A program made the translations under genes and the position numbers. Source: an uncultured Gammaproteobacteria bacterium (GTDB taxonomy: Bacteria; Patescibacteriota; Patescibacteriia; JAHIZJ01). From it: a stretch of DNA of 64,000 bases. Position 1 is the first letter of the stretch; each line of letters begins with the position of its first letter. The stretch lies in NCBI GenBank assembly GCA_964371245.1, contig CAYJKP010000001.1, positions 315,042-379,041 on the forward strand, given 5' to 3'. The notes beneath the pieces are model-generated. The model saw only the letters and a list, made by a program, of their open reading frames with translations. It made no database searches and was not told the origin of the DNA. Of the stretch, positions 1-64,000 are shown piece after piece.

Positions 1-1427
1 CGCTCCTAGACGTGAAGCCGGAGGATATACTACCGCGCCTGGAAAAGAAAGATGATCTCTACGAGCCATTGAAGCGGCAGGTACCGGACGAGACGATGGA
101 AAAAATTAAGGCGCTGAATATTACCGGCATCAAGTCTTCAGAAGACAGCTATCGCTATTATCCCGAGGGGAAGTACTTTAGCCATATTATCGGTTTTGTC
201 GGCTTCCAGGGTGACGAACGAATAGGTCAGTATGGTCTCGAGGGCTATTTTGAAAAAGAGCTGGCCGGCCAGACCGGTTTTCTCCAAGCCCAAATGGACG
301 CCAACGGTCGCTGGATAACGGTTGGTAATTCGAAGATTCAGGAAGCAGTTGACGGCTCCAGCCTGGTTTTAACCATCGATCGGACGGTTCAATTCACGGT
401 CTGTGACAAATTGGCCAAGGCTGTTCAAAAACACGGGGCTGATTCCGGCAGCGCGATTGTCATAAATCCAAAGACCGGCGCGATTATAGCCATGTGCAAT
501 GCGCCCGATTACGACCCAAATAAATATAATGAGGTGAAAGACGCGAGCGTCTATATCAATCGGGCGATCTATGCCGAATATGAGCCTGGCTCTGTTTTTA
601 AAGCCATGACGATGGCCGCCGCGTTAAACGAAGGCGCGGTCGGTCCAAATTCGAAATATACTGATACCGGCAGCGTCGAAATCGGCAAATACACGATCCG
701 CAATGCCGATAACAAAGTCTACGGCGAGCAAACGATGACGCAGGTGCTGGAGAATTCGATCAACACCGGGGCCATGTATGCGGCCGAAAAAGTCGGTAAT
801 GAAAAGTTTCGGAAATACATGCAGGATTTTGGTTTTGGCGAAAAAACCGGCGTCACGCTCCAAACGGAAACGGCCGGCGATATCGGTTCGCTTGATCAAA
901 TGAAGGATATTTACCGGGCGACGGCGTCGTTTGGCCAGGGTCTGACGGTGACGCCGCTCCAATTAATTGACGCCTACGCGGCGATCGCCAACGGGGGTAA
1001 ACTCATGAAACCGTACCTCGTCGACGAAATTATCAGTCCGGACGACTATCATAAGAAAACCGAACCCGAAGAGGTACGCCAAGTGCTGTCTTCAAAAACG
1101 GCCGCGACTCTCGGCGCCATGCTCGTCCAAGTCGTCGAAAACGGGCACGGGAAAAACGCCGGCGTGCACGGTTATTATATCGCCGGCAAGACCGGGACCG
1201 CTCAAGTGCCGAAGAAAGACGGCGTCGGCTACGATCCAAGTAAAAACATCGGGAGTTTCGCCGGCTTCGGTCCGGTGGAGGACCCGGTATTTGCCATGGT
1301 TGTGAGAATCGATGTGCCGCGCGACGTCATGTGGGCGGAAAGCTCGGCCGCGCCGCTTTTTGGCGAAATTGCGGATTTTCTGCTAAACTATTACGAAGTT
1401 CCGCCGACTCGGACGGAGCAAGAATAA
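1..1427 (+). CDS. penicillin-binding protein transpeptidase (FtsI/PBP2-like), 5'-partial; frame open to window edge, ORF track begins at GTG 12
   Basis: SVFK (SxxK), SIN (SxN) and KTGT motifs of the PBP transpeptidase domain; end of dimerisation domain at N-terminus; no upstream in-frame stop. Confidence 0.85.
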   Translation, partial: LLDVKPEDILPRLEKKDDLYEPLKRQVPDETMEKIKALNITGIKSSEDSYRYYPEGKYFSHIIGFVGFQGDERIGQYGLEGYFEKELAGQTGFLQAQMDANGRWITVGNSKIQEAVDGSSLVLTIDRTVQFTVCDKLAKAVQKHGADSGSAIVINPKTGAIIAMCNAPDYDPNKYNEVKDASVYINRAIYAEYEPGSVFKAMTMAAALNEGAVGPNSKYTDTGSVEIGKYTIRNADNKVYGEQTMTQVLENSINTGAMYAAEKVGNEKFRKYMQDFGFGEKTGVTLQTETAGDIGSLDQMKDIYRATASFGQGLTVTPLQLIDAYAAIANGGKLMKPYLVDEIISPDDYHKKTEPEEVRQVLSSKTAATLGAMLVQVVENGHGKNAGVHGYYIAGKTGTAQVPKKDGVGYDPSKNIGSFAGFGPVEDPVFAMVVRIDVPRDVMWAESSAAPLFGEIADFLLNYYEVPPTRTEQE

Positions 1428-1449
1428 GCACCGTTTTCCCTCGCCAACA

Positions 1450-2727
1450 ATGAAAAAAATCCTGCAACATGTTTTACGCACACTCGCTCGTCGCGTTTTG
1501 TTGCGCTACCGGCCGGCGGTAGTCGGTATCACCGGTAGCATTGGCAAGACGTCGACCAAAGAAGCGATTTTTACGGTTCTTCAGAAACGGTATCGTTGCC
1601 GGCGCAATCAGAAAAACTATAATAACGAAATCGGCGTCCCATTAACCATCCTCGGCACTGAGACGGGGAAAAAGAACCCGCTGGCTTGGCTGCGAATTAT
1701 CGGGCGAGGCCTGTGGCTGGCCTACGGGAGCGCGGTCGACTATCCGAATACTATTATCCTCGAGATGGGGGCCGATCATCCCGGCGACATTGCCTATTTG
1801 GTGAAATTCACCCGGCCGGTCATTGGCGTGGTCACGGCCGTCGGCCCGGTCCACCTCGAATTTTTTTCAAAAATCGAACAGATCGCGCGCGAAAAGGGCA
1901 AGCTTATCACCGCATTGCCGACGAACGGCACGGCTATTCTGAACGCCGATGACGACTTAGTCATCCCGATGCGCGAAAAAACAGCCGCCCACATCGTCAC
2001 CTACGGTTTCGGCGAGGAAGCCATGGTCCGGGCGCACGACCTCCGGTATCGGTCTGAGGCCGGTAATGCAGTCACTCTTGGCGTAAGCTTTAAGGTTACC
2101 TATGCCGGCAGTACGTTTCCCGTGTCACTGCCGCACGTGCTTGGCAAGCACCAGATCTATCCGGCTCTGGCAGCGTTGGCCGTCGGTTTTTCCTTGAAAC
2201 TCAACGCGGTCGAGATCAGCGAATTGCTGAAGGAGTATCGTCCGCCAGCCGGCCGGATGAACCTGATTCCCGGGCAGCGCGGTACGCAGCTAATCGATGA
2301 TTCATACAATTCGTCTCCGGCCGCGGCGATTTCAGCGTTGAAAACGCTCGCCCAGTTGCCTCGGACAGGGCAGAAATATGCGCTGCTCGGCGATATGGCT
2401 GAGCTTGGCGCATACACGGTCCAGGGACATCGGGAGGTCGGGGAGACTGCCGCTACGTGCACCGACGTCCTGGTCACAGTCGGTGACCACGCCAAGCGCA
2501 CGGCCGCTGCAGCCGCGGACAAGGGTTTAGCCAAGGACAATATCTTTTCGTTTGATACAGTCGAACAGGCCAGCGCGTTTATGCTCACGCGCCTAAAAGC
2601 CGGCGACGTGATATTGATAAAAGGCTCGCAAGTGGCGCGCCTGGAAAAAGCCGTGAAAGCGTTGATGGCCGAGCCGGCCCGCGCGGCCGAGCTGCTGGTT
2701 CGGCAGGGCAGCGGTTGGGACAAATAA
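1450..2727 (+). CDS. murF: UDP-N-acetylmuramoyl-tripeptide--D-alanyl-D-alanine ligase
   Basis: Mur ligase P-loop GITGSIGKTSTKE; DDSYNSSP motif; sits directly downstream of the PBP gene. Confidence 0.85.
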   Translation: MKKILQHVLRTLARRVLLRYRPAVVGITGSIGKTSTKEAIFTVLQKRYRCRRNQKNYNNEIGVPLTILGTETGKKNPLAWLRIIGRGLWLAYGSAVDYPNTIILEMGADHPGDIAYLVKFTRPVIGVVTAVGPVHLEFFSKIEQIAREKGKLITALPTNGTAILNADDDLVIPMREKTAAHIVTYGFGEEAMVRAHDLRYRSEAGNAVTLGVSFKVTYAGSTFPVSLPHVLGKHQIYPALAALAVGFSLKLNAVEISELLKEYRPPAGRMNLIPGQRGTQLIDDSYNSSPAAAISALKTLAQLPRTGQKYALLGDMAELGAYTVQGHREVGETAATCTDVLVTVGDHAKRTAAAAADKGLAKDNIFSFDTVEQASAFMLTRLKAGDVILIKGSQVARLEKAVKALMAEPARAAELLVRQGSGWDK

Positions 2728-2858
2728 TTAATTTCGGATAATATAAAACGCTCAAACGTTTTTTTATTCGGATAACGGAATATGAGAACGCACCGTAGTG
2801 CTGGTTGACGAAACAATCGAACCAGAATATCATAATTGCTGCTGGAAAGGAGGGGCCT

Positions 2859-3095
2859 ATGGTATTGTGCGCGCTCGCGACAATCAAGCGGACGACTCAA
2901 TGTCTTCTTCAGTGCCTATGGGTCTTCGTCTGCGTTCCAGTCCTCCTGGTGCGAGAAGTGAGGGAGGAGCGCGGGAGTGTATACGAAGGCTTTTCTCTCT
3001 GCATCCTGATCTTTCTCGTTCTTCCCGGTTGCGTCGGCCTGATCATGTTCATCATGCATCCCCGTCAGTTCCTCGTCGGGCTGCTCAACGGCTGA
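2859..3095 (+). CDS. small Cys-rich hydrophobic membrane protein (78 aa), hypothetical
   Basis: AGGAGGGG RBS 5 nt upstream of ATG 2859; 9-bp stem terminator starts at its stop codon; hydrophobic and Cys-rich; inner start within ORF-track frame 2805..3095. Confidence 0.5.
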   Translation: MVLCALATIKRTTQCLLQCLWVFVCVPVLLVREVREERGSVYEGFSLCILIFLVLPGCVGLIMFIMHPRQFLVGLLNG

Positions 3096-3125
3096 TCTGT
3101 TCACACCGAACAGATCATTTTAATT
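3094..3125 (+). terminator. rho-independent terminator (GATCTGTTC-acacc-GAACAGATC then ATTTTAATT)
   Basis: perfect 9-bp inverted repeat followed by a T-rich tract. Confidence 0.55.
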
Positions 3126-3191
3126 GGACTTTACAGGGATTAACCATGCGGTATACTATAGCCGTCGTAAGGATTAAAGACGGCGCTCTAT

Positions 3192-4193
3192 ATGGCGTTC
3201 AAACGCCCGAAAATCTGCCTCCTTTTCTGCGGCGGCTCGACTCTGGTCGGCCATGACAACGCTTTGATTGAGGTGACAAAAAAGTCGGATATTGAACCGT
3301 GGCTGGCGGAAGCCTCCGAGCTGGCAATTTTGGCTGACGTGCAGACGGTTTTTGTGTATGGCGACGACCGGAAAACCGTGGCCGTCGAAACCTGGATTGC
3401 GCTGGCGAAAGAAATCCAGAAGCGCTATCAGGCGTACAACGGCTTTGTTATAACGCATAATTTCGATTCGATCATCTATACCGGCGCGGCCTTGAGCTTT
3501 ATGCTGCGTAATCTTGGTAAACCCGTGGTTCTGACTGGGGCGCAAGAGACCGGTTCGGCCGGGCCAGCCATCGCTGATCGTTATCATGCGTTGGGAATAC
3601 GGGCGAATCTTATCAACGCGATCCAGGTCGCTACGTTGAACATTGCCGAAGTTGGCGTCATGTACGGCAATGTTCTCTTGCGGGCCACACAGGCGGTGCG
3701 TGCGGCCGGGGCCAAGGGCGAACTGACTGCCTGGCTCGGCGATAATTTAGGCGAAGTAGATTTCGGGATAAAGCTGTCCGAGCAGCGGCAACGCCGGCAA
3801 GGCAGCGCGCTGCTGCTCCGGCCGGCGATTGAAAAGGATGTGTTTATGATGCACGTGCATCCGGGTTTTGATCTCAAAACCAATCTCGAGCTCTTAAGCC
3901 CGGCGCTGAAAGGCGTGATTATCAGGGCGACTGACGTTATTTTGCAGCCGGAAGAATATGCGGTCCTCGAGGAATTCAGCGTGCGCCGGCGCAGCCCGGT
4001 TTTTCTCCTGGCCGATACCGAGGCGCCGATCCCGAAAAAAACAAAACTGATCGTGTTACCGCCGATGCTTCCGGAAATCGCCTTAACAAAGGTGATGTGG
4101 GCGCTCGGCCAAAACCATTCACGCACTGAACTCCGGCAGCGGATGAATGAAAATATCGCCCACGAAATTCTTATCCGGTCGGAAAAATCATGA
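3192..4193 (+). CDS. L-asparaginase/glutaminase-like protein with non-canonical active site
   Basis: asparaginase-like N-terminal CGGSTLVG (canonical TGGTIAG) and KPVVLTGAQ block; canonical hGTDTm replaced by HNFDSI, so catalytic threonines are substituted. Confidence 0.55.
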   Translation: MAFKRPKICLLFCGGSTLVGHDNALIEVTKKSDIEPWLAEASELAILADVQTVFVYGDDRKTVAVETWIALAKEIQKRYQAYNGFVITHNFDSIIYTGAALSFMLRNLGKPVVLTGAQETGSAGPAIADRYHALGIRANLINAIQVATLNIAEVGVMYGNVLLRATQAVRAAGAKGELTAWLGDNLGEVDFGIKLSEQRQRRQGSALLLRPAIEKDVFMMHVHPGFDLKTNLELLSPALKGVIIRATDVILQPEEYAVLEEFSVRRRSPVFLLADTEAPIPKKTKLIVLPPMLPEIALTKVMWALGQNHSRTELRQRMNENIAHEILIRSEKS

Positions 4194-4786
4194 AGATATA
4201 CTATTTTGCCAGCCAAAGTGAGAAGCGCGCCAACCGGGAGAACCAAGCCCGGATCAAGAAGCTGCTCGAGCAAGCCGGCCTGGTTGTCCTGACCAATCTC
4301 CAGGCGGGCAGCGACATCGCCACGAATTTACGCCAGCGGGCGAACGAGCTCGGTCAGAGCATGCTGGACCAGATGGACGCCATCGTGATCGAAGGGTCAG
4401 GCAGTGATCCTGAAATCGGGTATTTGCTCGCCTATGGCATTTCGACCAAGAAGCCGACGCTCTATTTCATCGAGCAGGGGAGTCAGGCGAACAATCCCTT
4501 AGTTTTTCTGGCCACGAAGAATATTCCGAGCCACGTTATTGTGAAGACCTACACCGCGGCCACGCTTGATACGGCGTTTTATGAAATGCTCGGCCGCTTG
4601 GAAAACCAAGAATTTACCGAGGCGCCGACGATCAAATTCACGCTCCGGATCACCCATCAGATCGAACAGTATTTGCACTGGAAGACGCACAACACGAAAA
4701 TGACAAAGGCTGATTATCTGCGGCGCTTGATCGAAGAGGTGATGAAGAAAGACGAATCGTTTCGCAAATACAAAAAGCACGGCTAA
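4190..4786 (+). CDS. hypothetical protein, Rossmann-like N-terminal domain plus C-terminal ribbon-helix-helix-like segment; translationally coupled (ATGA overlap) to the asparaginase-like gene
   Basis: 4-nt overlap with upstream stop; C-terminal FTLRITHQIEQYL...MTKADYLRRLIEE resembles RHH beta-alpha-alpha. Confidence 0.4.
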   Translation: MKIYYFASQSEKRANRENQARIKKLLEQAGLVVLTNLQAGSDIATNLRQRANELGQSMLDQMDAIVIEGSGSDPEIGYLLAYGISTKKPTLYFIEQGSQANNPLVFLATKNIPSHVIVKTYTAATLDTAFYEMLGRLENQEFTEAPTIKFTLRITHQIEQYLHWKTHNTKMTKADYLRRLIEEVMKKDESFRKYKKHG

Positions 4787-4836
4787 AAAAATATCGTAGC
4801 GATCAACGGTGTGAAACGATTCAGGCTGTTTTTTTA

Positions 4837-4864
4837 TTGACAGCCACGTCATGTTTGCTAAACT
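4837..4864 (+). promoter_or_regulatory. sigma70-like promoter TTGACA-16-TAAACT upstream of ssb
   Basis: consensus -35 with 16-nt spacer. Confidence 0.4.
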
Positions 4865-4867
4865 TGT

Positions 4868-4970
4868 AGTAGGGAATAGCGCCGTCGCATTAATCAGCGC
4901 CGTCGCAAATTCAACCCGGGTGCTGGCTGAGACCGATGGCTAGGAAGGATGTCATCGCCGTCGCACGAGA
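4868..4970 (+). repeat. four direct copies of (A)GCGCCGTCGCA / ATCGCCGTCGCA / AGCCGTCGC in the ssb leader
   Basis: seen directly: copies at 4868-4879, 4886-4897, 4944-4955 and 4962-4970. Confidence 0.6.
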
Positions 4971-5041
4971 GAGCCGTCGCTCAGTCCTGGGGATAGCGCG
5001 TTGAAACGAAGAAAGTCGGCCGGGAGCACGTACGAGGCACT

Positions 5042-5461
5042 ATGAATTTAAACAAAGTCAGCCTCATCGGGAATTTGACTCGTGAACCGATGAGCCGAAC
5101 CCTGCCGTCAGGCCAGTCTGTCACGAATTTCGGCCTGGCTACCAACCACCTCTGGTGGGACGCGAAATCAAAAGAAAAAAAGGAAAGCGCTGAATTTCAC
5201 AATATTGTCGCCTGGGGCAAGCTCGGCGAGATCTGTGGGAAGTATCTGAAGAAGGGGAGCAAGGTCTATATCGAGGGCCGTCTCCAGACACGCGCCTGGA
5301 CCGATCGAGCCGGCGCCAAACGTTCCCGGACCGAGGTCATCGCTGAAAATCTGATCATGCTCGGCCACCTCGGCTCAAAAAAAGAAGAACAGGCTGAAGC
5401 CAAGAAACAAGAGCTCCTGGCAAAAGAAGAGGTTGATGTCCGGCAAGTCCCGGTTGAATAG
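5042..5461 (+). CDS. ssb: single-stranded DNA-binding protein
   Basis: OB-fold SSB signature MNLNKVSLIGNLTREP...HNIVAWGKLGE...VYIEGRLQTRAW. Confidence 0.9.
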   Translation: MNLNKVSLIGNLTREPMSRTLPSGQSVTNFGLATNHLWWDAKSKEKKESAEFHNIVAWGKLGEICGKYLKKGSKVYIEGRLQTRAWTDRAGAKRSRTEVIAENLIMLGHLGSKKEEQAEAKKQELLAKEEVDVRQVPVE

Positions 5462-5508
5462 GCAACAACGATAAACAACGCGTTCATTTCATCCAAACCG
5501 TTTGCTGC

Positions 5509-5588
5509 TTGCTCGCCTCGTCCTCAGACCCTAGTGGAAGCCAACCCGTCCTCTGGTTTTCACTGGCGGGAGAAGATCAGGCGAGCAA
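5509..5588 (+). other. candidate structured RNA element closed by a 10-bp inverted repeat (TTGCTCGCCT ... AGGCGAGCAA), in the ssb 3' region
   Basis: perfect 10-bp inverted repeat about 60 nt apart, followed at 5622-5647 by an intrinsic terminator. Confidence 0.3.
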
Positions 5589-5621
5589 CCAGGAGTCGGC
5601 TTGGCTATAGGTAATTATCAT

Positions 5622-5647
5622 CGACGGGTTAAAAGCCCGTTTTTTAA
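5622..5647 (+). terminator. rho-independent terminator (ACGGG-ttaaaag-CCCGT, T6)
   Basis: GC stem followed by TTTTTT. Confidence 0.55.
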
Positions 5648-5795
5648 TCACTTCTTTTCTGTCCGTCTTCCACTTAATTAATAAGACAAGTCTCCCTGCC
5701 GTCTTTTCCCCGAAATTTACCCCGGACCAGACGCTCGCGCGTCGGTACGGGGTCGATTACGAGGTTCTGGGAGGCGGGCAGGAAAAAGGTGAGCA

Positions 5796-5823
5796 TAAAT
5801 GAAAAGCTTACCCTAGGGTAAGC
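5796..5823 (-). terminator. terminator for minus-strand small gene (palindrome GCTTACCC-tag-GGTAAGC, T-rich on minus strand)
   Basis: perfect palindromic hairpin; minus strand reads hairpin then TTTTCATTT. Confidence 0.45.
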
Positions 5824-5856
5824 TCGAGACAGGACAGAGCGATTGAAAGGAGGGGA

Positions 5857-6114
5857 TCAGGCTGGCGGCGTGACGGCGGTGAATAGGTAGGAGGGGTACC
5901 AGCGTCCGTTCAAGCCAGCCAGTCTGACGATCTGGAAAGTCAGCGGCATGCAGCAGCAATCGTGTGACGAAGGGCAGCCTGGCCAGTGTTCGTCGTCCGT
6001 GTCGGTATCGACCTCGGTCACCCGGAATCGCGCATCAGGCGGAGCGCTTAAGAGATCTTGCACCTCGGCCTGGCTTTCATCAGCCAATCTGACTAGTTGT
6101 CCGACTTCCAGCAT
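5857..6114 (-). CDS. hypothetical small acidic protein (85 aa), high-GC
   Basis: GGAGG RBS 9 nt upstream of ATG at 6114 (complement); terminator hairpin downstream; inner start of ORF-track 5857..6159. Confidence 0.5.
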   Translation of the reverse strand: MLEVGQLVRLADESQAEVQDLLSAPPDARFRVTEVDTDTDDEHWPGCPSSHDCCCMPLTFQIVRLAGLNGRWYPSYLFTAVTPPA

Positions 6115-6261
6115 GTTTCCAAACCTCCGTGGGGTAAAGGCTAGGGAAAGGGCGAACAATTAGAAACCGTATGATACTATCATACACTTTATTAAACACT
6201 AGATAAAGCCCAATTATCCACAATATTTTTTGGCTTTTTTTAGCCAAACTTGGTAAATAAG

Positions 6262-6294
6262 AAAAAATCCGCCCAGGCTGTCGGGCCAAGGCGG
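6262..6294 (-). terminator. terminator of lipoprotein gene (CCGCC...GGCGG stem, T-run on minus strand)
   Basis: GC hairpin followed on the minus strand by ATTTTTTC. Confidence 0.5.
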
Positions 6295-6311
6295 TTGGTC
6301 GTTGTTCAGAC

Positions 6312-7676
6312 TCACGGAGCAATGATATGTGTGGCTCCGTCCCAGAAAGCCAGCTTCAGGTGGCCGTCTCCCCAGTACTGGAGGCAGTTATTGCCAGGCA
6401 GCCAGAGCGGCGATCCGGCGTAGGTATCCGGCAGGCGGCGGCGGTCCCACAGTCCGACGGTACCGAGGTAGAGCCCACGCTGGTCGCCAGACTCAGCAAA
6501 CGCGTATCTGGTCCGGTCGGGCGAGTAAGCGACAGAAGTCAGATTCGCCGTCGCTACCACTTTTCCGCCGGTTCCGGAGAGCGGATCCACCCAGTAAATG
6601 CCGTAGAAGTCGGCCCAGAGGACCGCGTCAGGCGCTACCCAGCAGAGCTGCAGCGACGCATTCTGCAGGGTGCTAATGCGCATGTAAACGGTGTGAACAC
6701 CGCTCCCGTCGACGCGCATGACGCGGATGATGGCCTGGGTTCCGTACGAATGGTTCACGAATGCGATCAGCGAATCGCCCGGCGAAAACGTCGGGTTGTG
6801 GTCGTAGACGAAGCCCTGCGTCTGGTAGATCCTCCGCACGACGTTCGAGGGCGCGTCATAGAGGTAGATTCCGTCGACATAGGCGCCAAAGGCAAGCCGG
6901 TCGCCGGAATTCGACCAGACATAGTCGTCGCTGGCGTGCGGATTCGGAATCTCCGTCCTGATGCTGCCGTCCCGGTTCGCGATCACGATGCTGTTGTTCG
7001 CTGACGTGTAGGCGACGTACTGGCCGTTGGGCGACACCCGGTACAAGCCCAGGTTGCTCAAGCCGGAAGCCAGCACGCTCCACTCGATTCCGTCGGCTCT
7101 GATGAGGAACAGCTTGTCGCCGCGGACCTGGGTGAGCATGATGTCCGGGCAGGGCTCGAACGTGGCCGAGACCGTGGTCGTGTCCTCGCCGGACAAGGCA
7201 ACAGTCTCAAAATGCGGATAGTAGCCGGGCCGGCGCAGATACACCTCGCACTTGTCGTCGAAGCCGAGGGGAACGTCGGGAATGATCGCCGGCGTCATGA
7301 CGGACAGGAGCGAGTCGTTCAGCGTGATGTACGCCTCGGGCGGGTTTGACAGCAAACGCAGGACGGCCGGCCGGTGTTCAGAGAAGCTGTGGTACACGGC
7401 GGGATTAACCGAGGCGCTGACCACGACCGTCTCGGCGTGCGCGTAGTAGCCGTGGATCGTGAAGGTGACGACATGGTCGCCATAGTCGACGCCGGTGAGC
7501 GCCGCGTCCGTCACCAGGCCGGTGTCAGTGCCGTCGAGCCAGATGGCCGCGCCTGGCGGAAAGGAGCGGCAGTCGATGGTACCGTGCTTCTCGGGTTCGG
7601 TTCCGTTCTGGCTGCAGCCGGCAAACGTGAGAACGAGCGCGGCGCAGATGGTAAGGATAGACAAGGTCGGTCGCAT
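6312..7676 (-). CDS. lipoprotein with PEGA-like domain and TolB-like (PD40/WD40-like) beta-propeller repeats; high-GC (about 65%)
   Basis: signal peptide with lipobox LTFAGC; PEGA-like segment; repeated ...YVAYTS...DGS...WSNSGDRLAF... propeller-like blocks; AAAGGAG RBS. Confidence 0.7.
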   Translation of the reverse strand: MRPTLSILTICAALVLTFAGCSQNGTEPEKHGTIDCRSFPPGAAIWLDGTDTGLVTDAALTGVDYGDHVVTFTIHGYYAHAETVVVSASVNPAVYHSFSEHRPAVLRLLSNPPEAYITLNDSLLSVMTPAIIPDVPLGFDDKCEVYLRRPGYYPHFETVALSGEDTTTVSATFEPCPDIMLTQVRGDKLFLIRADGIEWSVLASGLSNLGLYRVSPNGQYVAYTSANNSIVIANRDGSIRTEIPNPHASDDYVWSNSGDRLAFGAYVDGIYLYDAPSNVVRRIYQTQGFVYDHNPTFSPGDSLIAFVNHSYGTQAIIRVMRVDGSGVHTVYMRISTLQNASLQLCWVAPDAVLWADFYGIYWVDPLSGTGGKVVATANLTSVAYSPDRTRYAFAESGDQRGLYLGTVGLWDRRRLPDTYAGSPLWLPGNNCLQYWGDGHLKLAFWDGATHIIAP

Positions 7677-7910
7677 GATCGGACTCCTTTCATCACCCGC
7701 GACGCGGGGCTGAAGGTGGTAGGACTAGGTTTTCGAAACAGCGAAAGAGCACGTAAATGTACACCGGTAATAAAGGGGAGTCAAGCGCTTTAATGGATTT
7801 GTTTATATTGATGAATACTGAGTTTTGGGTGGACAAAATAGGGCTAATGAGAGTATAAATATAATATCGAGTTCGTATATACTCTAGTTAGCTGACATAT
7901 TTTTCACAAC

Positions 7911-8342
7911 ATGACTGATAAGATTCCTAGAGATAAATTTCCAATAATAACAGCGCTTACAGATGAATTATCATCTTTAAATAGTGGGTTAGAGCTAAAC
8001 ACAAAAGCTAATAGCATATGTCTTGGCCGTATACAAATGGATAAGTCAACAAACCAAAGCACGACAGCTTTAAGCTGCATCCAGACGTTGAGTATCATTA
8101 AAAATACATTTTACATCTACTTGGTTGAGCAACACGGCCAAAATAGTACCTTGGAAAAGTATTCATTTAAACTAACCGACGAGCATAAAGTACCCTTGAA
8201 GCAATATGATAAAGATCCAAAGTCTGGTTCACATGTTCATCTTTTTACAAACGGCAAGAAAGTAAATAAACATATACCATTTCCTGACTCGTTGAAAGAA
8301 ATCGCGAAAGACATTATCCATTTAATCGCACAAAGTAACTAG
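7911..8342 (+). CDS. hypothetical protein (low-GC island)
   Basis: ORF in an about 33% GC segment; no recognisable motif. Confidence 0.4.
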   Translation: MTDKIPRDKFPIITALTDELSSLNSGLELNTKANSICLGRIQMDKSTNQSTTALSCIQTLSIIKNTFYIYLVEQHGQNSTLEKYSFKLTDEHKVPLKQYDKDPKSGSHVHLFTNGKKVNKHIPFPDSLKEIAKDIIHLIAQSN

Positions 8343-8377
8343 TTGTGAAAAATACATCGCCTAACACGGGCTAGCCG

Positions 8378-8809
8378 GTGAGCGAGCCAATTACCACTGA
8401 AATGGGAAAGATAACAGTATATTATTCTCCAATAATTGACGAGGAAGAGAAGAAAATACTCTCTGATGCTTTTCGGCAAGATGTCGATTTTTGTAAATTT
8501 GAGAAAAAGGGTGTTCATGCTGGCGCATATGATGTTGAAATACTCATTAATATTTTCGGTGGCATTGTTGCGTCGGTTTTGTATGATTTAATTAAGAACC
8601 TCTTTAAAAGAAATAGAAAAAACATCATGGATGGTTATAAGAGACCACGTTACACTGTATTGGTTCTTAGAAAGGAAACTGAGTGGATTGTTATCTCGAA
8701 TGTCAACCCCGAAAATAAAATGACGATTTCCATTACATCAGCAAATTCAGTAGATCCCTCAAAAATCGACATCCAATACTCTGATGAAGAGCTATCAAAG
8801 CACCTTTAG
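8378..8809 (+). CDS. hypothetical protein (low-GC island)
   Basis: ORF, no recognisable motif. Confidence 0.4.
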   Translation: MSEPITTEMGKITVYYSPIIDEEEKKILSDAFRQDVDFCKFEKKGVHAGAYDVEILINIFGGIVASVLYDLIKNLFKRNRKNIMDGYKRPRYTVLVLRKETEWIVISNVNPENKMTISITSANSVDPSKIDIQYSDEELSKHL

Positions 8810-8941
8810 ACAAACTATTGACTCGCTCACCCAAATTGCTCGACCACTTTCGCGGTTCGCTCCGCGAGATTATACCGCTACGTTCACTCGCAACTTCGGC
8901 TAGCCCGAAACGTTGTCCGAAATTTTGTAAATTTTCTATCT

Positions 8942-9298
8942 ATGGAAAAAGGCCGTGAAAATATTATAGACATGCGAGAATGGAAAGCTCGTAAAGCGCG
9001 AGAACTTTTTGGCGATGTGGCGGCAGAGATACGGCGAGGAACATTACAAATACACTTGGTAGATGTATCCTCGCTATTTGCTAAGACTGATGAAATCCTT
9101 CATTATGCGCTTGAAGGGCAAGAGCTAGACCCTGATTCTCCTGACTATCAAACACGTTGTGCTGAAGCAAAAAGGGAAATCTTAGGAAACGCAGATGCTA
9201 TTACTGAAGCTTTACCACAATACCCAGATGTTGACTGCCCGGCTGTACGAGAAAGTCTTAACCTGCTTAAGGATTTCACTGAGCAGATCAGAGAATAG
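8942..9298 (+). CDS. hypothetical protein (low-GC island)
   Basis: ORF, no recognisable motif. Confidence 0.4.
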   Translation: MEKGRENIIDMREWKARKARELFGDVAAEIRRGTLQIHLVDVSSLFAKTDEILHYALEGQELDPDSPDYQTRCAEAKREILGNADAITEALPQYPDVDCPAVRESLNLLKDFTEQIRE

Positions 9299-9319
9299 AA
9301 AATTTACAAAACTCCATAC

Positions 9320-9392
9320 AACAGCGTCTATACGACATCAGCCTTCGCTAAAGCTTCAGCTGACAGTCGTATGAAACGCAAACGTTAAGTGA
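9320..9392 (+). repeat. intergenic element E1: AACAGCGTCTA - variable hairpin - ACGCAAACGTTAAG
   Basis: shares both conserved flanks with E2 at 10098-10158; internal hairpin TACGAC...GTCGTA. Confidence 0.5.
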
Positions 9393-9460
9393 CATTTTTG
9401 TGGGCTGGTGTAGATAGCCACTTGCCCGAGGGATCCGCTCCTCTTTTTCACTCAATATAT

Positions 9461-10099
9461 ATGGACAATAGCCAAAAAGCAGTTCACGTATACAACCAAA
9501 TAGCCGAGGACTATGCCAATGTGTTTTCAGAACCCTCTGAACATATCGACGAGTTTTTGGAACTATTACCGACCAATGGAAAGATTTTAGACGTTGGCTG
9601 CGGCAATGGCGTTGATTGTATGTACGTGAAGAACAAGGGTTTCAAAATCGTTGGTGTTGATATGTCAGAAAAGATGCTTGATATCGCAAGAAGCAAATAC
9701 CCTGAAATCGAATTTCGTCTAGGAGATATGCGAAGTCTTCAATTCGATCAAAATGAATTTGATGGCATTATTGCCTCTTGCTCACTTATTCACATTCCTA
9801 AAAAGGACATTCCAAAAACTCTAGGGCAGTTTACACGGTTTCTCAAACACGGTGGTGCAATCTACATCCAATTACAATCTGGAACATCCGAGGAGGTTTT
9901 TGTCGATGAGCCCTTTAAACCAGACGAAAAGCTGTTTGTTAATGTCATTTCACCTGACGAAATCGAACTGCTTTTACACAACGCTGGTTTTAAGATTGTA
10001 CATAAGCATGAAATACAATCACTGAAAAAAGAGGAGCTCGACTATACTCACTTAATCGTCATTGCTCGATATGCCAGCGCCCATAAAAACATCACTTAA
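9461..10099 (+). CDS. class I SAM-dependent methyltransferase
   Basis: motif I ILDVGCGNG and post-I acidic D in VGVDMSEKM; start taken at inner ATG 9461. Confidence 0.8.
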   Translation: MDNSQKAVHVYNQIAEDYANVFSEPSEHIDEFLELLPTNGKILDVGCGNGVDCMYVKNKGFKIVGVDMSEKMLDIARSKYPEIEFRLGDMRSLQFDQNEFDGIIASCSLIHIPKKDIPKTLGQFTRFLKHGGAIYIQLQSGTSEEVFVDEPFKPDEKLFVNVISPDEIELLLHNAGFKIVHKHEIQSLKKEELDYTHLIVIARYASAHKNIT

Positions 10100-10158
10100 C
10101 AGCGTCTATCTGCCATGCGCTACCGCGACACAGCAGATGATACGCAAACGTTAATGAA
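10098..10158 (+). repeat. intergenic element E2: AACAGCGTCTA - variable hairpin - ACGCAAACGTTAAT
   Basis: same flanks as E1; internal hairpin ATCTGC...GCAGAT has a different stem sequence. Confidence 0.5.
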
Positions 10159-10169
10159 ATGATAATCTT

Positions 10170-10946
10170 ATGGAAAAAGGAATAGACTACATCGGCGTCG
10201 GTTGTTGGGGAATAGTAACCAACGATCAAAATCAGATATTGCTGATCAAAAAGAAAATCAATGACTATTGGGAGCGACCCGGTGGAAATGTTGAGGTCGG
10301 CGAACGGCTCGAGGATTGCATTGTCCGGGAGGTAAAAGAAGAAACTGGCATTGAAGCCAGGGTGGCCGGCTTTGTCATGTTTGAACAGGTATTTTTCGGT
10401 CCGGACAAAAAGCATTGGCTGGCGTTTTGCTACCACCTCGAATATATTTCAGGCGAGATAAAAAATATGGAGCCTGAAAAACATGATGACATAAAGTGGT
10501 TTTCATTTTCAAGTTTGCCAAAAAACCTCAGTCCGCATACAGCTAAGGCCATAAATAAATACTTGAATAAATACACTGGCGTCATAATTGAAGAAAGCCT
10601 TGAGAATACTGACGTTTTGAAAGACGTTACGATACTCAAGACGAAAATCGAGCCAGTCACTGACAGACACAAAACGCCGTGGGTGGCTCAATGGAGTCTG
10701 CTCACTTTTGAAATTCCAAATGACCAGGCGGATATCGTTGCCGAGAAGCTGAGTAAATCACTCGACTCTCAACACAGCTGGTATGCTGACTTTAAAAATC
10801 AGGCGATCCATTATATTATTTTTCGAAATAGAATCTTCAAGATTGATCGAACGAGCAAAGAGCAATATAATGAAGCGAAGCAGTATGGATTATCGCTTGG
10901 CATACCAGATTATCAAGTTGACTTTCATCCAGAAGTTACGAAGTAG
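10170..10946 (+). CDS. NUDIX hydrolase fused to an uncharacterised about 130-aa C-terminal domain
   Basis: Nudix box GGNVEVGERLEDCIVREVKEETGIE; C-terminal half has no recognisable motif. Confidence 0.75.
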   Translation: MEKGIDYIGVGCWGIVTNDQNQILLIKKKINDYWERPGGNVEVGERLEDCIVREVKEETGIEARVAGFVMFEQVFFGPDKKHWLAFCYHLEYISGEIKNMEPEKHDDIKWFSFSSLPKNLSPHTAKAINKYLNKYTGVIIEESLENTDVLKDVTILKTKIEPVTDRHKTPWVAQWSLLTFEIPNDQADIVAEKLSKSLDSQHSWYADFKNQAIHYIIFRNRIFKIDRTSKEQYNEAKQYGLSLGIPDYQVDFHPEVTK

Positions 10947-10961
10947 GAAAGATAATATTAT

Positions 10962-11534
10962 ATGCCAGACCAAAACGCACTAATTAAAAAGACCCGCGAG
11001 TTTGTAAAGAAAGCGTTTCAGGATAATCCGCACTACAGTTTCAACCACTGGTCAGTGATGTACAACCACAGCGTCAATGTTCAGAAGCTGGCTCTGAAAA
11101 TTGCCGACGAAATCCATTGTGACAAAGCGGTCGTGGCAATCAGCGCCCTGTTGCACGATATCGGCAAAACCTATCAAGCCGATGAGATGACGCTGCACCA
11201 CAAACACGAGAATTTTAACCTGACGATGGCTGAGGGTTTTCTCAACCAGCTGGGTCTGCCTGATAATACATTGCGCGCGATCCGTGAAAACATATCGTAC
11301 CAGTCTAATTCGACAGAGATGAAAGTGGTAGATGATGCCGACGCGCTCGCGTTCTACCAGGACAAAACACTCCATATGCTATGGATCGCCTGGGCGAGCG
11401 AACGCCAGATGGAGGCTGACATTGAAAAGAAGCTCAATAAATACGAACGCCTCAATTTCGATATCAGCCGGCGTTTAGGAAAACCGTGGCTCGAGCAGAC
11501 CAAAAAAGACTGGGAGGCGTATCGGAATACTTAA
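10962..11534 (+). CDS. HD-domain phosphohydrolase
   Basis: H...HD motif (NHSVNVQKLA ... LLHDIGK). Confidence 0.75.
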   Translation: MPDQNALIKKTREFVKKAFQDNPHYSFNHWSVMYNHSVNVQKLALKIADEIHCDKAVVAISALLHDIGKTYQADEMTLHHKHENFNLTMAEGFLNQLGLPDNTLRAIRENISYQSNSTEMKVVDDADALAFYQDKTLHMLWIAWASERQMEADIEKKLNKYERLNFDISRRLGKPWLEQTKKDWEAYRNT

Positions 11535-11557
11535 TTACTTGGTTTGGTACTAATAAA

Positions 11558-12127
11558 ATGCCAAAAACATTGCTGATCATAATTTCGGGCAAGCCCGGCA
11601 CGGGCAAGACAACCCTGGGCAAGAAAATCGCCAAAGAATTCCATTTGCCGTATGTCGGCAAAGACGTCATCAAGGAATCCCTGTTTGACGACCTGGGCTG
11701 GAGCAACCGCGAGTGGTCGAGAAAGGTAGGCGTGGCGACGTACAGCATTTTGCACTACTTCATTGAGTCGCTATTATCAGCCGGCGTGTCATTCATCGCC
11801 GAAAGCAACTTCAAACCAGAATTTGAAAACGAGAAGTTCCTAGCGCTGAAGAAAAAATACGGTTTCGAGCCGTTTCAGATCATGTGCGAAACTAAGGGAG
11901 AGGTATTGTTTGAACGGTTTAAGGCGCGTACGGCGTCAGGCGAGCGCCATCCCGGTCACGTGGACCATTTAAATCTGGATGAGTTCAGGGCCATGCTGCT
12001 GACGGGCGACCACGAAAGCCTGGATATCGGCGGCCAGGTTTACCGTCTTGATACCACCGATTTTAAGTCGATTGATTACAAAAAATTATACCGTATGATT
12101 AGATCGGTAACGTCAACGCTTGCTTGA
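11558..12127 (+). CDS. P-loop NTPase/kinase (AAA_33 or zeta-toxin-like small kinase)
   Basis: Walker A GKPGTGKTT; DxxG-like region; start at inner ATG 11558. Confidence 0.6.
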   Translation: MPKTLLIIISGKPGTGKTTLGKKIAKEFHLPYVGKDVIKESLFDDLGWSNREWSRKVGVATYSILHYFIESLLSAGVSFIAESNFKPEFENEKFLALKKKYGFEPFQIMCETKGEVLFERFKARTASGERHPGHVDHLNLDEFRAMLLTGDHESLDIGGQVYRLDTTDFKSIDYKKLYRMIRSVTSTLA

Positions 12128-12189
12128 TTTGGGAAACGGTTCTAGTATAAGAAAGCGATAAATTATTAACTATTTTAGGAGATAATCAT

Positions 12190-12408
12190 ATGATGAATTA
12201 TGGCTTCGCACCGGTTGGCTTGATTTTCATGCTTCTGTTTTGGGTCCTGGTGATTTTTGGCATTGCCGCTCTGGCCAAATGGCTGGCCGGCCAAAATAAA
12301 GGCGACCGCAACAGCGACAAATCAGCCCTGGATATCCTCAAAGAGCGCTACGCAAAAGGCGAGATTAAGAAAAAGGAATTTGAAGAAAAGAAAAAGGATT
12401 TGCGTTAA
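12190..12408 (+). CDS. SHOCT-domain membrane protein
   Basis: N-terminal TM helix; C-terminal [25 protein letters not shown] motif; AGGAG RBS. Confidence 0.7.
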
Positions 12409-12432
12409 AAAATTGTAACCCAGCTGCTTATG

Positions 12433-12459
12433 AAAAACCCGCCTTGATAGCGGGTTTTT
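12433..12459. terminator. bidirectional intrinsic terminator (AACCCGC-cttgata-GCGGGTT flanked by A-run and T-run)
   Basis: 7-bp GC stem, A5 upstream and T5 downstream, between convergent genes. Confidence 0.65.
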
Positions 12460-12475
12460 ATATAGCTCGCAAATA

Positions 12476-13939
12476 TTATTTCTTCAGCGGGTCATGTTTC
12501 GAGAGAACCTCAGTCTTGTCGTTGAACCCGTCTTCGTCCGTATCAGCCTTCATCGGGCTGGTACCGAGCTCGCGCTCGCGCTGGTTGGTGAGGCCGTCGC
12601 CGTCGCTGTCCTGGTCAAATTCCGCGAGGGTTGACTCGACGTCATCAGGCACCGGCCAGGTTTTCGGAAAGATATAGACAGTGAACTGGATATCATCGCG
12701 GATCCCGATTTTCAAGCCGTCATCGCAGGTGTATTGGGCGGCGTAGATGTCGGCCAGGCCCGCTTGTTTGAAGTAGTTTACCTGGCAGAAGTCTTTCGTA
12801 TTTGACGTGTTTTCATATTTGCCGTAGGTATAGTGGTCGGTATAAAAGGTGAACAGGATTTTATCGCTCGGTTTAAACGCACCGATGTATGATGGCGTGA
12901 ATTTACCCGTGACAATTACCTCAGGGTTCGTGCAGTCGCCGTGGAAACGGCCCAGGTCTTTTGAAGCGTCGCCGACCTGCGCGACCACCCGCATGCCCGC
13001 GGCCGAGCAGTACCAATTCGGGTCGACGAAGAGAGCGCCCTCTGGAACGTGCGCGTACCAATCATTTTCATCCACCAGGATCGGCGGTACGGGCTCGATG
13101 ACGATCGGGGCGTTAACGTTCTGATTGGCGTTGGAATTTTGATTCGCGTTCCCGTTGAGATTTACATTGAGGTTCGGCGGCACATTCGTATTGCCGTTCA
13201 GGTTTGCGTTAGGCTGGTTGGTATTCAGGTTGGCATTGCCGTTTTCATTTTCATTCCCCGAGTTTGTGTTGAGATTGATATTCAGGTTCGTATTCTCGTT
13301 CGCGTTGGCATTGGCGTTTTCATTACCGGCGTTCGTGTTTAGGTTACTATTGAGATTACCGTTGTCAATAATCACATTGAGATTCTGATTGGTATTTTCG
13401 TTTCCATTGACGTTGATAATAACGGGTTCGCTCGCATTCGTGTTTATATTCTCATTGTCGGTGTTGCCGGTATCGTTCAGATTCGACCAGACCGGCTCGT
13501 CGCCGTTAACGTTCAAATTCGTATTGTCATTTGCGTTCGCGTTCCTGTTATCATCCGGGATAATCACGCCGCCGATTCCGGAGAAGTCGGGCACCGGCAA
13601 ATCCTTGAGCTCGTCAGCGGCATACTCGTGCTTTTGCAGGGCCTGGAGTTCGCTGGCTGACACCTGTTTGACTGGTAACCAGTCTTCGGCCAGGTATTTA
13701 AAAAAGCCGACCACTGATTTCTGTTCAGCTACTTCCTCGATAATGTCAGTTCCATTATTTTGCGATTGATTTTTTGGGTTATTCGTTGGCTGAATGGTCG
13801 TGTTTTGATTTACATCCGTGCCGCGAAAATAAACAACCGCCTGCCAGGATATGACGGCGATCAAGATAACAGCTGCGCCAATAACGAGGCCAGTAAGGAC
13901 GGCGATACCGAGCTCGTTGAATTTTTGCCTTCTACTCAT
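12476..13939 (-). CDS. membrane-anchored protein with a long Asn-rich low-complexity region and C-terminal thrombospondin type-3-like Ca-binding repeats
   Basis: N-terminal TM helix; about 150 aa of NxN/NANLNTN repeats; C-terminal DQDSDGDGLTNQRE...DTDEDGFND (DxDxDG). Confidence 0.65.
   Translation of the reverse strand: MSRRQKFNELGIAVLTGLVIGAAVILIAVISWQAVVYFRGTDVNQNTTIQPTNNPKNQSQNNGTDIIEEVAEQKSVVGFFKYLAEDWLPVKQVSASELQALQKHEYAADELKDLPVPDFSGIGGVIIPDDNRNANANDNTNLNVNGDEPVWSNLNDTGNTDNENINTNASEPVIINVNGNENTNQNLNVIIDNGNLNSNLNTNAGNENANANANENTNLNINLNTNSGNENENGNANLNTNQPNANLNGNTNVPPNLNVNLNGNANQNSNANQNVNAPIVIEPVPPILVDENDWYAHVPEGALFVDPNWYCSAAGMRVVAQVGDASKDLGRFHGDCTNPEVIVTGKFTPSYIGAFKPSDKILFTFYTDHYTYGKYENTSNTKDFCQVNYFKQAGLADIYAAQYTCDDGLKIGIRDDIQFTVYIFPKTWPVPDDVESTLAEFDQDSDGDGLTNQRERELGTSPMKADTDEDGFNDKTEVLSKHDPLKK
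13100..13560 (-). repeat. degenerate short tandem repeats encoding the Asn-rich tract (GTT/ATT-rich on + strand)
   Basis: seen in sequence; coding low-complexity. Confidence 0.6.
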
Positions 13940-14007
13940 ACGGGTGATGTTTAATAAATACTCTTTAACTCAATATACCACGGGCGCATTGTAACTGACC
14001 AGGATTA

Positions 14008-14086
14008 AATTCAAAATTCAAAAGGTAAAATTATTGTACCCGCTAACGGCGGGATTCTATCATTTTTAATTGTTAATTTTGAATTT
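14008..14086 (+). repeat. AATTCAAAATT-arm hairpin element, copy A (arms AAATTCAAAATTCAAAAGG / AATTTTGAATTT; core CCCGC-taacg-GCGGG)
   Basis: one of four copies sharing arm sequences and architecture, with a different compensating core stem. Confidence 0.6.
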
Positions 14087-14207
14087 CCTGTATTCACATT
14101 AATTAAAAATAAAACGGACAGCCCTTGTGCGGACGGATGTCCGTACGAGGCTGCCCGGCCGGCGTGGCTACCCTAGGCGGGTGTCAGCCGGCGGCCGTGG
14201 TGGAAGA

Positions 14208-14996
14208 TCAGGCCCGCGTCATGCCGTTGAAGTTCGGCTTGATGACGTGGTACCGTCCCTGCCAGGCCGCGTTGGTCGTGAGAGCGATCTGCGCCATGGT
14301 TCCGACGTACTGGCCGTTCGCGATGTTGGCCACGTCGGTGTTCTGCCCCGCCGTAACCGCGAAGTCGTCGCAGGTGTTGGCGGTGGTGCTCATCGGGATC
14401 GAGTTCTCGTCGTTCTTGTAGGTACGGGTCGTCGTCGTGTTCGCGTTCTGTTCGCGGGCATCGGCGGCGGTCTTCGTGTCGGTGATCAGGGCGGCGTCGG
14501 TCTGCGCGTTGGATCTGTTTTGCGCCTCCTGCCGTGTCGAAGTAGCGACCAGCGGGTTACCCGAGAAGCCGACCTCGAAGGAAGAAGGAACGGAAGCCAG
14601 GGTGCCGGCAAGGAAGGTCGCGTTGGCTCTGCCCTCGCTTCCTACCGTGACCGCGATGGTCTGCTTCGCGATCCAGCTCGATTCCTCAGCGGTGTTGTTG
14701 TTGATCGTCAGCTCGTTCTCGGCATAGGTCTTGCTCGTGGTAGCCGTGAACTGGTCCACCCTACCCGCGGCCTCGCAGGTAATACCGGTGGAAGTGCTGA
14801 TGATGGTCTCGCTGCTGACGGCGTCGGCGGTCGATGTGCCGGCGGTCAGCGCGTCCGGGGCGATGGTCACGACCTGCGCGTCATTGTCGAACACCTGCGG
14901 GCTGATGGCCGTATTGGTGTTGGCGCTGCAGAACGTGGCCGGGATCAGGAACACAACCGCGAACAGTGCGAGTATCCAGAACTGCGTTCTCCTCAT
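14208..14996 (-). CDS. secreted Thr/Ala/Asn-rich protein, high-GC
   Basis: GGAGGG RBS 7 nt upstream of ATG 14996 (complement); signal peptide MRRTQFWILALFAVVFLIPATFCSA; terminator on minus strand at about 14110-14150. Confidence 0.6.
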   Translation of the reverse strand: MRRTQFWILALFAVVFLIPATFCSANTNTAISPQVFDNDAQVVTIAPDALTAGTSTADAVSSETIISTSTGITCEAAGRVDQFTATTSKTYAENELTINNNTAEESSWIAKQTIAVTVGSEGRANATFLAGTLASVPSSFEVGFSGNPLVATSTRQEAQNRSNAQTDAALITDTKTAADAREQNANTTTTRTYKNDENSIPMSTTANTCDDFAVTAGQNTDVANIANGQYVGTMAQIALTTNAAWQGRYHVIKPNFNGMTRA

Positions 14997-15282
14997 GGGG
15001 AATCCCTCCAAGAGGTGACGGTCACTACAATCAGCGTGTTTAAGCACCGATGTCGTGTGTTACGCTTGGTCCTTTCGCGGGTCCTCCAATTCCCGAAAGG
15101 GTGTTGCCGTCGCAGAAACGACGGATTAGCGGGCATTGATACAAAACACTCTACTATAAGAATATCGACAAATTAAAGAGAAATCAAGTTTTTGTCAAGA
15201 CTTTTTTGATGCCGCCGGCATTTTACTTTCTTTTTCCGGCGTTTTTGATACAATGAAGGCAATAATACGTCATAATAATACT

Positions 15283-16080
15283 ATGGAAACACCAACCACT
15301 ACCGCCTTCGTCCAACCTGACACGCGCTTTCGGCGGTTGCGCACGTTTAATCTGGCCATGTTCGTTCTCCACCTCGGCCAGGGGATCGCGATGCTTATTT
15401 TGAGCAATGATTTCAGTGTGCCAGTCACGACCGCCTTTGTTGAATACAGCCGATCAGCCGGGAAGCTTGAGCCGGTACTCAACCAAATATTCAGTCTTAA
15501 ACTCGGTCCGTTGGTCGCCGGTTTTTTGTTTCTCTCGGCCTTGGCCCATCTCATGATCTCACTGCCACGGATCTACGACTGGTACGTCGCCAATTTGAAG
15601 CGCGGCCTGAACCTGGCGCGCTGGATCGAGTATGCCTTTAGCTCCTCGATCATGATTGTCGTCATCTCTATGCTGGTCGGAATGTACGATGGCATCAGCC
15701 TTATGTTCGCGTTTTTTCTTAACATGATGATGATTTTATTCGGCTGGGTGATGGAAGTGCACAATCAAACAACCCAGAAGACTAATTGGACGTCATATAT
15801 CTTCGGCTGTATCGCCGGCGCGATCCCGTGGGTGGGTGTTGCGCTCTATCTGTTTTTGTCAGGCAGCGGCAATGCCAAAGCGCCGACATTTGTCTATTGG
15901 ATTTTCTTTTCTATCTTTCTGTTTTTCAATGTCTTCGCAATAAACATGATTCTCCAGTATAAGAAAGTCGGGCCGTGGCGCGATTATCTCTATGGCGAGC
16001 GTGCCTATATCATCCTCAGCCTGGTAGCAAAGTCATTGCTCGCCTGGCAGGTCTGGGCCGGAACATTGCGGCCGGTATAA
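15283..16080 (+). CDS. heliorhodopsin (alternative upstream start at 15253)
   Basis: 7-TM; RWIEYAFSSSIMIVVI, ILFGWVMEVHNQT, FGCIAGAIPWVGVALY and YGERAYIILSLVAKSLLAWQVWAGTL (Schiff-base Lys in VAKS) match the heliorhodopsin family as recalled for HeR 48C12; TGATACAAT extended -10 at 15241-15249. Confidence 0.8.
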   Translation: METPTTTAFVQPDTRFRRLRTFNLAMFVLHLGQGIAMLILSNDFSVPVTTAFVEYSRSAGKLEPVLNQIFSLKLGPLVAGFLFLSALAHLMISLPRIYDWYVANLKRGLNLARWIEYAFSSSIMIVVISMLVGMYDGISLMFAFFLNMMMILFGWVMEVHNQTTQKTNWTSYIFGCIAGAIPWVGVALYLFLSGSGNAKAPTFVYWIFFSIFLFFNVFAINMILQYKKVGPWRDYLYGERAYIILSLVAKSLLAWQVWAGTLRPV

Positions 16081-16091
16081 TAAGCAATTAA

Positions 16092-16160
16092 GAATTCAAA
16101 ATTAAGAATTAAAAATGTCGGTAGGCGACTGCGTCGCTAGAATAATATTTAGTACGATTA
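16092..16160 (+). repeat. AATTCAAAATT-arm hairpin element, copy B (core GCGAC-tgc-GTCGC)
   Basis: GAATTCAAAATTAAGAATTAAAAATGTCGGT precedes the hairpin, as in copies C and D. Confidence 0.6.
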
Positions 16161-16177
16161 TTAGTTAAGCCTTTTTT

Positions 16178-16666
16178 ATGGAAACACCCGCCGAACAAAA
16201 ACCCGTGAATCCGAGTAGCCGGCCAGTAACGCCAATCTGGTTTTTCCTCCTTATCATTATTGGACTAATTATTGTAATAGCCTTTGGTTATCTCGCCTAC
16301 ACAACAATTAATAGTAATGAAAATACAGAAGCAATTCACGTTGTGGCAAAAGTCAATAAATTAGAAGGAATTCCGAATGCCGAGGCTATCATCAAGGCGT
16401 GTCACCTGAAAAGATTTAATGCGCCGCGCTATGATCCTGTTCAAGTAGAATCACGCCCTGACGGGAAAATCAGGGTGATGTATCCTTGCTGTGACCTGCC
16501 TTATTATATCCTTGATTCAAATGCCGAATACCTATGCGATATAGGCGGTATGCCAAAACACATACCATACCCAGACGAATGTCCTGATTCGATTGCCATA
16601 TATGATAATGGAACATATATTGATTGTTCAACCTATAATACCAAAACAACTCCATTTTATCCCTAA
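16178..16666 (+). CDS. membrane-anchored Cys-rich protein, N-terminal METPAEQKPV motif
   Basis: N-terminal tail plus single TM helix; paralogous N-terminus with the next gene. Confidence 0.55.
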   Translation: METPAEQKPVNPSSRPVTPIWFFLLIIIGLIIVIAFGYLAYTTINSNENTEAIHVVAKVNKLEGIPNAEAIIKACHLKRFNAPRYDPVQVESRPDGKIRVMYPCCDLPYYILDSNAEYLCDIGGMPKHIPYPDECPDSIAIYDNGTYIDCSTYNTKTTPFYP

Positions 16667-16752
16667 TAACATTATTTTATAGCATAGACAACGAAGTCAT
16701 AGAAAAACCACGACAGTAAAACATTTGGATTATTAATTAGATACAAATTTGT

Positions 16753-17502
16753 ATGGAAACACCAGTTGAACAAAAACCCGTTGGCTCAGTAGAGCAGCCA
16801 GTTAAGCCAATTGAAAAACCAACGAAGAAACATCACCGTCTCCGCACGACGCTGATCGTCTTGGCTATTATCATTGTTGTGTTCGGAGTTGGCATCGCCG
16901 CCACCGGACTGATTACAATACCGGGTCTCTCCGATATCCTCGGTACCAATACGCCAAAAGACCTGGGCATAAAAGCCAGCCAGGAGGCGTTGACCAGTTT
17001 GGAAAAGAAAATGCCGGTGACGATTGAGGGCAGCGCGGCGGAATTATGCCTGGCCTGCAACCAGACGTATTCGGGCGTGGTTTCAGTTACCGCCAACCGT
17101 ACGTCCGAAGAGATGACTTCCTTTCTCAAGCTCTGGCCGCGCCAGGAAGATGATATTTTAAAGAATACTCAGGTAAAATTTATTGACGGCGGTCTAGAAA
17201 TATCAACTAAGCTGAATAAATATATTCAAGCGCCCGTCTACGTGAAGGTGTTGGTCGAGCGAACGTCAAATAAAACCGTACGCCTTAATATCACCCAGGG
17301 CAAGATCGGCATTTTCAACGTGCCGGAAAAATACCTCCGCCAGGCGAACGACTTTTTCCAGGACCTTGTAAATAACCGCCTAGCCGATGTGACCGGCTTT
17401 TCCATGGACCAGCTTGAATATCACAATGGGTACTCGACATTTTCCGGTACCTATCCAGCAGTGGTAAAGCCGGCGGCAGGAAAGTGGACGGAAGCGTTTT
17501 AA
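16753..17502 (+). CDS. membrane-anchored extracellular protein, N-terminal METPVEQKPV motif
   Basis: N-terminal tail plus TM helix; shares the METPxEQKPV N-terminus. Confidence 0.55.
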   Translation: METPVEQKPVGSVEQPVKPIEKPTKKHHRLRTTLIVLAIIIVVFGVGIAATGLITIPGLSDILGTNTPKDLGIKASQEALTSLEKKMPVTIEGSAAELCLACNQTYSGVVSVTANRTSEEMTSFLKLWPRQEDDILKNTQVKFIDGGLEISTKLNKYIQAPVYVKVLVERTSNKTVRLNITQGKIGIFNVPEKYLRQANDFFQDLVNNRLADVTGFSMDQLEYHNGYSTFSGTYPAVVKPAAGKWTEAF

Positions 17503-17588
17503 AAAGACGACCACAGATTGACATACCGGGCGCGGCCATGATATTGTGGCCGCGTCGGTTTTCGTTTCATCCAACCACGGAGGGGTGC

Positions 17589-18008
17589 ATGAACTCGACG
17601 ATGTGGTCGTGGAAGCAGTGGGGGAAACTGGTCCTCTACGACGTGTTCTTTCTGATCGTGATCGGGATCGCCCTAACAGCCGCCAGTCATCGCAGCATCT
17701 TTGGTCGACTGGTTTGGTCGGCTGGCCTGGCGGGCTTTTCCGGACTGATCGGACTGGTCTTCAGCATCGGGCCGAGATATTTCGTCAACGTCGACAACCA
17801 GCCCGCTCGGATCGTGCTCTGGCTCGTTTTCAGCGCGGCAGTCATCGGCCCGCTGGCACTCGTTACCCTCTGGTCCTGGGAACTGAAGGCCGGTTTGGAC
17901 GCAATCGCGCTGATAGGCGGCGGCCTGGCTGGTTACTTCTGGAGCCAGCTTGACCGCTGGCGCCGCACCCTCAGGGCTGGCAGTGTCCAGCCGTCGCGCC
18001 TGACGTAA
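17589..18008 (+). CDS. hypothetical 4-TM membrane protein, high-GC
   Basis: GGAGGGG RBS 5 nt upstream of ATG 17589; hydrophobic; about 60% GC. Confidence 0.5.
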   Translation: MNSTMWSWKQWGKLVLYDVFFLIVIGIALTAASHRSIFGRLVWSAGLAGFSGLIGLVFSIGPRYFVNVDNQPARIVLWLVFSAAVIGPLALVTLWSWELKAGLDAIALIGGGLAGYFWSQLDRWRRTLRAGSVQPSRLT

Positions 18009-18053
18009 TCCGTCGGGCCTTTTAATTTTCGCACTATAACACAGGTTTTTAAA

Positions 18054-18078
18054 TAAAAAATCCGGAATATGCCGGAAA
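18054..18078 (-). terminator. terminator of ABC permease gene (TCCGG-aatatg-CCGGA with A-run)
   Basis: hairpin with T-run on the minus strand. Confidence 0.45.
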
Positions 18079-18097
18079 TATAATGCCTAAACGAAAA

Positions 18098-19195
18098 TTA
18101 CTGCGCTCGTATCCGAAAGCCTTTCCAGGCCAAGACAAATGACGCCACGATCCAGCCGCCGAGAATAGCCAAGGCGGTCGGATAATCGAACGGCGTGCGG
18201 CCGTCGATCGAAATGCCGCGCAATATTTTTAGGAGAGAGGTTAGGGGCAGAAAGTCAACTATTTTTCCGACCGCTTTTGGCAGCATGTCGGGCGAGAAAA
18301 AGACGCCGGACAGAAACATCATCGGCGTGGTAATCGCGTTCGCCATCGCTTCGGCTGTATTTACGGTCTTCGCCTGGCCGGCCACGAAGAAGCCGATGTT
18401 CAAGAACACGATTGTTCCCACGAGCGTTGTCAGGGCCAGCCAGACATAGCTGCCGTAGACCTGGACGTGAAAGACAAACCGGCCGACCCCGATAATCAAG
18501 GCAATTTGAATCAGGGCGAGGAAAAGGTAATTACCGATTTCAGAAATCAAATAACTGCGGATATTGATCGGCGTGGCTATCAGCCGTTTTAATATTTTTC
18601 GTTCGCGATACCGGGTGATGCCGACCGCAATGCCGATAATGGAGGAAAACATGATCGCCATGCCGAGAATGCCCGGCATGATGAAGTCGAGGTATTTAAT
18701 GTTGTGGCCTTGGACGCCTTCAGATTTGACGAGAAAAAGTTTCGGCGTGCCCGTGCTCTGGAGGGTGTAGTCGTTTAAGAACTGGTTAACCACAGTGACG
18801 ATGATCTGGCTCTGTTGATTGCTGCCGTCGATGATGACGTCAAAGGAAATCGGTTCTTTTTGCTCTTTCGGATTGACCGTTCCGAATTCTTTTGGAATAA
18901 CAATGATGCCCGCCAGCTCGCTTTTTTTCATTTGCTCGCGTGCCGCATCGATTGTGCCGAAATCCTTCTGATAAAAAACATTAAGCCCCATGAGCTGGCT
19001 GATTAATTGTCGCGAGGTGTCGTTCTTCGCTTCATCAATGAACTGGACGTTAAATTTCTGCGGCGTGTCAAAACGGAACAGGCCGAAGATGATCAAAAAC
19101 AAAAGCGGGAACAGTAGCGACCAAAAAAGCGACTGTCGATCCCGGAAGGTCATTTTGATATTGGCGACGAACAGCCGCCAGGTCGGGTTATTCAC
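18098..19195 (-). CDS. ABC-2 family transporter permease
   Basis: 6-TM ABC-2 topology; 8-nt overlap with the upstream ATPase gene. Confidence 0.75.
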   Translation of the reverse strand: MNNPTWRLFVANIKMTFRDRQSLFWSLLFPLLFLIIFGLFRFDTPQKFNVQFIDEAKNDTSRQLISQLMGLNVFYQKDFGTIDAAREQMKKSELAGIIVIPKEFGTVNPKEQKEPISFDVIIDGSNQQSQIIVTVVNQFLNDYTLQSTGTPKLFLVKSEGVQGHNIKYLDFIMPGILGMAIMFSSIIGIAVGITRYRERKILKRLIATPINIRSYLISEIGNYLFLALIQIALIIGVGRFVFHVQVYGSYVWLALTTLVGTIVFLNIGFFVAGQAKTVNTAEAMANAITTPMMFLSGVFFSPDMLPKAVGKIVDFLPLTSLLKILRGISIDGRTPFDYPTALAILGGWIVASFVLAWKGFRIRAQ

Positions 19196-20117
19196 GGAGC
19201 CGGCTCCCGGTTAGATGTAAGAACACGTCCTCGAGGTTGGCGCGCGTAATCTCAATGTCGCGCAAGGGATTATTTTGCTCAAGCGCCCAACGGATCAGCG
19301 GCGGCAGGGTTTCAGAGGCATGAGTGATCTGGAGGCGATAGATGTCTTCGCCGTTTTTTTCGGATTCCTTCACGCCCGGTATTGTCAGAAATATTTTCGG
19401 ATCCACGTTTTTCTCGATCTTGAAATGCAGATGGGCGGTCGCCTGGAGCTGTTTGATCAAATTCGCGGGCGAATCAAGCGCCACGACTTTGCCATGGTCA
19501 ATGATGCCGACGCGGTCGCAGAGCTCTTCTGCCTCTTCCATATAATGCGAGGTGAGGACGACGGTCCGTCCCTGGCTATTTATTTTTCGGATGAAGTCCC
19601 ACATGTGCCGCCGCGCTTGCGGATCCAAACCGGTGGTCGGTTCGTCGAGAAAAACGACTTCCGGTTCGTTCACCAGGCTGACAGCGATTGAGAAACGCTG
19701 TTGCTGACCGCCTGAGAGTTCTTTGACGAGCGCTTTTCGTTTTTCCGACAGCTCGACGATTTCGAGCAGTTCAGCCGCGTCGGCCTGTTTCGGATAAAAA
19801 CTTCCGAAGAGCTTCAGGATTTCCATCAGATTCAAGTAATCAAAAAAAGACGAGGATTGCAGCTGGATGCCGATGCGTTGTTTCACTTTCTGTACCTCTT
19901 TCCGTGAATCAAGGCCGAGCACCGAGGTGCTGCCGCGGGTGGGGTTTTGCAGGCCTTCGATGATTTCAAGAGTGGTTGTCTTACCGGCGCCATTCGGGCC
20001 AAGTAAGCCAAAAATTTCGCCTTTCTTGATCGAAAAGGAGACGCCGTCAACGGCCGTGAGCTCACCGCCGGGTTGGGGGAATATTTTGACGAGATTGTTT
20101 ACCTCGATGACCGACAT
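19188..20117 (-). CDS. ABC transporter ATP-binding protein
   Basis: Walker A GLLGPNGAGKTTT, signature LSGGQQQR, Walker B VVFLDEPT. Confidence 0.9.
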   Translation of the reverse strand: MSVIEVNNLVKIFPQPGGELTAVDGVSFSIKKGEIFGLLGPNGAGKTTTLEIIEGLQNPTRGSTSVLGLDSRKEVQKVKQRIGIQLQSSSFFDYLNLMEILKLFGSFYPKQADAAELLEIVELSEKRKALVKELSGGQQQRFSIAVSLVNEPEVVFLDEPTTGLDPQARRHMWDFIRKINSQGRTVVLTSHYMEEAEELCDRVGIIDHGKVVALDSPANLIKQLQATAHLHFKIEKNVDPKIFLTIPGVKESEKNGEDIYRLQITHASETLPPLIRWALEQNNPLRDIEITRANLEDVFLHLTGSRLRE

Positions 20118-20126
20118 AGCCTGACC

Positions 20127-20155
20127 AGTATATCAGAGCGACCCACGTCGGTCAA
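20127..20155 (-). promoter_or_regulatory. promoter TTGACC-17-TATACT on minus strand, -10 only about 9 nt from the ABC ATG (near-leaderless)
   Basis: read on the reverse complement of 20118-20160. Confidence 0.4.
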
Positions 20156-20164
20156 ACCCTTGAT

Positions 20165-20193
20165 TTGACAGATAAAAAAGGCTATAGTACAAT
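20165..20193 (+). promoter_or_regulatory. consensus sigma70 promoter TTGACA-17-TACAAT upstream of infA
   Basis: perfect -35 with 17-nt spacer. Confidence 0.55.
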
Positions 20194-20306
20194 GCTTTTG
20201 GGTAAATAAATATTACCAGATGTCAAGATTTTGTCTCGAACAGCGGTAGAATCAAAGAAATTCTCTGTCGGGCTATCTTGACGAGAATTTTTCGTTTTCG
20301 CAATCC

Positions 20307-20558
20307 ATGGAGAAACGAAAGCCGTATACACCATCACGACCCCGCGTTAAACCGGGCTTTGTCGAAGCCAGCGGTGTCGTCGAGGAATTATTGCCCAACG
20401 CCACCTTTCGCGTTACCTTAGACAATGGTCACGCGGTCTTGGCTCATCTCTCCGGGCGCATGCGCATGAATCGCATCAAGATTCTTCCTGGCGACCGGGT
20501 GAGCCTGGAAATGACCCCGTATGATTTAACGAAAGGCAGAATAACATACCGACAATAA
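20307..20558 (+). CDS. infA: translation initiation factor IF-1
   Basis: S1-like IF-1 sequence [42 protein letters not shown]. Confidence 0.9.
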
Positions 20559-20560
20559 CC

Positions 20561-20674
20561 ATGAAAGTTCGCGCTTCGGTAAAAAAAATGTGCATGCAGT
20601 GCAAGGTCGTTCGACGGAAAAAACGGCTAGTTGTGATTTGCTCAAACCCGAAGCATAAACAGCGTCAAGGTTAA
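20561..20674 (+). CDS. rpmJ: 50S ribosomal protein L36 (37 aa; below ORF-track cutoff)
   Basis: [37 protein letters not shown] with zinc-ribbon Cys pattern; infA-rpmJ-rpsM order. Confidence 0.85.
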
Positions 20675-20691
20675 TATCATTATCACGTTTT

Positions 20692-21084
20692 ATGGCCGCA
20701 CGTATCGCCGGAGTTACCCTCCCACAGAACAAACGCATCGAATTCGGACTAACCTATGTCTATGGCGTGGGGCATTCCTCGGTGCTGAAAATATTGGCGG
20801 CGACGAAAATATCGCCCGACATCCGCACCCAGGATCTGACCACCGAACAAATAAAATCGTTGAGCGACTATATTACGAAGAATTTAATAGTTGAAGGTGA
20901 ATTGCGCCGCGTGCGAACTGGCAATGTGAAGCGATTAAAGGATATCGGAGCCTACCGGGGCACCCGGCACACCAAAGGACTGCCGGTTCGCGGCCAACGC
21001 ACCCGCACGAACACCCGGACGGTCCGCGGCAACATCCGTCATACGATGGGCTCGGGCCGCCGACCCTCAGCCGAAAAGACATAA
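20692..21084 (+). CDS. rpsM: 30S ribosomal protein S13
   Basis: [12 protein letters not shown]...LTYVYGVG S13 N-terminus. Confidence 0.9.
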
Positions 21085-21098
21085 TCTAACGATCACCC

Positions 21099-21560
21099 AT
21101 GGCAGAACAACAACCAGCGAAAGCGGAAGAAAAAAATGAACCAGCCGTCGAGGCTGAAAAAACCGATACCAAGGCGAAGCCGGCGTATCGCAAGAAAAAA
21201 AAGACGCGAAAATTCGTTACCCGCGGGATTGCTCATATTTCCGCGACCTACAATAACACGATCGTCGCAATCAGCGATCCTGAGGGGAATGTGCTGGGCT
21301 GGTCTTCGGCCGGTCAAAACGGATTTAAGGGTCCGAAGAAAGCGACGCCGTATGCGGCCGGTATCATTGTCCGATCGCTGATGGACAAACTGCGGGACTA
21401 CGGCTTGCGCGAAGTCGACGTAAAGGTAAAGGGCGTCGGTTCTGGACGCGAGGCGGCCATCCGCGGTCTCAACGCTCAGGGTTTAAACATATTATCAATC
21501 AAAGACATAACGCCGGTACCGCATAACGGTCCTCGGCCGCGCAAGGTGCGCCGAGTTTAA
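21099..21560 (+). CDS. rpsK: 30S ribosomal protein S11 (Lys-rich N-terminal extension)
   Basis: GIAHISATYNNTIVAISDPEGNVLGWSSAG... S11 core. Confidence 0.9.
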   Translation: MAEQQPAKAEEKNEPAVEAEKTDTKAKPAYRKKKKTRKFVTRGIAHISATYNNTIVAISDPEGNVLGWSSAGQNGFKGPKKATPYAAGIIVRSLMDKLRDYGLREVDVKVKGVGSGREAAIRGLNAQGLNILSIKDITPVPHNGPRPRKVRRV

Positions 21561-21577
21561 GGCGAAGGATATTTATT

Positions 21578-22207
21578 ATGGCTAGAGGCATTGATCATAA
21601 ATGCAAGCAGTGTCGCCGAGAGGGTGAAAAACTTTTTCTGAAAGGCGAGAAATGTTTCAGCGGCAAATGCCCGATCGTGAAGCGGAATTATCCGCCGGGA
21701 CTCCACGGCGTGAAGGGGCGCTCGCGGCAATCAAATTTTGGTATGCAGCTTCGCGAAAAGCAAAAGGCGAAACGCCTCTATCGCTTGAGCGAACGGCAAT
21801 TCTTTAATTATTTCCAAAAAGCCACAAAGCAGCAGGGCGAAACAGTCGAGAATTTCTTGCGCCTGCTCGAACTGCGGCTTGATAATGTCATCTACCGGTT
21901 GGGTATCGGCGCCTCGCGCGACCAGGCTCGACAAATCGTCGGACACGGTTTTGTGTTAGTCAACGGCCGCGGGGTCAATATTCCGTCATATAAAGTGAAA
22001 ACCGGGGATGTGATTACCATCAAGGAAACGAAGCAAAAACGACCGGCCTTCCAGGAAGCGCTGAAGAAACTCGAAAAACATGAAACCCCCTCCTGGCTGA
22101 CGTTCGATAAGTCCGCCGTCAAAGCGACGGTCACGGCCGTGCCAACCATGCCTGAACTGAAACAAAATTTTCAACCCCAACTGATCATCGAGTTTTATTC
22201 CCGATAA
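21578..22207 (+). CDS. rpsD: 30S ribosomal protein S4
   Basis: MARGIDHKCKQCRREG zinc-ribbon N-terminus and S4 domain. Confidence 0.9.
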   Translation: MARGIDHKCKQCRREGEKLFLKGEKCFSGKCPIVKRNYPPGLHGVKGRSRQSNFGMQLREKQKAKRLYRLSERQFFNYFQKATKQQGETVENFLRLLELRLDNVIYRLGIGASRDQARQIVGHGFVLVNGRGVNIPSYKVKTGDVITIKETKQKRPAFQEALKKLEKHETPSWLTFDKSAVKATVTAVPTMPELKQNFQPQLIIEFYSR

Positions 22208-22228
22208 ATAATTAGATAAGCCACTCTT

Positions 22229-23029
22229 ATGGAAAAGATACCTTTACCGAAAAAATTAGGAATCACTCCGGTCGCCGACCATCAAGCAACATTCACGATT
22301 GAGCCTTGCTATCCCGGATACGGTACCACGCTCGGCAACGCCTTGCGCCGGGTGCTCCTATCTTCGTTGGAAGGCGGAGCCATCACCGCCGTCAAGATAA
22401 AAGGGGTAAATCATGAATTCTCCACGCTGCCGAATGTGAAAGAAGACGTGGTCGAAATTATTTTGAATCTCAAAGCGATTCGTTTACAAATGCACTCCGA
22501 TGAGCCTCAAACCGTGACCATCAAGGCCAAGGGTGAGAAAAAGGTCACCGGCAAGGATATCAAATGCCCGGCGGGCATTGAAGTATTTACCACTGATCAA
22601 GTCATCGCCACGTTGACGGATAAAAGCGCTGAATTTGAGGTTGAGCTCCGGGTTGAAAAAGGTCGCGGCTATATTCCCGTTGAAAGTCGCGAAAAAGAAA
22701 AGAATGAAATCGGCATGATCGCCATCGATGCGGTCTACACGCCGATCCGGAACGTCAACTTTGAAGTGGATAGTGTTCGGGTCGGTCAGATGACAAATTT
22801 TGATAAGCTCGTCCTTGATATTACCACCGACGGCACGATTTCACCGGTGGAAGCCTTTACGCAAGCAACCCAAATTCTCGAAGATCATTTCGAATTCATC
22901 CTTGGCGCGTCCAAAGAAGAGCAGGCCACCGAGGAACCGGCGGAGAAAGAGAAAGAGAAGGAAGAAAAAGCTGCCGAGCCAAAGAAGAAACGCGGACGTC
23001 CGAAAAAAACTGAAACGAAAGAGGAATAA
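22229..23029 (+). CDS. rpoA: DNA-directed RNA polymerase alpha subunit N-terminal domain only, with C-terminal acidic/Lys tail and AT-hook (KKRGRPKK); no alpha-CTD
   Basis: alpha NTD conserved blocks; protein ends at 266 aa after KEEQATEEPAEKEKEKEEKAAEPKKKRGRPKKTETKEE; rpsD-rpoA-rplQ context. Confidence 0.85.
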   Translation: MEKIPLPKKLGITPVADHQATFTIEPCYPGYGTTLGNALRRVLLSSLEGGAITAVKIKGVNHEFSTLPNVKEDVVEIILNLKAIRLQMHSDEPQTVTIKAKGEKKVTGKDIKCPAGIEVFTTDQVIATLTDKSAEFEVELRVEKGRGYIPVESREKEKNEIGMIAIDAVYTPIRNVNFEVDSVRVGQMTNFDKLVLDITTDGTISPVEAFTQATQILEDHFEFILGASKEEQATEEPAEKEKEKEEKAAEPKKKRGRPKKTETKEE

Positions 23030-23044
23030 TCACGTTTATCTGTT

Positions 23045-23509
23045 ATGCGCCATCGAAGTAAGAAAAAAACACTCGATCGTCCCACGTCGCAACGCCGTTT
23101 GCTCAGACGCAATTTAGCGGTGAGCCTGATCATGTCAGAGCATGTCCAGACCACAGTGGCCAAGGCGAAATGGCTGCGTCCGTTTGTCGAGCGGCTCGTC
23201 ACCCTGTCGCGGAAGCAAACCCTGGCCGCACGACGTCACGCCCTGGATTTGCTGACCGATCGGGCGGCGGTGAATACACTCATCCATGAGCTTGCCCCGC
23301 GCTATGCGAAGCGCCCCGGCGGCTATACGCGCATCGTGAAAACAGGCCGGCGCTCTGGCGATGGCGCTCAGATGGCAGTGATCGAATTTGTTGATCGTCC
23401 GGCCGCGCCAACGAAGAAGGGGAAGGGCAAAGACAAGGAAGAAAAATCGAAAGAAGCGACCGGTGATAAGAAAGAACATAAAGGGAAAGAGCATGCGGAG
23501 AAAAAATAA
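23045..23509 (+). CDS. rplQ: 50S ribosomal protein L17 (Lys-rich C-terminal extension)
   Basis: MRHRSKKKTLDRPTSQRRLLRRNL... L17 N-terminus. Confidence 0.9.
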   Translation: MRHRSKKKTLDRPTSQRRLLRRNLAVSLIMSEHVQTTVAKAKWLRPFVERLVTLSRKQTLAARRHALDLLTDRAAVNTLIHELAPRYAKRPGGYTRIVKTGRRSGDGAQMAVIEFVDRPAAPTKKGKGKDKEEKSKEATGDKKEHKGKEHAEKK

Positions 23510-23867
23510 GCATACCTTTAAAACACTCGAAACGCATACGCTTGACGCCACCGGACAATCGTTCGGTCGTTTAGCGACTCAAATCGCCCGGCTGTTGCAA
23601 GGTAAGCATCGCCCCGAGTATTCCCCGGAAGCCGACCCGATCATCATCGTGAACGTAACGCACGCCGAGGCGATGAAGATAACCGGGAAAAAACCGGAAC
23701 AAAAGATTTATTACCGCCACACCGGCTATCCGGGACACCTGAAAGGCGTTTCACTAGCCCATTTTCTAAAAGCCAAACCCAGCGTCATTATTTATAAAGC
23801 GGTTGAAAATATGCTTCCGAAAAACAGGCTCCGCAGCCGACGACTCAATCGATTAAAATTTATTTAA
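23493..23867 (+). CDS. rplM: 50S ribosomal protein L13
   Basis: KTLETHTLDATGQSFGRLATQIARLLQGKHRPEYSPE... L13; inner start at 23493, overlapping the rplQ end. Confidence 0.85.
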   Translation: MRRKNKHTFKTLETHTLDATGQSFGRLATQIARLLQGKHRPEYSPEADPIIIVNVTHAEAMKITGKKPEQKIYYRHTGYPGHLKGVSLAHFLKAKPSVIIYKAVENMLPKNRLRSRRLNRLKFI

Positions 23868-23870
23868 CGT

Positions 23871-24407
23871 ATGCCACGTACTGCCAAAACCCCCAGCGAT
23901 AAGACAGCAAAGGACGAAAAGCCGAAGAAACGCGGCCGTCCTCGGAAAACGGTGATCAAGAAAGAAGTGCCGGCCGTCCAGCAGCCGCCAGTCGTTGAAA
24001 AACCAAAGGTGAAGCGCTTTACCTACCTCTTCGCCGTCGGACGACGGAAAGAGGCAGTCGCCCGAGTCCGGTATTATCGCAAGGGTGAAGGCAAGTTTAC
24101 AGTGAATGCCAAGCCAGTCGAACAGTATTTTTCGACCTTAGAAACCCAGAATATTGTCAAAATGCCGATTCAGGCTGTCAGTGCCACGCTCGATGGGGAC
24201 GTCTCGATCAAGGTCCAGGGCGGCGGCAAGCGGGGACAAGCTGATGCGAGTCGACTGGGCATTGCTCGAATATTGATTTTGCTTGATAAGAAGAACCGGC
24301 CGACCCTGAAACGGCTGGGCTATTTGACGCGCGACCCACGGGTGAAAGAACGGAAGAAATATGGCTTGAAACGAGCCCGGCGCGCACCGCAGTGGCAGAA
24401 GCGCTAA
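23871..24407 (+). CDS. rpsI: 30S ribosomal protein S9 with Lys-rich N-terminal extension containing an AT-hook-like KKRGRPRK
   Basis: S9 C-terminus LGYLTRDPRVKERKKYGLKRARRAPQWQKR. Confidence 0.9.
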   Translation: MPRTAKTPSDKTAKDEKPKKRGRPRKTVIKKEVPAVQQPPVVEKPKVKRFTYLFAVGRRKEAVARVRYYRKGEGKFTVNAKPVEQYFSTLETQNIVKMPIQAVSATLDGDVSIKVQGGGKRGQADASRLGIARILILLDKKNRPTLKRLGYLTRDPRVKERKKYGLKRARRAPQWQKR

Positions 24408-24410
24408 GAT

Positions 24411-24501
24411 AATTCAAAATTCAAAATTCAGAAGTAAAAATGATGGTACGCCGCCGCTTGTGCGGCGGGAAACATTCATTATACATTTTGCATTTTGAAT
24501 T
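24411..24501 (+). repeat. AATTCAAAATT-arm hairpin element, copy C (arms AATTCAAAATTCAAAATTCAGAA / CATTTTGCATTTTGAATT; core CCGCCGC-ttgt-GCGGCGG)
   Basis: between rpsI stop and flippase start; same architecture as copies A, B and D. Confidence 0.65.
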
Positions 24502-25982
24502 ATTACTTTACGATGACGCCAAGCTATCACCCAGATCGAATAGCCCGGAATACCTCGTACCTGACGATTGCCCTGACCGCCCAAAAGGTACTCTCCTTCG
24601 TATATTTTATTTACATTTCGCGGTCGATCGGTAGTGAAGAAATCGGCCGCTATCTCTTTGCGCTGTCGTTAACGACCATTGTCGGCGTTTTTATTGACAT
24701 TGGATTAAATCCGGTACTGACGCGTGAAATTGCGAAGGATCCGCAAAAAACCCACCTCTATTTAAATACCACTTTTTCACTGAAACTTCTTCTGGCTGTG
24801 CTCGCGTACGGCGCCGTTTTTTTGTTTATCAATCTGCCATTTTTAGGCTATCCGGCTGAGACGAAACACCTAGTCTATCTCTCAGGCCTTGTCATGATAT
24901 TTGATACCTTTGTTTTGAGCTTTTATTCAATCTTTCGCGGCTATCAAGTTCTGAAATACGAGTCGCTGGGCGTCATTCTCAATAAAATCGTGGTGATGGG
25001 CTTGGGTGTTTTATTTATTTTGATGCACAAGGGTACACTCTTTTTGGTGCTGGCAATTCTTTTCGGGAGCATGTTTAACATTGTGTACACCGCGACTTTA
25101 TTGATTCGCAAGGTGCAGTGGCGCCCGCGATTTTACCTTGATAAAAATGTTTTGAAAGCGCTGCTGCGGATTGCGCTACCGTTCGCCGTGGCCAGCATAT
25201 TTACAGTCATTTACGGTTCGATTGATTCAGTCCTGCTCAACATGCTCAGCGGTGCCCGCGGCAACAGTTTTGTTGGCTGGTATGGCACTGCCTATAAACT
25301 CACATACTCATTTCAGTTCATTCCAATCGCGGTTGGGGCGGCTGTCTTTCCGGCGATGAGTTCGTATTTTATTTCGTCAAAGGCCTTATTGGCGCGGACC
25401 TTTGAACGGGCATCGTATTATCTGCTCGTGATCGTCATGCCGATCGTGTTCGGCGTTTTCGCGGTTGCCGAAAAACTCATTCTCCGGCTCTGGGGCAATG
25501 CCTTCGGTACCTCAATCCATCCGTTACAAATCTTGATTTTTAGCTTGATCTTCGTTTTTCTCACCTTTCCGATCGGGGCATTGTTAAACGCCAGTAACCG
25601 CCAAACGCGCAATACGATCAATATCGGCATTGCCATGGTCGTTAATATTATTTTAAATTTAATCCTGATACCGAAATATACGTTTATCGGCACGAGTATT
25701 TCCTCGCTGGTCTCGACCTTCATTCTTTTTGCCCTCGGTTTGTCGGTCGTCCGTCAAACTATCACCGTGAACTGGCGGTATCTCGTCACCATTGTGTTCA
25801 AAACGCTGGTCTCAGCCCTGATTATGGTTGGCATTCTATTGGCCTTGAAGGAAAGAGTATCGTTTATCATATTAATTCCGCTGGGCGTCGTGATATATTT
25901 TCTGGCACTTTTCCTGTTTCGGGGCTTTGGCCAAAACGAGTATAAACGGATTTTTCACGTCGTCCTGCGGCGACTTTCATGA
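24495..25982 (+). CDS. MOP-superfamily flippase (polysaccharide biosynthesis protein, Wzx/MurJ-like)
   Basis: about 14 TM helices; operon with two glycosyltransferases. Confidence 0.6.
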   Translation: MNYYFTMTPSYHPDRIARNTSYLTIALTAQKVLSFVYFIYISRSIGSEEIGRYLFALSLTTIVGVFIDIGLNPVLTREIAKDPQKTHLYLNTTFSLKLLLAVLAYGAVFLFINLPFLGYPAETKHLVYLSGLVMIFDTFVLSFYSIFRGYQVLKYESLGVILNKIVVMGLGVLFILMHKGTLFLVLAILFGSMFNIVYTATLLIRKVQWRPRFYLDKNVLKALLRIALPFAVASIFTVIYGSIDSVLLNMLSGARGNSFVGWYGTAYKLTYSFQFIPIAVGAAVFPAMSSYFISSKALLARTFERASYYLLVIVMPIVFGVFAVAEKLILRLWGNAFGTSIHPLQILIFSLIFVFLTFPIGALLNASNRQTRNTINIGIAMVVNIILNLILIPKYTFIGTSISSLVSTFILFALGLSVVRQTITVNWRYLVTIVFKTLVSALIMVGILLALKERVSFIILIPLGVVIYFLALFLFRGFGQNEYKRIFHVVLRRLS

Positions 25983-27124
25983 AGCGCTCTCTTTTTATTA
26001 CACTCGATTATTCGCCGCGCGTGGGCGGGGTAGCGAGGGTATATACGAACCTTATCCGCCGATTGCCGTCCGAACGCGTCCTGGTCCTGGCTCCGCCGGA
26101 AAAGCAAGCCCATCTTTTTGATAGCCGCGAACCATATCGTATCATCCGGCGAAATTTTTATACCCGTCTGCCTTTGCTGTGGCCGAAATGGCTACCCTTG
26201 CTGGTAACCCTTTTTCGGTTGGTCCGGCGCGAGCACATCGAATGCATCCATGTTGGCCAGGTTCTGCCGATCGGCACGGCCGTATTTATGCTTCAAAAAT
26301 TTATCCACCTTCCCTATATTGTGTATTCGCATGGCTTGGATGTTACCTCGCCACAGGCCTGGCCGCGCAAGAAACGACTGATCCAGAAGATACTCAATCG
26401 CGCCGTCGCGATTGTCGCCAACAGTGAGTTTACAAAACGGGAGATTATTCGACTCGGCGTACCAGCTGACAAGATTCTGGTTTTGACGCCCGCCTGCAGC
26501 TTGCTCGGTACGGCGGCTGGTCAGGGCTTGATCGAAACAGTGCGCCGGCGTCATAATCTAGACGGACGAGAGGTGCTTCTGACCGTCGGACGGCTCGAAG
26601 AACGAAAAGGCCAAGACAGCGTTATCCGAGCGCTGGGTGAATTGCTTCGTCGCCACCCGCAACTGGTCTATGTGATCGTCGGCACTGGGCCGGACGGGCA
26701 ACGGCTGCGCCAGTTGGCTGAAGAATATCAGGTGGCCGAGCGGGTGATTTTTGCCGGCCGGATACCGGACGAAGAACTGCCGGCCTACTATCAAAATTGC
26801 GATGTTTTTTGCATGCCGGCACGCGAACTCTCAAATCGGGATGTCGAAGGATTTGGTATAGTGTATTTAGAAGCAAACGCCTATGGCAAACCGGTTATCG
26901 GCGGAAAGAGCGGCGGCGTTGCCGAAGCCATAGTACATGGTCAAACCGGGCTCCTCGTCTCGTCCGGTGATCAGTCAGAGCTGGTTCAGGCAATTGACCG
27001 ACTGCTGACTGACCATGCGTTCGCCGCTCGGCTCGGGCAGACCGGCCGAACGCGAGTTGAAAAAGAGTTTAACTGGGAGACGCGCGCCCGCGCCTTGCGA
27101 CAATTGATTGAACGACTGTCATGA
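25979..27124 (+). CDS. glycosyltransferase family 4 (GT-B, group 1)
   Basis: EGFGIVYLEANAYGKPVIGG...GQTGLLV E(x7)E motif region; ATGA overlap. Confidence 0.8.
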   Translation: MKRSLFITLDYSPRVGGVARVYTNLIRRLPSERVLVLAPPEKQAHLFDSREPYRIIRRNFYTRLPLLWPKWLPLLVTLFRLVRREHIECIHVGQVLPIGTAVFMLQKFIHLPYIVYSHGLDVTSPQAWPRKKRLIQKILNRAVAIVANSEFTKREIIRLGVPADKILVLTPACSLLGTAAGQGLIETVRRRHNLDGREVLLTVGRLEERKGQDSVIRALGELLRRHPQLVYVIVGTGPDGQRLRQLAEEYQVAERVIFAGRIPDEELPAYYQNCDVFCMPARELSNRDVEGFGIVYLEANAYGKPVIGGKSGGVAEAIVHGQTGLLVSSGDQSELVQAIDRLLTDHAFAARLGQTGRTRVEKEFNWETRARALRQLIERLS

Positions 27125-28305
27125 AACCGATCGATGTATTAATGCTGAACATGTCCAGTTTCCAGGAATGGCAAAGCGGCATTGTCAACCGGAATTTTCA
27201 CGTCCTAAAAAATCTTTTAGCCCGGCCTGAGATTGGACGAGTCTTGGCAATTGATTATCTGCCGTTTTCCATGAAGCGGGGATTGAAATCATATTTGGAG
27301 TCACAGGCCTTCGGCGTAAAAGGCAAGGTGTTGTATCGGGATTTTACAAATCGGCTTGTCCAAATCGACGCCTCGCGGCTAGGCCGTCACCGCGACAAGC
27401 TCTACACATTTTCCACCATTGATTCGGTCGTGTCAGAAGGGTTGGCCATGCGGAGCATTGAGCGGGCCGTCCGAAAAGTCGGGCTCGATCGGCCGCTGCT
27501 CTGGTCGTATTTGCCTCTCTACACCAAACCCTTCAATCTATTTACAGACCGGCTCACCGTTTTTGATGCCGTCGACGACTGGCGCAATCATTCGTCATAT
27601 CAAGCGCAGCGTGAGAAACTTGAACGCAATTACGCGACGATCAGTGAAAAAGCGGATTGCATTTTTACGGTCGCCGATGATTTGCGTTTACTGTTCGGAA
27701 ACAAAGCGAACGTCCATTGGATCCCAAACGGCGTTGATTATGACCGATGGCAAGGCCGGCCTGATTTTCCTGACGACCTTATTGGCATACCGGCCCCGAT
27801 TATCGGGTATGTCGGCGTGATTCAGCACCGGATAGATCTAAAACTGATTCAGCGCGTCGCCGAGAAGAATCCCAACAAATCATTCGTGTTTGTCGGTGTC
27901 GTCTGGCCAGATGTCGATGAGTCGAAACTGCGAAAGCTGCCCAATGTTTATTTCCTCGGCCAGAAGCCATACGATGAATTGCCGAAGTACCTGACGCATT
28001 TTCACGTTGGCATCATCCCGCATAAGATTGATCCCTTTACGAAGTCGATGAATCCCCTGAAGCTCTATGAATACCTGGCGTGCGGTTTGCCGGTGGTGTC
28101 GACGCCGGTGGCCGGGCTGGAGATGTTTCCGGGCATGATTCGGGTCGCTTCGGACGACGAATATTTCAGCCAGCAAATCGATGAGGCGCTGGCGACCGAC
28201 AGCCAAGAACAGCGTTTGATGCGCAAAGCGGCCGTAAAACCACATTCCTGGACGACCCGAGTTGAGACGATGCTGTCGGTTATCAAACCGCAGCTTCGCG
28301 ATTAG
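27121..28305 (+). CDS. glycosyltransferase (group 1-like)
   Basis: C-terminal LKLYEYLACGLPVVSTPVAGL typical of GT-B group 1; ATGA overlap. Confidence 0.7.
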   Translation: MKPIDVLMLNMSSFQEWQSGIVNRNFHVLKNLLARPEIGRVLAIDYLPFSMKRGLKSYLESQAFGVKGKVLYRDFTNRLVQIDASRLGRHRDKLYTFSTIDSVVSEGLAMRSIERAVRKVGLDRPLLWSYLPLYTKPFNLFTDRLTVFDAVDDWRNHSSYQAQREKLERNYATISEKADCIFTVADDLRLLFGNKANVHWIPNGVDYDRWQGRPDFPDDLIGIPAPIIGYVGVIQHRIDLKLIQRVAEKNPNKSFVFVGVVWPDVDESKLRKLPNVYFLGQKPYDELPKYLTHFHVGIIPHKIDPFTKSMNPLKLYEYLACGLPVVSTPVAGLEMFPGMIRVASDDEYFSQQIDEALATDSQEQRLMRKAAVKPHSWTTRVETMLSVIKPQLRD

Positions 28306-28337
28306 GACGATTGACGATATTTTGTTAAAATAAACTC

Positions 28338-28667
28338 ATGCTAAAAGAATCAGATTACGTGAAGATTGAGACGGCAGTACCGATCAAGGATGCCGTGCGC
28401 GTTCGGCAGGCATTAGGCGATGCCGGGGCCGGGAAAGTCGGTAATTACTCGCACTGCAGCGGTTCTTGGGTTTCAGTCGGACGGTTCACGCCGCTGGCCG
28501 GGGCAAAACCAGCCATTGGTATCATCGGAAAGCCTGAAGAAGTCGACGAGGAGATAATCCAGGTGCTTTGTCACAAGGATAAAGTGAAGGACGTCGTTGT
28601 TGCCTTGAAGAAAGCCCATCCCTACGAAGAGCCGCCGATTGACATCATTCCACGATACGAGGTATAA
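28338..28667 (+). CDS. small PII/CutA-like protein (tentative)
   Basis: about 109 aa; C-terminal ...ALKKAHPYEEPPIDIIP resembles CutA HPYxxPE block; weak. Confidence 0.3.
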   Translation: MLKESDYVKIETAVPIKDAVRVRQALGDAGAGKVGNYSHCSGSWVSVGRFTPLAGAKPAIGIIGKPEEVDEEIIQVLCHKDKVKDVVVALKKAHPYEEPPIDIIPRYEV

Positions 28668-28683
28668 GTTACGGGAAAGGTAT

Positions 28684-28712
28684 TGCATAATGTCAAAATG
28701 TTTGGTAATTTG
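28684..28712 (+). promoter_or_regulatory. promoter TTGCAT-17-TAATTT ending at the tRNA-Thr 5' end
   Basis: -35/-10-like hexamers with 17-nt spacer. Confidence 0.35.
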
Positions 28713-28787
28713 CCGGAGTAGCTCAGTTGGTAGAGCAACGCTTTTGTAAAGCGAAGGTCGGGGGTTCGAATCCTCTCTCCGGCTCCA
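28712..28787 (+). tRNA. tRNA-Thr (anticodon UGU)
   Basis: cloverleaf: acceptor GCCGGAG/CTCCGGC, D-arm GCTC-AGTTGGTA-GAGC, anticodon loop TTTGTAA, T-loop TTCGAAT, encoded CCA. Confidence 0.8.
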
Positions 28788-28849
28788 GACGAACGTCACA
28801 AACCAAATCAGAAAGCCTGGCAAAAAGCTTTAAATAAGTTCATTGCTCA

Positions 28850-28960
28850 TATAAACTCACAAATCAGTAACAGTTGAAATAGCCAGTAAAACCAATAAAC
28901 AAATCAACTAATCAATCGATAAACCAATAAATCAATCATCTATTATTCTAATAAACCATC
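28850..28960 (+). repeat. CA/A-rich leader with repeated AACCAATAAA / AATCAA motifs upstream of rpmG
   Basis: seen in sequence. Confidence 0.4.
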
Positions 28961-28963
28961 CTT

Positions 28964-29119
28964 ATGTCCCAGGACAATCTCATCAAACTCGAATGCACGG
29001 TCTGCAAACACACCAACTATCAATCGCACAAAAACAAGAAGACCTTGAAAAATCGGCTTGAACTGAAGAAGCATTGCACCTGGTGCGGCAAGCATACTGT
29101 TCATAAAGAAACAAAATAA
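28964..29119 (+). CDS. rpmG: 50S ribosomal protein L33 (51 aa; below ORF-track cutoff)
   Basis: [51 protein letters not shown] with CxxC...CxxC L33 zinc ribbon. Confidence 0.85.
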
Positions 29120-29121
29120 GC

Positions 29122-29544
29122 ATGACCGACACGGATGCCCGCCATCCAGAGACCGGCACGACCTGGAAGGTCGTTGATGGAATAATTGAAATCCGCTTAG
29201 GCGCTGACAGCGCCAGTCATGAAGCGTCGGTCGGCGAGATGCTTTGGTTGGAAGAACTGCTGAATGGTTTAGATACGCAATTTCCAAACAAGCGCTGGGG
29301 GATCGCAATTGACTTTGGTCGCTTGCCGGTCCAACAGACGAGCGCCGCTCGATTCCGCTCGATGATGAGCTGGCTCTTGAAAGAGGCGAGTGTGGCCGCG
29401 CTTGCGATTGTTCAAGCGGCGCATTCGTATAAGGTGGTAATTCAGACGATTCTGTTCGCGCTGCCGGACGCGACGGGCAAGCTGAAGTTTTTTGAACAAG
29501 AAACCACGGCCAGCGAGTGGCTGAAGATTAAAACAAAAGGGTAG
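29122..29544 (+). CDS. hypothetical protein (possible STAS-like fold)
   Basis: ORF starts 3 nt after the rpmG stop; no firm motif. Confidence 0.4.
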   Translation: MTDTDARHPETGTTWKVVDGIIEIRLGADSASHEASVGEMLWLEELLNGLDTQFPNKRWGIAIDFGRLPVQQTSAARFRSMMSWLLKEASVAALAIVQAAHSYKVVIQTILFALPDATGKLKFFEQETTASEWLKIKTKG

Positions 29545-29556
29545 ATTTATTACCTG

Positions 29557-29580
29557 GGGGCGTAGTTCAGCGGTAGAACC
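29557..29580 (+). other. orphan tRNA 5'-half-like fragment (acceptor plus D-arm: GGGGGCG-TA-GTTC-AGCGGTA-GAAC), tRNA-Trp-like
   Basis: canonical acceptor/D-arm with no downstream anticodon or T-arm before the intact tRNA-Trp about 57 nt later. Confidence 0.45.
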
Positions 29581-29636
29581 CCGCACCAAGCGCACATTAT
29601 AAAATTCAATTATATTCTTGCTCGTCAGTTAGTGAT

Positions 29637-29711
29637 GGGGGCATAGTGAAATGGCTATCACAAAGGTCTCCAAAACCTTTATTCTAGGTTCGAATCCTAG
29701 TGCCCCTGCCA
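29637..29711 (+). tRNA. tRNA-Trp (anticodon CCA)
   Basis: acceptor GGGGGCA/TGCCCCT, anticodon loop CTCCAAA, T-arm CTAGG-TTCGAAT-CCTAG, encoded CCA. Confidence 0.8.
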
Positions 29712-29833
29712 CAAGCTGATGAGGATTGATATTAATATGCTTTGGTACGGGGCGATTCCCTCCGCTCCTGCCAACACAACCTTTTATCGAGCGACCCCCC
29801 AGTGCTTTTTAGAAGTTGTTATTAAAATAAGCC

Positions 29834-30436
29834 ATGCTTATAGATATTGTGATTCTACCTCCCAAAAAAATAAGTAAATTGATTGGTGATAAAATCAAAA
29901 AGGAGATTGGCAATCACCCAAATTATTTTGTGGTAGATAATGTCAAGCTTTTCTCTCATTTGAGTCTGTGGCATATGAAAATATCAAAGAAAGGAATAAA
30001 TATTATTGTTAAGAAGTTAAAACAGATAACCAAGGGTCAAAAACAGATTAAAATCAGCTCTTCAGGATTTCGCGCCCTAAAGAAATATCCTGGCTGTGTA
30101 GAATTTGAAGTAAAGAATAATAAAGATTTGACTCATTTACAACACAATATTTTCCAAAATATTTACTCTTATAAATCAGGCGTAATGCCGGGATTCGCGT
30201 CTTTTTTGAAGATCGTATATTCTGGTAAAAAACTACAAGAAATAAAAAATTACGGCAGGTCGATAGGATTTGCACCTCATTTTACAGTGGGATGGTTGAA
30301 AAATATTAAAGATATTCCAGTGGTTGTAAAGAAAATGAGAGAGATGAAATTTAGTTTTTTTGCAAAAGAAATATATATTTGCGAAATTGACAAATGGTGG
30401 CAAGTCAAAAAGATAATAAATAAAATTAGCTTTTAG
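29834..30436 (+). CDS. 2H phosphoesterase family protein (LigT/ThpR-like), very low GC (about 28%)
   Basis: two H-x-S/T-x motifs (FSHLSLW and PHFTVGW) at the expected spacing. Confidence 0.65.
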   Translation: MLIDIVILPPKKISKLIGDKIKKEIGNHPNYFVVDNVKLFSHLSLWHMKISKKGINIIVKKLKQITKGQKQIKISSSGFRALKKYPGCVEFEVKNNKDLTHLQHNIFQNIYSYKSGVMPGFASFLKIVYSGKKLQEIKNYGRSIGFAPHFTVGWLKNIKDIPVVVKKMREMKFSFFAKEIYICEIDKWWQVKKIINKISF

Positions 30437-30543
30437 CCCAGACCAACGTGTCTCAAATCGCGCTCTGGAAATATCGCTGAAAAACCCTTATAATCTTTGC
30501 GTGGGTGGGAAACTGAACAGGAGTGGCCTGCCATAATAAAAAG

Positions 30544-30570
30544 AACAGAGAATATTGCCTCTGTTTTTGT
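30544..30570 (+). terminator. intrinsic terminator (AACAGAG-aatattgc-CTCTGTT, T5)
   Basis: 7-bp stem followed by TTTTTGTTT. Confidence 0.5.
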
Positions 30571-30578
30571 TTATATAC

Positions 30579-30607
30579 TTGCGAAGATTGAAAAAATATG
30601 TTATAAT
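30579..30607 (+). promoter_or_regulatory. promoter TTGCGA-17-TATAAT
   Basis: perfect -10 and near-consensus -35, 35 nt upstream of ATG 30643. Confidence 0.5.
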
Positions 30608-30642
30608 AGATAAGTGAAGTATAATAAATAAATATACGACGT

Positions 30643-30912
30643 ATGGCAGAACAACTCGAACAGCAATACAAAGACCTCCTTTCAGAAATTATTGCCAAAC
30701 AAGCGATCATCCTTGGTCCTGACATTGCCGTGCTAAAAGCGCGGAGCGTGCCGGGTATTCAGGTAACAAATGATGGAAAGGTGTCGGGGATCGACGGCGA
30801 TCCGCAGCAGCTTATCCAGCAGTTGGTCGATAAGTATGTCGACCTGTCAGGCCAGATCGTTAAAAATGCGCTCGGGTCAGTTTTCGCGCGCTATCCAGGC
30901 ATACAAAAATAG
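30643..30912 (+). CDS. hypothetical protein
   Basis: ORF downstream of a good promoter. Confidence 0.45.
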   Translation: MAEQLEQQYKDLLSEIIAKQAIILGPDIAVLKARSVPGIQVTNDGKVSGIDGDPQQLIQQLVDKYVDLSGQIVKNALGSVFARYPGIQK

Positions 30913-30950
30913 CTATTTTAAAATTGTCTATTTAACTGATACCTAACACT

Positions 30951-31271
30951 ATGGAGACTATTGTGCGATCAATCATTCTTTTTGTCGGTTGGCCGGTTCT
31001 TGTCGGCGGCAGTGTCTATCTTTTTGTGCGCGGCCGGGCGGTGTATCGGCTCGTGAAGGGCTCGCTCGTTGGCAAAGTAACGAAGGTGCTGGTCATTTCC
31101 ATGCTCACTGGCATGTATTGTCTCGGCGTGGTGACGACCGTCTTAATGCTCAAGGACGAAAAAATGGTCTGGCTGGGCCTGCCCGTGTTTCTGATTTGGT
31201 TTGTGACGTTCGTCTGGAGCCTCCGCGTTCTGAATGAGGCGCAGCAAGAAGCGAAAAAGCTCACAAAATAA
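30951..31271 (+). CDS. small 3-TM membrane protein
   Basis: hydrophobic ORF. Confidence 0.45.
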   Translation: METIVRSIILFVGWPVLVGGSVYLFVRGRAVYRLVKGSLVGKVTKVLVISMLTGMYCLGVVTTVLMLKDEKMVWLGLPVFLIWFVTFVWSLRVLNEAQQEAKKLTK

Positions 31272-31333
31272 TCCAAACGGACAGGGTAGCGGCGTTGTCA
31301 TAAACAACGGTTGCGGCCGTTGATATACATACT

Positions 31334-33088
31334 ATGAATTTCGTATCCATTATTATTGGACTCCTGGGCATTGTCGCGATTGTTTTTGGAGTCTTTTTTT
31401 GCCGGCATTTTTTTCGTCAGCGTAAAATATTGGAAGAAAAAGCGCGCCACATGGAACGGCGCATGTTTGAATTGTCGATCTTAAAAGAGCTCGGCGATCG
31501 GATTGGTTACTCGCTCAACGTTCAGAACATCGTTGATATTATTACCGGTTCGCTTCACCAATTTATCGAGTACAGCGCAGTTTCGTACATGCTCCTGGAA
31601 CCGGAAAAGCTCATCTTCAAGGTCCACCTCGAGAAGTCGGTCTCACGGAAATTTATCAACGACATAAAGGATCGGATGCAAAAATCGCTCTCGGCCTTGC
31701 TGAATAAGGACATGCAGAAGATGACGGTCGAGGAGGTCTTGTCAGGTGCGATCGTCGTCGACGAAACCGACGCACCCGTGCAGTCGTTTTTTAACATCCC
31801 GCTGGTCATCGGCGAAAAGGTCGTTGGTGTTCTGACCGTCGCGCATACCACGGCGGGTTTGTACAAGGAAGAAGAAACCACGATACTCTATAAGATAACC
31901 CGGCAGGCTTCCCAGGCAGTGACGCGTTTGCAGGAGGTCATCACAATCGAGCAGCGAAAATTGAACGCCATGGTGGCGAGCATTACCGAGGGGGTCGTGA
32001 TGACTGATCGCGATTACCGCGTCGTGGTGGTGAATCCGGTGGCGCGGCAAATCATCGGGCTTAATGACCGTCAGGAGGTGACCATTTTTGATTTTATCGA
32101 TCGTCTCGGCGGCAAGTTTGATATTCGCGGACGGCTCGAGGAAAGCGTCAAGCTTGATAAAACAATGTTAGCTGACGACGTGATTATTGGCGATCGTTCG
32201 TTTCAGATATTCGTTTCGCCGGTCAAAGGGACAATCGGTTTGAATACCAGCGAGGTCTTGGGCGGCGTGGTAATTTTTCATGACATTACCCATGATAAGG
32301 AATTAGAGAAACTGCGTGAGGACTTTACTTCGATGATGGTTCACGAACTCCGGTCACCGCTGGCAGCGATAAAAATGATGACGCAGTATCTCGACAAGAA
32401 GAAAACCGGCAAAAGCCAGAAAACCCAAGGTCAGTATAATCAGCTGATCCAAAAAAACGCGGTCAGCATGCTCAACCTGGTCAACGACCTGCTCGATGTG
32501 GCAAAGCTCGAATCCGGTCGGTTTGAGGTCCACCTCGAGCCGATGAATATCGCCACCACAATAAAAGACAAAGTGGCCTTCTATGAACCGTTAGCCAAGA
32601 ATCGGGAAATCGATCTCCAGGTTCAGCTGGCCGCAAACCTGCCGGAAGAAATCAATGGCGACACTGTCCGGATCGGCCAGGTACTCGGTAATTTGATTTC
32701 CAATTCACTTAAATACACGCATGGTGGTGGGATGGTAACAATCCAATGTTTCGTCCACAAAAAAGGACGGTCCTGGAGTGAGGAAGCGGCGCACGAAAAC
32801 ATCCGTTGGTTCCTGCCGGCAAAAAACGATCCGAAGCTTCAAGCCGTCCCGGACACGGTCGTCGTGGCGATTACCGATACCGGCGATGGTATTGCCGCGG
32901 CGAATATCCCTCAGCTGTTTAACAAATTCGTCCAATTCCGGTCTCGGGCCACGGACGAAGAAGGCCAAAAAGGCACCGGCCTCGGTTTGGTAATTGCCAA
33001 GGGGATTGTTGAGGCGCATAATGGAACTATCGGCGTTGCTTCCGAGGAAAGCCACGGGAGTACGTTTTATTTCACGCTGCCGATGTAA
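31334..33088 (+). CDS. sensor histidine kinase (TM, GAF/PAS-like, HisKA, HATPase_c)
   Basis: H-box HELRSPLAAIK; G2 box GTGLGLVIAKGIVEAHNG; N-terminal TM helix. Confidence 0.85.
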   Translation: MNFVSIIIGLLGIVAIVFGVFFCRHFFRQRKILEEKARHMERRMFELSILKELGDRIGYSLNVQNIVDIITGSLHQFIEYSAVSYMLLEPEKLIFKVHLEKSVSRKFINDIKDRMQKSLSALLNKDMQKMTVEEVLSGAIVVDETDAPVQSFFNIPLVIGEKVVGVLTVAHTTAGLYKEEETTILYKITRQASQAVTRLQEVITIEQRKLNAMVASITEGVVMTDRDYRVVVVNPVARQIIGLNDRQEVTIFDFIDRLGGKFDIRGRLEESVKLDKTMLADDVIIGDRSFQIFVSPVKGTIGLNTSEVLGGVVIFHDITHDKELEKLREDFTSMMVHELRSPLAAIKMMTQYLDKKKTGKSQKTQGQYNQLIQKNAVSMLNLVNDLLDVAKLESGRFEVHLEPMNIATTIKDKVAFYEPLAKNREIDLQVQLAANLPEEINGDTVRIGQVLGNLISNSLKYTHGGGMVTIQCFVHKKGRSWSEEAAHENIRWFLPAKNDPKLQAVPDTVVVAITDTGDGIAAANIPQLFNKFVQFRSRATDEEGQKGTGLGLVIAKGIVEAHNGTIGVASEESHGSTFYFTLPM

Positions 33089-33111
33089 GAAATTTATAAA
33101 ATATACACGAT

Positions 33112-33612
33112 ATGAAAAAAACTCCCCCAAGCGAATTTTCAGCGGACAACCAATCACATTCGGTTCTCGTCGCTGATGATAATATCGCCACGCTCGAAGT
33201 TCTTACTGATGCGCTGAAGGACGCTGGTTTCATGGTCTATCCAGCCAAGGACGGGCAAGAAGCGCTCGATCTCGCGCTGAAGAAACATCCTGACATCATC
33301 CTCTTAGACATTCAGATGCCGAAGATGGACGGTATCAGCATGTTAACCGAGTTGCGCAAAGATCGCTGGGGGCGGTACGCAATGGTAATTCTGCTGACCC
33401 ACCTGACCGGCTCGGAGCGGGTCGCCAAGGCAATACAGTTAGGTGCGTTTGATTACCTCCAAAAGGCGAACTGGGACCTTGATTCAATCGTTGATCAGGT
33501 GAAGAAGCGCATTGCTTTAAAAGTTGAAGCTGAAAAGAGAAAAACCAAATATAAACTCAAGCCCATACCAGGGCCAAAGAAAGAAATGGGTCAACGCAGA
33601 AAGATATCGTAA
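33112..33612 (+). CDS. stand-alone response regulator receiver (CheY-like) with Lys-rich tail
   Basis: VLVADDN...ILLDIQMPKMDG...LLT receiver motifs; adjacent to the kinase. Confidence 0.85.
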   Translation: MKKTPPSEFSADNQSHSVLVADDNIATLEVLTDALKDAGFMVYPAKDGQEALDLALKKHPDIILLDIQMPKMDGISMLTELRKDRWGRYAMVILLTHLTGSERVAKAIQLGAFDYLQKANWDLDSIVDQVKKRIALKVEAEKRKTKYKLKPIPGPKKEMGQRRKIS

Positions 33613-33694
33613 GTTTTTTTGATCCCTCTCAGTATTTTGTCAAACAAGGTTTTCGACTAGTCGGTACGATAATCATAACGCGTAATAAGACACT

Positions 33695-34021
33695 ATGCGG
33701 ACATCAATAAGTCGGAAGCGGTCGATGCAAAAGCTTTTCGCTAAAATTTTTTACTGGGCTGGCACACTGCTGTTTATTGGCGTCGTAGTAATAGCGGTGA
33801 TATTAAAAAAGGCTGTCGATCAGCCGCTGACACCGGCGCTACAAAATTCCTTGATCGTCCTATTAGGCGTGAGCACGGCCGCTCTCTGTCTGGGTATAGT
33901 GAATTTTTCAGTGTATTTTATCCGCCGCGGTGCGCTCGCACCTGAGGAAGTGAAGATACCCAGAAAATATTATTTAGTGATAGTTGTCTTTCTCGCGCTG
34001 CTCGGTTTGTCAGCCATTTGA
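33695..34021 (+). CDS. hypothetical 3-TM membrane protein
   Basis: hydrophobic ORF. Confidence 0.45.
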   Translation: MRTSISRKRSMQKLFAKIFYWAGTLLFIGVVVIAVILKKAVDQPLTPALQNSLIVLLGVSTAALCLGIVNFSVYFIRRGALAPEEVKIPRKYYLVIVVFLALLGLSAI

Positions 34022-34046
34022 TCATACTACAGGCCATTTCATAGGC

Positions 34047-34077
34047 AAAAAGCCATCCTAACGCGGATGGTTTTTTG
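34047..34077 (+). terminator. intrinsic terminator (GCCATCC-taacgc-GGATGG, T6)
   Basis: stem plus T-run. Confidence 0.6.
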
Positions 34078-34082
34078 CTAAC

Positions 34083-34110
34083 TTGACATTTTCAGCGGTT
34101 GTTGTAGGAT
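34083..34110 (+). promoter_or_regulatory. promoter TTGACA-16-TAGGAT for the high-GC cassette gene
   Basis: consensus -35. Confidence 0.4.
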
Positions 34111-34179
34111 GTCCATTGTTGTACCCAGGCCGAGGTTTTCGGCCACGACGCACACCCAGACAGGGAGGAGGGTCAGAAC

Positions 34180-34617
34180 ATGGCCATTCGGGTCGCGGTG
34201 ATCGAGACGTGGGACGAGACGGATGTTCTGGAGGGCATGACGGCGCAGCAGGCACTGGCGGCGACCGGCGTGGAGTTCGATCCGGAGACCCAACGCCTGG
34301 TGAGCGCGAAGGACGGCGAGATCAAGCCGGATGCGATCGTCCAGGACGGCGACACCATCTTCGTCGAGGCGCTCGAGGGCGATGACGCCGATGAGGTCGT
34401 CGACGACGAGGCCGATCCGGGCAAGAAGACCGGTGACGACGCGGTGGTCGACGAGGCCGATCCGGGCAAGAAGACCGGTGACGACGCGGTGGTCGACGAG
34501 GCCGATCCGGGCAAGAAGACCGGTGACGACGCGGTGGTCGGCGAGGCTGGCGCGGGCGGCGGAGGCGGCGAGGCCGTCGAGGCTGCGGCTGGCGGAGCCG
34601 GGGCTGCGAAGGAGTAG
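34180..34617 (+). CDS. ThiS/MoaD-like beta-grasp domain protein with acidic tail containing 3 perfect 15-aa tandem repeats (DEADPGKKTGDDAVV), about 68% GC
   Basis: AGGGAGGAGGG RBS; ...IVQDGDTIFV resembles the ThiS/MoaD C-terminal strand but lacks GG; 45-bp perfect tandem repeats. Confidence 0.55.
   Translation: MAIRVAVIETWDETDVLEGMTAQQALAATGVEFDPETQRLVSAKDGEIKPDAIVQDGDTIFVEALEGDDADEVVDDEADPGKKTGDDAVVDEADPGKKTGDDAVVDEADPGKKTGDDAVVGEAGAGGGGGEAVEAAAGGAGAAKE
34405..34539 (+). repeat. 3 perfect tandem copies of a 45-bp coding repeat
   Basis: GACGAGGCCGATCCGGGCAAGAAGACCGGTGACGACGCGGTGGTC x3. Confidence 0.9.
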
Positions 34618-34648
34618 CGGCTAGTCGTCTGAGACGGCTGGACCGTGG

Positions 34649-34678
34649 CGGGGCTTGATTGAAGAGCCCCGTTTTTTC
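34649..34678 (+). terminator. intrinsic terminator (CGGGGCT-tgattgaag-AGCCCCG, T6)
   Basis: 7-bp GC stem plus T6. Confidence 0.7.
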
Positions 34679-34723
34679 TTAGCTTTGTTTGCGGTAAAGG
34701 GCATCGCGTGATATACTGAAACC

Positions 34724-34864
34724 ATGAAAAAGCAAATTATTATTTTAGCCATTGTAGCGGCCATCGCTGTTTTAGTCTTCTTTTGGCTGACGTCGATCCG
34801 TAAAAATCTGGAAAAAACCGCTTATCATCAAATAAAAGCCGTGGCTGCGGCCGTGGAAATCTAA
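34724..34864 (+). CDS. small single-TM protein (46 aa; below ORF-track cutoff)
   Basis: MKKQIIILAIVAAIAVLVFFWLTS...; TATACT -10 just upstream. Confidence 0.3.
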   Translation: MKKQIIILAIVAAIAVLVFFWLTSIRKNLEKTAYHQIKAVAAAVEI

Positions 34865-34876
34865 CCAGCTACTTTA

Positions 34877-35098
34877 GTGAATCATATGGAGCATAAACCA
34901 CGTACAGATCTTATTAAAAGTGGGATTAAGTTTGAGGAGGAGTTTGTCGATGTCTTGGCACGTCGGATCGCTGAAACAAGGGAGTTTGGAGAGTTAGAAG
35001 AAGAAAAGAAAGACAAGATAATAAATATCCTTGATATTCTGTTGAATGAGTCAGCCCGTCACGGGATACTGTTACAAAATATACTGGATAAATACTAG
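34877..35098 (+). CDS. ferritin/rubrerythrin-like half-domain protein (first ExxH half)
   Basis: ...LNESARHGILLQNIL ExxH motif; 5 nt upstream of a second half-domain ORF. Confidence 0.4.
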   Translation: MNHMEHKPRTDLIKSGIKFEEEFVDVLARRIAETREFGELEEEKKDKIINILDILLNESARHGILLQNILDKY

Positions 35099-35103
35099 GA
35101 CGT

Positions 35104-35301
35104 ATGAATGATCATCGAACAACACTCATCAGAGAATTCGTGGAATTGAAAGAAATGGAGTTGAATGCCGGGGGTCTTTATCAATCTATTTTGCCAAGCA
35201 TATCTGATCCGGCTGACCTGAAGATTTTAGAGGGGATTATTGCCGATGAGAAGCGGCACGCGGCGATGGTTCAGGGGATTATCGATATTCTGGAGTCTTA
35301 G
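35104..35301 (+). CDS. ferritin/rubrerythrin-like half-domain protein (second ExxH half)
   Basis: ...IADEKRHAAMVQGII ExxH motif. Confidence 0.4.
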   Translation: MNDHRTTLIREFVELKEMELNAGGLYQSILPSISDPADLKILEGIIADEKRHAAMVQGIIDILES

Positions 35302-35401
35302 TCCGGCATCGGGGAACGGTGAAAGGCGGGCAAAAGGTTATTATTCCCTGGGCATACGGCTTGACACCATGCCAAAATCCGATATACTCATGAAGTCCCA
35401 G

Positions 35402-35427
35402 GTCGGGCTGCCCCGGCGTTTTTTTTA
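35402..35427 (+). terminator. intrinsic terminator (GC hairpin plus T8)
   Basis: CGGGCTGCCCCGGCG followed by TTTTTTTT. Confidence 0.5.
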
Positions 35428-35440
35428 CCGCCTTACCACA

Positions 35441-37258
35441 ATGAATATACGCAATGTCGCCATCATCGCGCACGTCGATCATGGCAAAACAACACTTGTC
35501 GACGCGCTCTTGCGCCAATCAAAAACCTGGCTGAATAAAGAAGTCGCCGGGACTGATTTGATTATGGATTCGAATGACCTGGAGCGTGAGCGCGGGATTA
35601 CGATTTTTTCAAAAAATGCTTCGGTTGTCTGGACCGGTGTAAAAATCAATATCATCGACACGCCTGGGCACGCTGATTTCGGCGGCGAGGTGGAGCGGGT
35701 GTTAAATATGGCTGACGGCTGTTTATTGCTTGTCGACGCGAAAGAGGGGCCGATGCCGCAGACGCGCTTTGTCTTGAAAAAAGCGTTAGCCATGGGCCTC
35801 CGAATTATTGTGGTCGTGAATAAGATTGACAAACCCGATGCCCGTCCAGCCGAAGTGCTTGATCGGACATTCGACTTATTCGTCGAGCTGGGCGCAGACG
35901 ACCGGACGCTTGATTTCCCCGTGCTCTATGCCTCGGCAAAAGAAGGCCGGGCGGGCCTAACGGCTGACCTAGCCAGCTTGACCGATATTACCCCGATTTT
36001 TGACGCCATTCTCAATGAAATACCCGCGCCATCCGGCGATCCGACAAAGCCCCTGCAGCTGCTGATCACCTCGATCAGCGCTGATGCGTACAAAGGCCGG
36101 ATAGCGACTGGTCGAATCGCCCAAGGCGTGATTCGGTCAGGCGATACGATTACCCATATCAGCCGGTCTGGGATTCAAAAAAAATACCGCCTTGTTTCGC
36201 TGATGACGTATACCGGTCTTGAGCGGGTTGATGTGACTGAGGCCTCGGCCGGCGATATCGTCGCGCTGGCTGGCATACCCGATGTGACGATTGGCGAAAC
36301 AATCGCGGATGCTGAAAAACCGATTGCCCTGCCATTACTCGATATTGAGCAACCGACCGTAAAGATTACCTTGCGCATAAATGACTCGCCGTTCGCCGGC
36401 CGGGAGGGCCAGTATTGCACCTCGCGCCAGATTAACGAGCGTCTGGAAAAGGAGCTGGAAACGGATTTAGCACTCCGGGTAGAAGACAGCCCCTCAGGCG
36501 GCTGGGCCGTGTCAGGCCGAGGCGAACTGCATCTCGCCATATTAATCGAGCGACTCCGGCGCGAAGGTTATGAGCTTCAGGTTTCCCGTCCGCATGTGAT
36601 TTTGAAGACGGTTGAGGGCGTTGTCCAGGCGCCGTTTGAGCGCGTTTTTGTTGAAGTGCCGGAAGCGCACAGCGGGGCCGTTATTCAAAAACTGGGCAGT
36701 CGGGGCGGCGAGATGCACGATTTCCAAACCCGCGAGGGCGTCAGTTATTTGGAATTTGTCATTCCCACCCGGGGCCTCTTTGGCTTCCGGAGCGAATTTC
36801 TGACGGATACGCGCGGCCTGGGAATTATGAATACCCTGTTTGAGGGCTATTTTCCTGATCCGGGCAACTGGCATGAACGCGAGCAGGGCTCGCTCGTCGC
36901 CCACGAAAGCGGCGTGTCGAATCTCTATGGACTGCTCAATGTTCAAAACCGTGGTACATTTTTCATCGGTCCGGGCGTCGAGGTGTATAAAGGCCAGGTT
37001 GTGGGGCAAAATTCGCGCGAGGATGATATTCACGTAAATGTTTGTAAAACAAAGCAGCTTTCAAATATGCGTTCGAAGGGCGACGGCAGCGCCGAACATT
37101 TTAATCGGCCGAAGGACATGGGTCTCGAGGACGCTTTGGAGTATATTAACGACGACGAATTAGTCGAGGTCACGCCGAAATCGATTCGGATTAGGAAAAA
37201 GGTGCTTGACCTGCAAATCGCGAAAAAACTCGCCCGCGAGGAGAAGGGTGCTGCTTGA
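35441..37258 (+). CDS. typA: translational GTPase TypA/BipA
   Basis: MNIRNVAIIAHVDHGKTTLVD G1 motif; DTPGHADF; NKID; EF-G-like domains; start at inner ATG 35441. Confidence 0.9.
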   Translation: MNIRNVAIIAHVDHGKTTLVDALLRQSKTWLNKEVAGTDLIMDSNDLERERGITIFSKNASVVWTGVKINIIDTPGHADFGGEVERVLNMADGCLLLVDAKEGPMPQTRFVLKKALAMGLRIIVVVNKIDKPDARPAEVLDRTFDLFVELGADDRTLDFPVLYASAKEGRAGLTADLASLTDITPIFDAILNEIPAPSGDPTKPLQLLITSISADAYKGRIATGRIAQGVIRSGDTITHISRSGIQKKYRLVSLMTYTGLERVDVTEASAGDIVALAGIPDVTIGETIADAEKPIALPLLDIEQPTVKITLRINDSPFAGREGQYCTSRQINERLEKELETDLALRVEDSPSGGWAVSGRGELHLAILIERLRREGYELQVSRPHVILKTVEGVVQAPFERVFVEVPEAHSGAVIQKLGSRGGEMHDFQTREGVSYLEFVIPTRGLFGFRSEFLTDTRGLGIMNTLFEGYFPDPGNWHEREQGSLVAHESGVSNLYGLLNVQNRGTFFIGPGVEVYKGQVVGQNSREDDIHVNVCKTKQLSNMRSKGDGSAEHFNRPKDMGLEDALEYINDDELVEVTPKSIRIRKKVLDLQIAKKLAREEKGAA

Positions 37259-37282
37259 CAAACACAGAAAATAGGGTATGAT
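37255..37282 (+). promoter_or_regulatory. strong promoter TTGACA-16-TATGAT overlapping the typA stop
   Basis: consensus -35 and near-consensus -10. Confidence 0.5.
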
Positions 37283-37493
37283 GCTCCATTGACTTTATTC
37301 TCGATACTTTTGTTATCTATAAGCCTTGGTTGATAGCTGAACTGTTGAATGTATCAATAGACAGCTGCCAAACAGGGTTGAAAAGAAAACAAACCTGTAA
37401 AGCGGTGACCGGCGAAGAACGTCGGTCGGCTCATTCCCAACGGATGCTCGAGGGCGAAGACCGTTCCGGCATCCGACAGACGGGAGGTTCATC

Positions 37494-38000
37494 GTGATGC
37501 GCGTGTTTCGGCATAGCCGAAATCAGGTAAGATGGCTCTACGGAGTCGCGCTATTCTTCTCACTGGTGGGTGGGGGAGCGGCGATAATCTCAATCGAGAG
37601 CGGACGACCATCGTTCGCCGCCTGGCTGTGGCTCATCGCACCAGTCGTCCCACTTCTCATCGTCAATGGTGTCATGGAGATCCACCTGCGACAGAAGCTC
37701 GCCCATATGATCTATTCAAAACCTCGACGAGCTATCTTCGGGTCCAGGTCAGTCACGACCTATCACTACGATCGCGCGGTGGAGATGATGCTCACCCAGC
37801 TGGCAGAACGCCTTGGCGCAGCGATCCGAGTCGAAGAAGCAATGCGAGAAGGCGAATACTGTCCGGCAACAATGGGCGTCATAAGGGCTCACGTTAGGTT
37901 GGCAAAGAGTGCTTTCTGGCGTGCGTATTGGCTGGCTAGTATCTTTGACAAACCAGTCAAGTCGAGCTGGAAGGACTATCTGACGGCGCAGGTTGCCTAA
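37494..38000 (+). CDS. hypothetical membrane protein, about 58% GC
   Basis: GGGAGG RBS 9 nt upstream; 2-3 TM helices. Confidence 0.5.
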   Translation: MMRVFRHSRNQVRWLYGVALFFSLVGGGAAIISIESGRPSFAAWLWLIAPVVPLLIVNGVMEIHLRQKLAHMIYSKPRRAIFGSRSVTTYHYDRAVEMMLTQLAERLGAAIRVEEAMREGEYCPATMGVIRAHVRLAKSAFWRAYWLASIFDKPVKSSWKDYLTAQVA

Positions 38001-38181
38001 GTTGCGGACTTGCCGTCGGCTCGGGTCGAGTCTCGTCACAAGCGACTTTACCCGGGCATTTTTTATACCCAATAGTATTGATATAATAAAAGGTGGATGG
38101 GAAATATGTCAGCCGATTCAAAAACGGATGTCTCGGGACGACTTTTTTGACAAAGAGCCGCGCCACCGGTAGGCTGAAGAA

Positions 38182-38826
38182 GTGGATAATGTCTTCGCCG
38201 TTTATAAGCCCGTCGGTCCGACCTCAAATGATATCCTCGAGGATATCCGTCGTCGCACCGGCATAAAAAAAGTCGGCCACGCTGGCACGCTCGATCCACT
38301 CGCCAGCGGCGTTTTAATTGTGGCCATCGGCCGCGACGCGACGAAGCGACTTTCGGCGGAGGTGGCCAAGGAAAAAGAATATCTCGCCACTATCCGGCTT
38401 GGCGAGGAAAGCACGACCGACGACGCGGAGGGCGAAAAAACGAAGCAGGCAATCGAAACGCCGCCGAGTCGTGAGCAGATCCAAGAAATTCTGCCACAAT
38501 TTGTCGGTCAGATCGAACAGACGCCGCCGAAATATAGCGCCATAAAAATTAAAGGTCGAGAAGCCTATAAATACGCCCGCCAGAATCAAACCGTTGTCTT
38601 GGAGCCGAGAATGGTCACGGTAAAAGAAATTACGTTGGTTTCGTATGCCTGGCCAGACGTCGTCTTGCGCATTGTCACCGGACCGGGCGTGTATATTCGT
38701 TCACTGGCCAGGGATCTTGGTCGGGCACTCGGTGTGGGTGGCTATATTTCCGCTTTGGAGCGGACACGGGTGGGGGAGTTTACAAAAGATCAGTGCGTCG
38801 ATCCCGATCAAATAACGGTACGCTAA
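38182..38826 (+). CDS. truB: tRNA pseudouridine(55) synthase (GTG start)
   Basis: VFAVYKPVGPTSNDI...VGHAGTLDPLASGVL TruB catalytic Asp motif. Confidence 0.85.
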   Translation: MDNVFAVYKPVGPTSNDILEDIRRRTGIKKVGHAGTLDPLASGVLIVAIGRDATKRLSAEVAKEKEYLATIRLGEESTTDDAEGEKTKQAIETPPSREQIQEILPQFVGQIEQTPPKYSAIKIKGREAYKYARQNQTVVLEPRMVTVKEITLVSYAWPDVVLRIVTGPGVYIRSLARDLGRALGVGGYISALERTRVGEFTKDQCVDPDQITVR

Positions 38827-38831
38827 CACAG

Positions 38832-39554
38832 ATGACACAAATATCCATATTTGATAATATGAAACCGTCTATGAATGAAAAAATGATCCGGCTTTCACCG
38901 AGTACAGGGTTGAATCTTTACCGCGAATGTCCGCGCTGTTTTTGGCTGCACCATAACAAAGGTATCCATCGGCCGCGCGGAATATTCCCATCCTTGCCCG
39001 GCGGGATGGATCTGGTGATTAAAGACTACATGGACAGCTTCCGAAAACGCGACACCATGCCGCCTGAACTCGCCGGACAGGTTGAAGGAAAATTAATGAC
39101 TGACCTAGTCTTGATGAATAAATGGCGCAATTGGCGCACCGGCATGGAATATAAAGATACTGCGATGAACGCCGTTCTTTTCGGCGCGCTTGACGAATGC
39201 CTCTTTGATAATGGCACGTACATCCCGCTTGATTATAAAACGAGGGGGAGTGCGCCAAAAGAGGGGGACTCAGAACGGTATTATCAGACCCAGCTCGACG
39301 CCTACACCTTGCTTTTATCTGAAAACGGTTATCCGACAAAGAATCTCGCCTATTTGCTGTACTATTTTCCTCACGAAGTCAAACAAAACGGTGAAGTAAC
39401 ATTTCGAACCAAGGTCATTCGTCTGAGCACTGACGTCGCCCGCGCCAAAAAATTGTTCAGCGAAGCGGTGCGGGTGCTGCGCGGAGCAATTCCGAAACGG
39501 CACAGCAACTGCGAGTATTGCACCTGGAACCACAGCCTCAATGAATTTGATTAA
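38832..39554 (+). CDS. PD-(D/E)xK nuclease, Cas4/RecB-like with Cys cluster (orphan, no CRISPR nearby)
   Basis: N-terminal CPRC, D...LDYK(T) core, C-terminal CEYCTW Cys cluster. Confidence 0.6.
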   Translation: MTQISIFDNMKPSMNEKMIRLSPSTGLNLYRECPRCFWLHHNKGIHRPRGIFPSLPGGMDLVIKDYMDSFRKRDTMPPELAGQVEGKLMTDLVLMNKWRNWRTGMEYKDTAMNAVLFGALDECLFDNGTYIPLDYKTRGSAPKEGDSERYYQTQLDAYTLLLSENGYPTKNLAYLLYYFPHEVKQNGEVTFRTKVIRLSTDVARAKKLFSEAVRVLRGAIPKRHSNCEYCTWNHSLNEFD

Positions 39555-39571
39555 TTATTAACAAAAATACC

Positions 39572-40018
39572 ATGATGCGACTGATGAGCCATAATTTTGT
39601 TGACGGTGGAAAAATCCCATCAAAGTATACCTGCGATAGCGAAGGGGTAAATCCGCATTTATCTTGGGAGGGCGCACCCGAAGGGACAAAAAGTTTTGCC
39701 GTAACATGCCTTGACCCGGATGCGACTATCGGCGAGTTCGCGCATTGGCTTATCGTCAACATTCCTCCAACCGTGCGCGAAATTCCAGAGGTGTCATCAG
39801 CGCCAGCCGGCGCGGATGAGATCGCGAATGACTCTGGCCGACCTGGCTACCACGGACCATGTCCACCGCGCGGGGAGCATCGGTATATTTTCACGATCTA
39901 TGCGCTGGGGATTGAACATGTCGAGGGATTAAACCGGGAAACGTTTGTGGCTGAGGTGAAAGAGCACATGCTCGATTCGGCGACCTTAGTCGGATTATAT
40001 CAACGGGTTACTCAATAA
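39572..40018 (+). CDS. YbhB/YbcL-family PEBP (Raf kinase inhibitor-like) protein
   Basis: GPCPPRGEHRYIFTIYAL PEBP signature. Confidence 0.8.
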   Translation: MMRLMSHNFVDGGKIPSKYTCDSEGVNPHLSWEGAPEGTKSFAVTCLDPDATIGEFAHWLIVNIPPTVREIPEVSSAPAGADEIANDSGRPGYHGPCPPRGEHRYIFTIYALGIEHVEGLNRETFVAEVKEHMLDSATLVGLYQRVTQ

Positions 40019-40023
40019 AAAGA

Positions 40024-41190
40024 ATGACATCAGAAAAATACTTTTCATACCGGGGGAAAATTAATCGCGACAATCGAAAATTCAGCACGGTTTATGTTGT
40101 TATCGGATGCGTAGTCGCGTTCATTGCTGGCGCAGTAATTATTGTGGCGAGTAGGCAAACGCAGGTTTCCAGTCCGCTGAGCTTCATAGCCGGCACCCCA
40201 AAGGGAGCGTCAGCAGACAATTCGGGTATTAATGCTTTTTCACCGACCCGTGCTGGAAAAGTCACGTTTATCGCAGTTGGTGATGTCATGCTTTCGCGGA
40301 CAGTCGGTCAGAAAATACGTGAGCACGGGATCGGGTATCCTTTTGAAAAAACCACCGGATTACTAACCTCGGGCGATTTTGCTTTTGGCAACCTTGAAAC
40401 CTCGATTACCGAGGGGCCGGTCGTGAAAAGCGGAACGATGATGTTCCGGGCTGATCCTGGCGTTGAAAACGCTCTCAAGGATAATGAGCTCGTCATTCTC
40501 TCGCTGGCGAACAATCATACGCCAAATTACGGACAGAAAGGCTTGCATGATACGTTTGATTATCTGACGAAGGCCGGAATCCAATATGTTGGGGCTGGGA
40601 AGGATGGTGTTGAAGCGCGGACTCCGAAAATAATTGAGCGTGCCGGCGTGCGCATTGCCTTTCTCGCCTACAACGACAGTGATGTCGTACCGGCGTCGTA
40701 TGAAGCGAGTTCCAGTCGGGCCGGGACTGCCCTGATGAATATCAATACTTTGAAGAAAGATATTGAAACAGCAAAACAAAAGGCTGACGTTGTTTTTGTG
40801 TCAATGCATTCGGGTACGGAATACGTCCCCGGTCCGAATGCCCGGCAGACCGCTTTTGCCCACGCCGCCATCGAGGCTGGCGCCGAATTGGTCATCGGCC
40901 ATCATCCCCATGTTGTCCAAAGCGTCGAGGAATACCAGGGCAAGCTCATCATCTATAGTTTAGGGAATTTCGTATTTGATCAAATGTGGTCGACTGAAAC
41001 GCAGCAGGGCGTTGTGGCCGAGATTACGCTGGCCCGATCAACGGTAACGAATATCGAATTTACGCCGATCATGATTGAAGACTATGCACAGCCGCGTCTC
41101 GCGCACGGCGAGGAGATTAATACGATTCTTGATCGTCTCCAGCTGGATAAAATCAGCCAGCGCACATCGGGCTGGTCGCCCAAAACGTAA
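40024..41190 (+). CDS. CapA/PGA_cap family metallophosphatase-like protein (poly-gamma-glutamate capsule synthesis-like)
   Basis: N-terminal TM; FIAVGDVMLSR...ANNH...HSGTEY...GHHPHVVQ blocks. Confidence 0.75.
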   Translation: MTSEKYFSYRGKINRDNRKFSTVYVVIGCVVAFIAGAVIIVASRQTQVSSPLSFIAGTPKGASADNSGINAFSPTRAGKVTFIAVGDVMLSRTVGQKIREHGIGYPFEKTTGLLTSGDFAFGNLETSITEGPVVKSGTMMFRADPGVENALKDNELVILSLANNHTPNYGQKGLHDTFDYLTKAGIQYVGAGKDGVEARTPKIIERAGVRIAFLAYNDSDVVPASYEASSSRAGTALMNINTLKKDIETAKQKADVVFVSMHSGTEYVPGPNARQTAFAHAAIEAGAELVIGHHPHVVQSVEEYQGKLIIYSLGNFVFDQMWSTETQQGVVAEITLARSTVTNIEFTPIMIEDYAQPRLAHGEEINTILDRLQLDKISQRTSGWSPKT

Positions 41191-41204
41191 AGCGCTATAG
41201 CTTT

Positions 41205-41250
41205 GCCACAAACAGAAAGACCGCCACGAGGCGGCCTTTCTGTTGTAGTA
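41205..41250. terminator. bidirectional terminator (14-bp stem ACAGAAAGACCGCC-acga-GGCGGCCTTTCTGT)
   Basis: long near-perfect inverted repeat between convergent capA-like and HU genes. Confidence 0.65.
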
Positions 41251-41266
41251 AACGTGATTCTTTTTT

Positions 41267-41539
41267 TTAAAGAATGGTGTCCTTGGCTTGTTTGGCCACT
41301 CGGAATTTCACTACAGTTTTCGCCGGGATCTGAATCGTCTCGCCAGTCGCTGGGTTGCGACCCTGGCGGGCGGCGCGGTTTTTCTTGACCAATTTGCCAA
41401 GACCGGGCAGGGTGAATTCACCCTTGGCTTTTGTTTCCGCGTAGGCCGTTTCCACGAGGATGTTCATAAAGTCAGCGACCTCCTTTTTGGAGCGTCCTGA
41501 TTTGTCGGCCAAGACCGCGAACAGTTGAGACTTTGTCAT
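41267..41539 (-). CDS. hup: DNA-binding protein HU
   Basis: MTKSQLFAVLADKSGRSKKEVADFMNILVETAYAE...RNPATGETIQIPAKTVVKFRVAKQ HU/IHF fold. Confidence 0.9.
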   Translation of the reverse strand: MTKSQLFAVLADKSGRSKKEVADFMNILVETAYAETKAKGEFTLPGLGKLVKKNRAARQGRNPATGETIQIPAKTVVKFRVAKQAKDTIL

Positions 41540-41795
41540 TGATTTTGGCATACGTCTCTTTTAGTTATTAACATTTACCCAATAATTATAACGAAAATAC
41601 ACAAAAAAACAACAAAATTGTGTTAATTATTAATGTTTTTCAATGATTTTATCTGATGATATATGAATAATATGCTATTAATTGTTTAATATTAGCCAAA
41701 TAACATTTAAAAAATAAATCATACAATTAATGCCAATAAATACGTATTAATACCGTTATGCTATAATTTTGCCGTATGAATATTCGCAAACGCAT

Positions 41796-42098
41796 ATGAA
41801 AAAAATCATCGCCATTACGTTAGTTATTCTTTCTGTTGGCTTCACTGTTGGTTGCAGGGAAAGCAAGACCGAAAATACAAATCAAGCATCAGTACCGACA
41901 AATGCCACGGATAGCGGCAACGCGAACAGCAATCGCGCTCAAGAAGGAAATAACGGAAACGTAAACGCATCGTTCAACCGCAATCTCCAGGAAATTGAGA
42001 TGTTAACAAACAGCGCCGATGCGGCAGGTAAAAATGTTGATACCGAATATGATGGATTCGAAAATCTCGACGCGAGCGACGATAACATTGAGATATAA
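41796..42098 (+). CDS. small lipoprotein (Asn/acidic-rich)
   Basis: MKKIIAITLVILSVGFTVGC lipobox signal peptide. Confidence 0.55.
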   Translation: MKKIIAITLVILSVGFTVGCRESKTENTNQASVPTNATDSGNANSNRAQEGNNGNVNASFNRNLQEIEMLTNSADAAGKNVDTEYDGFENLDASDDNIEI

Positions 42099-42115
42099 TT
42101 ATTTACATTATCGAT

Positions 42116-42862
42116 ATGAACAAACGGTGCGGTAAAACAATTGGTCTGATCAGTCTCGGCGTTTTCGCTCTATTTTTCTCCTGGCCCGGCATTACGCAGG
42201 CGGTTCAAAAGGTCGATGCGCTCAATGAATATCGAAACGCGAAAACACAGGAAGAGAAATTGGAAAAGGTTAAGGCGCTCGGCGTTGACATGATTGACCG
42301 ACGCATTGCGTCTCTTGAGCAGCTGAAGAAAATACTGGATCAGGCGGTGAAGCTTGAACCAACCTTGAGAGATTCCTTGATTATTCGAATTAATGACGCC
42401 GAAAACGGTCTGAACGCTTTGAAGACCGAAATCCAAACGGGCACTGATTTCGAGGCGGTTCGTGAAAAGGTGCGCTCGATTATAACTGGCTATCGCGTCT
42501 ACGCCGTTTTTATGCCCCAGATACGCGGACTCGCTGTCATCGATCGTTTGCGGACGTATCAGGAAACGCTTGATGCCTTGAAGGTTGCTCTTCAGGCAAA
42601 GGTTGACGATGCAGAGGCGGCTGGTCGTCCAGTCGAAGAGAGCCAAGGGAAAATTGATCGGGCAACAACGGCGTTAGCGAACGGCGCCAGTTTCCTGGCC
42701 ACGGCTGAACGCGATTTCTCAAACATGAAAATCGATGAAGCCGTCGCCGCACACGACTTGTTCAAAAACGGAAAAGGCGATCTTCAGAATGCGCGCGATT
42801 CATTTCATCAGGCAAAAACCCTGCTTCGCGAGGCAACAAACGTTCTTCGCGAACTGAAATAA
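42116..42862 (+). CDS. secreted coiled-coil protein, hypothetical
   Basis: signal peptide; heptad-rich sequence. Confidence 0.5.
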   Translation: MNKRCGKTIGLISLGVFALFFSWPGITQAVQKVDALNEYRNAKTQEEKLEKVKALGVDMIDRRIASLEQLKKILDQAVKLEPTLRDSLIIRINDAENGLNALKTEIQTGTDFEAVREKVRSIITGYRVYAVFMPQIRGLAVIDRLRTYQETLDALKVALQAKVDDAEAAGRPVEESQGKIDRATTALANGASFLATAERDFSNMKIDEAVAAHDLFKNGKGDLQNARDSFHQAKTLLREATNVLRELK

Positions 42863-42963
42863 ACACAGGTATTGAAGAAACTGAGCGAACTGAAAAAGTT
42901 ACGATAAAAAACTGAACCCCCTGGACCAGATGGTCGCAAGGGGCTTGAAACGTTTTCTCGAGC

Positions 42964-43120
42964 TTACGCGCGAGGAAAGGTTTCGAGGAGATTCTGAAGC
43001 ATTGTCCCGACCATCGCCAGACCAGAATGAATAATCGAGAGAGCGGGGACAGCGACTTCAGGAAGGAACAGTTTTAGCAGGACGATGGTCAGAACCAGGA
43101 AGAAGAGGAAGCGAATCATG
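42964..43120 (-). CDS. small hydrophobic protein (51 aa; below ORF-track cutoff), tentative
   Basis: MIRFLFFLVLTIVLLKLFLPEVAVPALSIIHSGLAMVGTMLQNLLETFPRA; hairpin plus T6 downstream on minus strand. Confidence 0.25.
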
Positions 43121-43124
43121 TGTT

Positions 43125-43577
43125 TAGGCTTATTGGATTAAGCCTGGAGGCTCAAAGGGTGGACTGCGCGACGAACCGCAATCCACGGGGGTTCTTTGTG
43201 ACCACCATCCTTTGATTCTCTCCAGCCGGAAGGGCGGGAACGCGTCCTGGCCTTTCAGTTGGAGAGAATGCGTTATGTTGTGGAAAGAACAGCACTGTAT
43301 GATATCATCATACTATTATATTTGTCAAATTTATGGCCACACTCTTGACAAAAATATCTGGCGGTGATACCATCGCCCTAACCATCCTTTAACCGGGATG
43401 TGTTGATGCGAAGGCATAGATCAACGGTCCATCATTAGGACGCTTTAGACCGTTGGGAGCCTAGTAGCGTAACCACCCATCAACAAACTGGTTAACTACT
43501 TTGCCCGTCCGTTTATCGGACGATCTGATGCCTCCTATGGGGCTCTTTTTGTTGTGAGTCAACAAGGGAGGTGCACC
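43125..43577 (+). other. long, highly structured noncoding leader / candidate ncRNA (multiple nested inverted repeats) upstream of REC-like gene
   Basis: GGCTTA-ttggat-TAAGCC; ATTCTCTCC...GGAGAGAAT (9 bp); CAACGGTC...GACCGTTG (8 bp); CGTCCG-tttat-CGGACG; promoter-like TTGACA-17-TACCAT at about 43345. Confidence 0.35.
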
Positions 43578-44312
43578 ATGCAATGGGTTCTGCTTTTTGA
43601 CACGAACGTCGAGCGGCTCAACCTGTTTCTGTCCGCGCTCCTTGGGTATCAGGTGATCGGCGTGTCGGAATTCAGCGCCGCCAAGCGGCTCATTCTCGAA
43701 CGCCAGCCCGCGATCGTTCTGGCGGATTGGTTCGACTCAAACACGAACCGTCTGCTGAACGAGCTCGAGCAGATCCGCGACCGGCCCATCCCGCCGTTTT
43801 ACTTCATGGCCGACGTGCCGAACCAGGCGAAGGTCCGCGAATGCCGGCGTCGGGCGCTCAGCCAGGGAGCCTTCGGTTTCATCCCGCGGCCGATCGGCCA
43901 GGCTCAGTTCCTGCTCTATGTCAACGGGGCATTGGCTCGGGCCAGAGGCTATCAGGTCGCGGAGGTGACAACCATAGTGTTGCCAGCCACGTTCGGTACG
44001 AAGGACGACCCGCTGCTTATAGCCTTGAACGGCTCGCCCTATTCGAACATCGCCCACTTGGCCGGCGGCTGGGAAGTCCTTGACTCTATTCTGGAGCGTC
44101 ATGGCATCCGGGCATCGGAAGAGGACATGAGCGAACTGCGTGAGGCGATCGTCGGCTGGGGCAGCCTACGGGAAGAGGACCGACTGCTCCGGGCGATCGA
44201 CTTGCACGACGGCCTGCTCTTCGACTGTCGCACTCCCGTTGACCAGGTGATCTATGACATTGCCCATGAGATCCTGTATGGCGCTGGCGTGAAAGGAAGC
44301 AAGGCTGCCTGA
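43578..44312 (+). CDS. receiver (CheY-like) domain protein with uncharacterised C-terminal domain, about 60% GC
   Basis: GGGAGG RBS 7 nt upstream; N-terminal block with Asp in VLADWF resembles a REC fold. Confidence 0.5.
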   Translation: MQWVLLFDTNVERLNLFLSALLGYQVIGVSEFSAAKRLILERQPAIVLADWFDSNTNRLLNELEQIRDRPIPPFYFMADVPNQAKVRECRRRALSQGAFGFIPRPIGQAQFLLYVNGALARARGYQVAEVTTIVLPATFGTKDDPLLIALNGSPYSNIAHLAGGWEVLDSILERHGIRASEEDMSELREAIVGWGSLREEDRLLRAIDLHDGLLFDCRTPVDQVIYDIAHEILYGAGVKGSKAA

Positions 44313-44393
44313 GTTCGGCCGTCCAGTCACATCCGGCACCATCTCCGTGTTCACCCTTATCCGGCTGGTAACACAGCGGGATCTGCGGTGACT

Positions 44394-44431
44394 GCCCGAG
44401 TGCCACTCGCGTGGTCGCTCGGGCTTTTTTA
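44394..44431 (+). terminator. intrinsic terminator (GCCCGAG...CTCGGGC, T6)
   Basis: 7-bp stem plus TTTTTT. Confidence 0.65.
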
Positions 44432-44435
44432 ATAA

Positions 44436-44467
44436 TAAAAAAATGAGGGTACGATAGTGGTACCCTC
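44436..44467 (-). terminator. intrinsic terminator for minus-strand gene (GAGGGTAC-gatagtg-GTACCCTC with A7/T7)
   Basis: 8-bp stem preceded by A7 on the + strand. Confidence 0.6.
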
Positions 44468-44490
44468 AGCCGTCGCGTTGGTAACGGCGG

Positions 44491-44997
44491 CTATGCGTCA
44501 GTCGGAGGCTTGGCGCCCAGGTATTTCCTGATGTAGAACTTCTTCATCGTCTCTGATCCCATGAAGAGAACCAGGACCACGAAGCACTGTTCGGCCAGGT
44601 GCTTCGGAATCTTTACGTTCTCAAATAGCATGGAACCTAGCGAGATCAAGAAGAACATACTCCACCAGGCGATAACCCAGCGGCCGCCGCGGCGAGTGAT
44701 GTGTTTCGTATGCGACCAGCGCATGACCTCCTTATTGGAGACATACATGGCCAGAAACGCACAGTACATCGTCACGGTGACGAACGGAACCTGCCAGTGG
44801 GCGGCGTGCAGCACCTGCAGCCACGGGAGGAGTCGGACCGCTTCCATCACGTTCATGAGGAACATCAAGCACGTGAAGAAAGAGAATCCCTGGCAGAGCA
44901 GTTGGGCGTTGATGTTAGCCCGAGACACCTCATCAACAGTCGGCTTGGCCAACCGGATTTCTCCCCTCAAAGCCGTGTGCGTCCTCATGGCGGACAC
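44491..44997 (-). CDS. hypothetical 4-TM membrane protein
   Basis: hydrophobic ORF with its own terminator. Confidence 0.5.
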   Translation of the reverse strand: MSAMRTHTALRGEIRLAKPTVDEVSRANINAQLLCQGFSFFTCLMFLMNVMEAVRLLPWLQVLHAAHWQVPFVTVTMYCAFLAMYVSNKEVMRWSHTKHITRRGGRWVIAWWSMFFLISLGSMLFENVKIPKHLAEQCFVVLVLFMGSETMKKFYIRKYLGAKPPTDA

Positions 44998-45248
44998 TCC
45001 TTTCTGATGCAGACCCAGATGTTGATTTATGGAATGCGCAACCCCTCGAAATCCTGAGCCGATGAGTTTAGTTCAAAACAGGGCTTTTGTCAATGCCAGG
45101 ATGTGCACCAGTTATGCACCGAATTTTGCTAAGGTTTAACAAAAAACATGATTATGATATAAATCTTGGTAAGTCGTCAAAGGGCCTTTATTTTTCAGGC
45201 GCTATCTGATATGCTAGGGTGGACTTTAAAAAAACACGTTTCTTCAGT

Positions 45249-45322
45249 CGGGGTGTAGCGCAGTTGGCTAGCGCGCGTCGTTCGGGTCGACGAGGCCGAG
45301 GGTTCGAGTCCCTCCACCCCGA
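45249..45322 (+). tRNA. tRNA-Pro (anticodon CGG), CCA not encoded
   Basis: acceptor CGGGGTG/CACCCCG, D-arm GCGC-AGTTGGCTA-GCGC, anticodon stem CGTCG/CGACG with loop TTCGGGT, T-arm GAGGG-TTCGAGT-CCCTC. Confidence 0.8.
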
Positions 45323-45368
45323 CTGAGGAAAGGTGGAAAGTGATTGACACATAAACACTTATTTTCGC

Positions 45369-45791
45369 ATGAGCCAAATTTCCTTCTACGAAACTAAGTA
45401 TTATATGTTTTCAAATTTTTCAGCGCACGCGGTCGAGTACCGCGGCGATTTGTTTATGACGGCGGAACACGCCTACCAAGCGGCGAAATTCGACGACTTC
45501 GCTATAAAATCCGAAATACAAGCGGCCCGGAGCGCCTACGCGGCAAAAGAAATCGCCCGTCAGCATAGAAGTAAGCGTATCTCAAACTGGGATCAAAAAA
45601 AGGTTCAGATTATGGAAGAAATTATTCGGGCTAAATACCGTCAGCATGGCGACGTGCAGAAAGCATTAAAAGAATCGGGTAATGAAGAAATAATTGAAAA
45701 TTCTCCAATCGACTCATTCTGGGGCGCGGGCGCCGATGGTAATGGCAGAAACGAGCTAGGTAAAATATGGATGAAGCTGCGTCTAGAATAG
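45369..45791 (+). CDS. NADAR-domain protein (YbiA-like)
   Basis: FSNFSAH...TAEHAYQAAKF...SFWGAG...LGKIWMKLR blocks. Confidence 0.7.
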   Translation: MSQISFYETKYYMFSNFSAHAVEYRGDLFMTAEHAYQAAKFDDFAIKSEIQAARSAYAAKEIARQHRSKRISNWDQKKVQIMEEIIRAKYRQHGDVQKALKESGNEEIIENSPIDSFWGAGADGNGRNELGKIWMKLRLE

Positions 45792-45959
45792 TTGATGGGC
45801 TATAGCGATCTAACTGACCAGCTGAAATAAATTATTTCGAGTATCACCAAATGAGGCGTCTTATGTTTCGCCTCATTGACATTTTTATATGACTCGAATA
45901 AGATGCAGCTGTTGTGAAACGGCCTTCTGGCCTAGGGCAAAACCACAGGGAGGATACCT

Positions 45960-46334
45960 ATGCCACACCACGCCATCCCAGACGCGCCTGCCGGAACACT
46001 GACCCCCGTCGTCTTCAAGACCGAAGTCGTCGGAACAGTGGCCCGGCATTTCCCTCCGCGCCGGGACGTCTTGTCGGCCATCGTGGCCAAGGGGATGCAG
46101 ATCAGTCTGCGCGATACGTTGTGCAGTTTCATCCCCACGCATCCCAACGAGCCGATCTGTCGTACGGTCCTCGTTACGTCGCTTCAGATCGACGGCGTAC
46201 AGGTCGAGCGTGCGACGGAAGGTCAGGAGGTCGGAATCCTGACCGGAGGGCCGTTGTGGGTCGTCGGAAGCCCGGTGCTTCGACTCACTCGCCAGAGGAC
46301 AGAGCCGGGAAACGCACCGGGCTGCGCCGTCTGA
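45960..46334 (+). CDS. stand-alone EF-Tu domain-2-like beta-barrel protein, about 65% GC, hypothetical
   Basis: GGGAGG RBS 8 nt upstream; ...LQIDGVQVERATEGQEVGILTGG resembles EF-Tu domain II; followed by a terminator; overlapping antisense ORFs judged spurious. Confidence 0.4.
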   Translation: MPHHAIPDAPAGTLTPVVFKTEVVGTVARHFPPRRDVLSAIVAKGMQISLRDTLCSFIPTHPNEPICRTVLVTSLQIDGVQVERATEGQEVGILTGGPLWVVGSPVLRLTRQRTEPGNAPGCAV

Positions 46335-46383
46335 CGGTCGACCGCACGCTGCCGCGCTCATTCTTTGCTCGCCCCCTTCGTTC

Positions 46384-46405
46384 ACCCCACCCGTGTGGGG
46401 TTTTT
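46384..46405 (+). terminator. intrinsic terminator (CCCCAC-ccgt-GTGGGG, T5)
   Basis: 6-bp GC stem plus TTTTT. Confidence 0.65.
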
Positions 46406-46519
46406 CATTAACCCGGATAATGAAATTAGGGTCGTGTTTATATAAACATTGTCAGATATTATTTATTCTGCCATGATACTGATAGAGTCATTAATTGATT
46501 AAACCATAATATTATTAAT

Positions 46520-47431
46520 ATGGGCGAAAACAACCCGGGAGAATTTGAGTCGGATCGGGAACAGGAGCCGTCAGTCGAAAGCACAGTGGCGTTGCGTTTC
46601 ATGCGCCACGCGGAAAAAGAAAAGCTTGATATTCCCGATGATGATATTCCGCTCACTGTCCCTGGCAGAATGGATGCCTGGCGAAAAAGTATGCGGATGC
46701 ATGCAAAACCGGAAGTATCAGTAGCAGTCGGTAGTCCGAAGAAAAGGACGCGAGAGACATCAGCACACGTCATGCTGGGCAGTCGGGTGGCACCGGACGC
46801 TAGTTTGGAGGAAATGGAACGCGAGATTGCACGGTTTCTGAAAGTTGGGAAAAAGGTAATGGTCGACGAACGCTTAAACCTTGGTGCAGACGGCCCGGTG
46901 GGAATTGAGACGAACAAATCGTATGATGAGAATGCATATTTTCGATATTTAGCGGAGAAGAGCGATCTCCGGGCTGAAGAACTTCACGACCTTGAATCGG
47001 GTACGTTAAAGCGCTACGCGGGCAATGTGGCTGAGCTGATACAGCACTATCTCGAAATAAGCAACGCCTTTCATGGTGTGGTTGAGAAAGATAGCGAGAA
47101 ATACAAGAAATACAGCAACCGTCTTGAACGGTATCTCGGTACACACGTCGGCATCCAGGAAAGCTTTATTGTAAAAGTGCTTGAGACGCTGAGCCAGGAA
47201 ACGAAACGGAAAGCGTTTGTCGAAGCATACCCGAACGGCTTCAAAGAGTTACAGGGCATGAATATCGATATCACGACCCGGGGCCGCGAACGGACGATAT
47301 TTCTCTCATACGAAATACCCGATAAATCTGGCCACCCGAAAACGGAGAGAATAATGTTCGGCGCTGATGTTCTCGAACAGATCATCAAAGATCGTTACCA
47401 GTTTGAACAGGCAGTGGCAGAGAGAAAATAG
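46520..47431 (+). CDS. histidine phosphatase superfamily (PGAM-like) domain protein with C-terminal extension
   Basis: FMRHAEKE (RHG-like) and SPKKRTRETS motifs. Confidence 0.55.
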   Translation: MGENNPGEFESDREQEPSVESTVALRFMRHAEKEKLDIPDDDIPLTVPGRMDAWRKSMRMHAKPEVSVAVGSPKKRTRETSAHVMLGSRVAPDASLEEMEREIARFLKVGKKVMVDERLNLGADGPVGIETNKSYDENAYFRYLAEKSDLRAEELHDLESGTLKRYAGNVAELIQHYLEISNAFHGVVEKDSEKYKKYSNRLERYLGTHVGIQESFIVKVLETLSQETKRKAFVEAYPNGFKELQGMNIDITTRGRERTIFLSYEIPDKSGHPKTERIMFGADVLEQIIKDRYQFEQAVAERK

Positions 47432-47449
47432 TCGCGATACAATATAACC

Positions 47450-48331
47450 ATGAAGGCAAAAACAGCAAATGCAAAAGCGACCTGGTTGTTTTTTATCGCC
47501 CTGATTATATTTGGCGCGCTGGTTTGTTATTATGTCGTGAAAAGCAATTTTCAATCAGACGTGGCGGAGACAGAGGTTGCAAACAACTCAAACCCAGTTA
47601 ATACAAATTCAACTCCAACCGTGGCGAACACCAACAATCAGCTAAATAGCAATGTGCCAGTAAACTCTGAACCGCCGACCAATACCGATAATATAAATGC
47701 ACCAGCGCCAACGGAAATACCGGCGGGCGAGGAAATCGTCCGGATTGATACGAAGGAAAACATGGTCGTTTTTACGTTTGACGCTGGCAGCAGCGACGTC
47801 TCGCTGACAAAGATTCTTGAGGCGCTCGCCACGCATCAGCTCACCGGAACGTTTTTCATGACTGGCACGTGGGCGGAAAAATTTCCCGAGGGGGTGAAGC
47901 AAATCGCAGCCGCCGGACATGAAATATACAACCATACCTATTCACATCCGCATTTAACGCAACTTTCCGACGCCAAAATTCTCGAAGAGTTTTCGGAAAC
48001 CGAGCAGCTGGTGAAAAATCTAACCGGCAAAACCACCAAACCATATTTCCGAGCGCCCTACGGCGAACGAAACGACCATATTTTGGAAGTGGCGAGCCAA
48101 TCCGGGTATCAATCGGTCTATTGGTCGACGGACGCACTAGACTGGGAGGAAAGCACGGGCATGACCGCTGAAAAAGTACGCACGCGCGTCTTGGACAACC
48201 TCAAGCCCGGCGCGATATTCCTCATGCATGTGGGTGATACGATCACCGGCTCGATTCTTGATGGTTTGTTTGAATCAATCGAGCAGAAAGGCTATCAGAT
48301 CTCTTCGTTGGGCAATGCCACCGGCCAATAA
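47450..48331 (+). CDS. polysaccharide deacetylase (NodB domain) with N-terminal TM and N/T-rich linker
   Basis: FTFDAGS (TFDDG-like), HEIYNHTYSHPHL motif. Confidence 0.8.
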   Translation: MKAKTANAKATWLFFIALIIFGALVCYYVVKSNFQSDVAETEVANNSNPVNTNSTPTVANTNNQLNSNVPVNSEPPTNTDNINAPAPTEIPAGEEIVRIDTKENMVVFTFDAGSSDVSLTKILEALATHQLTGTFFMTGTWAEKFPEGVKQIAAAGHEIYNHTYSHPHLTQLSDAKILEEFSETEQLVKNLTGKTTKPYFRAPYGERNDHILEVASQSGYQSVYWSTDALDWEESTGMTAEKVRTRVLDNLKPGAIFLMHVGDTITGSILDGLFESIEQKGYQISSLGNATGQ

Positions 48332-48386
48332 CGGAAAAATGACTATTTCTTGACACTTTAGCCATTTTTTTTTATCCTAAAGAGAC

Positions 48387-49358
48387 ATGTCAGAACTTAT
48401 ACAGGTTAAGAATTTAACGAAGGAATTCAACGGTTTTTTGGCTGTTGATCACGTAAATTTCTCGGCCAAGGCCGGTGAAATATTCGGGTTGCTCGGACCG
48501 AACGGCGCCGGGAAAACGACCACCCTGCGTACGATCGCGACTGTGCTCGCGCCGACGTCGGGAACGGCCGTTGTTGCCGGGTATGACATCGTCAGCCAGC
48601 CCGAGGACGTCCGTCGCCATATCGGCATGTTAACGACCGACATCGGCGTGTATGAACGATTCAGCGGCCGGGAAAACCTCTATTATTTCGGCCAGCTCTA
48701 CGGTTTATCAGGCGAAAAATTGGAGCAGGCAGTGGCTGAGCTCGTGCAACTGCTCGACATGGCGGATTTCATCGATAAGCGAACGGGAAAATATTCCACC
48801 GGCATGAAGCAGAAGTTGGCCATCGCCCGCTCGGTGATCCATAATCCCGATGTCATGATTTTTGACGAGCCGACCGCCGGCCTTGACGTCTTAGCTTCCC
48901 AAACGGTCATTCGATTTATGAAAAAAGTCAGCGAACGGGGGAAGCTGGTCATTCTATCCACGCACGAGATGACGGATGCTGAGAAACTGTGCGATCGGGT
49001 GGCGATTATGCATCAGGGGAGAATCGTGACCGTCGATACGGTTGAAAATCTGAAGGCAAAAACCGGTACCCAGGATTTAGAGGAAACATTTGTAAAGCTC
49101 GTTCACGGTGACAATCATCGCCGTCCCGATGTTACTATTCTCCAGAAGAGCCGGGCGCCGAAAGTGAAGATGTCACCCTTGATGATGGCAATTTTATTAG
49201 AAGTCGTTTCCATCCTTCTTATCGGGATCGGCATTCTCGGCAATATGCAGAAATGGTTTAGTGTTGGCGTCGGGTATATTTTTATTATGGCCGGCCTTAT
49301 CCCGTCTTTCATTGCGCGGCGCCAATTAAGAAAAACGCGGCCGGGTCCACGAGTATAA
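48387..49358 (+). CDS. ABC transporter ATP-binding protein with C-terminal TM extension
   Basis: GLLGPNGAGKTTT, ...GMKQKLAIAR, IFDEPTAGLD. Confidence 0.9.
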   Translation: MSELIQVKNLTKEFNGFLAVDHVNFSAKAGEIFGLLGPNGAGKTTTLRTIATVLAPTSGTAVVAGYDIVSQPEDVRRHIGMLTTDIGVYERFSGRENLYYFGQLYGLSGEKLEQAVAELVQLLDMADFIDKRTGKYSTGMKQKLAIARSVIHNPDVMIFDEPTAGLDVLASQTVIRFMKKVSERGKLVILSTHEMTDAEKLCDRVAIMHQGRIVTVDTVENLKAKTGTQDLEETFVKLVHGDNHRRPDVTILQKSRAPKVKMSPLMMAILLEVVSILLIGIGILGNMQKWFSVGVGYIFIMAGLIPSFIARRQLRKTRPGPRV

Positions 49359-49379
49359 ACGCATAAAGAAATTATTGCC

Positions 49380-50609
49380 ATGAGTAGAGTAACCACTATT
49401 TGGAAAAAAGAACTTCGGGACGGCATCCGCGACCGGCGGACGCTCGTGTCAACGATTATTTTACCCATGCTCCTGATGCCGGGCATCATCATCGGGATGG
49501 GGAAGTTGGTTACCTGGCAAATATCCCAGGTTAAGGATCAGCCGGTGACGGTCGGGGTGGTTAACGCTTCGTCCGCGGCTGATTTCGTCTCGCAATTGCG
49601 CGCGACAAAAAATGTCGCTGTCACAGAAATGACCGGTGAAATACAACCTGAAGTGAAGAACAAAAAAGTTGATATAGCCATCGTCTTTCCGGCTTCGTTC
49701 CAAACAGCCATTGAAGCGGCACAGCCGGTTCAGCTTGAGGTCTATCAGAATTCATTGAATACGAAATCAACGACTGCGCTTACTCGGCTCACGACCGTGG
49801 CCGCACAGTACAATCAAACGCTCCTGCAAGCTCGGCTCGCCAAGGAAAGCATTAGCCCGCTTGTGCAAAACGGCGTCAGCCTAAAAACAACCGAGGTGGC
49901 GTCCGATCAGGAAATTGGCGGCTTCGGGCTGAGCTATCTCTTGCCGCTCTTCATTGTCATGTGGGCGGTCGTCGGCGGCCAAACGTCAGCCGTGGACATT
50001 TCAGCCGGTGAAAAAGAGCGAAAAACACTCGAATCGCTCCTGCTCACACCGGTCAGCCGTTTGCAGATCGTTTTTGGCAAATTCCTGGCCGTGGCCACCA
50101 TGGCGCTGTCCTCGGAGATCATCGCGCTTGGCAGTATGTATGCTGTTTTTGCGTTTGGCGGTGGCGACTTATTTACCGCCACAGCCAGTCAGTCGTCGGG
50201 CCTGGTGCAAACGTCGGCGGTCGGGGTGAATTTTACGCTCCAGCCGCAGGCCGTTATTCTCATGTTCCTGGTCAGCATCCTGCTGGTGATGCTTTTTTCT
50301 GCGCTTAATCTTTCTGTGGCAATATTCGCGAAAAGCTACAAAGAAGCCCAGAGCTATATTGGCCCGTCGTACCTCATCGTTATCTTGCCGGTGGTGTTAG
50401 TAAACATGTTGCCTGGTTTTCAGGCGAAGCTCGGTTTTTTCGCTATTCCGATCGTGAATGCCGTCTTATTGTTCAAAGAGGTGCTGGTAGGTGTCTATAA
50501 TACCAGTCACATCGTTATGACGATTGGAGTCATGATCGTCAGCGCGCTGATCACGATGTACATTGCCAGCCGGATTTACCGGAAAGAGGGAGTGTTGTTC
50601 AAGGATTAA
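49380..50609 (+). CDS. ABC-2 family permease (NatB-like)
   Basis: N-terminal TM, large extracytoplasmic loop, C-terminal 5 TM. Confidence 0.75.
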   Translation: MSRVTTIWKKELRDGIRDRRTLVSTIILPMLLMPGIIIGMGKLVTWQISQVKDQPVTVGVVNASSAADFVSQLRATKNVAVTEMTGEIQPEVKNKKVDIAIVFPASFQTAIEAAQPVQLEVYQNSLNTKSTTALTRLTTVAAQYNQTLLQARLAKESISPLVQNGVSLKTTEVASDQEIGGFGLSYLLPLFIVMWAVVGGQTSAVDISAGEKERKTLESLLLTPVSRLQIVFGKFLAVATMALSSEIIALGSMYAVFAFGGGDLFTATASQSSGLVQTSAVGVNFTLQPQAVILMFLVSILLVMLFSALNLSVAIFAKSYKEAQSYIGPSYLIVILPVVLVNMLPGFQAKLGFFAIPIVNAVLLFKEVLVGVYNTSHIVMTIGVMIVSALITMYIASRIYRKEGVLFKD

Positions 50610-50613
50610 ATAT

Positions 50614-51273
50614 ATGAGTAATTTTATTGATTACCAATGGCGAAAAGAATATCGAAAATGGCTAATAGGTATTGGCATAGTAGGAGTAATAATAATATTT
50701 TCTAGTGAATTTCTTGTTAATAAATTTTTACCTATCGGGAATATTACTATTAGTGAAAAGATATTAGGTTCAATATATTTTGTAACGGCTACAATAATAT
50801 TTTGGTACACTCGAGAAACATTCGATCTAAAAGTTATTCAACAAAAGGAACTAATCGAAATTAGAAAACAAACAGATTTTCAAATAACTCCATATTTACG
50901 AATACAATGGTCAAATAATAAAGACGAAATATTTCATATCATCAATGATGGCAAAGGGTTGGCTATCAATCTGCGTTTTTTACCATTTTCTCCAACTACA
51001 GAGCTTGTATTAAACATTAAACATCGTCCTGTAATATCTAGTGGTGGTTATACTATTGTTTCAACGGATGAATTATTTAGTAATATTAAACAGCCAAGCA
51101 TCATACAGGATACTAGTATATTAAAGGGACTAATATTGTCATACGTAAAAAATAGTTTTTCAATTGAAGCAACATATAAAGACATAATGAATAATCAGTA
51201 TAATGTCGTTTTCTGTTCGGATCCTACATATAACGATTTGTTTTATATAAATAGTCAAAAGAGGGTGTCATGA
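50614..51273 (+). CDS. hypothetical membrane-anchored protein, very low GC (about 28%)
   Basis: inner ATG immediately after the upstream stop; N-terminal TM helices. Confidence 0.45.
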   Translation: MSNFIDYQWRKEYRKWLIGIGIVGVIIIFSSEFLVNKFLPIGNITISEKILGSIYFVTATIIFWYTRETFDLKVIQQKELIEIRKQTDFQITPYLRIQWSNNKDEIFHIINDGKGLAINLRFLPFSPTTELVLNIKHRPVISSGGYTIVSTDELFSNIKQPSIIQDTSILKGLILSYVKNSFSIEATYKDIMNNQYNVVFCSDPTYNDLFYINSQKRVS

Positions 51274-51400
51274 GACTGTCATGCCGAACTTGTTTCGGCA
51301 TCTCTCACCGGTAAATAGCTTGTGCCGGAGAGAGATCCTGAAATAAATTCAGGATGACAACGAGGGGAGAGAAAGACGGTGGGGAGCGGATAGGGTATCA

Positions 51401-51703
51401 ATGGAAAGCCGGACGTATTATGTGTATATTCTTACAAACAAAAACGACAATGTGTTATACATAGGAATGACGAATGATTTACTACGGCGGGTTTACGAAC
51501 ACAAACAGGGGATATATAAAGGCTTCAGCCAGAGGTATCATTTAACAAAGCTCGTCTATTTTGAAGAAACGGATGACGTAACCGATGCAATCGGCAGGGA
51601 AAAACAACTGAAACTGTGGCATCGTGATTGGAAGATGAACCTTATTAAAAAGGAGAATCCTGAGCTGACGGACTTATCAAAGGACTGGTATGAAATTGCT
51701 TAA
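51401..51703 (+). CDS. GIY-YIG nuclease superfamily protein (YhbQ/UPF0213-like, about 100 aa)
   Basis: YYVYIL...LYIGMTNDLLRRVYEHKQG GIY-YIG motifs. Confidence 0.8.
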   Translation: MESRTYYVYILTNKNDNVLYIGMTNDLLRRVYEHKQGIYKGFSQRYHLTKLVYFEETDDVTDAIGREKQLKLWHRDWKMNLIKKENPELTDLSKDWYEIA

Positions 51704-52139
51704 AGGCGCAACCTTAAAATCAAATACTGATCGCGCCGTTGGTATCGTTAAGAACGGGAATTCAGTTCTCCTTTTCCATCGACGAAAGAAAGAGCGCGAG
51801 TATTTCTACTTTCCGGGCGGGGGAGTGGAGAAAGGCGAAACGCTGGAACAAGCGCTCTACCGAGAAATCCTTGAGGAGGTGAATCTGGAAGTACACGATT
51901 CACGGCATATTGTTTCCCTGCGAAACCGCGGTCGTCACGAACACTATTTCATCGTCGATCGTTTTGCTGGCCAGCCGGCGCTCGGACCGGAACAGCTGGA
52001 GAAGATCAGCCAAGAATCGTATATCGCTGTCGTCTGGAAGTCGCTGCAGGAAATATTTCAGCTCAACGTGTATCCGCCGGAAATATTACCCCATATTTAC
52101 CAATACGCACTTTCCATTGCGTCAACGTCTGACGATTGA
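51690..52139 (+). CDS. NUDIX hydrolase
   Basis: Nudix box GGGVEKGETLEQALYREILEEVNLEV. Confidence 0.8.
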   Translation: MKLLKGATLKSNTDRAVGIVKNGNSVLLFHRRKKEREYFYFPGGGVEKGETLEQALYREILEEVNLEVHDSRHIVSLRNRGRHEHYFIVDRFAGQPALGPEQLEKISQESYIAVVWKSLQEIFQLNVYPPEILPHIYQYALSIASTSDD

Positions 52140-53020
52140 TAACACATATGAACACAATCGAGGTAAAAGATTTGCGTAAACACTTCGGTTCGACCAAGGC
52201 TGTCGACGGCATCAGCTTTGACGTTCGCCAGGGGGAAATCTTCGGTTTCCTCGGGCCGAACGGCGCCGGTAAAACAACCACGATCCGATGCTTAATGGAC
52301 TTCATCCGGCCGACTTCGGGCAGCATCCAGTTGCTCGGCCAGGACAGCCAAGCGAACTCGGTTGAGCTGAAGCACCGAATCGGCTATCTCTCCGGTTACG
52401 TCCGGCTGTACGATAAATGGACCGGTTGGGAGCACATCAGATTTTTTCAAAAATTCAACAGCCGATCGGATTCGTCAGCGGAATTGATCAAGCGTCTGGA
52501 TTTTGACCCGACCCGAAAAGCCGGCCAGTTGTCGTCCGGCAATAAGCAGAAACTTGGCATTTTACTGGCGATAATGCACGATCCTAAATTGCTGATTCTC
52601 GATGAGCCGACGATTGGCCTGGATCCATTGCTTCAAAATGAGATCTACAAACTTCTGCGCGAACGCGTTCAAAAGGGTGCGACCGTGTTTTTCTCGTCGC
52701 ACAACCTGCCGGAGGTTGAAAAGATCTGCACCCGTGTCGGTATCATCCGGCAGGGGAAAATGGTGGCCGTGCAGAGCATCGACGAATTGAAAGAAAAGAA
52801 GGTCTATCGCATTCACGCGCACGCCGCCGGCGGGTTTGATCGATCACGATTTAATCTGTCGAACGTGTCATTTTTGGAATCACCAGCCAACGAATTAAGC
52901 CTCGAGGTGCGCGGCGACGTGACCGGAATTGTTCAGCTGCTGGGCAAATACCAGTTGTCCGACTTATCGATTGAACGCGCGCCCTTGGAGCAAATATTTC
53001 TTGAATATTATGAACAATAA
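52136..53020 (+). CDS. ABC transporter ATP-binding protein
   Basis: GFLGPNGAGKTTT, LSSGNKQKL, LILDEPT. Confidence 0.9.
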   Translation: MITHMNTIEVKDLRKHFGSTKAVDGISFDVRQGEIFGFLGPNGAGKTTTIRCLMDFIRPTSGSIQLLGQDSQANSVELKHRIGYLSGYVRLYDKWTGWEHIRFFQKFNSRSDSSAELIKRLDFDPTRKAGQLSSGNKQKLGILLAIMHDPKLLILDEPTIGLDPLLQNEIYKLLRERVQKGATVFFSSHNLPEVEKICTRVGIIRQGKMVAVQSIDELKEKKVYRIHAHAAGGFDRSRFNLSNVSFLESPANELSLEVRGDVTGIVQLLGKYQLSDLSIERAPLEQIFLEYYEQ

Positions 53021-53819
53021 TATGTGGCCAATTATCGTTCGGTTTCTCAAAGACAGACGCATATCGCTTCTGGTATATTGTTTGTCTGGCATCGCCTTTC
53101 TCGAAATGTATGTGGCAATCTATCCCAGTATATTTTCTCAGGCTGCGCGTTTTAACGAACTCTTCCAAAGCTACCCGCAAGAGTTTCTGAAGGCATTTGG
53201 CATTGATCGGCTGGACATGTCGACCTTGGAAAATTATATCGCCATGGAACATTTCAGCATGATTTGGCCGCTCATGATGATCATCTTGATGATTTCTATC
53301 GCGGGCGGGGCGTTGGCCGGTGAAATAGAGCGGGGAACGATCGAGCTTGTGCTGTCCCGTCCGATTTCCAGACTGAAGCTTTTTATCGGAAGATATATCT
53401 ATGGTTTTATTGCGCTCGTGATATTTATTCTGACAACGGTTTTTATGATCATTCCGTTGGCTGAACTGCATAACGTCACGTATGATGCCGGCCGATACTA
53501 CATGATAGCGGTCCTTGGCATCCTTTTCGGCCTGGCTGTTTTTTCGCTCGCCATGCTGGCCTCAGCCCTGTTCTCGGAAAAAGGACGGGTCTCTATGGTG
53601 ATGGGCGGTTTGCTCGTGCTCATGTACGTTTTAAACCTGGTGGCCGCGCTCAAAGAAAACCTGTCGGATCTGAAATATCTTTCGTTTTTCCATTACTTTG
53701 ACGCCCAGTCAGCGCTGACCAAAGGCGAACTGAACCTGACGTCGGTCTGGGTGTTTGCCGGGATCATTGTCGTGAGCACGATCGTTGGGGCAGTGGTGTG
53801 GAAGAGGCGGGATGTATAG
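53010..53819 (+). CDS. ABC-2 family permease
   Basis: 6-TM hydrophobic ORF overlapping the ATPase stop. Confidence 0.7.
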   Translation: MNNNMWPIIVRFLKDRRISLLVYCLSGIAFLEMYVAIYPSIFSQAARFNELFQSYPQEFLKAFGIDRLDMSTLENYIAMEHFSMIWPLMMIILMISIAGGALAGEIERGTIELVLSRPISRLKLFIGRYIYGFIALVIFILTTVFMIIPLAELHNVTYDAGRYYMIAVLGILFGLAVFSLAMLASALFSEKGRVSMVMGGLLVLMYVLNLVAALKENLSDLKYLSFFHYFDAQSALTKGELNLTSVWVFAGIIVVSTIVGAVVWKRRDV

Positions 53820-53877
53820 GAATATTATTTATTAATGAAGAACTAAGTGAAGTTTATTAATCAAGTTACGTAAACAT

Positions 53878-54624
53878 ATGCAAAGATCTGATTACAATTT
53901 TTTTCAACCAATTATATCGTTTCTCGGTCTTGTCATCTCGCTAGTGATTACAGTTTTACCAGTGTTTAATGTTAGTCAGTTAAAACAGGCCTTTCTTGAT
54001 CCAAAATTATCTACCCCAGTATCATTCTTTGCTTTTATTATAGGCATTATTATCATATGGCAGATTATGGAATTTCATTCTTATATTGAAATACGAATTG
54101 GGAAGAAAAAAATGATACATTCTAAGACTGGTGAAGAATATTTTTCCCCAAGAATTGTAATTACCCATAAACAAATAATATGGATATTAATCATTTTATC
54201 CATAATATCCTCATTCACTTTTATGTTTCTAAAAGAAATAAAAAATCCGGCTTTAATTGTTATCTACATACAATCATTTTTATATCTGGTATTTTTCCTT
54301 CTTCTAATTTCAATTTTTGGCCTTTTAATTGCCTGGACTAGAGGAAAATATAAATGGACAGAGGAAAAAGAGAATTTTCCTAATACCATATTTAATACAT
54401 TAGAAAAGTGTAGGCATATTAAGCCAGGTATAGAGATATATGAAAATATTACTGCGAATCCGGAAGAGCTAGAAAGAGAAGGAATCACGGGCGTTTTTGG
54501 AGCAAAAAGAATTAAAGTACGAACTACCGTACAGGAGGATAATATAATTGAGTTCTATGCAAGTGGCGACGGTAAAGAAATATTTAAAATAACAAAAAAA
54601 CATAAAATCGAAGAGGAAAAATAA
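53878..54624 (+). CDS. hypothetical polytopic membrane protein, very low GC (about 28%)
   Basis: hydrophobic ORF. Confidence 0.45.
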   Translation: MQRSDYNFFQPIISFLGLVISLVITVLPVFNVSQLKQAFLDPKLSTPVSFFAFIIGIIIIWQIMEFHSYIEIRIGKKKMIHSKTGEEYFSPRIVITHKQIIWILIILSIISSFTFMFLKEIKNPALIVIYIQSFLYLVFFLLLISIFGLLIAWTRGKYKWTEEKENFPNTIFNTLEKCRHIKPGIEIYENITANPEELEREGITGVFGAKRIKVRTTVQEDNIIEFYASGDGKEIFKITKKHKIEEEK

Positions 54625-54629
54625 TTTGT

Positions 54630-55118
54630 TTGTATATAAAATACCAACTTATTTGCCAAGTAACCCAGATGGAGAGTGATAAAGCTAAAACAATACCCCT
54701 GAAATCAAAGGCCAACCGAGTTTTTGGATACATCATCAATGTCATCATCCACGCCGTCATGCTGTATGTCGCGAATAATCTGTTGAATTGGGGCGCGCAG
54801 TTTATTCTGCCGACCTGGGCAGACGTTCTTGGGGTCGTACGCTTTTCATTTATTTTAAGCATTGTGGCCTACGCGACGTTCATCATCTACGATCGTCGGG
54901 GGTATTATTACTTCCTGCGAACAGCCATGGACGCGGTCAGCATCTACGTTGGGTACCGGCTGGTGACGGTATTTCCTTTTGACTTCTATGGATTTTATCA
55001 TCAAGGCTGGCTGAATGATGTCTTCCCATACGTGTTATGGTTCGGGATTGCCGCGTTAGTAATTTCAATCATTGTCCGAACAGTGAGATTAGTGGCAAAT
55101 AAGAATCTATATTATTAA
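54630..55118 (+). CDS. hypothetical membrane protein (alternative start 54669)
   Basis: hydrophobic ORF. Confidence 0.45.
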   Translation: MYIKYQLICQVTQMESDKAKTIPLKSKANRVFGYIINVIIHAVMLYVANNLLNWGAQFILPTWADVLGVVRFSFILSIVAYATFIIYDRRGYYYFLRTAMDAVSIYVGYRLVTVFPFDFYGFYHQGWLNDVFPYVLWFGIAALVISIIVRTVRLVANKNLYY

Positions 55119-55190
55119 GCGCGCCAATTCCGTAGAGCGACTTGATTCGAGCGCGATGAACGAGTAAACGGGGGAGTAACCCGTCACTCG

Positions 55191-55220
55191 TTGTATTTTT
55201 TCCTCCGTTGGTGCTATACT
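55191..55220 (+). promoter_or_regulatory. cop operon promoter (TTGTAT-18-TATACT)
   Basis: -10 TATACT at 55215-55220, immediately 5' of a CsoR-type operator. Confidence 0.45.
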
Positions 55221-55224
55221 GCTA

Positions 55225-55249
55225 ATACCCCTACCTGGGGTGGGGGTGT
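55225..55249 (+). promoter_or_regulatory. CsoR-type operator (G/C-tract pseudo-palindrome ATACCCCTACCTGGGGTGGGGGTGT)
   Basis: matches the ATACCC...GGGGTAT-like architecture of known CsoR operators and overlaps the promoter upstream of csoR. Confidence 0.6.
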
Positions 55250-55263
55250 GGATAAGTTTACCA

Positions 55264-55339
55264 ATTCAAAATTCAGAATTAAGAAGGAAGAATGTCGGTT
55301 GTCCCGTTACGGGACCACAATAATTATTACTTCTGAATT
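55264..55339 (+). repeat. AATTCAAAATT-arm hairpin element, copy D (arms AATTCAAAATTCAGAATT / CTTCTGAATT; core GTCCCG-tta-CGGGAC), inside the csoR leader
   Basis: same architecture as copies A, B and C; AAGAATGTCGGTT precedes the hairpin as in B. Confidence 0.65.
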
Positions 55340-55359
55340 ATTAATTTTTCATTGTCCCT

Positions 55360-55635
55360 ATGACCCCTCAGCACAAAAACAAGGCTTTGGTAAATTTCAA
55401 AAAAGCCCAGAGTCTCCTGGGAAAGATGGTCAGGATGTTGGAAGAAGGCAAATATTGCATTGACGTCATGCAACAGAACCTGGCCGCGATTGGACTCTTA
55501 AAATCCGCCCACCAGACGCTTATGGAAGGGCATTTGAATTCGTGTTTCAAGGGCGCGATGAACACGAAGAATGAAAAGCGCAAACAGGAAATGACCGAGG
55601 AAATACTGACGGTCACGCACCTTTTTAACAAATAA
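55360..55635 (+). CDS. csoR: CsoR/RcnR-family metal-sensing transcriptional repressor
   Basis: 91 aa; ...YCIDVMQQ...H...H... DUF156 pattern (Cys, His, Cys ligands); upstream of HMA and copA genes. Confidence 0.8.
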   Translation: MTPQHKNKALVNFKKAQSLLGKMVRMLEEGKYCIDVMQQNLAAIGLLKSAHQTLMEGHLNSCFKGAMNTKNEKRKQEMTEEILTVTHLFNK

Positions 55636-55646
55636 AATAGTCATCC

Positions 55647-57035
55647 ATGTATCAAAAGCGTTGCTATACCGTCAAAGGCATGCATTGCGCGTCCTGCGAG
55701 GTGTTAATAGAGAAAAATCTCGTGAAAATCCCCGGCGTCATGTCAGCTGACGCTTCAATGAAAAAGGGCCAGGTAACGATCGAATTTGACGGCAATCCGC
55801 CGGACGCGAAACGTTTGAGCGAATCGATCGCTGAACACGGCTACAAAGTTCTTGATAATGGTGTAGCAGCCGTTGATGATGAGCCGGTCCCTAGCAGTCT
55901 ACTGAAAACGTTGCTTATTGCCAGCCTAGTGATGGCGGTGTTTTATTTCCTCTATCGTTCCGGCCTCAGCTCGGTTTTATCGGTCAATAATAATTCCGCT
56001 TTGCCCGCGTTTGCCGTCTTCGGCGTATTGGCCGGCTTTTCTTCGTGCGCCGCGCTTGTCGGCGGGATCATCCTGGCCATGTCAAAACAATGGCTTGGCT
56101 TGTACGCGCCAGAAGCCACCACTCGGCAGAAACTCCAGCCGCACGTGATGTTTAATATCGGCCGGTTGGTCTCATACGCCATTTTTGGCGCCCTGCTCGG
56201 CGTCGTGGGCAGCGTTTTTAAACCATCCCTAACCCTGACGACGTTGCTGACGTTGGTGGTGGCGATTTTTATGGTCATACTCGGTTTGCAAATGCTGGGC
56301 GTCCGTTCGTTGCGCAATTTCCAGTTTCGCTTGCCGAAGTCTTTGACTGGCCGGGTGGCTGACGAAACGAGGTTCAAAGGTAGATACATGCCGTTGGTGA
56401 TGGGCGCTCTGACGTTTTTTCTGCCCTGCGGTTTTACGATCACTGCCCAAAGCCTGGCGTTGCTGTCCGGCAGCGCGATCCGCGGCGGATTAATCATGCT
56501 GTTTTTCGCGCTGGGGACGCTGCCCGCGCTTATGGCGATCGGATATTCCAGCGTGGCATTAACGCGCCAAAAACAACGAGCCGGTATTTTCTTGCGGGTC
56601 GCCGGGATCGTGGTTTTATTCTTCGCGCTGTTCAACATCAACTGGCAATTCAATCTGCTCGGCTGGCCGAGTCTCAGCGACATTTCGTTGAAAAGCAACG
56701 CCGCCGTGACCAAACAATCGGATCAAAAGAACGACGAACAATTGCCGCCGATTGTTGGCGGTAAGCAGATCGTGAAAATGGATGTCACCTCATCGAAATA
56801 CTCACCGGATCGGCTCGTTGCTCGAGCCGGCACGCCGGTCCAGTGGGAAATAACGGACGCCGGAATGAGCGGATGTTCAAGCACGCTGGTGGCCAAAGAC
56901 TTTTTTAGCGGCGTGGCCCAATTAACTCAGAATGGGACAAAAGTGATTGAATTTACCCCGACAAAACCAGGCACGTATAAATTCAGCTGCGGCATGGGCA
57001 TGGTCAGGGGCACATTTGTCATCGTTGGAAGTTAA
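55647..57035 (+). CDS. HMA (copper chaperone-like) domain fused to a polytopic membrane domain and a C-terminal cupredoxin-like domain
   Basis: [12 protein letters not shown] metal-binding motif; 6-8 TM helices with FLPCGFT; C-terminal beta-rich ...[12 protein letters not shown] segment. Confidence 0.6.
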
Positions 57036-57043
57036 AAAAATAT

Positions 57044-59293
57044 ATGCCAAATACTCCTTCATCAAAAACAATCCTCTCGATATCAGGCATGCATTGCGCG
57101 TCGTGCGCCGTAAATATTGAGGCGGCAGTAAAAAAACTGGTCGGCGTTCGTTCGGTGACGGTTAATTATGCCAATGAGAAGGCCTATCTCGATCTGGAAA
57201 ACGCGGCCACGTCGCTTCCGAGGGTTAAACACGCTATTCATGATTTGGGATACAAGGCGATGGAGCACGACGATACCTCACCGGAACACGATCACGCGCA
57301 TCATGCTGCACTCAAGGCTGGCGAAACGCGGCAAATGCGACGCCGGTTTTGGACCGCACTGCTTCTCGGCTTGCCAATTATCTATGTTTCAATGGGCGGC
57401 ATGATTGGACTGCCGATGCCGCCGATTTCCGAACGATTGAATGCGGCAATCCAAGCGGTGTTGGCAGCTGGCGTGATAAGCGCCGGATTTTTCCTGTGGC
57501 GTTCCGGCGCTCGCGGCCTGATCAAATTGCGGCCGAACATGGATTCGCTCGTCTTTATCGGCACGGCGGCGGCGTATCTCTACAGCCTCGTCGTTTTGAT
57601 TCGCGCCCTGGCGTCGCGGCAGGAAACGATCGGTTCGCTCTATTTTGAAAGCGCGATTTTCATATTTATTTTCATCCTGCTCGGGAAATACCTGGAGGCG
57701 ATAACCAAAGGGCGGACGAGCGAAGCGATTCACAAACTGGCCGGTTTGGGGGCAAAAGAAGCGACGCTCATCCGTGACGGCAAGGAAATCAAGGTGCCGA
57801 TTGATCACGTTATCGTCGGAGATTTTATCCGCGTTAAACCGGGTGAAAAAATTCCCGTTGACGGGATTATCACCGATGGGTATTCGGCGATTGATGAACA
57901 GGCCATTACCGGTGAAAGCATTCCGGTCGAAAAGAAGGCGGGGGATCCAGTCATCGGCGCAACAATGAATAAAACCGGAAGTTTTGTTTTTCGAGCCACC
58001 AAGGTGGGCCAGGACACTCTGTTGGCGCAGATTGTTAAAGTTGTTGAGGCGGCCATGGGCTCGAAGGCGCCGATCCAATTGCTGGCGGACACGGTCTCGC
58101 TCTATTTTGTACCCGCCGTTATTGGCATTGCTACAATTGCCTTGGTCGTCTGGCTGCTCTCGGGATTTACCTTCACCTTTGCATTGACCGTATTCGTCGC
58201 CGTGTTGATCATTGCCTGTCCGTGCGCGCTCGGTTTGGCCACGCCGACGGCGGTGATGATGGGCTCGGGTATTGCGGCGCGGAAAGGCATCCTGATAAAA
58301 AACGGCAAGGCCCTGGAAATCGCGCGGAAAATAACCCTCGTCGTCTTTGATAAAACTGGCACGCTCACGCAGGGCGAGCCGGTGGTAACCGATGTGCGAG
58401 CGTTTGATCTGGCGATGAACGAAGATGGTGTCTTGGCGCTGGCCGCATCCGTAGAGAAGCAATCAGAGCATCCGCTCGCGCAGGCGATTATCCGTCAAGC
58501 AGAGCAAAAAAATATCCCATTGCCGCCGACGTCAAAATTCCGCGCTGAACCGGGACGAGGCGTTGTCGCTGAGCTTGAAGGTAGTACTGTACTGATTGGT
58601 ACCCGGAAACTGATGAACGAATTTGGTGTGTCATTACCAGCTGGTGCGCTCGATCAAGTCGATGTATTTGAGCGAAACGGAAAAACGGTTATGTTGGTTG
58701 GCCGGACAAAAACGCTCGTCGGTTGTATTGCCGTGGCTGATGTCGCGAAGAAGCATTCTCGCGTTGCCGTCGAAACGCTGCATCGGCTCGGGAAAAAGGT
58801 TGCCATGATTACCGGCGACAACAAGCGCGTTGGCGAGGCGGTAGCCGGTCAATTGGGCATTGATCGCGTGCTGGCCGAGGTATTGCCTCAAGAAAAGGCC
58901 GCCGAGATTAAAAAGCTCCAGTCGAGCGGGGAGCTCGTCGCGATGGTGGGCGATGGCATCAATGATGCGCCCGCGCTCGCTCAAGCGGATTTGGGAATCG
59001 CCCTTGGCTCCGGGACTGATATTGCCATGGAGACCGGCGACGTCGTGCTGATAAAAAACGATCTGCGCGACGTTGTTTCCGCCATCCGTATCAGTCGGTT
59101 TACCCTGCGGAAAATAAAACAAAATCTTTTTTGGGCTTTTGTCTATAATATTATTGGAATTCCTGTTGCCGCGGGTATATTTTATCCGATCACTGGCTGG
59201 CTGCTCAGTCCGGCCATCGCGGCGGCTGCCATGGCGTTTTCCTCGGTGAGCGTGGTGCTGAATTCGCTTCTCATGAAGCGTTCACAGGCCTAG
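57044..59293 (+). CDS. copA: copper-translocating P1B-type ATPase
   Basis: GMHCASC HMA domain, CPC in [26 protein letters not shown]. Confidence 0.9.
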
Positions 59294-59389
59294 TGTAAAC
59301 ACATTGTCTTGCCCCGGTGTTTGATGTATGCTTAAGGCGGATAAGCTCCGATTTTCATTAAATATCGAAAAAGAAGGGGGGTGAGAAAG

Positions 59390-59632
59390 ATGAAAAGGAA
59401 TCTTCTTGATTGGGTCGCGTTTATTCTGATCATTATTGGCGGGTTAAATTGGGGGTTAGTCGGTATCTTCGACTACAATCTCGTGGCGAAGATCTTCGGT
59501 GACACCTCTGTCATTACGAAAATCGTTTACATTCTCGTAGCCGTTTCGGCTCTCTACGCCCTGCTCACCATGGGAAAGAAACCAAAGTCTGAAACAGCGG
59601 CCCCGCCAACGCAACCTTCTACGCCAGCGTAG
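59390..59632 (+). CDS. DUF378-family small membrane protein
   Basis: GGLNWGLVG motif; GAAGGGGGG RBS 8 nt upstream of ATG 59390. Confidence 0.6.
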   Translation: MKRNLLDWVAFILIIIGGLNWGLVGIFDYNLVAKIFGDTSVITKIVYILVAVSALYALLTMGKKPKSETAAPPTQPSTPA

Positions 59633-59657
59633 GCAAAAGAGTTTTATATTTACGAAT

Positions 59658-61073
59658 ATGGGAAAAAAGCTCATTGTTTTGGTCGTATTTTGTCTTGGCC
59701 TATTCAGTGTCACCGGCCATGAGGTTAGGGCAGAAAACTTTCGCCAACCCGAAATAAAAATATACGACGCCAAGAAGCTGACACTTGAAAAGTCCTGGCT
59801 GGCATTCGACGCCGGCTTTAAGGGCGGCGCTTCAGTTGCCGCCGGCGATGTGAACGGCGACGGGAAGGATGAAATAATCGTCGGTGCTGGTCCAGGCGGC
59901 GGTCCACAGGTCCGGATTTTTAAAAGCAATGGTTCGCTTCTATCGCAATTTTTCGTTTATCCTGAAAATTTCCGCGGTGGCGTGAAAGTAGCCAGCTGCG
60001 ATTTTGATAACGACGGAAAGGACGAAATCGTTACTGGTCCAGGTCCTGGCGGCGGTCCGCAGGTCCGGATCATGACCTCCAAAGGTATTGCCAAAATAAC
60101 GCCCGGCTTTTTTCCGTTCGATCCGAATTATAAGGGCGGCATCAACGTTGCCTGTGGCGATGTCGACGGTGATAAGAAAATCGAAGTTGTCATCGGCGTC
60201 GGCGTCGCTGCCGAACCGCATGTCCGCGTCTTCACGCCAAGGGGTGTCGCTGATGGAATCGAGATCTATCCGTATGCTAAGCGCGACAAGGGCGGTGTGG
60301 CCGTGGCCGTCGCCAATGTCGACGGCGGGCCGGCGGCCGAAATCGTGACCTCGATCTATCGATTTGGTCGCTCGCTCGTTAAGACATATCGCGCCGACGC
60401 ACAACGCTCTATCGTGGCGCAGTTTGAGGGTTGGCCTGAGCAGGTGCAGAGCGGTTTTCAGGTAGCGGGCGGCGATGTGGACGGTGACGGCCTCGATGAG
60501 ATACTCGTTTCCGTCGCAGCCGGCGGCGGACCGCATGTCCGCGCGTTTGAGGCTTACGGGAAGCCATTGCCGCAAAACTTCTTTCCATATGAAAGTAATT
60601 TTACTGGCGGGACGATAACAACAATCGGTGATGTCGATGGTGATGCACGGCAGGAGATCGTAACCGTTCCTGGCCGCAACACCATTCAAGGCCGGACGGA
60701 TTATTATAAATATATTGAGGTTCGGCTCGATGAACAGCGTCTGTATGCGTATGAAAATGGTATGTTGGCGAAAACCTTCCTTGTTTCAACCGGAATAAAT
60801 AAGTATCCGACGCCGCCCGGGAATTATTCTGTATTAGCCAAGATACCAAGAAAGGATTATGAGTGGTCATACGGCCCGAACCACCCGGACAATTACGATA
60901 TAAAAGACGTTGATTTTAATTTACGGTTTTTTAACGGTTATTATCTACACTACGCGTTTTGGCATCATAATTTCGGCCATAAGATGAGCCACGGCTGCGT
61001 GAATATCGACCGACCGAATTCCGAGTGGGTCTATAATTGGGCTGAGGTGGGCACGCCGGTACTTGTCCGTTAG
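59658..61073 (+). CDS. secreted FG-GAP/VCBS-like repeat beta-propeller fused to an L,D-transpeptidase (YkuD) catalytic domain
   Basis: signal peptide; about 6 repeats of GDVNGDGKDEI..G.GPGGGPQVR; C-terminal LDT motif H...SHGCVN. Confidence 0.75.
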   Translation: MGKKLIVLVVFCLGLFSVTGHEVRAENFRQPEIKIYDAKKLTLEKSWLAFDAGFKGGASVAAGDVNGDGKDEIIVGAGPGGGPQVRIFKSNGSLLSQFFVYPENFRGGVKVASCDFDNDGKDEIVTGPGPGGGPQVRIMTSKGIAKITPGFFPFDPNYKGGINVACGDVDGDKKIEVVIGVGVAAEPHVRVFTPRGVADGIEIYPYAKRDKGGVAVAVANVDGGPAAEIVTSIYRFGRSLVKTYRADAQRSIVAQFEGWPEQVQSGFQVAGGDVDGDGLDEILVSVAAGGGPHVRAFEAYGKPLPQNFFPYESNFTGGTITTIGDVDGDARQEIVTVPGRNTIQGRTDYYKYIEVRLDEQRLYAYENGMLAKTFLVSTGINKYPTPPGNYSVLAKIPRKDYEWSYGPNHPDNYDIKDVDFNLRFFNGYYLHYAFWHHNFGHKMSHGCVNIDRPNSEWVYNWAEVGTPVLVR

Positions 61074-61157
61074 CGCGGTTACTGCAATATATTTCGACAA
61101 TGGCGAAAACGCGGCCATTGCTGATTTATTTGTCTTTGGGTACACTGCAGGAAGCAT

Positions 61158-62000
61158 ATGAGCAATACATCTCCGCTGAAATTCCGCAAACGACTACGGC
61201 AGTGGCGCCGATTCTGGAAACGTGACGCGGTTATTTGTATTGTCGTTGGCTTGGCCGCTTTTTGGTATGTGGGGGAGCGCGAGAAGGCGACATTGCCATC
61301 ACAACCAGCTATTCAGGCTCGCGAGGTTGTCGAGTCGGCTGCCGTGGTGCCAAACGATCCTGGCAATACCGCTATCGTCGCTCGCGTTATCGATGGCGAT
61401 ACGATCGAATTAGACACCGGCGAGAAGGTTCGATATATCGGCGTTGATACCCCCGAGCGTACCCACAAACCGCCGGACTGTTACGCTCAAGAAGCAACCG
61501 AAAAGAATAGATCACTGGTCGAAGGCAAGACGGTTCGTTTAGTTCAAGACGTTAGAAATACGGACCGCTACGGACGCCTCCTTCGATTTGTCTATGTCAA
61601 TGATGTCTTTGTAAATCACGTATTGGTTGCTGAGGGTTTTGCCCGTGCGTTTGCCGTGCCGCCGGACATTTCCCGCGAAGAGGATTTTTTCTTGACCGAG
61701 CAGACAGCCCGGTCCGAGCAACGCGGACTTTGGGGCGATTGCGATTCAGACCGCCTCAGTATTTGGGAGCAGACAACGGGCGAGCGAGCAGAGACGGCTG
61801 AATTTCAGGCGACCAACAGCCAGCCCGTGCTCGAAGATTCACCCGAATGTTATTGCGAGGAAAACATGTACGACTGCAAAGATTTCTCGAGCCAAGCCGA
61901 GGCGCAGGCCTTGTATGATTGCTGCCGTGAAAAAACTGGCCGCGACGTTCACCTCATCGACGGCGATAACAATAGCCATGCCTGCGAGCGGATAAAATAG
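61158..62000 (+). CDS. membrane-anchored thermonuclease (SNase-like) with C-terminal Excalibur Ca-binding domain
   Basis: DGDTIEL...RYIGVDTPE...DRYGRLL...NHVLVAEGFA SNase blocks; C-terminal Cys-rich DxDxDG...CE Excalibur-like motif. Confidence 0.75.
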   Translation: MSNTSPLKFRKRLRQWRRFWKRDAVICIVVGLAAFWYVGEREKATLPSQPAIQAREVVESAAVVPNDPGNTAIVARVIDGDTIELDTGEKVRYIGVDTPERTHKPPDCYAQEATEKNRSLVEGKTVRLVQDVRNTDRYGRLLRFVYVNDVFVNHVLVAEGFARAFAVPPDISREEDFFLTEQTARSEQRGLWGDCDSDRLSIWEQTTGERAETAEFQATNSQPVLEDSPECYCEENMYDCKDFSSQAEAQALYDCCREKTGRDVHLIDGDNNSHACERIK

Positions 62001-62057
62001 ATTCGACGCAATCACAGGATAATTGTTTTTTTACCAGTCATACGGTACAATGGTACT

Positions 62058-62906
62058 ATGAAGATCCAAAAAGCGGCCGGTCATTATCAACCGTTTGACC
62101 GGGACAAATTTGTTTCCTCGCTATTGAAGTCTGGCGTGCCGAAGCGTTTTGTTTTGCATCTCAGCCGGCAAGCCGAACGGCTAGAACCGAAATTTAGAAA
62201 TACGAATCAACTGTTTGATTTTGCGCATCAGGAATTGGCCCAGAAGGATCGGCGGTCGGCGATGCGCTACAGCCTGAAACGGGCGGTGTTCGAGCTCGGA
62301 CCGACCGGTTTTCCGTTTGAACAATACGTCGCGCGCCTGCTTGATCGCCTTGGCTATCGTACTCAAACAAACGTCTTCATACGCGGATACTGCGTTTCCC
62401 ACGAGGTCGACATCTTGGCTTGGAAGGGCAAGAAGACGCACCTCATTGAATGTAAATTTCATTCCTATCGGGGTATAAAAACGAACGTGAAAGTCGTCCT
62501 CTACGTAAAAGCCCGTGTTGAGGACATTGATCGCGCGCTGGTTGCCGGTGCGGACACTGATCGGCAAGCCCAGCCCCAGAAAATAGATCAGGCGTGGTTG
62601 ATTACGAATACGAAACACACCATCGAGGCAGAAAAATACGCCCGGTGTGCTGGCATTCATCTAGTCAGCTGGGGGTATCCCGTGGGCGCCGGTCTCGAAA
62701 GTTTGATTGAAAAGACGCGCCTGTATCCCGTGACGGCGCTGCTCCATCTCGATCGGGCGTTTAAAAAACGCCTGGTTAGTCTCGGTTTAGTGACGGCCGA
62801 GGACGTTGTTAATTTTTCACAATGGAATAAGGTGACGCCGTCGGAGAAAAATCGTATTCGTGAATTACAAAAAGATGGGCGCCTCTTACTGCGTAACAAT
62901 GAATAA
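62058..62906 (+). CDS. ATP-cone domain fused to Mrr-cat-like restriction endonuclease fold
   Basis: N-terminal ATP-cone-like KIQKAAGHYQPFDRDKF; HEVDILAW...THLIECKF (D-x-EcK) PD-(D/E)xK core. Confidence 0.55.
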   Translation: MKIQKAAGHYQPFDRDKFVSSLLKSGVPKRFVLHLSRQAERLEPKFRNTNQLFDFAHQELAQKDRRSAMRYSLKRAVFELGPTGFPFEQYVARLLDRLGYRTQTNVFIRGYCVSHEVDILAWKGKKTHLIECKFHSYRGIKTNVKVVLYVKARVEDIDRALVAGADTDRQAQPQKIDQAWLITNTKHTIEAEKYARCAGIHLVSWGYPVGAGLESLIEKTRLYPVTALLHLDRAFKKRLVSLGLVTAEDVVNFSQWNKVTPSEKNRIRELQKDGRLLLRNNE

Positions 62907-63975
62907 TTTCGAACTGGAATTACAACGTACGAAAAAGTTGGTCGAGCAAAGACTGAAACGCTTTTTTAATTCCGAAAAATCGAAAACGAAAAAAATCGCT
63001 CCCTTTCTCAGCGAACTCCTCGGTCGGGTTGAGGAGTTCACCTTACGCGGCTCAAGCAAACGGCTGCGGGCCTGCCTGGTTTATATTGGGTATCAGGCGG
63101 TCCGTTCACAGCCGCCCCGCGCCATTGATGATGTAGCGGCGGCCATTGAGCTGATCCATAGCCACCTGTTGATTCACGATGATATTATTGACGACGACGA
63201 GTGGCGCCGCGGCGGCATGACCGTGCACGCGTATTTTGAAAAATACCGGCGCCAAAAGTTCGCTCGCGAAGAAACGAAACGCTTTGGCATCGCTCAAGCC
63301 ATCCTGGCCGGCGATATAAGCTGTTCCCTGGCTGGTCTCATTATCGCCGGATCACAATTATTGCCGTCGCAGAAAGTTATGGCGCTCGAACGGATAAATA
63401 GAATTTTATTGGAAACGGATTATGGGCAAGCGCTTGACGTTTTTCAAGGCGCGAAGAAATCAATTCGTATTGAGGAAGCCCTGCTCATGTACCGATACAA
63501 AACGGCGAAGTATTCATTTGAAGCGCCGTTGCAACTTGGGGCGAGCATCGCCGGCGCTAAACCAGGGCAATTATCAATTCTGAGCCGGTACTCAATTGCG
63601 GCCGGCCAGGCGTATCAGATACAAGATGATATCCTCGGCGTTTTCGGGACGCGGAAGCAGATCGGCAAACCGGTAGATTCTGACATCCGAGAAGGGAAGA
63701 AGACGGTCCTTTTCATTGAAGCCCTGAAACGGTTGCCGGCTGGCGAGCGGACATGGCTGCGAAATCATTATGGTAAATCGCAAATTCCGGCCGGCCAGGT
63801 CTGGGGCATCCGCCATCTTTTTGAAAAATCGGGAGCGCGAGATTATTGCCAAAAAAAATCGAAATATTATCTAACGTTAGCGAATCAGGCTGTACAGAGC
63901 TCTAGACAAATATCAGCCAAAAGTGCTACACTGCTCTTGCAGCTGTCGAATTATCTGGCAACGAGAAGCAGCTGA
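62899..63975 (+). CDS. polyprenyl diphosphate synthase (trans-isoprenyl diphosphate synthase)
   Basis: first DDxxD (LIHDDIIDDDEWRRG) and second DDxxD (YQIQDDILGVFG); start at inner ATG overlapping the upstream gene. Confidence 0.85.
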   Translation: MNNFELELQRTKKLVEQRLKRFFNSEKSKTKKIAPFLSELLGRVEEFTLRGSSKRLRACLVYIGYQAVRSQPPRAIDDVAAAIELIHSHLLIHDDIIDDDEWRRGGMTVHAYFEKYRRQKFAREETKRFGIAQAILAGDISCSLAGLIIAGSQLLPSQKVMALERINRILLETDYGQALDVFQGAKKSIRIEEALLMYRYKTAKYSFEAPLQLGASIAGAKPGQLSILSRYSIAAGQAYQIQDDILGVFGTRKQIGKPVDSDIREGKKTVLFIEALKRLPAGERTWLRNHYGKSQIPAGQVWGIRHLFEKSGARDYCQKKSKYYLTLANQAVQSSRQISAKSATLLLQLSNYLATRSS

Positions 63976-64000
63976 AGCCGTATGAACACATCAACGATTC

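Follow-up and report, generated by a model that had tools for sequence, protein, structure and literature searches.

A heliorhodopsin gene from an uncultured member of the Patescibacteria and a membrane-anchored protein family that recurs beside heliorhodopsin genes

Heliorhodopsin (HeR) partner systems with experimental support include photolyase, glutamine synthetase, and the ABC transporter OmrDE (PMC11109279, PMC9769723). The groups listed in the survey of HeR neighbors do not include Patescibacteria (PMC11109279), and the occurrence of HeRs in CPR/ABY1 bacteria, as well as their SLVAK motif, has already been reported (PMC9166423). The locus considered here lies in a 64-kb stretch of DNA (64,000 nucleotides [nt]; hereafter, the window) and compares with these systems in two respects. 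Its HeR resembles TaHeR (6IS6) and 48C12 (6SU3) in the counterion glutamate, the SxxxK Schiff-base lysine, two conserved histidines, and a length of about 260 amino acids (aa). A second gene, encoding a protein of 249 aa (p249), is a same-strand neighbor of HeR, which is the criterion applied in the partner studies (PMC11109279, PMC9769723), but p249-like proteins are not among the ten published neighbor groups, and the bulk of p249 is extracytoplasmic, whereas partner-contact residues of HeR were sought in its intracellular loops (PMC11109279). The HeR itself is already known, the interpretations of its surroundings as a cassette and as a set of paralogous partners are refuted, and p249 remains as the one neighborhood lead.

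The explanation that we favor, with a probability of roughly 0.6 for the whole, combines a native chromosomal HeR gene of an uncultured Patescibacteria bacterium, whose nearest relatives are ABY1/Kerfeldbacteria-like, with a family of dispersed palindromes, the origin of a neighboring gene (p162) by duplication and insertion, and a loose coupling of HeR to p249. The HeR gene (15283..16080, plus strand) encodes 265 aa and was identified as a heliorhodopsin in the first-pass annotation, an assignment confirmed by Pfam (PF18761, E = 3.8e-97, 324.8 bits, cutoff 26.7), by the NCBIfam HeR equivalog (NF038020, 334.4 bits, cutoff 100), and by alignment to solved HeRs. The Pfam profile is covered over its full length (1-242/242), and the closest solved structure is TaHeR (6is6, E = 9.5e-79). 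The key residues are H30, H89, the counterion E116 (codon 15628-15630), S246, and the Schiff-base lysine K250 (codon 16030-16032), with RWIEYAFSSSIMIV at position 113 of the product, FGCIAGAIPWVG at 174, and SLVAKSLLAWQ at 246. Within RWIEYAF of TM3, E116 aligns with the glutamate of TaHeR, in the counterion column marked by the E108D mutant (7clj), and K250, within the SLVAK of TM7 (SxxxK), aligns with the TM7 lysine of 6is6_A (AKS). This TaHeR residue is the Schiff-base lysine, K238 in TaHeR numbering.

Judged by its sequence, the window HeR carries all that protonated Schiff-base binding of retinal requires and is an ordinary, already annotated heliorhodopsin of the light-sensor kind, with nothing structurally notable. 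The identical protein is present in public databases with Patescibacteria as its source, and many Patescibacteria HeRs are 66 to 84% identical to it. Of the two possible starts initially offered, 15283 stands, since the databases carry the 265-aa form, and 15253 does not, since this earlier ATG reads as an isoleucine codon in L010, a 93% relative. An arginine-rich segment (DTRFRRLR) precedes TM1 and hints indirectly at the inverted HeR topology, in which the N-terminus is cytoplasmic. The G+C content at third codon positions (GC3) is 0.66, which is native-like. The host genome is tiny, at 1.18 Mb.

Palindromic elements of about 90 nt occur four times in the window, each time downstream of genes, and none is assigned a strand: copy A (13999..14093; nhmmer E = 1.9e-19), copy B (16084..16174; E = 1e-15), copy C (24410..24508, directly after rpsI; E = 2.5e-23), and copy D (55261..55352, intergenic; E = 4.6e-19). 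The 25-mer AATTCAAAATTAAGAATTAAAAATG has four matches with three or fewer mismatches in the 64-kb window, where none is expected. Copy A is an inverted repeat with 35-nt arms, AT rich, around a GC-rich core hairpin; it is situated between two minus-strand genes, 3' of a high-GC gene and 5' of a TSP3-repeat gene, and its predicted fold (-23.6 kcal/mol) exceeds that of shuffled sequences (z = -4.05 and -5.19). Folding is stronger in copy C (-36.7 kcal/mol, z = -7.0) and weaker in copy D (z = -1.7). The GC core differs among copies yet stays self-complementary, and the arms are conserved. Copy B fills the gap between the HeR stop and the start of the 162-aa gene. Its left arm is intact, its core is unlike that of the other copies, and its right arm is degenerate; the predicted fold is no stronger than that of shuffled sequence (z = -0.27). 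A repeat had been correctly noted at both 14008 and 16092, but the second was not confirmed as a hairpin. Outside the window species, copies were found only in L010, which has an intact ortholog of copy B (9887-9978) and an ortholog of copy C (17670-17768).

These AT-armed, GC-cored palindromes form one dispersed intergenic family located downstream of genes. Like REP/MITE-like repeats and bidirectional intrinsic terminators, they are short, dispersed, intergenic, imperfect palindromes 3' of genes, with conserved arms, varying GC stems, and a presence that differs between related genomes. They differ in matching no Rfam family at gathering score and in having no T-run directly after the GC stem; a scan of 13500-18200 for canonical terminators (GC stem with a T-run within 0 to 2 nt) flagged neither copy A nor copy B, and the T-rich tract belongs to the distal 3' arm and lies several bases past the GC core. 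The elements may act as hairpins at transcript ends, either as terminators or as RNA stabilizers, rather than as transposon ends.

The position of copies A and B on either side of a high-GC gene and HeR had suggested that the repeats delimit a mobile or regulated cassette. The high-GC gene (14208..14996, minus strand, 262 aa), which encodes a secreted protein, is divergent from HeR and is as first described, with a G+C content of 0.63 and a signal-peptide-like N-terminus; no domain was recognizable in Pfam or NCBIfam. Its GC3 of 0.86, against 0.55 to 0.67 in typical genes here, makes it a compositional outlier, and one pair of arms is 96% complementary across 25 nt. The GC3 of HeR, however, is native, and the bracketing is not a special arrangement, with the remaining copies, C and D, bordering unrelated genes. 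Homologs of the high-GC gene occupy the equivalent place in L010 (79% identity, G+C content of 0.64) and in L049, an 84% relative (47% identity, G+C content of 0.63). L010 keeps the high-GC gene, HeR, and p249 with the downstream element only, and L049 retains the gene pair with neither copy. Moreover, copy A covaries not with HeR but with the adjacent insertion of the TSP3-repeat gene (12476..13939, minus strand), which encodes an Asn-rich protein of 487 aa (PF18884, E = 1.8e-9): a segment including both (12498-14106) is missing from L010. Because copy A is missing at the orthologous place in L010 and the copy B site in L049 is an empty 39-nt spacer, the idea that the two copies delimit a mobile or coregulated unit is rejected and retains almost no credence.

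The same relatives bear on the interval between HeR and p249. This spacer is 39 nt in L049, with no element; 118 nt in L010, including a palindrome; and 672 nt in the window, including a palindrome and a new gene, p162. In the window and in L010, the intervening palindrome is a possible terminator, which counts against a coupling of HeR and p249. The spacer grew stepwise, from the state in L049 through that in L010 to that in the window.

The new gene (16178..16666, plus strand, GC3 of 0.35) specifies 162 aa, consisting of a borrowed N-terminus of 20 codons, one TM helix, and an ectodomain with six cysteines. It is present on 23 contigs of the window species and absent from L010, L004, L025, and L049, and its matches among 5.8 billion clusters amount to a single 99% copy. 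As initially claimed, the two open reading frames downstream of HeR begin METP(A/V)EQKPV (METPAEQKPV at 16178..16666 and METPVEQKPV at 16753..17502), each followed by one hydrophobic helix. They had been regarded as paralogous METP partners, a relationship that fails: a BLASTP alignment of the two products covers only residues 1-37/1-45 (18 of 45 identical), and the p249 family profile compared with p162 by hhalign yields a probability of 24% over only 15 columns, their ectodomains being unrelated. Paralogy was accordingly rejected for lack of homology across the ectodomains, and p162 is a species-specific orphan that has only an 81-bp 5' segment (approximately) in common with p249.

That segment is a DNA duplicate. 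Copy 1 (16156..16236, plus strand) runs from about 22 nt before the ATG through codon 20 at the start of p162, and copy 2 (16727..16811, plus strand), the original 5' end of p249, is 88% identical to the single copy in L010, where positions 9970-10059 align both to 16147-16236 and to 16723-16812 of the window. The two window copies are 76 to 78% identical, with a 34-nt repeat at 88%. According to these alignments, p162 arose through a low-GC insertion of about 575 bp carrying a diverged duplicate of the p249 leader and first 20 codons, and since the 5' duplicate came in with p162, the two genes share only about their first 20 codons.

The duplicated 5' end of p249 is sufficient by itself to account for the METPxEQKPV common to p162 and p249. 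A functional N-terminal signal, serving targeting or translational regulation in a set of HeR-associated proteins, could be imagined from the fact that ATGGAAACACC begins three consecutive genes, two of which have 10 residues in common; ATGGAAACNCC occurs only three times in 64 kb, all at these gene starts, against 0.12 expected. Such a signal is very improbable. The similarity reaches into the untranslated leader and stops after codon 20, and this extent fits a duplication of DNA. Nor is METPxEQKPV a family signature: it is confined to the five closest p249 homologs, among the 120 best HeR matches just 3, the query's own entry included, start with METP, and HeR N-termini vary widely, that of the 84% relative being MDTT.

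The gene for p249 (16753..17502, plus strand) belongs to a large unnamed single-TM family with 919 cluster representatives. The protein has a basic cytoplasmic tail and a TM helix at about residues 29 to 51, and the remainder, about 190 aa, makes up an extracytoplasmic domain. The window p249 matches no Pfam family, and neither PF11209 nor PF09911 is reached at gathering score; remote relatives give subthreshold matches to DUF2140 (9 of 145) and LmeA (6 of 145), with a best E value of 1.1e-5, and weak fold matches include CETP, LBP, BPI, takeout/beta-carotene-binding protein, and YceB. LmeA is a BPI-like lipid binder of the TULIP class (PMC7643837). The nearest likeness of the p249 ectodomain, a weak one, is thus to LmeA (PF11209), DUF2140/YpmS, and the TULIP fold (CETP, BPI, LBP, and YceB), and the domain may weakly be termed LmeA/DUF2140/TULIP-like. 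One remote member has its domain fused to a Ser/Thr kinase, as expected for a ligand-binding ectodomain, and the genes near HeR-less p249 include envelope functions (a PBP with alanine racemase; polysaccharide deacetylases; Peptidase_S11, FtsX, and M23; MurB). We infer that p249 would be an N-terminally anchored extracytoplasmic protein that works in the cell envelope, with a domain that binds a hydrophobic or lipid ligand as LmeA, DUF2140, and TULIP proteins do.

The first-pass annotation had proposed a conserved HeR neighborhood, which holds for the p249 family and not for p162, and p249 is also often away from HeR. Of about 26 distinct loci, 7 have a member of the family adjoining HeR, in four arrangements: HeR followed by p249 (window species, L010, and L049), p249 followed by HeR (L008/L011), p249 followed by HeR and a Pyr_excise gene (L014 and L018), and HeR followed by a 94-aa gene, p249, and MurB (L009). 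HeR is the most frequent specific neighbor of p249 within 4 kb (6 of 33 representative loci), and the HeR-adjacent members are spread over three clades of the p249 tree. Counted from the other side, and against a coupling, a p249 homolog seems to be present on the contigs of only about 7 of the 120 closest HeRs, as judged mostly from contigs of matching length; five such pairs were confirmed at their loci (L010, L049, L008/L011, L009, and L014). The recurrence, which exceeds chance expectation, in four arrangements and with HeR as the top specific neighbor, makes a functional linkage of HeR and p249 a modest lead, unproven.

The adjacency could instead be meaningless, if p249 borders a hot spot of recombination or insertion at which HeR, an accessory gene subject to frequent transfer, landed several times by chance. 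In close relatives without HeR, its place on the corresponding side of p249 is taken by a DDE transposase in L045 and by a phage-type integrase in L047, so p249 may simply border an insertion hot spot; in L045, a homolog of the TSP3 protein also adjoins the DDE transposase. The HeR segment is indeed indel rich and of mixed base composition, with GC3 values between 0.31 and 0.86 and with lineage-specific insertions of the TSP3 gene, p162, and the palindromes. HeR is missing within 6 to 10 kb of p249 at approximately 19 of the 26 evaluable loci, or about three quarters. L034 belongs to these, but its contig matches in length (229,512 bp) that reported for HeR P0075 and so probably bears a HeR elsewhere. 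Against a hot spot stand the four arrangements, each of which pairs these two families on one strand, with gaps down to 10 to 39 nt (L009 and L049); nor does any second specific family appear beside p249 with such frequency. For 4 or more of 20 lineages, the binomial tail is 1.2e-6 at a chance rate of 0.004 and remains 6e-4 at a fivefold inflated rate of 0.02. Chance adjacency is thus possible but doubtful, and the preferred interpretation is that p249 and HeR are loosely coupled in function in some lineages, with no obligate complex, HeR perhaps serving as the light-sensing partner and p249 as the envelope or lipid-handling partner.

A more specific role is unlikely: the p249 family might be a HeR accessory in some Patescibacteria, acting either as a scavenger and deliverer of retinal or another hydrophobic ligand or as an envelope effector under light control by HeR. 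If so, p249 would be the first extracytoplasmic partner of HeR. In its boldest form, p249 would be a dedicated accessory, an anchored lipid-binding protein that captures environmental or host retinal or carotenoid for HeR in a bacterium unable to make retinal. This proposal draws on the recurrent adjacency, on the lipid and carotenoid carriers among the p249 fold matches, and on the inferred topology, which places the p249 ectodomain on the same side as the HeR C-terminus. It also has precedents, in that rhodopsin-encoding Saccharibacteria (CPR) lack blh and have been proposed to import retinal, and TaHeR, the closest solved relative of the window HeR, takes up retinal via a lateral opening (PMC9296517). 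Dedicated delivery is nevertheless quite improbable, given that most HeRs of the clade have no p249 neighbor and most p249 genes no HeR neighbor, that the family, with its many representatives and its kinase fusion, is far larger than the HeR-linked subset, and that the fold evidence is weak.

Further genes lie beyond p249. A small, polytopic membrane protein (139 aa; 17589..18008, plus strand, GC3 of 0.78) belongs to no Pfam or NCBIfam family and was found only in the window species and L010. The ABC-2 type transporter identified by Pfam (18098..20117, minus strand; permease, 18098..19195; ATPase, 19188..20117) differs from OmrDE in lying on the strand opposite HeR and in tracking p249 rather than HeR, being syntenic with p249 (L010, L012, and L045) even in relatives that lack HeR.

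The heliorhodopsin (HeR) gene of the window (15283..16080) encodes a 265-aa product that matches the Pfam Heliorhodopsin profile end to end (E = 3.8e-97, profile positions 1-242 of 242) and scores 334 bits against the NCBIfam HeR equivalog, whose cutoff is 100. Its nearest solved structure is TaHeR (6is6, E = 9.5e-79), followed by 48C12. Glu116 aligns to the position occupied by Asp in 7clj, the entry for the E108D mutant of TaHeR, and Lys250, in the motif SLVAK, aligns to the TM7 lysine of TaHeR, which we take to be the Schiff-base lysine. These full-length matches and the two residues in key columns establish that the gene was correctly called as a heliorhodopsin. The start is at 15283, giving the 265-aa form found in databases; the upstream ATG reads as Ile in L010, a compared locus from a relative whose p249 is 93% identical to that of the window. 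Judged by its sequence, the protein is a typical, ordinary member of a family that is already known, and HeRs of CPR bacteria, class ABY1 included, have been published along with their SLVAK motif (PMC9166423).

The other genes named in the first-pass annotation were also recovered in place by ORF listing and direct reading, and that description is for the most part accurate. A high-GC secreted-protein gene (14208..14996, minus strand, 262 aa) precedes HeR, which is followed by a 162-aa orphan gene, p162 (16178..16666), and by the gene for p249, a 249-aa single-TM protein (16753..17502). Farther on come a 139-aa membrane protein gene (17589..18008) and an ABC-2 permease/ATPase pair on the minus strand (18098-20117). 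On the other side, also on the minus strand, is a gene (12476-13939) for a 487-aa protein that contains long low-complexity tracts rich in Asn and carries a bacterial TSP3 repeat at its C-terminus; this TSP3-repeat gene is missing in L010, and its homologue adjoins a DDE transposase in another relative (L045). Gene calls are identical in public assemblies of the source organism, the longest contig of which is 1,175,835 bp, and the closest relatives that bear a name are "Patescibacteria group bacterium" and Candidatus Kerfeldbacteria.

The p162 and p249 products had been described as paralogs on the basis of a shared METPxEQKPV motif. Their BLASTP alignment is limited to the first 37 to 45 residues, and the p249-family profile does not recognize the p162 ectodomain; the ectodomains are unrelated, which rules out their paralogy. 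A single segment of L010 (9970-10059), comprising the p249 leader and first 20 codons, matches two stretches of the window, 16147-16236 and 16723-16812, with identities of 78% for copy 1 and 88% for copy 2. Among 5.8 billion clusters, p162 has no homologues except one 99% variant, and it is carried by 23 contigs of the source species; its origin was sought by tblastn against 50,697 phage records and in Pfam (E ≤ 1) and NCBIfam, all without a match. Its GC3 is 0.35, versus 0.55 to 0.67 in typical genes. The duplicated leader, the near-absence of homologues, and the low GC3 together indicate that p162 is a young, lineage-specific gene carrying a duplicate of its neighbor's leader and N-terminus. 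Nor is METP a conserved signature of either HeR or p249: the full motif is restricted to the five closest p249 homologues, and among the 120 top-scoring HeR hits just 3, the query's own entry included, start with METP. HeR N-termini vary freely, that of the relative with 84% identity beginning MDTT.

It had also been proposed that two hairpin repeats, copy A upstream and copy B downstream, bracket HeR as a mobile or regulated cassette. The high-GC gene, HeR, and p249 are all present in L010, from which window positions 12498-14106 (the TSP3-repeat gene and copy A) are absent and in which intact palindromes occur 3' of HeR and 3' of rpsI. The same three genes are present in L049 (p249 84% identical), where the HeR-p249 gap is 39 nt and contains no palindrome. 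Comparison of these two loci with the window excludes the cassette, and the palindromes are insertion-polymorphic elements rather than borders of a unit moving with HeR. It also indicates that the HeR-p249 spacer, at first 39 nt, lengthened to 118 nt (with the palindrome) and then to 672 nt (with the palindrome and p162). Both false leads, cassette and paralogs, are thus cleared as artefacts of recent insertions and are replaced by a documented history of insertion and duplication, a clear small case of new-gene birth through capture of a neighbor's leader and N-terminus.

The 25-mer AATTCAAAATTAAGAATTAAAAATG occurs four times in the window at ≤3 mismatches (expected, 0), and a profile built from the palindrome copies detects exactly four elements across the window: A (13999-14093), B (16084-16174), C (24410-24508), and D (55261-55352). 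All four are intergenic and 3' of a gene, copy C being directly 3' of rpsI in both the window and L010. The conserved ribosomal-protein/rpoA block (20692-24407; rpsM, rpsK, rpsD, rpoA, rplQ, rplM, and rpsI, with infA ahead) lies beyond the variable segment. Each element consists of AT-rich conserved arms enclosing a GC-rich core, and the cores vary in sequence between copies, although each is self-complementary. Copies A and C fold much better than shuffled sequences (z = -4 to -7) and copy D marginally so (z = -1.7), and copy B, which has lost its right arm, folds no better than shuffles (z = -0.27). We infer that the palindromes act as transcript-end hairpins. They are missed by a simple terminator scan, since their T-rich stretch forms the distal arm instead of a run abutting the GC stem. 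RNAalifold applied to five copies yields only 3 compensatory pairs, and the covariation term is positive; because the outer arms are invariant, they are uninformative. An Rfam scan of the whole window returns three tRNAs only, with no match to the palindromes.

The high-GC gene has a GC3 of 0.86. Homologues are placed divergently beside HeR, as in the window, in L010 (8016-8792) and L049 (113-841), with protein identities to the window of 79% and 47%, respectively; HeR identities at the same loci are 90% and 84%. Since both its location and its G+C content (near 0.63 at all three loci) are maintained, the gene is not a recent arrival, and its product appears to be a fast-evolving secreted protein of persistently unusual composition. 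Searches of 50,697 phage records by tblastn, of Pfam (E ≤ 1), and of NCBIfam return no match to it, and a single-sequence structure model is unusable (pLDDT 33). A strong compositional mosaic also occurs at 6312-10099, where a PEGA/Tricorn-like gene (6312..7676, minus strand) has a GC3 of 0.82 and the next four small genes (7911..10099) have GC3 values of 0.31 to 0.40; comparison of two adjacent tandem 143-aa ORFs in this region, at 7911 and 8378, ruled out their paralogy.

A word-indexed search yields 31 homologues of p249, and a full search of 1.84 billion representatives with a family profile raises this to 919 (E ≤ 1e-3), of which 524 reach E ≤ 1e-10. The family is large and widespread, without a name or prior characterization. 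Its members are built of about 240 aa, with a basic cytoplasmic tail, a single TM helix, and a conserved ectodomain. In the AF2 model of p249 the ectodomain is confident (overall pLDDT 81), and CETP and LBP rank top in Foldseek. Among 145 remote members, subthreshold matches are to DUF2140 (9), LmeA (6), and TamB (2); at curated thresholds p249 falls outside LmeA and DUF2140, and the family profile finds nothing meaningful among PDB sequences (best E = 0.56). LmeA itself, from the mycobacterial envelope, binds phospholipids and is a BPI-like TULIP protein (PMC7643837). These matches and the model point, weakly but consistently, to an ectodomain that would bind a lipid or hydrophobic ligand. 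One remote member from the representative search (P0240, 540 aa) has a Ser/Thr kinase domain linked by a TM segment to an ectodomain like that of p249, a fusion suggesting that this type of domain could work outside the cytoplasm as a sensor or as a ligand-binding module. A single-cell Patescibacteria genome (L016) contains tandem p249-family genes (9311-9931 and 10001-10657) with 35% and 45% identity to p249 of the window.

Loci of the p249 family were gathered blind to HeR, by exact look-ups and by genome and metagenome scans, and HeR was searched for afterwards. HeR is adjacent to p249 on the same strand at seven distinct loci, which show four gene orders. HeR precedes p249 in the window species, L010, and L049. 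It follows p249 in L008/L011, where LiaF, cupin, and EamA genes are found to one side and DUF378 to the other. The third order, in L014 and L018, is lipoprotein, p249, HeR, pyrimidine-dimer glycosylase, and TrpRS, and the fourth, in L009, is HeR, a 94-aa gene, p249, and MurB, with gaps of 10 to 19 nt. On the p249 tree these loci are distributed over three clades. Among genes up to 4 kb from p249, HeR is the top recurrent specific neighbor (6 of 33 representative loci), equalled only by generic ABC ATPases. The binomial probability of at least four independent adjacencies in 20 lineages is 1.2e-6 if the chance per lineage is 0.4% and 6e-4 if it is 2%. The conserved HeR neighborhood that had been suggested thus holds for p249, but not for the METP motif or the orphan p162, and about 19 evaluable p249 loci have no HeR within 6 to 10 kb. 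One of these loci (L034) is on a contig that probably carries HeR elsewhere, its length of 229,512 bp being equal to that given for the contig of HeR P0075.

Four findings speak against a coupling of function: such loci; the small number of the 120 nearest HeRs that share a contig with p249; the transposase or integrase that relatives without HeR have at the corresponding p249 flank; and the placement of other p249 genes amid envelope genes (PBPs, alanine racemase, Peptidase_S11, FtsX, M23, and polysaccharide deacetylases). We put the probability that the HeR-p249 coupling is real at roughly 40%, hot-spot coincidence taking most of the remainder, and read p249 as first of all a protein of the envelope, coupled to HeR loosely and only in some lineages. 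The recurrent link in Patescibacteria between HeR and an anchored TULIP/LmeA-like family is the new lead that survives, at modest strength.

Surveyed HeR neighbors include glutaredoxin/GSHPx and histidine-kinase components (PMC8612252); none of the published neighbor groups matches p249, and the groups listed in a second survey (PMC11109279) do not include Patescibacteria. For the HeR partners that have experimental support (photolyase, glutamine synthetase, and an ABC transporter), the first hint came from gene adjacency (PMC11109279, PMC9769723). If the HeR-p249 link is real, it would indicate an envelope-side or chromophore-supply function of HeR systems, which is directly testable. Saccharibacteria (CPR) with rhodopsins lack blh, and retinal import has been proposed for them; TaHeR-type proteins load retinal via a lateral opening (PMC9296517). 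CPR bacteria in general may need retinal from outside. These proposals provide a setting in which p249 might hand off retinal or lipid, an unlikely role on present analysis.

The ABC-2 pair lies 1 to 4 kb 3' of p249 homologues, including at loci without HeR (L012 and L045), so this synteny belongs to p249 and not to HeR. An ABC transporter as HeR partner (compare PMC11109279) was set aside here, as the ABC-2 genes lie on the strand opposite HeR and follow p249 in relatives without HeR. A gene for a pyrimidine-dimer DNA glycosylase (PF03013, E = 3.6e-27; L014 11673-12005 and L018 11672-12010) begins 4 nt past the HeR stop in two MAGs of Patescibacteria, making this a second class of UV-repair enzyme linked to HeR, beside the published HeR-photolyase pair.

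What the first reader, a model, noticed from the sequence alone, without database searches (positions are those of the whole stretch)
22229..24407. RNA polymerase alpha lacks the alpha-CTD and ends in an AT-hook; ribosomal protein S9 also carries an AT-hook-like N-terminal extension
The rpoA product is only 266 aa. After the conserved N-terminal domain it ends ...KEEQATEEPAEKEKEKEEKAAEPKKKRGRPKKTETKEE. The canonical alpha-CTD helix-hairpin-helix domain that binds AT-rich UP elements in the minor groove is absent. It is replaced by an acidic linker and a GRP-core AT-hook, which is itself a minor-groove AT-binder. S9 begins with ...KPKKRGRPRKT, and S11 and L17 have Lys-rich extensions. This suggests a lineage-specific substitution of one AT-DNA-binding device for another. 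It may relate to the extremely AT-rich promoter regions seen here, for example at 41560-41770.
Basis: partly seen in the sequence, partly recalled or inferred. Interest (0 to 1): 0.6.

Follow-up and report, generated by a model that had tools for sequence, protein, structure and literature searches.

The report
RNA polymerase alpha with AT-hook tail
This ultra-small (Patescibacteria/CPR) bacterium has an RNA polymerase alpha subunit that lacks the usual DNA- and activator-binding C-terminal domain. It ends instead in a short floppy tail tipped with an AT-hook, which raises the question of how such bacteria recognise and regulate promoters.

Summary
rpoA (22229-23029, +) encodes 266 aa. These form a well-conserved alpha N-terminal domain (PF01193 + PF01000), an acidic linker, and a terminal PKKKRGRPKKTE that reaches Pfam's AT_hook cut-off. 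There is no alpha-CTD (PF03118) in the gene, in the 64-kb window, or in 23 related loci.

It is not a frameshift:
- rplQ starts 15 nt after the TAA stop.
- The identical protein is on at least 23 independently assembled contigs.
- All 120 closest homologues are 249-305 aa and lack the CTD.

The loss covers several CPR groups (Kerfeld-, Veblen-, Uhr-, Magasanik- and Buchananbacteria-like, plus Saccharibacteria-labelled MAGs). Parcubacteria-, Nealson-, Andersen- and Gribaldobacteria-labelled genomes keep the CTD.

The AT-hook is conserved in this clade (motif identity 0.79, linker 0.15) but is not the general replacement. Of the 120 tails, 28 carry a hook, 79 carry a Lys patch without GRP at the same place, and 13 are acidic only. 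Other CPR alphas have no tail.

S9's N-terminal KKRGRPRK is also real (28 of 120 homologues) and is only loosely coupled to the rpoA hook.

DNA binding is inferred, not shown. Predicted promoters in the window show no AT enrichment upstream of -35. I found one sentence in the literature on CTD loss in "Parcubacteria" and nothing on the hook.

The parts
22229..23029 (+). rpoA: RNA polymerase alpha subunit, 266 aa, naturally lacking the alpha-CTD
   Evidence: The ORF is listed. Pfam finds PF01193 + PF01000 only. It aligns to B. subtilis alpha (6wvj_A) residues 21-250 at E 1e-62. The identical protein is on at least 23 contigs.
22229..22927 (+). alpha N-terminal domain (aa 1-233): dimerisation and beta/beta' assembly platform
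   Evidence: The AF2 model has pLDDT above 90 over most of aa 10-230, with the last helix at 206-233. The invariant NALRRVLLSS motif corresponds to E. coli R44/R45.
22910..22978 (+). acidic, disordered linker (aa 228-250: SKEEQATEEPAEKEKEKEEKAAE)
   Evidence: pLDDT is below 50 from aa 235. The segment aligns to the acidic interdomain linker of B. subtilis alpha. Mean pairwise identity among hook-bearing homologues is only 0.15.
22982..23020 (+). AT-hook (aa 252-264, KKKRGRPKKTETK; core R255-G256-R257-P258)
   Evidence: PF02178 scores 17.6 bits against a cut-off of 17.4. The consensus P-K-K-K-R-G-R-P-K-K-[T/E/S]-E holds in 28 homologues, with motif identity 0.79.
23045..23509 (+). rplQ (L17), 154 aa, with a Lys-rich C-terminal extension (aa 117-154)
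   Evidence: The Pfam L17 domain covers aa 21-116. The ATG lies 15 nt after the rpoA stop, which leaves no room for a CTD.
23496..23867 (+). rplM (L13)
   Evidence: Pfam PF00572 at E 2.6e-34.
23871..24407 (+). rpsI (S9), 178 aa, with a 56-aa basic N-terminal extension
   Evidence: The Pfam S9 domain covers aa 57-178. Of 120 homologues, 112 have an N-extension longer than 25 aa.
23919..23951 (+). AT-hook-like motif in the S9 N-extension (aa 17-27, KPKKRGRPRKT)
   Evidence: PF02178 scores 16.3 bits, just below the 17.4 cut-off. KKRGRP[K/R]K is present in 28 of 120 S9 homologues.
21099..21560 (+). rpsK (S11) with a 42-aa N-terminal extension ending in KKKKTRK
   Evidence: The Pfam S11 domain covers aa 43-152. 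Similar extensions occur in CPR loci.
20166..20194 (+). consensus-type promoter candidate for the infA-rpsM-rpsK-rpsD-rpoA-rplQ-rplM-rpsI cluster (TTGACA, 17 nt, TACAAT)
   Evidence: Found by my own scan and read directly. It is a consensus match only, and there is no A/T tract upstream of the -35.
   Evidence: TGcTATAAT ends at about 41768. It is included as context and is not shown to be a target of the hook.

Best explanation
The gene encodes a functional RNA polymerase alpha subunit that has lost the alpha-CTD in evolution. It keeps the assembly domain (alpha-NTD) and the acidic interdomain linker.

Shown:
- The CTD is absent, and the absence is lineage-wide.
- The tail is disordered.
- The terminal motif is a canonical, clade-conserved AT-hook.
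- Most CTD-less relatives carry a Lys/Arg patch at the same position.

Inferred:
- The terminal basic cluster acts as a minimal flexible tether. With two per RNAP, each on a linker of about 20-25 residues, it would touch DNA upstream of the -35 element.
- In this clade the RGRP core would insert into the minor groove of A/T-rich stretches. That would partly replace the alpha-CTD/UP-element contact.
- The hook is a clade-specific refinement of a more general electrostatic tail.
- Loss of the CTD also removes the usual docking site for class I activators, which fits organisms with few regulators.
- The S9 N-terminal hook is a separate elaboration of the basic ribosomal-protein extensions typical of CPR. 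It most likely binds rRNA.
For: CTD absence:
- Pfam finds the NTD only.
- A 60-sequence alpha-CTD HMM finds nothing better than E = 1.3 in the window plus 23 CTD-less CPR loci (285,589 bases, about 286 kb). Nine CPR positive controls score 54-76 bits.
- rplQ follows the stop after 15 nt.

Not an artefact:
- The identical protein is on at least 23 contigs from independent assemblies.
- All 120 best homologues are 249-305 aa without PF03118.

Functional alpha:
- It matches B. subtilis alpha at E 1e-62, including the linker.
- The assembly motif NALRRVLLSS is invariant.
- The AF2 model of the NTD has pLDDT above 90.

The hook:
- PF02178 reaches its gathering score.
- It lies in a region with pLDDT below 50.
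- Motif identity is 0.79 against 0.15 for the linker.
- No such motif occurs in any other real gene within 927 kb of loci or elsewhere in the window.

Basic patch at the same place: 107 of 120 tails have one.

From established knowledge, not tested here:
- E. coli alpha(1-235) assembles RNAP and supports basal but not UP- or activator-dependent transcription (as summarised in PMC8321222).
- AT-hooks bind the minor groove of AT-rich DNA.
- WhiB7 uses an AT-hook next to sigma region 4 for upstream promoter contacts.
Against: - No binding data exist.
- The hook is dispensable in evolution. A parsimony count on a neighbour-joining tree gives at least 8 gain or loss events. The sister clade has PKKKR[A/V/T]RAKK. 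Thirteen of 120 tails are acidic only, and five CPR alphas have no tail at all.
- Twenty-nine predicted promoters in the window show no AT enrichment upstream of -35. AT per 5-nt bin is 0.48-0.64, against 0.56 for intergenic DNA. The operon's own promoter has none. These promoter calls are only consensus matches, so this is a weak negative.
- A single AT-hook binds DNA weakly (my own knowledge).
- The same motif on ribosomal protein S9 shows that in this lineage it is not reserved for DNA-binding contexts.
- Absence of a separately encoded CTD could be checked in only 64 kb of a genome of roughly 1.2 Mb.
Confidence: 0.45

Rival explanations
1. The tail is a generic charged, disordered appendage. 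It could give non-specific nucleic-acid affinity, solubility or charge balance, or bind nascent RNA. It would have no promoter-specific role, and RGRP would be one near-neutral variant of a Lys/Arg patch.
For: - Of 120 homologues, 79 have a patch without GRP (for example EPKKKTRKKK).
- The sister clade mutated G to A/V/T and P to A while keeping the patch.
- Thirteen tails are acidic only, and five CPR alphas are tail-less.
- CPR ribosomal proteins S9, S11 and L17 carry similar Lys-rich extensions.
- There is no AT enrichment upstream of predicted -35 elements.
Against: - Within hook-bearing lineages the 11-residue motif is 79% identical while the adjacent linker is 15% identical.
- G, R and P are invariant in lineages whose NTDs are only 55-60% identical. 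That is hard to reconcile with neutrality.
- The patch always sits at the very C-terminus, after an acidic spacer.
Confidence: 0.33
2. The hooks on alpha and on S9 are a matched pair. They would serve a shared partner or a physical link between RNAP and the ribosome (for example transcription-translation coupling), or both would bind RNA.
For: - Both motifs are nearly identical (PKKKRGRPKKT and PKKRGRPRKT) and are encoded 0.9 kb apart in one operon.
- In 22 same-contig pairs, 8 have both and 9 have neither.
- These are the only two proteins with Lys-type hooks in 927 kb.
Against: - Three lineages have the alpha hook with a hook-less S9 (L083, L084, L085). Two have the S9 hook with a hook-less alpha (L081, L082).
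- Most both-hook pairs belong to one clade, so the association may be phylogenetic.
- No evidence was found for any partner.
Confidence: 0.1
3. The alpha-CTD still exists but is encoded as a separate gene elsewhere in the genome (a split alpha).
For: Only 64 kb of the genome could be searched. Split genes occur in reduced genomes (my own knowledge).
Against: - An alpha-CTD HMM finds nothing in the window or in 23 CTD-less CPR loci, while the CPR positive controls score strongly.
- A free CTD without a tether to the NTD would not reproduce the known mechanism.
- CTD-less alphas form about 36 distinct 50%-identity clusters among the best 150 representatives.
Confidence: 0.04
4. Sequencing or assembly error, or a pseudogene: a frameshift or premature stop truncated a normal rpoA.
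For: None found.
Against: - rplQ begins 15 nt after the stop, with a canonical L17 N-terminus.
- The identical protein is on at least 23 contigs from different samples.
- All 120 nearest homologues have the same architecture.
- No CTD-like sequence appears in any frame.
Confidence: 0.01

Closest known systems
Canonical bacterial RNAP alpha subunit (alpha-NTD, linker, alpha-CTD; the CTD binds UP elements and class I activators)
   Same: - Orthologous gene in the conserved rpsM-rpsK-rpsD-rpoA-rplQ context.
- The NTD is 45-57% identical to solved alphas.
- An acidic flexible linker is retained.
- The proposed job of the tail, minor-groove contact with A/T-rich upstream DNA, is the same as that of the CTD.
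   Different: - The whole helix-hairpin-helix CTD of about 70-85 residues (PF03118) is missing.
- A 13-residue AT-hook stands in its place.
- There is no surface for activator docking (the 261, 265 and 287 determinants).
Natural alpha-CTD loss in extreme endosymbionts (Hodgkinia, Tremblaya), in Euglena chloroplast rpoA, and a one-line mention for 'Parcubacteria' (PMC8321222)
   Same: A naturally CTD-less alpha in organisms with reduced genomes. [quoted passage not shown]
   Different: - That paper describes erosion, not a replacement motif.
- The reference it cites for Parcubacteria (PMC4508563) does not mention RNA polymerase in its main text.
- Here the Parcubacteria-labelled loci actually keep the CTD, and other CPR groups lack it.
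- No AT-hook or basic tail is reported there.
WhiB7 (Actinobacteria): a sigma-region-4-bound factor with a C-terminal AT-hook that contacts AT-rich DNA upstream of -35
   Same: An AT-hook delivered to upstream promoter DNA by a protein that is stably part of the initiation complex. This is my own knowledge. Related WhiB/AT-hook papers surfaced (PMC6954389, PMC10243135) but were not read.
   Different: WhiB7 is a regulated accessory factor bound to sigma. Here the hook is part of a core subunit, is present in two copies, and is constitutive.
Myxococcus xanthus CarD: an RNAP-binding domain, an acidic region and four HMGA-type AT-hooks. In other myxobacteria a Lys-rich H1-like tail replaces the hooks
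   Same: - The arrangement is the same: an RNAP-associated module, an acidic stretch, then RGRP hooks.
- AT-hook and plain Lys-rich tails are interchanged between relatives in the same way (for alpha). The CarD facts are from my own knowledge.
   Different: CarD is a separate transcription factor with four hooks. It is not homologous to alpha.
Eukaryotic HMGA-type AT-hook (Pfam PF02178)
   Same: The core R-G-R-P is flanked by Lys/Arg, lies in a disordered region, and reaches the Pfam gathering score.
   Different: There is a single hook per chain, whereas HMGA has three. The host protein is a bacterial RNAP core subunit, and binding is untested.
Archaeal RpoD and eukaryotic Rpb3/AC40 (alpha-NTD homologues)
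   Same: These are assembly-platform subunits with the RNA_pol_L and RNA_pol_A_bac folds and no alpha-CTD (Pfam family names).
   Different: The window protein is clearly of bacterial type, with its best PDB matches to Bacillus, Clostridioides and Thermus alpha. The loss is secondary within Bacteria.

Membership tests
Bacterial RNA polymerase alpha subunit (RpoA) | alpha-NTD: RNA_pol_L dimerisation domain with the inserted RNA_pol_A_bac domain | tested here: met
   PF01193 at E 3.5e-22 and PF01000 at E 2.2e-33. Solved alphas match at E 1e-62. The AF2 NTD model has pLDDT above 90.
Bacterial RNA polymerase alpha subunit (RpoA) | conserved assembly residues (E. coli R44/R45 region, NALRR[I/V]LLSS) | tested here: met
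   R40, R41, S45, S46 and L47 are invariant in the 34-sequence alignment A1. They align to E. coli residues 11-236.
Bacterial RNA polymerase alpha subunit (RpoA) | operon context rpsM-rpsK-rpsD-rpoA-rplQ | tested here: met
   The same order occurs in L081-L089.
Bacterial RNA polymerase alpha subunit (RpoA) | alpha-CTD (PF03118, helix-hairpin-helix; UP-element and activator contacts) | tested here: not met
   There is no PF03118 hit. The alpha-CTD HMM gives a best E of 1.3 in the window and related loci, while controls score 54-76 bits. The whole genome was not searchable.
AT-hook (Pfam PF02178 / HMGA type) | core R-G-R-P flanked by Lys/Arg | tested here: met
   The motifs are KKKRGRPKK in alpha and KKRGRPRK in S9.
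AT-hook (Pfam PF02178 / HMGA type) | reaches the Pfam gathering score (17.4 bits) | tested here: met
   The alpha tail scores 17.6 bits and passes. The S9 N-extension scores 16.3 bits and narrowly fails.
AT-hook (Pfam PF02178 / HMGA type) | lies in an intrinsically disordered segment | tested here: met
   pLDDT is below 50 for aa 235-266.
AT-hook (Pfam PF02178 / HMGA type) | binds the minor groove of A/T-rich DNA | not testable with these tools
   This needs EMSA or footprinting with distamycin competition.
UP-element-type upstream promoter recognition | A/T-tract enrichment at about -40 to -60 of promoters | tested here: inconclusive
   Twenty-nine consensus-predicted promoters show AT of 0.48-0.64 per 5-nt bin, against 0.56 for intergenic DNA. 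Seven of 29 have an A4 or T4 tract. No experimental transcription start sites are available and the sample is small.
Ribosomal protein uS9 | Ribosomal_S9 domain with the conserved C-terminal ...RAPQWQKR tail | tested here: met
   PF00380 at E 7.8e-39 over aa 57-178. The N-extension is additional.

The most novel reading that the evidence does not exclude
In a large part of the Candidate Phyla Radiation, RNA polymerase has given up the alpha-CTD. With it goes the classical UP-element and class I activator mechanism. In several lineages the core enzyme instead carries two tethered AT-hooks that read A/T-rich minor grooves upstream of promoters. That would be a previously undescribed mode of promoter recognition built into a bacterial core subunit. 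The same module on ribosomal protein S9 could point to a shared nucleic-acid or coupling function.
Probability: 0.3. Interest if true: 0.8.

Novelty: new variant of a known kind. Interest (0 to 1): 0.6.

Why it matters
The alpha-CTD is textbook equipment of bacterial RNA polymerase. A 2025 survey still calls it "ubiquitously present across all Bacteria" (PMC12531629). It is the target of UP elements and of most class I activators.

A large, environmentally abundant radiation that lacks it must initiate and regulate transcription differently. A conserved AT-hook or Lys patch on a core subunit gives a concrete hypothesis for how, and it can be tested in vitro.

There are also practical consequences:
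- Promoter models and regulon predictions that assume UP elements or CRP-type activation may not transfer to these CPR lineages.
- Public annotations that call late starts for S9 and L17 hide these extensions.

Tried and rejected
1. Frameshift or truncation. Rejected: no CTD-like sequence in any frame, rplQ abuts the stop, and identical copies exist in at least 23 assemblies.

2. UGA-recoding artefact for the tail-less CPR alphas. Rejected: all of them end in TAA followed by rplQ.

3. A CTD elsewhere. Searched with three remembered CTD sequences, then with a 60-sequence HMM over the window plus 23 loci, and nothing was found. The full genome could not be fetched, because the look-up of encoding contigs returns at most 10 kb of flank.

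4. Strict co-evolution of the alpha and S9 hooks. Rejected by the counter-examples L081-L085.

5. UP-like AT enrichment at predicted promoters. No signal, but the promoter calls are weak.

6. Literature. Seven searches found no description of an AT-hook on alpha or in CPR. They found one sentence on CTD loss in 'Parcubacteria', and the source it cites does not discuss RNA polymerase.

7. Organism name. The cluster look-up gave no name. Taxonomy therefore rests on the names of homologues and of loci.

8. Rfam. Only three tRNAs were found in the window, and no rRNA that could place the organism.
Full report
**What is there**

The window carries the gene cluster infA (20307-20558), rpsM, rpsK (21099-21560), rpsD (21578-22207), rpoA (22229-23029), rplQ (23045-23509), rplM (23496-23867) and rpsI (23871-24407), all on the + strand.

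- rpoA encodes 266 aa. Pfam finds only the two families that make up the alpha N-terminal domain, PF01193 and PF01000, over aa 25-221. It finds no PF03118 alpha-CTD.
- Against solved structures, the protein aligns at E 1e-62 to Bacillus subtilis alpha residues 21-250. That span covers the NTD and the acidic interdomain linker. The solved alphas then continue into a CTD that is missing here.
- An AlphaFold2 model built on a 34-sequence alignment is confident for the NTD (mean pLDDT 84, above 90 over most of aa 10-230, last helix 206-233). It is disordered from aa 235 to the end.
- The tail reads SKEEQATEEPAEKEKEKEEKAAE-PKKKRGRPKKTETKEE. Scanned on its own, it reaches Pfam's gathering score for the AT_hook family (17.6 bits against 17.4, aa 252-264).
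- S9 has a 56-aa N-terminal extension ahead of its Pfam domain. The extension contains KPKKRGRPRKT, which scores 16.3 bits, just below the cut-off.
- S11 has a 42-aa N-terminal extension, and L17 a 38-aa Lys-rich C-terminal extension.

**It is not chance and not an artefact**

- In all six frames of the window, the only RGRP motifs in a basic context inside ORFs of at least 80 aa are these two.
- In 927 kb of 86 fetched loci, about 60 of them from other phyla, Lys-type hooks occur only in the alpha tails and S9 N-extensions of CPR loci. The other matches are Arg-rich antisense frames of GC-rich genomes.
- rpoA ends in TAA, and rplQ starts 15 nt later with a canonical L17 N-terminus, so no space is left for a CTD.
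- The identical 266-aa protein is on at least 23 contigs from different samples and assemblers.
- Neither three reference CTD sequences nor a 60-sequence alpha-CTD HMM finds anything in the window or in 23 CTD-less relatives. The best E-value is 1.3 over 286 kb. The same HMM scores 54-76 bits on nine CPR alphas that do have a CTD.

**How wide is the loss?**

- All 120 best homologues, out of 7,995 scored hits in the 5.8-billion-protein collection, are 249-305 aa and lack PF03118. Sources name them Patescibacteria, Kerfeldbacteria, Buchananbacteria or Parcubacteria.
- A scan of one genome per species returned a mixed set. Every complete alpha from a non-CPR locus has a CTD (307-354 aa). One, L015, appears truncated inside its CTD and was left out of the tree.
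- Among CPR loci, those labelled Parcubacteria, Nealsonbacteria, Andersenbacteria and Gribaldobacteria keep the CTD (L002-L004, L007, L008, L019, L024, L025, L051).
- The loci labelled Veblenbacteria, Uhrbacteria and Magasanikbacteria lack it. So do several labelled Saccharibacteria and several unnamed MAGs.
- Five are bare NTDs of 232-236 aa that end in TAA directly before rplQ, so stop-codon recoding does not explain them.
- In the library of 50%-identity representatives, the best 150 matches to the NTD include 88 with a CTD. About 36 are genuine CTD-less clusters, and the rest are fragments or chimeras.

The loss is therefore a property of several large CPR groups. It is not universal in CPR and not peculiar to this genome.

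**What replaces the CTD?**

I classified the tails of the 120 homologues.

| Tail type | Count |
|---|---|
| AT-hook | 28 |
| Lys/Arg patch without GRP, near the C-terminus after an acidic spacer (typically EPKKKTRKKK) | 79 |
| Acidic only | 13 |

- On a neighbour-joining tree of the NTD, the hook needs at least 8 gains or losses by a parsimony count.
- The immediate sister group of the window's clade reads PKKKRARAKK, PKKKRVRAKK or PKKKRTRAKK. The patch is kept and the G-R-P core is destroyed.
- Where the hook is present it is strongly constrained. Its consensus is P-K-K-K-R-G-R-P-K-K-[T/E/S]-E. Mean pairwise identity is 0.79 over 11 residues, against 0.15 for the 25 residues before it. This holds in lineages whose NTDs are only 55-60% identical.
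- The conserved theme is an acidic spacer followed by a terminal basic cluster. The AT-hook is a recurrent, selected variant of that theme.

**The S9 hook**

- Of 120 S9 homologues, 112 have a basic N-terminal extension longer than 25 aa, and 28 contain KKRGRP[K/R]K.
- Basic S9 extensions also occur in CPR genomes that keep the alpha-CTD. They are a general CPR trait.
The 22 pairs split as 8 with both hooks, 3 with the alpha hook only (L083-L085), 2 with the S9 hook only (L081, L082), and 9 with neither.
- The association is real but mostly confined to one clade and is broken in both directions. The two hooks are not an obligate pair.

**AT-rich promoters**

It is the divergent control region of an HU-family gene (PF00216) and a small lipoprotein-like ORF, and it contains a TGcTATAAT.
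- The window as a whole is 50% AT, and its intergenic DNA is 56% AT.
- Twenty-nine consensus-predicted promoters show no AT enrichment in the 45 nt upstream of -35.
- The good consensus promoter ahead of the rpoA cluster (TTGACA, 17 nt, TACAAT at 20166-20194) has no A/T tract upstream.
- Without mapped start sites this is only a weak negative. The proposed link finds no support here.

**Most likely mechanism**

Shown:
- This is a CTD-less but otherwise intact alpha, with its assembly residues invariant.
- It has a disordered tail ending in a canonical AT-hook.

Inferred from established knowledge:
- An alpha truncated after the NTD still assembles RNAP and supports basal transcription. It loses UP-element and class I activator responses (summarised in PMC8321222).
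- AT-hooks bind the minor groove of A/T-rich DNA.
- The two tails emerge on the upstream face of RNAP. With about 20-25 flexible residues each, they could reach DNA just upstream of -35.

I therefore consider it most likely (about 0.45) that the basic tip is a minimal DNA tether and that in this clade it prefers A/T tracts. The main rival (about 0.33) is a generic charged tail without promoter-specific function. That rival is favoured by the many hook-less and tail-less relatives. A role shared with the ribosome or with RNA (about 0.1), a separately encoded CTD (about 0.04) and an artefact (about 0.01) are less likely.

**Comparison with what is known**

- The protein is an RpoA orthologue that fails one defining feature of the family, the CTD.
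- Natural CTD loss has been described for Hodgkinia and Tremblaya and for Euglena plastids. It is asserted in one sentence for "Parcubacteria" (PMC8321222). The paper cited there does not mention RNA polymerase in its main text.
- A 2025 study treats the CTD as "ubiquitously present across all Bacteria" (PMC12531629).
- I found no paper that mentions an AT-hook on alpha or in CPR.
- The closest functional analogues are recalled from my own knowledge, apart from search hits. One is WhiB7, whose AT-hook sits next to sigma region 4. The other is Myxococcus CarD, which has an RNAP-binding module, an acidic stretch and RGRP hooks. In CarD's relatives the hooks are exchanged for Lys-rich tails, which parallels the pattern seen here.

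**Verdict**

This is a new variant of a known kind: a bacterial RNAP alpha in which the CTD is replaced by a short basic tail, here an AT-hook.

Interest is moderate to high (0.6). Loss of a textbook domain across a major radiation, together with a conserved candidate substitute, would surprise transcription specialists and can be tested directly. The function of the tail remains an inference.

Noticed in passing
window 41267-41812: The most AT-rich stretch of the window, up to 85% AT per 100 nt, is the divergent control region of an HU-family DNA-binding protein gene (41267-41551, - strand, PF00216) and a small ORF with a lipoprotein-like signal (MKKIIAITLVILSVGFTVGC...). It holds an extended -10 (TGcTATAAT) ending near 41768.
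   Followed up: partly
window 29834-30436, 50563-51273, 53878-54624, 54630-55118: These AT-rich coding regions (72-80% AT in a 50% GC window) have ORFs with no Pfam match. They may be recently acquired or lineage-specific genes.
   Followed up: partly
L010, L012, L017, L022, L030 (rpoA at about 6001-6705 in most): Some CPR genomes encode a bare alpha-NTD of 232-236 aa with no tail. It ends in TAA directly before rplQ. Several of these MAGs are labelled 'Gammaproteobacteria' in their records, which looks like a mislabel.
   Followed up: partly
P0132, P0143, P0166, P0235 (S9); L087-L089 coordinates 1904-2281 (L17): Public gene calls often start S9 at a downstream Met (125-126 aa, 'MFAV...' or 'MAV...') and L17 at MSEHVQ (125 aa). 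That cuts off the basic extensions, so annotated proteomes under-report these extensions and the S9 hook. L086 shows the full S9 with its hook for the genome of P0132.
   Followed up: partly
window 24495-27124; L081-L086: Downstream of rpsI the synteny is conserved: a Polysacc_synt/MurJ-like flippase and then a GT4 glycosyltransferase follow directly, both in the window and in relatives at 57-73% identity.
   Followed up: no
P0241 (569 aa), P0244 (526 aa), P0290 (664 aa): These representative-library proteins have two alpha-NTD-like stretches, or an NTD starting at about residue 230-250. They could be fusions with the upstream S4 gene, tandem alphas, or gene-calling errors.
   Followed up: no
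literature: PMC8321222 citing PMC4508563: The only published statement I found that 'Parcubacteria' lack the alpha-CTD cites a paper whose main text contains no mention of RNA polymerase, rpoA or sigma. In the present data the loci labelled Parcubacteria keep the CTD.
   Followed up: yes
rpoA tails of homologues (for example P0015, P0055, P0069: EPKKKTRKKK): The commonest hook-less tail motif, PKKK(T/A)RKKK, closely resembles a classical monopartite nuclear-localisation signal (SV40 PKKKRKV, recalled from memory). This is probably coincidental in an episymbiont of prokaryotes, but it stands out.
   Followed up: no

Follow-up and report, generated by a model that had tools for sequence, protein, structure and literature searches.

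What leaves the front part of a tRNA gene stranded just upstream of a complete one? The tRNA-Trp locus of the window, by which we mean the whole 64,000-nt stretch of DNA analyzed here, raises this question, and a sequence-only reading had answered it with an integration and excision at tRNA-Trp, with the orphan fragment as the scar and a low-GC gene of the 2H phosphoesterase kind directly downstream. Such a finding, a tRNA scar beside a foreign gene, would be ordinary. The layout described here is that of one tRNA-Trp gene enclosed by the remnants of another (Table 1).

A tRNA-Trp gene between the remnants of another

Judged from its sequence, the orphan 5' fragment is a real tRNA remnant, as its 22/24 identity to complete tRNA-Trp genes of related loci (L150 and L017/L019) over their 5' ends, together with a partner 3' remnant, excludes a chance match. 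The acceptor and D-arm had been recognized correctly, except that they lie one base upstream of the 29557-29580 given for them. The D-loop carries the canonical GG, and the older gene was GC-richer; ARAGORN does not call the fragment, nor does Rfam, even at E<=10. The partner, overlooked earlier along with the inverted repeats, lies upstream of the 2H gene, where it starts 173 nt downstream of the 5' fragment; it is the top-scoring tRNA 3'-end match downstream of the intact gene and is identical to positions 56-76 of the L150 tRNA-Trp at 18/21 sites. Together the outer pieces amount to 45 nt and lack tRNA positions 26-55. All seven acceptor pairs (7/7) form between 29556-29562 and the 3' remnant, with a G-C at pair 7-66, where the inner gene has A-T. 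Complementary acceptor halves are expected from descent and say nothing about function.

Table 1. Features at and around the nested tRNA-Trp locus (window coordinates)
Feature	Position	Strand	Sequence or basis
Segment without collinear L017 homology	29534-30576		blastn
Outer 5' remnant of older tRNA-Trp	29556-29579	+	GGGGGCGTAGTTCAGCGGTAGAAC; positions 1-25, acceptor 5' strand and D-arm
Left inverted repeat (IR-L)	29580-29591	+	CCCGCACCAAGC; left edge of inserted segment
tRNA-proximal helix, leader half	29621-29632	+	CTCGTCAGTTAG; fold and duplex test
Complete canonical tRNA-Trp(CCA), inner, A-type	29637-29711	+	ARAGORN; Rfam 65.1 bits
tRNA-proximal helix, trailer half	29712-29723	+	CAAGCTGATGAG; fold and duplex test
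Right inverted repeat (IR-R)	29739-29751	+	GCTTTGGTACGGG; right edge of inserted segment
Outer 3' remnant	29753-29773	+	CGATTCCCTCCGCTCCTGCCA; from T-loop C56 to acceptor 3' strand, discriminator G and CCA
200-aa 2H phosphoesterase (LigT/YjcG-like), low-GC cargo	29834-30436	+	motifs, homologs, predicted structure
12-nt stretch once proposed as att repeat	30522-30533	+	AGTGGCCTGCCA; probably a chance match
Terminator-like hairpin then T-run, closing the 2H gene	30541-30568	+	
Restart of collinear L017 homology	30577-30607	+	promoter-like TTGCGA-17-TATAAT of an 89-aa gene

Between the two remnants stands the complete tRNA-Trp(CCA), which begins 57 nt past the 5' fragment, exactly as had been reported. 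ARAGORN and Rfam return it as a single, contiguous, intron-less gene (the gathering score of the Rfam tRNA model is 29 bits), it is presumably the functional gene, and it would be the only functional tRNA-Trp. Treating the fragment as a remnant and not as an exon, as the earlier reading did, also held, in that there is no intron call, no group I match and no trace of positions 26-55. Fourteen contigs of this species, each assembled independently, carry the same locus, which excludes an assembly artefact; one of them (L006) differs by 2 bases, and no strain variants of the nested locus were found among the 14.

In the predicted fold, the inverted repeats and the pairing of the flanks place the intact tRNA at the end of a long stalk. 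The leader and trailer halves of the tRNA-proximal helix pair with each other, while the TGAT directly 5' of the tRNA stays unpaired. Leader-trailer duplexes at the nested tRNA-Trp loci, i.e. this one and those of the relatives described below, have z-scores of -5.0, -6.5, -2.95 and -3.0, against -1.8 to +0.4 at six un-nested tRNAs, and whole-region folds of nested loci reach -4.4, -7.3 and -3.5. The repeat cores, CCGCACC in IR-L and GGTGCGG in IR-R, are kept in L017, L019 and L148, where the tRNA-proximal helices change in sequence between species and retain their pairing. A nested tRNA-Thr in L148 gave a leader-trailer z of -0.62, which is not significant. That the stalk is a general feature of pre-tRNA processing was ruled out, since the six un-nested tRNAs do without it. 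A likeness of the repeat region to the XerCD dif site was unconvincing by eye.

The same layout in related Patescibacteria

Three relatives (L017, L019 and L148) have the nested layout in common, each with an outer 5' piece running to position 37 and an outer 3' piece from C56, between which the repeat pair encloses a complete inner tRNA-Trp. This brings the nested tRNA-Trp loci to four, all in one small clade, with inserted segments of 173, 181, 176 and 174 nt. The left junction lies at 25/26 in the window and at 37/38 in the other nested loci; the outer 5' pieces of the window and L017 have undergone small, independent deletions, and this piece is of uneven length and decaying. Which tRNA type is outer and which is inner is swapped between species. 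L019 is the mirror image of the window locus, with A-type outer pieces (58 nt in total) that match the window's intact A-type tRNA at 38/38 (positions 1-37) and 19/19 sites (positions 56-74), and a complete G-type tRNA-Trp inside, framed by CCGCACC...GGTGCGG. L148 carries two nested shells around its inner tRNA-Trp, the acceptor halves being matched shell by shell (GGGGGTT/AACCCCC in shell 2, GGGGGTG/CGCCCCC in shell 1), as well as the nested tRNA-Thr.

The sister species, L017, is collinear with the window on both sides of the locus at 89-90% identity (blastn). The segment between lacks collinear homology, with two exceptions: the 5' fragment, which is 92% identical to the L017 inner tRNA, and IR-R with the 3' remnant, which are 86% identical by BLAST (29740-29776 against L017 6631-6667). 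Its L017 counterpart is 1944 nt long and holds ProRS and a tRNA-Trp with an odd elbow. In this widespread inner allele GG of the D-loop has become CA and the T-loop TTCGATT has become YGCRACA, yet it still scores 56-62 bits against Rfam's tRNA model.

Both canonical types must be genuine tRNA-Trp genes of this genome group, since the A-type (L146/L147) and the G-canonical type (L150) each occur elsewhere as the sole, un-nested tRNA-Trp, after rpmG. The window's inner type is that of the un-nested tRNA-Trp in L145 and L146, and different types have identical stretches of 13 and 9 nt in common. What lies 3' of the gene varies: RluA-DivIC-SurA in L146/L147, ProRS in L017, a subtilase-family (Peptidase_S8) protease in L019 and unannotated ORFs in L149/L150. 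The secE-nusG pair expected there by the sequence-only reading follows tRNA-Trp in none of the six related loci examined; neither gene was found among the ~50 larger window ORFs, a scan that mostly covered ORFs of ~140 aa and above, hence longer than a typical secE.

A view of tRNA-Trp as a recombination hotspot is supported. In L145 a 5' fragment (positions 1-43) is followed by a GIY-YIG ORF and then by an intact tRNA-Trp; in L149 a 110-nt insert sits between perfect 21-nt repeats of tRNA-Trp positions 54-74. Insertions also touch other tRNAs: in L019 and L020, CTGGTGCGGGAT lies between tRNA-Thr and a 3' remnant of tRNA-Thr. In both genomes, genes matching PF05635 ('23S rRNA intervening sequence protein', by Pfam) adjoin these tRNA loci, and an apparent ORF of this type, recognized by reading the sequence alone, lies beside that of L148.

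The 2H phosphoesterase gene and the slot behind the tRNA

The ORF downstream of the 3' remnant is confirmed, by sequence comparison and a structural model, as a member of the 2H phosphoesterase superfamily with a predicted activity, in agreement with the earlier annotation. Both HxS/T motifs are present, HLSL spanning residues 42-45 and HFTV 149-152, and all 22 homologs (31-78% identity) share H42, S44, H149 and T151; 20 of them match PF13563 and 17 PF02834. The protein itself has no Pfam match at E<=0.1; the family profile matches PDB 2D4G (E=1.3e-3), to which both motifs align. An AlphaFold model (pLDDT 94.2, pTM 0.90) shows the bilobed alpha+beta fold of the superfamily and retrieved almost exclusively 2H enzymes among the top 40 PDB matches in Foldseek, led by 2D4G (E=1e-8), 1VDX and 1JH6, with YjcG, LigT-like proteins and CPDase at the top.

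The gene is compositionally foreign, with 30.2% GC (reported as about 28%) and 31% GC3, against 54-64% GC3 in neighboring genes and 49.7% GC in the window. We regard it as separate low-GC cargo, probably acquired recently, in a variable slot after the 3' remnant. In L017 this slot holds ProRS, and no 2H gene was found in the 12-kb locus of that species, which has the nest; because IR-R and the 3' remnant have an identity to L017 like that of the flanks and the cargo differs, cargo and nest are separate events. Orthologs in other Patescibacteria follow an inositol-monophosphatase gene, with no tRNA-Trp nearby. A tie of the 2H gene to tRNA-Trp, or the hint of tRNA repair once read from it, was rejected on these grounds, i.e. 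no conserved linkage and a nest in L017 without the gene.

The att-like repeat proposed at 30522-30533, AGTGGCCTGCCA, is present as described. Its likeness to the tRNA 3' end is at chance level: when the 931-nt region was shuffled 1000 times with its composition kept, 31 shuffles scored equally or better, the score ties with that of one other site, and L017 has no counterpart.

Origin of the nested locus

We consider it somewhat probable that 29556-29773 is a tRNA inside a tRNA that arose through recurrent site-specific replacement by a small mobile cassette. The argument rests on recurrence: the same junctions in three relatives, with differing combinations of outer and inner type, point to replacement that was both repeated and site-specific, and suggest a tRNA-targeting mobile cassette of a kind that our searches did not find in the literature, for which we infer mobility, a direction of transfer and the involvement of an enzyme. 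An older G-family tRNA-Trp, with the canonical elbow of the intact L149 and L150 genes, would have been split by the 173-bp segment at 29580-29752, in which inverted repeats (CCGCACC...GGTRCGG) enclose the complete tRNA-Trp(CCA) that would now be the functional gene. The ancestral left junction would have fallen after position 37, the window having later lost some 13 nt so that positions 1-25 remain. With positions 38-55 gone the outer gene is dead, and the cassette would destroy the resident tRNA-Trp and supply its own copy, held at the tip of a long stalk in the transcript or in single-stranded DNA. The cassette would be non-autonomous, and either mobilization in trans or homology-driven repair would have spread it. 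Repeated insertion could also be mimicked by one ancient nest whose outer or inner parts later underwent gene conversion.

A broader version of this model is possible, if on the doubtful side: a family of ORF-less cassettes of ~175 bp in Patescibacteria, with inverted-repeat ends, that home into the cognate tRNA gene between position 37 of the anticodon loop and position 56 of the T-loop, destroy the resident copy and stay harmless through the full replacement tRNA they carry. Successive invasions would then produce Russian-doll tRNA genes and shuffle tRNA-Trp alleles horizontally between lineages, and the odd-elbow allele could be immune to an enzyme that recognizes T-loop DNA.

Genes for mobility were sought around the locus and beyond it. 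Among ~50 larger window ORFs (9 neighboring the locus and ~40 others), Pfam detected no recombinase, transposase or homing endonuclease, and the precomputed Pfam annotation of the locus holds no recombinase. The GIY-YIG ORF occurs solely in L145; tblastn with its protein found nothing in the window, L017, L019, L020, L148, L149 or L150, and with the L019 IVP protein nothing in the window. The junctions show no target-site duplication, 18 nt of the target having been lost instead, and the repeat core occurs as one copy pair in the 64 kb. In metagenomes a 31-nt junction pattern matched the L017 locus alone, the degenerate 18-mer YTGGTRCGGGRCGAWTCC, run against a genome collection, gave nothing beyond chance matches in unrelated phyla, and four patterns (A-type 5' half, G-type 5' half, odd T-arm, and IR-R with the 3' remnant) matched nothing in viral contigs. 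Literature searches on nested or interrupted bacterial tRNAs, CPR tRNA oddities and links between IVS and tRNA yielded no description of a tRNA-in-tRNA layout.

An integrase-borne island that inserted the 2H gene at tRNA-Trp and was partly excised, leaving the fragments as att scars, would agree with the usual targeting of tRNA genes by islands, with low-GC cargo directly after the tRNA 3' end, with the textbook 21-nt direct repeat around the L149 insert, and with a 3' remnant that begins in the T-loop at C56, reportedly (Williams 2002) a recognized integrase crossover sublocation. Integrases, however, leave 3' duplicates downstream and neither a 5' fragment upstream nor a full tRNA between halves; a complete tRNA on a stalk and the same junctions in four species are where integration and excision fail, and the inverted repeats of the stalk and the matched shells of L148 are left unexplained. 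Since the scanned window ORFs hold no integrase, the right-end repeat is at chance level, and the L017 comparison separates cargo from nest, we consider this origin unlikely; the remnant noted in the earlier reading would stem from nested gene replacement and not from an excised island. We give an equally low probability to local duplications of tRNA-Trp that decayed by random deletion and gene conversion with no mobile element. L145 does resemble a partial tandem duplication, the small deletions in the outer 5' pieces of the window and L017 are independent, and the shared 13-nt and 9-nt stretches could support conversion. Tandem copies, on the other hand, run head-to-tail, which does not place the 3' end of the first copy past a complete second one; the 37/38 and 55/56 junctions, the repeat core and a near-constant length would hardly arise by chance decay in four species, and the outer gene differs in tRNA type from the inner one, each type being native to a different lineage.

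More improbable still, in our estimate, is a functional RNA architecture in which the outer halves and the stalk serve as a scaffold for pre-tRNA processing, such as an RNase III stalk of the type that flanks rRNAs or rRNA intervening sequences, or the outer halves become joined by splicing or ligation, possibly with the 2H enzyme. Fold stability is very high (z as low as -7.3) with helices kept by compensatory differences, PF05635 genes lie beside tRNA loci of the clade, and the 2H enzyme gene adjoins the nest. Yet the outer exons lack positions from 26 or 38 to 55 in every case, among them, in the window and L019, the 3' strand of the anticodon stem, the variable loop and the 5' strand of the T-stem; no tRNA can be made from such exons, and the 5' piece is decaying. 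No group I intron family was found by Rfam at E<=10 on window positions 29400-30700, L019 or L017, and visual inspection of the predicted folds showed no bulge-helix-bulge; bacteria are not known to have the splicing endonuclease. Un-nested tRNAs of the same genomes that have no stalk speak against a general processing need, and the 2H orthologs unlinked to tRNA-Trp, like the L017 nest with no 2H gene, against a role for that enzyme.

The replacement model has several partial precedents. Integrative elements that target tRNA genes likewise leave a partial copy, make up for the damage by supplying tRNA sequence, bring foreign cargo and have one junction in the T-loop, but they supply the 3' part only and encode an integrase; here a complete tRNA came in an inverted-repeat insert of ~175 bp, pieces of the resident gene remain on both sides and positions 38-55 are lost. 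No direct repeat of the tRNA 3' part was found at the far end of the window cargo, and the genuine 3' remnant precedes that cargo and differs in tRNA type from the intact gene. The 23S rRNA intervening sequences (IVS) are also short inserts in a structural-RNA gene whose complementary ends form a long stalk, and genes of the IVS protein family are found at the L019, L020 and, apparently, L148 tRNA loci. An rRNA IVS, however, replaces the tip of a hairpin in an rRNA that functions as fragments, whereas the nested layout leaves the host tRNA destroyed, with the functional gene inside the insert, and the window locus has no IVP ORF. Homing-endonuclease elements (e.g. group I introns in tRNA anticodon loops, and free-standing GIY-YIG genes, with T4 SegB in a tRNA cluster) resemble the nest in inserting at or near the anticodon loop and in leaving an occupied allele with no intact target, and L145 has its GIY-YIG ORF between fragment and intact gene; they differ in that the window locus, L017, L019 and L148 hold no endonuclease gene and no ribozyme was seen by Rfam, and in that neutrality would come through a spare gene, not through splicing. 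MITEs share the ~175-bp size, the want of an ORF and terminal inverted repeats with a conserved core, but here neither target-site duplication nor dispersed copies were seen, and the insert carries a functional tRNA with apparent specificity for the cognate gene. In the disrupted tRNAs of archaea and red algae, halves are also separated by sequence with pairing flanks, but those halves are rejoined via a bulge-helix-bulge, whereas here they are short of 18-30 nt and the host is a bacterium.

If the cassette model holds, selfish DNA would have a third way of residing harmlessly within an essential RNA gene, by bringing a whole spare gene, besides the two already known, self-splicing and the restoration of the 3' end only. 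The single-copy tRNA genes of the very small Patescibacteria genomes would be exchanged horizontally, and nested shells would form a readable stratigraphy of past replacements. The odd-elbow tRNA-Trp, if it is indeed such an immune allele, would act as a bacterial elongator tRNA that lacks the universal G18-G19/T54-Psi55-C56 elbow, and is a testable oddity for RNase P, TruB, the ribosome and the CCA-adding enzyme. There is also a consequence for annotation: orphan fragments of the nested kind can be mis-scored by tRNA finders, and a standard finder missed two of the three complete tRNA-Trp copies carried by three of the four sequenced relatives in the clade, which would make such genomes appear to have no tRNA-Trp.

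Intact and interrupted tRNA-Trp genes in the window

The orphan tRNA 5' half that a sequence-only reading had reported upstream of an intact tRNA-Trp is present, at 29556-29579, one base upstream of where it had been placed. The fragment receives no ARAGORN or Rfam call (even at E <= 10), with nothing tRNA-like after it, and lies exactly 57 nt from the intact gene, which both tools call, as that reading had it, as a single contiguous tRNA-Trp(CCA) with no intron. The degenerate attachment-site repeat that had been proposed at 30522-30533 (AGTGGCCTGCCA) scored no higher than 31 of 1000 shuffles and was discarded as a copy of the tRNA 3' end, the best match being instead CGATTCCCTCCGCTCCTGCCA at 29753-29773. 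This 3' remnant spans T-loop C56, the 3' strands of the T-stem and acceptor stem, the discriminator G and CCA. Its acceptor strand (CGCTCCT) forms 7/7 pairs with GGGGGCG of the orphan piece, pair 7-66 being G-C in the remnants vs A-T in the intact gene, and because of these pairings we read the two pieces as the ends of a single gene distinct from the intact tRNA-Trp. The locus is genuine and fixed in the population, as it was identical in 14 same-species contigs from different samples, some of 0.9-1.2 Mb (with a 2-base difference in one). The organism belongs to the Patescibacteria (CPR), to go by the named sources of its nearest homologs.

Features of the nested tRNA-Trp loci and the neighboring 2H phosphoesterase gene (window positions unless prefixed by L017, L019, L020 or L148, which are loci of related Patescibacteria)
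Feature	Position	Strand	Remarks
Outer 5' remnant	29556-29579	+	GGGGGCGTAGTTCAGCGGTAGAAC; textbook acceptor 5' strand plus D-arm
Left inverted repeat (IR-L)	29580-29591	+	CCCGCACCAAGC; directly inside outer 5' piece
tRNA-proximal helix, leader half	29621-29632	+	CTCGTCAGTTAG; pairs with 29712-29723
tRNA-Trp(CCA), contiguous, canonical	29637-29711	+	65.1 bits, Rfam tRNA model (gathering score 29)
tRNA-proximal helix, trailer half	29712-29723	+	CAAGCTGATGAG; pairs with 29621-29632
Right inverted repeat (IR-R)	29739-29751	+	GCTTTGGTACGGG; directly inside outer 3' piece
Outer 3' remnant	29753-29773	+	CGATTCCCTCCGCTCCTGCCA; top tRNA 3'-end match downstream of intact gene
2H phosphoesterase ORF, 200 aa	29834-30436	+	30% GC, 31% GC3
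Terminator-like hairpin, 2H gene end	30541-30568	+	
Odd-elbow tRNA-Trp(CCA)	L017 6505-6578; L019 1294-1367; L020 1216-1242		L020, start only
Inner odd-elbow tRNA-Trp(CCA)	L148 3381-3454		two shells around, in nested order
Shell 1, 5' piece	L148 3197-3229		ends within anticodon loop
Shell 2, 5' piece	L148 3283-3306		GGGGGTT..., continuing to CCGGTCTCCAA (3331-3341), then CCCCGCACCG
Shell 2, other side	L148 3517-3537		CCGGTGCGGGG, then CGATTCCCTCAACCCCCGCCA (3517-3537)
Shell 1, 3' piece	L148 3627-3706		starts at AAAACCGG, runs to CGCCCCCGCCA

The region 29550-29785 is predicted to fold into a stalk whose tip is capped by the cloverleaf (-81.2 kcal/mol, z = -4.4), with TGAT left unpaired immediately 5' of the tRNA-Trp, and the corresponding region of L019 has a predicted fold of -103.7 kcal/mol (z = -7.3). 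At the four loci where a complete inner tRNA-Trp sits between the pieces of an older one (the window, L017, L019 and L148), leader-trailer duplex energies far beat those of shuffles (z = -5.0, -6.5, -2.95 and -3.0), vs z of -1.8 to +0.4 for six un-nested tRNAs of the same genomes, and the stalk is therefore part of the insert, not a general tRNA-processing feature. The tRNA-proximal helix keeps its pairing at all four loci, with a different sequence in each species.

Nested tRNA-Trp genes in related Patescibacteria

An ORF of 140 aa (29122-29544), without a Pfam match, lies between rpmG and the tRNA-Trp locus. In a set of 5.8 billion proteins its product is represented by only four clusters at 90% identity; it defines the small nest-carrying clade, and the contigs encoding these clusters served as our key comparison loci. 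In the sister species, L017 (ortholog 86% identical), collinearity with the window at 89-90% DNA identity extends to W29533 and resumes at W30577; the intervening 1043 nt correspond to 1944 non-homologous nt, in which ProRS replaces the 2H gene. Only two small pieces match across this gap, namely the orphan 5' fragment (92% identity to the L017 tRNA-Trp at its 5' end) and IR-R with the 3' remnant (W29740-29776 vs L017 6631-6667, 86%). The L017 tRNA-Trp, which ARAGORN misses, forms a full cloverleaf (56.4 bits, Rfam model) with an altered elbow, its D-loop AACAGTA being devoid of the conserved GG and its T-loop reading CGCGACA vs the canonical TTCGAWT. Genes of this odd-elbow type have that D-loop, with T-loops CGCGACA, CGCAACA or TGCGACA, and score 56-62 bits; ARAGORN missed two of the three complete copies.

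In L019 (140-aa ortholog 69% identical) the arrangement is reversed. The outer 5' piece (positions 1-37) matches the window's intact tRNA at 38/38 nt and is followed by CCGCACCGAAAGAGCG, the complete inner gene is an odd-elbow tRNA-Trp of the other family (G-type, as opposed to the A-type of the window's intact gene; 57.1 bits), and after CGCTCTCTGGTGCGGGA the outer 3' piece is identical to the window's tRNA at 19/19 nt from C56 onward. Between the inner tRNAs of L017 and L019, the anticodon stem carries a compensatory T-A to C-G change while the flanks are far more diverged, which argues that the odd-elbow tRNA-Trp is under selection as a tRNA; it may be the sole tRNA-Trp of the genomes that carry it.

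Wider relatives (L145-L150) were located through rpmG. Among them L148 is decisive, with two shells in nested order around one inner gene and the unusual TT/AA acceptor pairs of shell 2 matching each other. The order in L146 and L147 is rpmG, 40 nt, an un-nested A-type tRNA-Trp and RluA-DivIC-SurA, and L150 has an un-nested G-type gene with a canonical elbow, which the window's outer pieces resemble (5' piece 22/24, 3' piece 18/21, including the canonical T-loop residues CGATTCC). L149 (4835-4986), otherwise collinear with the insert-free L150 (2313-2400), has 110 nt inserted in the tRNA-Trp 3' end, with no gene inside and a perfect 21-nt direct repeat (tRNA positions 54-74) as flanks, a classic att-like footprint. 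In L145 (4184-4610), two GC-rich palindromes (CCAGCC...GGCTGG) break up a tRNA-Trp 5' fragment, which is followed by an 81-aa GIY-YIG endonuclease ORF and an intact A-type tRNA-Trp. Directly before its canonical tRNA-Thr, L145 has a tRNA-Thr(TGT) copy (3792-3961; Rfam 44.9 bits) with the T-arm replaced by a foreign hairpin, CCCCGCC-ACG-GCGGGG. A motif related to the repeat core of the nests (CCGCACC/GGTGCGG), CTGGTGCGGGAT, occurs in L019 and L020 just 3' of tRNA-Thr and 5' of a degenerate tRNA-Thr 3' remnant.

Several side observations concern the same neighborhoods. A ~150-nt repeat lies 3' of both tRNA-Thr(GGT) and tRNA-Trp in L145. In L148 (2239-2411), the D-stem of one tRNA-Thr is cleanly interrupted, between positions 23 and 24, by a complete tRNA-Thr(TGT) (2280-2355). 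The flanks (CGCCAAAG/CTTTGGCG) are complementary to the eye, yet their duplex was not significant by shuffling (z = -0.62); a second break lies at the T-loop of the outer gene, and the next ORF (~2596-2968) reads by eye like the PF05635 family ('23S rRNA intervening sequence protein'), with no tblastn match to the L019 protein. PF05635 genes lie beside the tRNA-Thr/tRNA-Trp loci at differing positions in L019 (205-555) and L020 (794-1165). Because these two copies are 76% identical and have a conserved 28-nt downstream tail in common, they behave as a movable cassette would.

Junctions and origin of the nests

The regularities come from the four nested tRNA-Trp loci of one small clade. Position 37 is the last one in the outer 5' piece, which is eroded in its 5' part in L017 and shorter in the window, where a further 13 nt are missing vs the L148-like GAAC-ACCGGTCTCCAAC-CCCGCACC; the outer 3' piece begins at C56; all four loci keep the repeat core CCGCACC/GGTGCGG; and the segment between the outer pieces measures 173, 181, 176 and 174 nt. 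It is well supported that an older G-family tRNA-Trp gene survives as its 5' end, the orphan fragment, and its 3' end at 29753-29773, and likewise that what split it was a short segment with inverted repeats at its borders and a complete tRNA-Trp inside. Since IR-R and the 3' remnant have flank-like identity between the window and L017, and the inner tRNA and spacers are unrelated, the nest predates the split of these lineages, with its inner content exchanged later in one of them, probably that of the window, because the odd-elbow type is present in each of L017, L019, L148 and L020.

An accident followed by drift might have produced the nests, but it fits less well with the reciprocal combinations (G-type outside A-type in the window, A-type outside G-type in L019), the ordered double nesting of L148 and the constant junctions. 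From these same three features we infer a recurrent, site-specific replacement process, i.e. a non-autonomous cassette. A homing-type logic would fit this replacement, as the occupied allele is devoid of positions 38-55 and the carried tRNA has a different T-loop. Neither a recombinase nor an endonuclease turned up in the window in a Pfam scan of its ~50 larger ORFs or by tblastn with the L145 GIY-YIG and L019 PF05635 proteins; candidate drivers, as leads only, are the GIY-YIG gene of L145 and the PF05635 genes that neighbor tRNA loci in L019, L020 and apparently L148. No description of bacterial tRNA-in-tRNA nesting was found in the literature that we searched, to which this absence applies, and a metagenome scan gave no new nested tRNA-Trp locus.

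The 2H phosphoesterase gene and other window features

The 200-aa product of the low-GC gene 3' of the nest (GC3 of neighboring ORFs 54-64%, whole window 49.7% GC) alone has no Pfam match at E <= 0.1. Among its 36 homologs, every source-named one is from Patescibacteria, HxS (residues 42-44) and HxT (149-151) are invariant in the alignment, and PF13563 and PF02834 match 20/22 and 17/22 members, respectively. The family profile matches B. subtilis YjcG (PDB 2D4G) over both motifs, and the AlphaFold model (pLDDT 94.2) resembles YjcG, archaeal 2'-5' ligase-like proteins, plant CPDase and E. coli LigT. This family evidence is strong, and the label 2H phosphoesterase, as originally proposed, is thus correct. 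We saw no evidence for the suggested link to tRNA repair: orthologs elsewhere lie 3' of an inositol-monophosphatase gene, have ATP synthase or translation genes in the vicinity and are not accompanied by a tRNA-Trp. Because of these locations, and because L017 keeps the nest without the gene, we interpret the gene as low-GC cargo that came to occupy a variable slot. The hairpin at its end just precedes the resumed L017 homology, at a promoter-like site of the next gene. In no relative examined is tRNA-Trp followed by the secE-nusG pair that had been expected there, and neither gene was among the ~50 larger window ORFs scanned, a set consisting mostly of ORFs of at least ~140 aa, longer than a typical secE.

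The entire rpmG-tRNA-Trp-2H block (2357 nt) is bracketed by a 42-nt inverted repeat (28781-28822/31180-31221; 93% complementary), with one arm beginning within the final 7 nt of tRNA-Thr and its partner inside a 106-aa ORF (30951-31271). The repeat, also present in L017, could be left over from an inversion or from an event that targeted tRNA-Thr. The 176-nt tRNA-Thr/rpmG spacer contains an A-rich 32-nt tandem repeat of 2.2 copies (28889-28958), conserved in L017. A 45-nt unit in the ORF 34180-34617, present in 3.2 copies of 98% identity (34404-34547), encodes an acidic DEADPGKKTGDDAVV repeat of a 145-aa protein, in the region of lowest conservation (84%) of the flank common with L017. Elsewhere in the window are a heliorhodopsin gene (15253-16080; PF18761, E = 4e-97), TruB (tRNA Psi55 synthase) followed by an overlapping PD-(D/E)XK nuclease ORF (38182-39554), and a NADAR-domain protein directly 3' of tRNA-Pro(CGG) (45369-45791).
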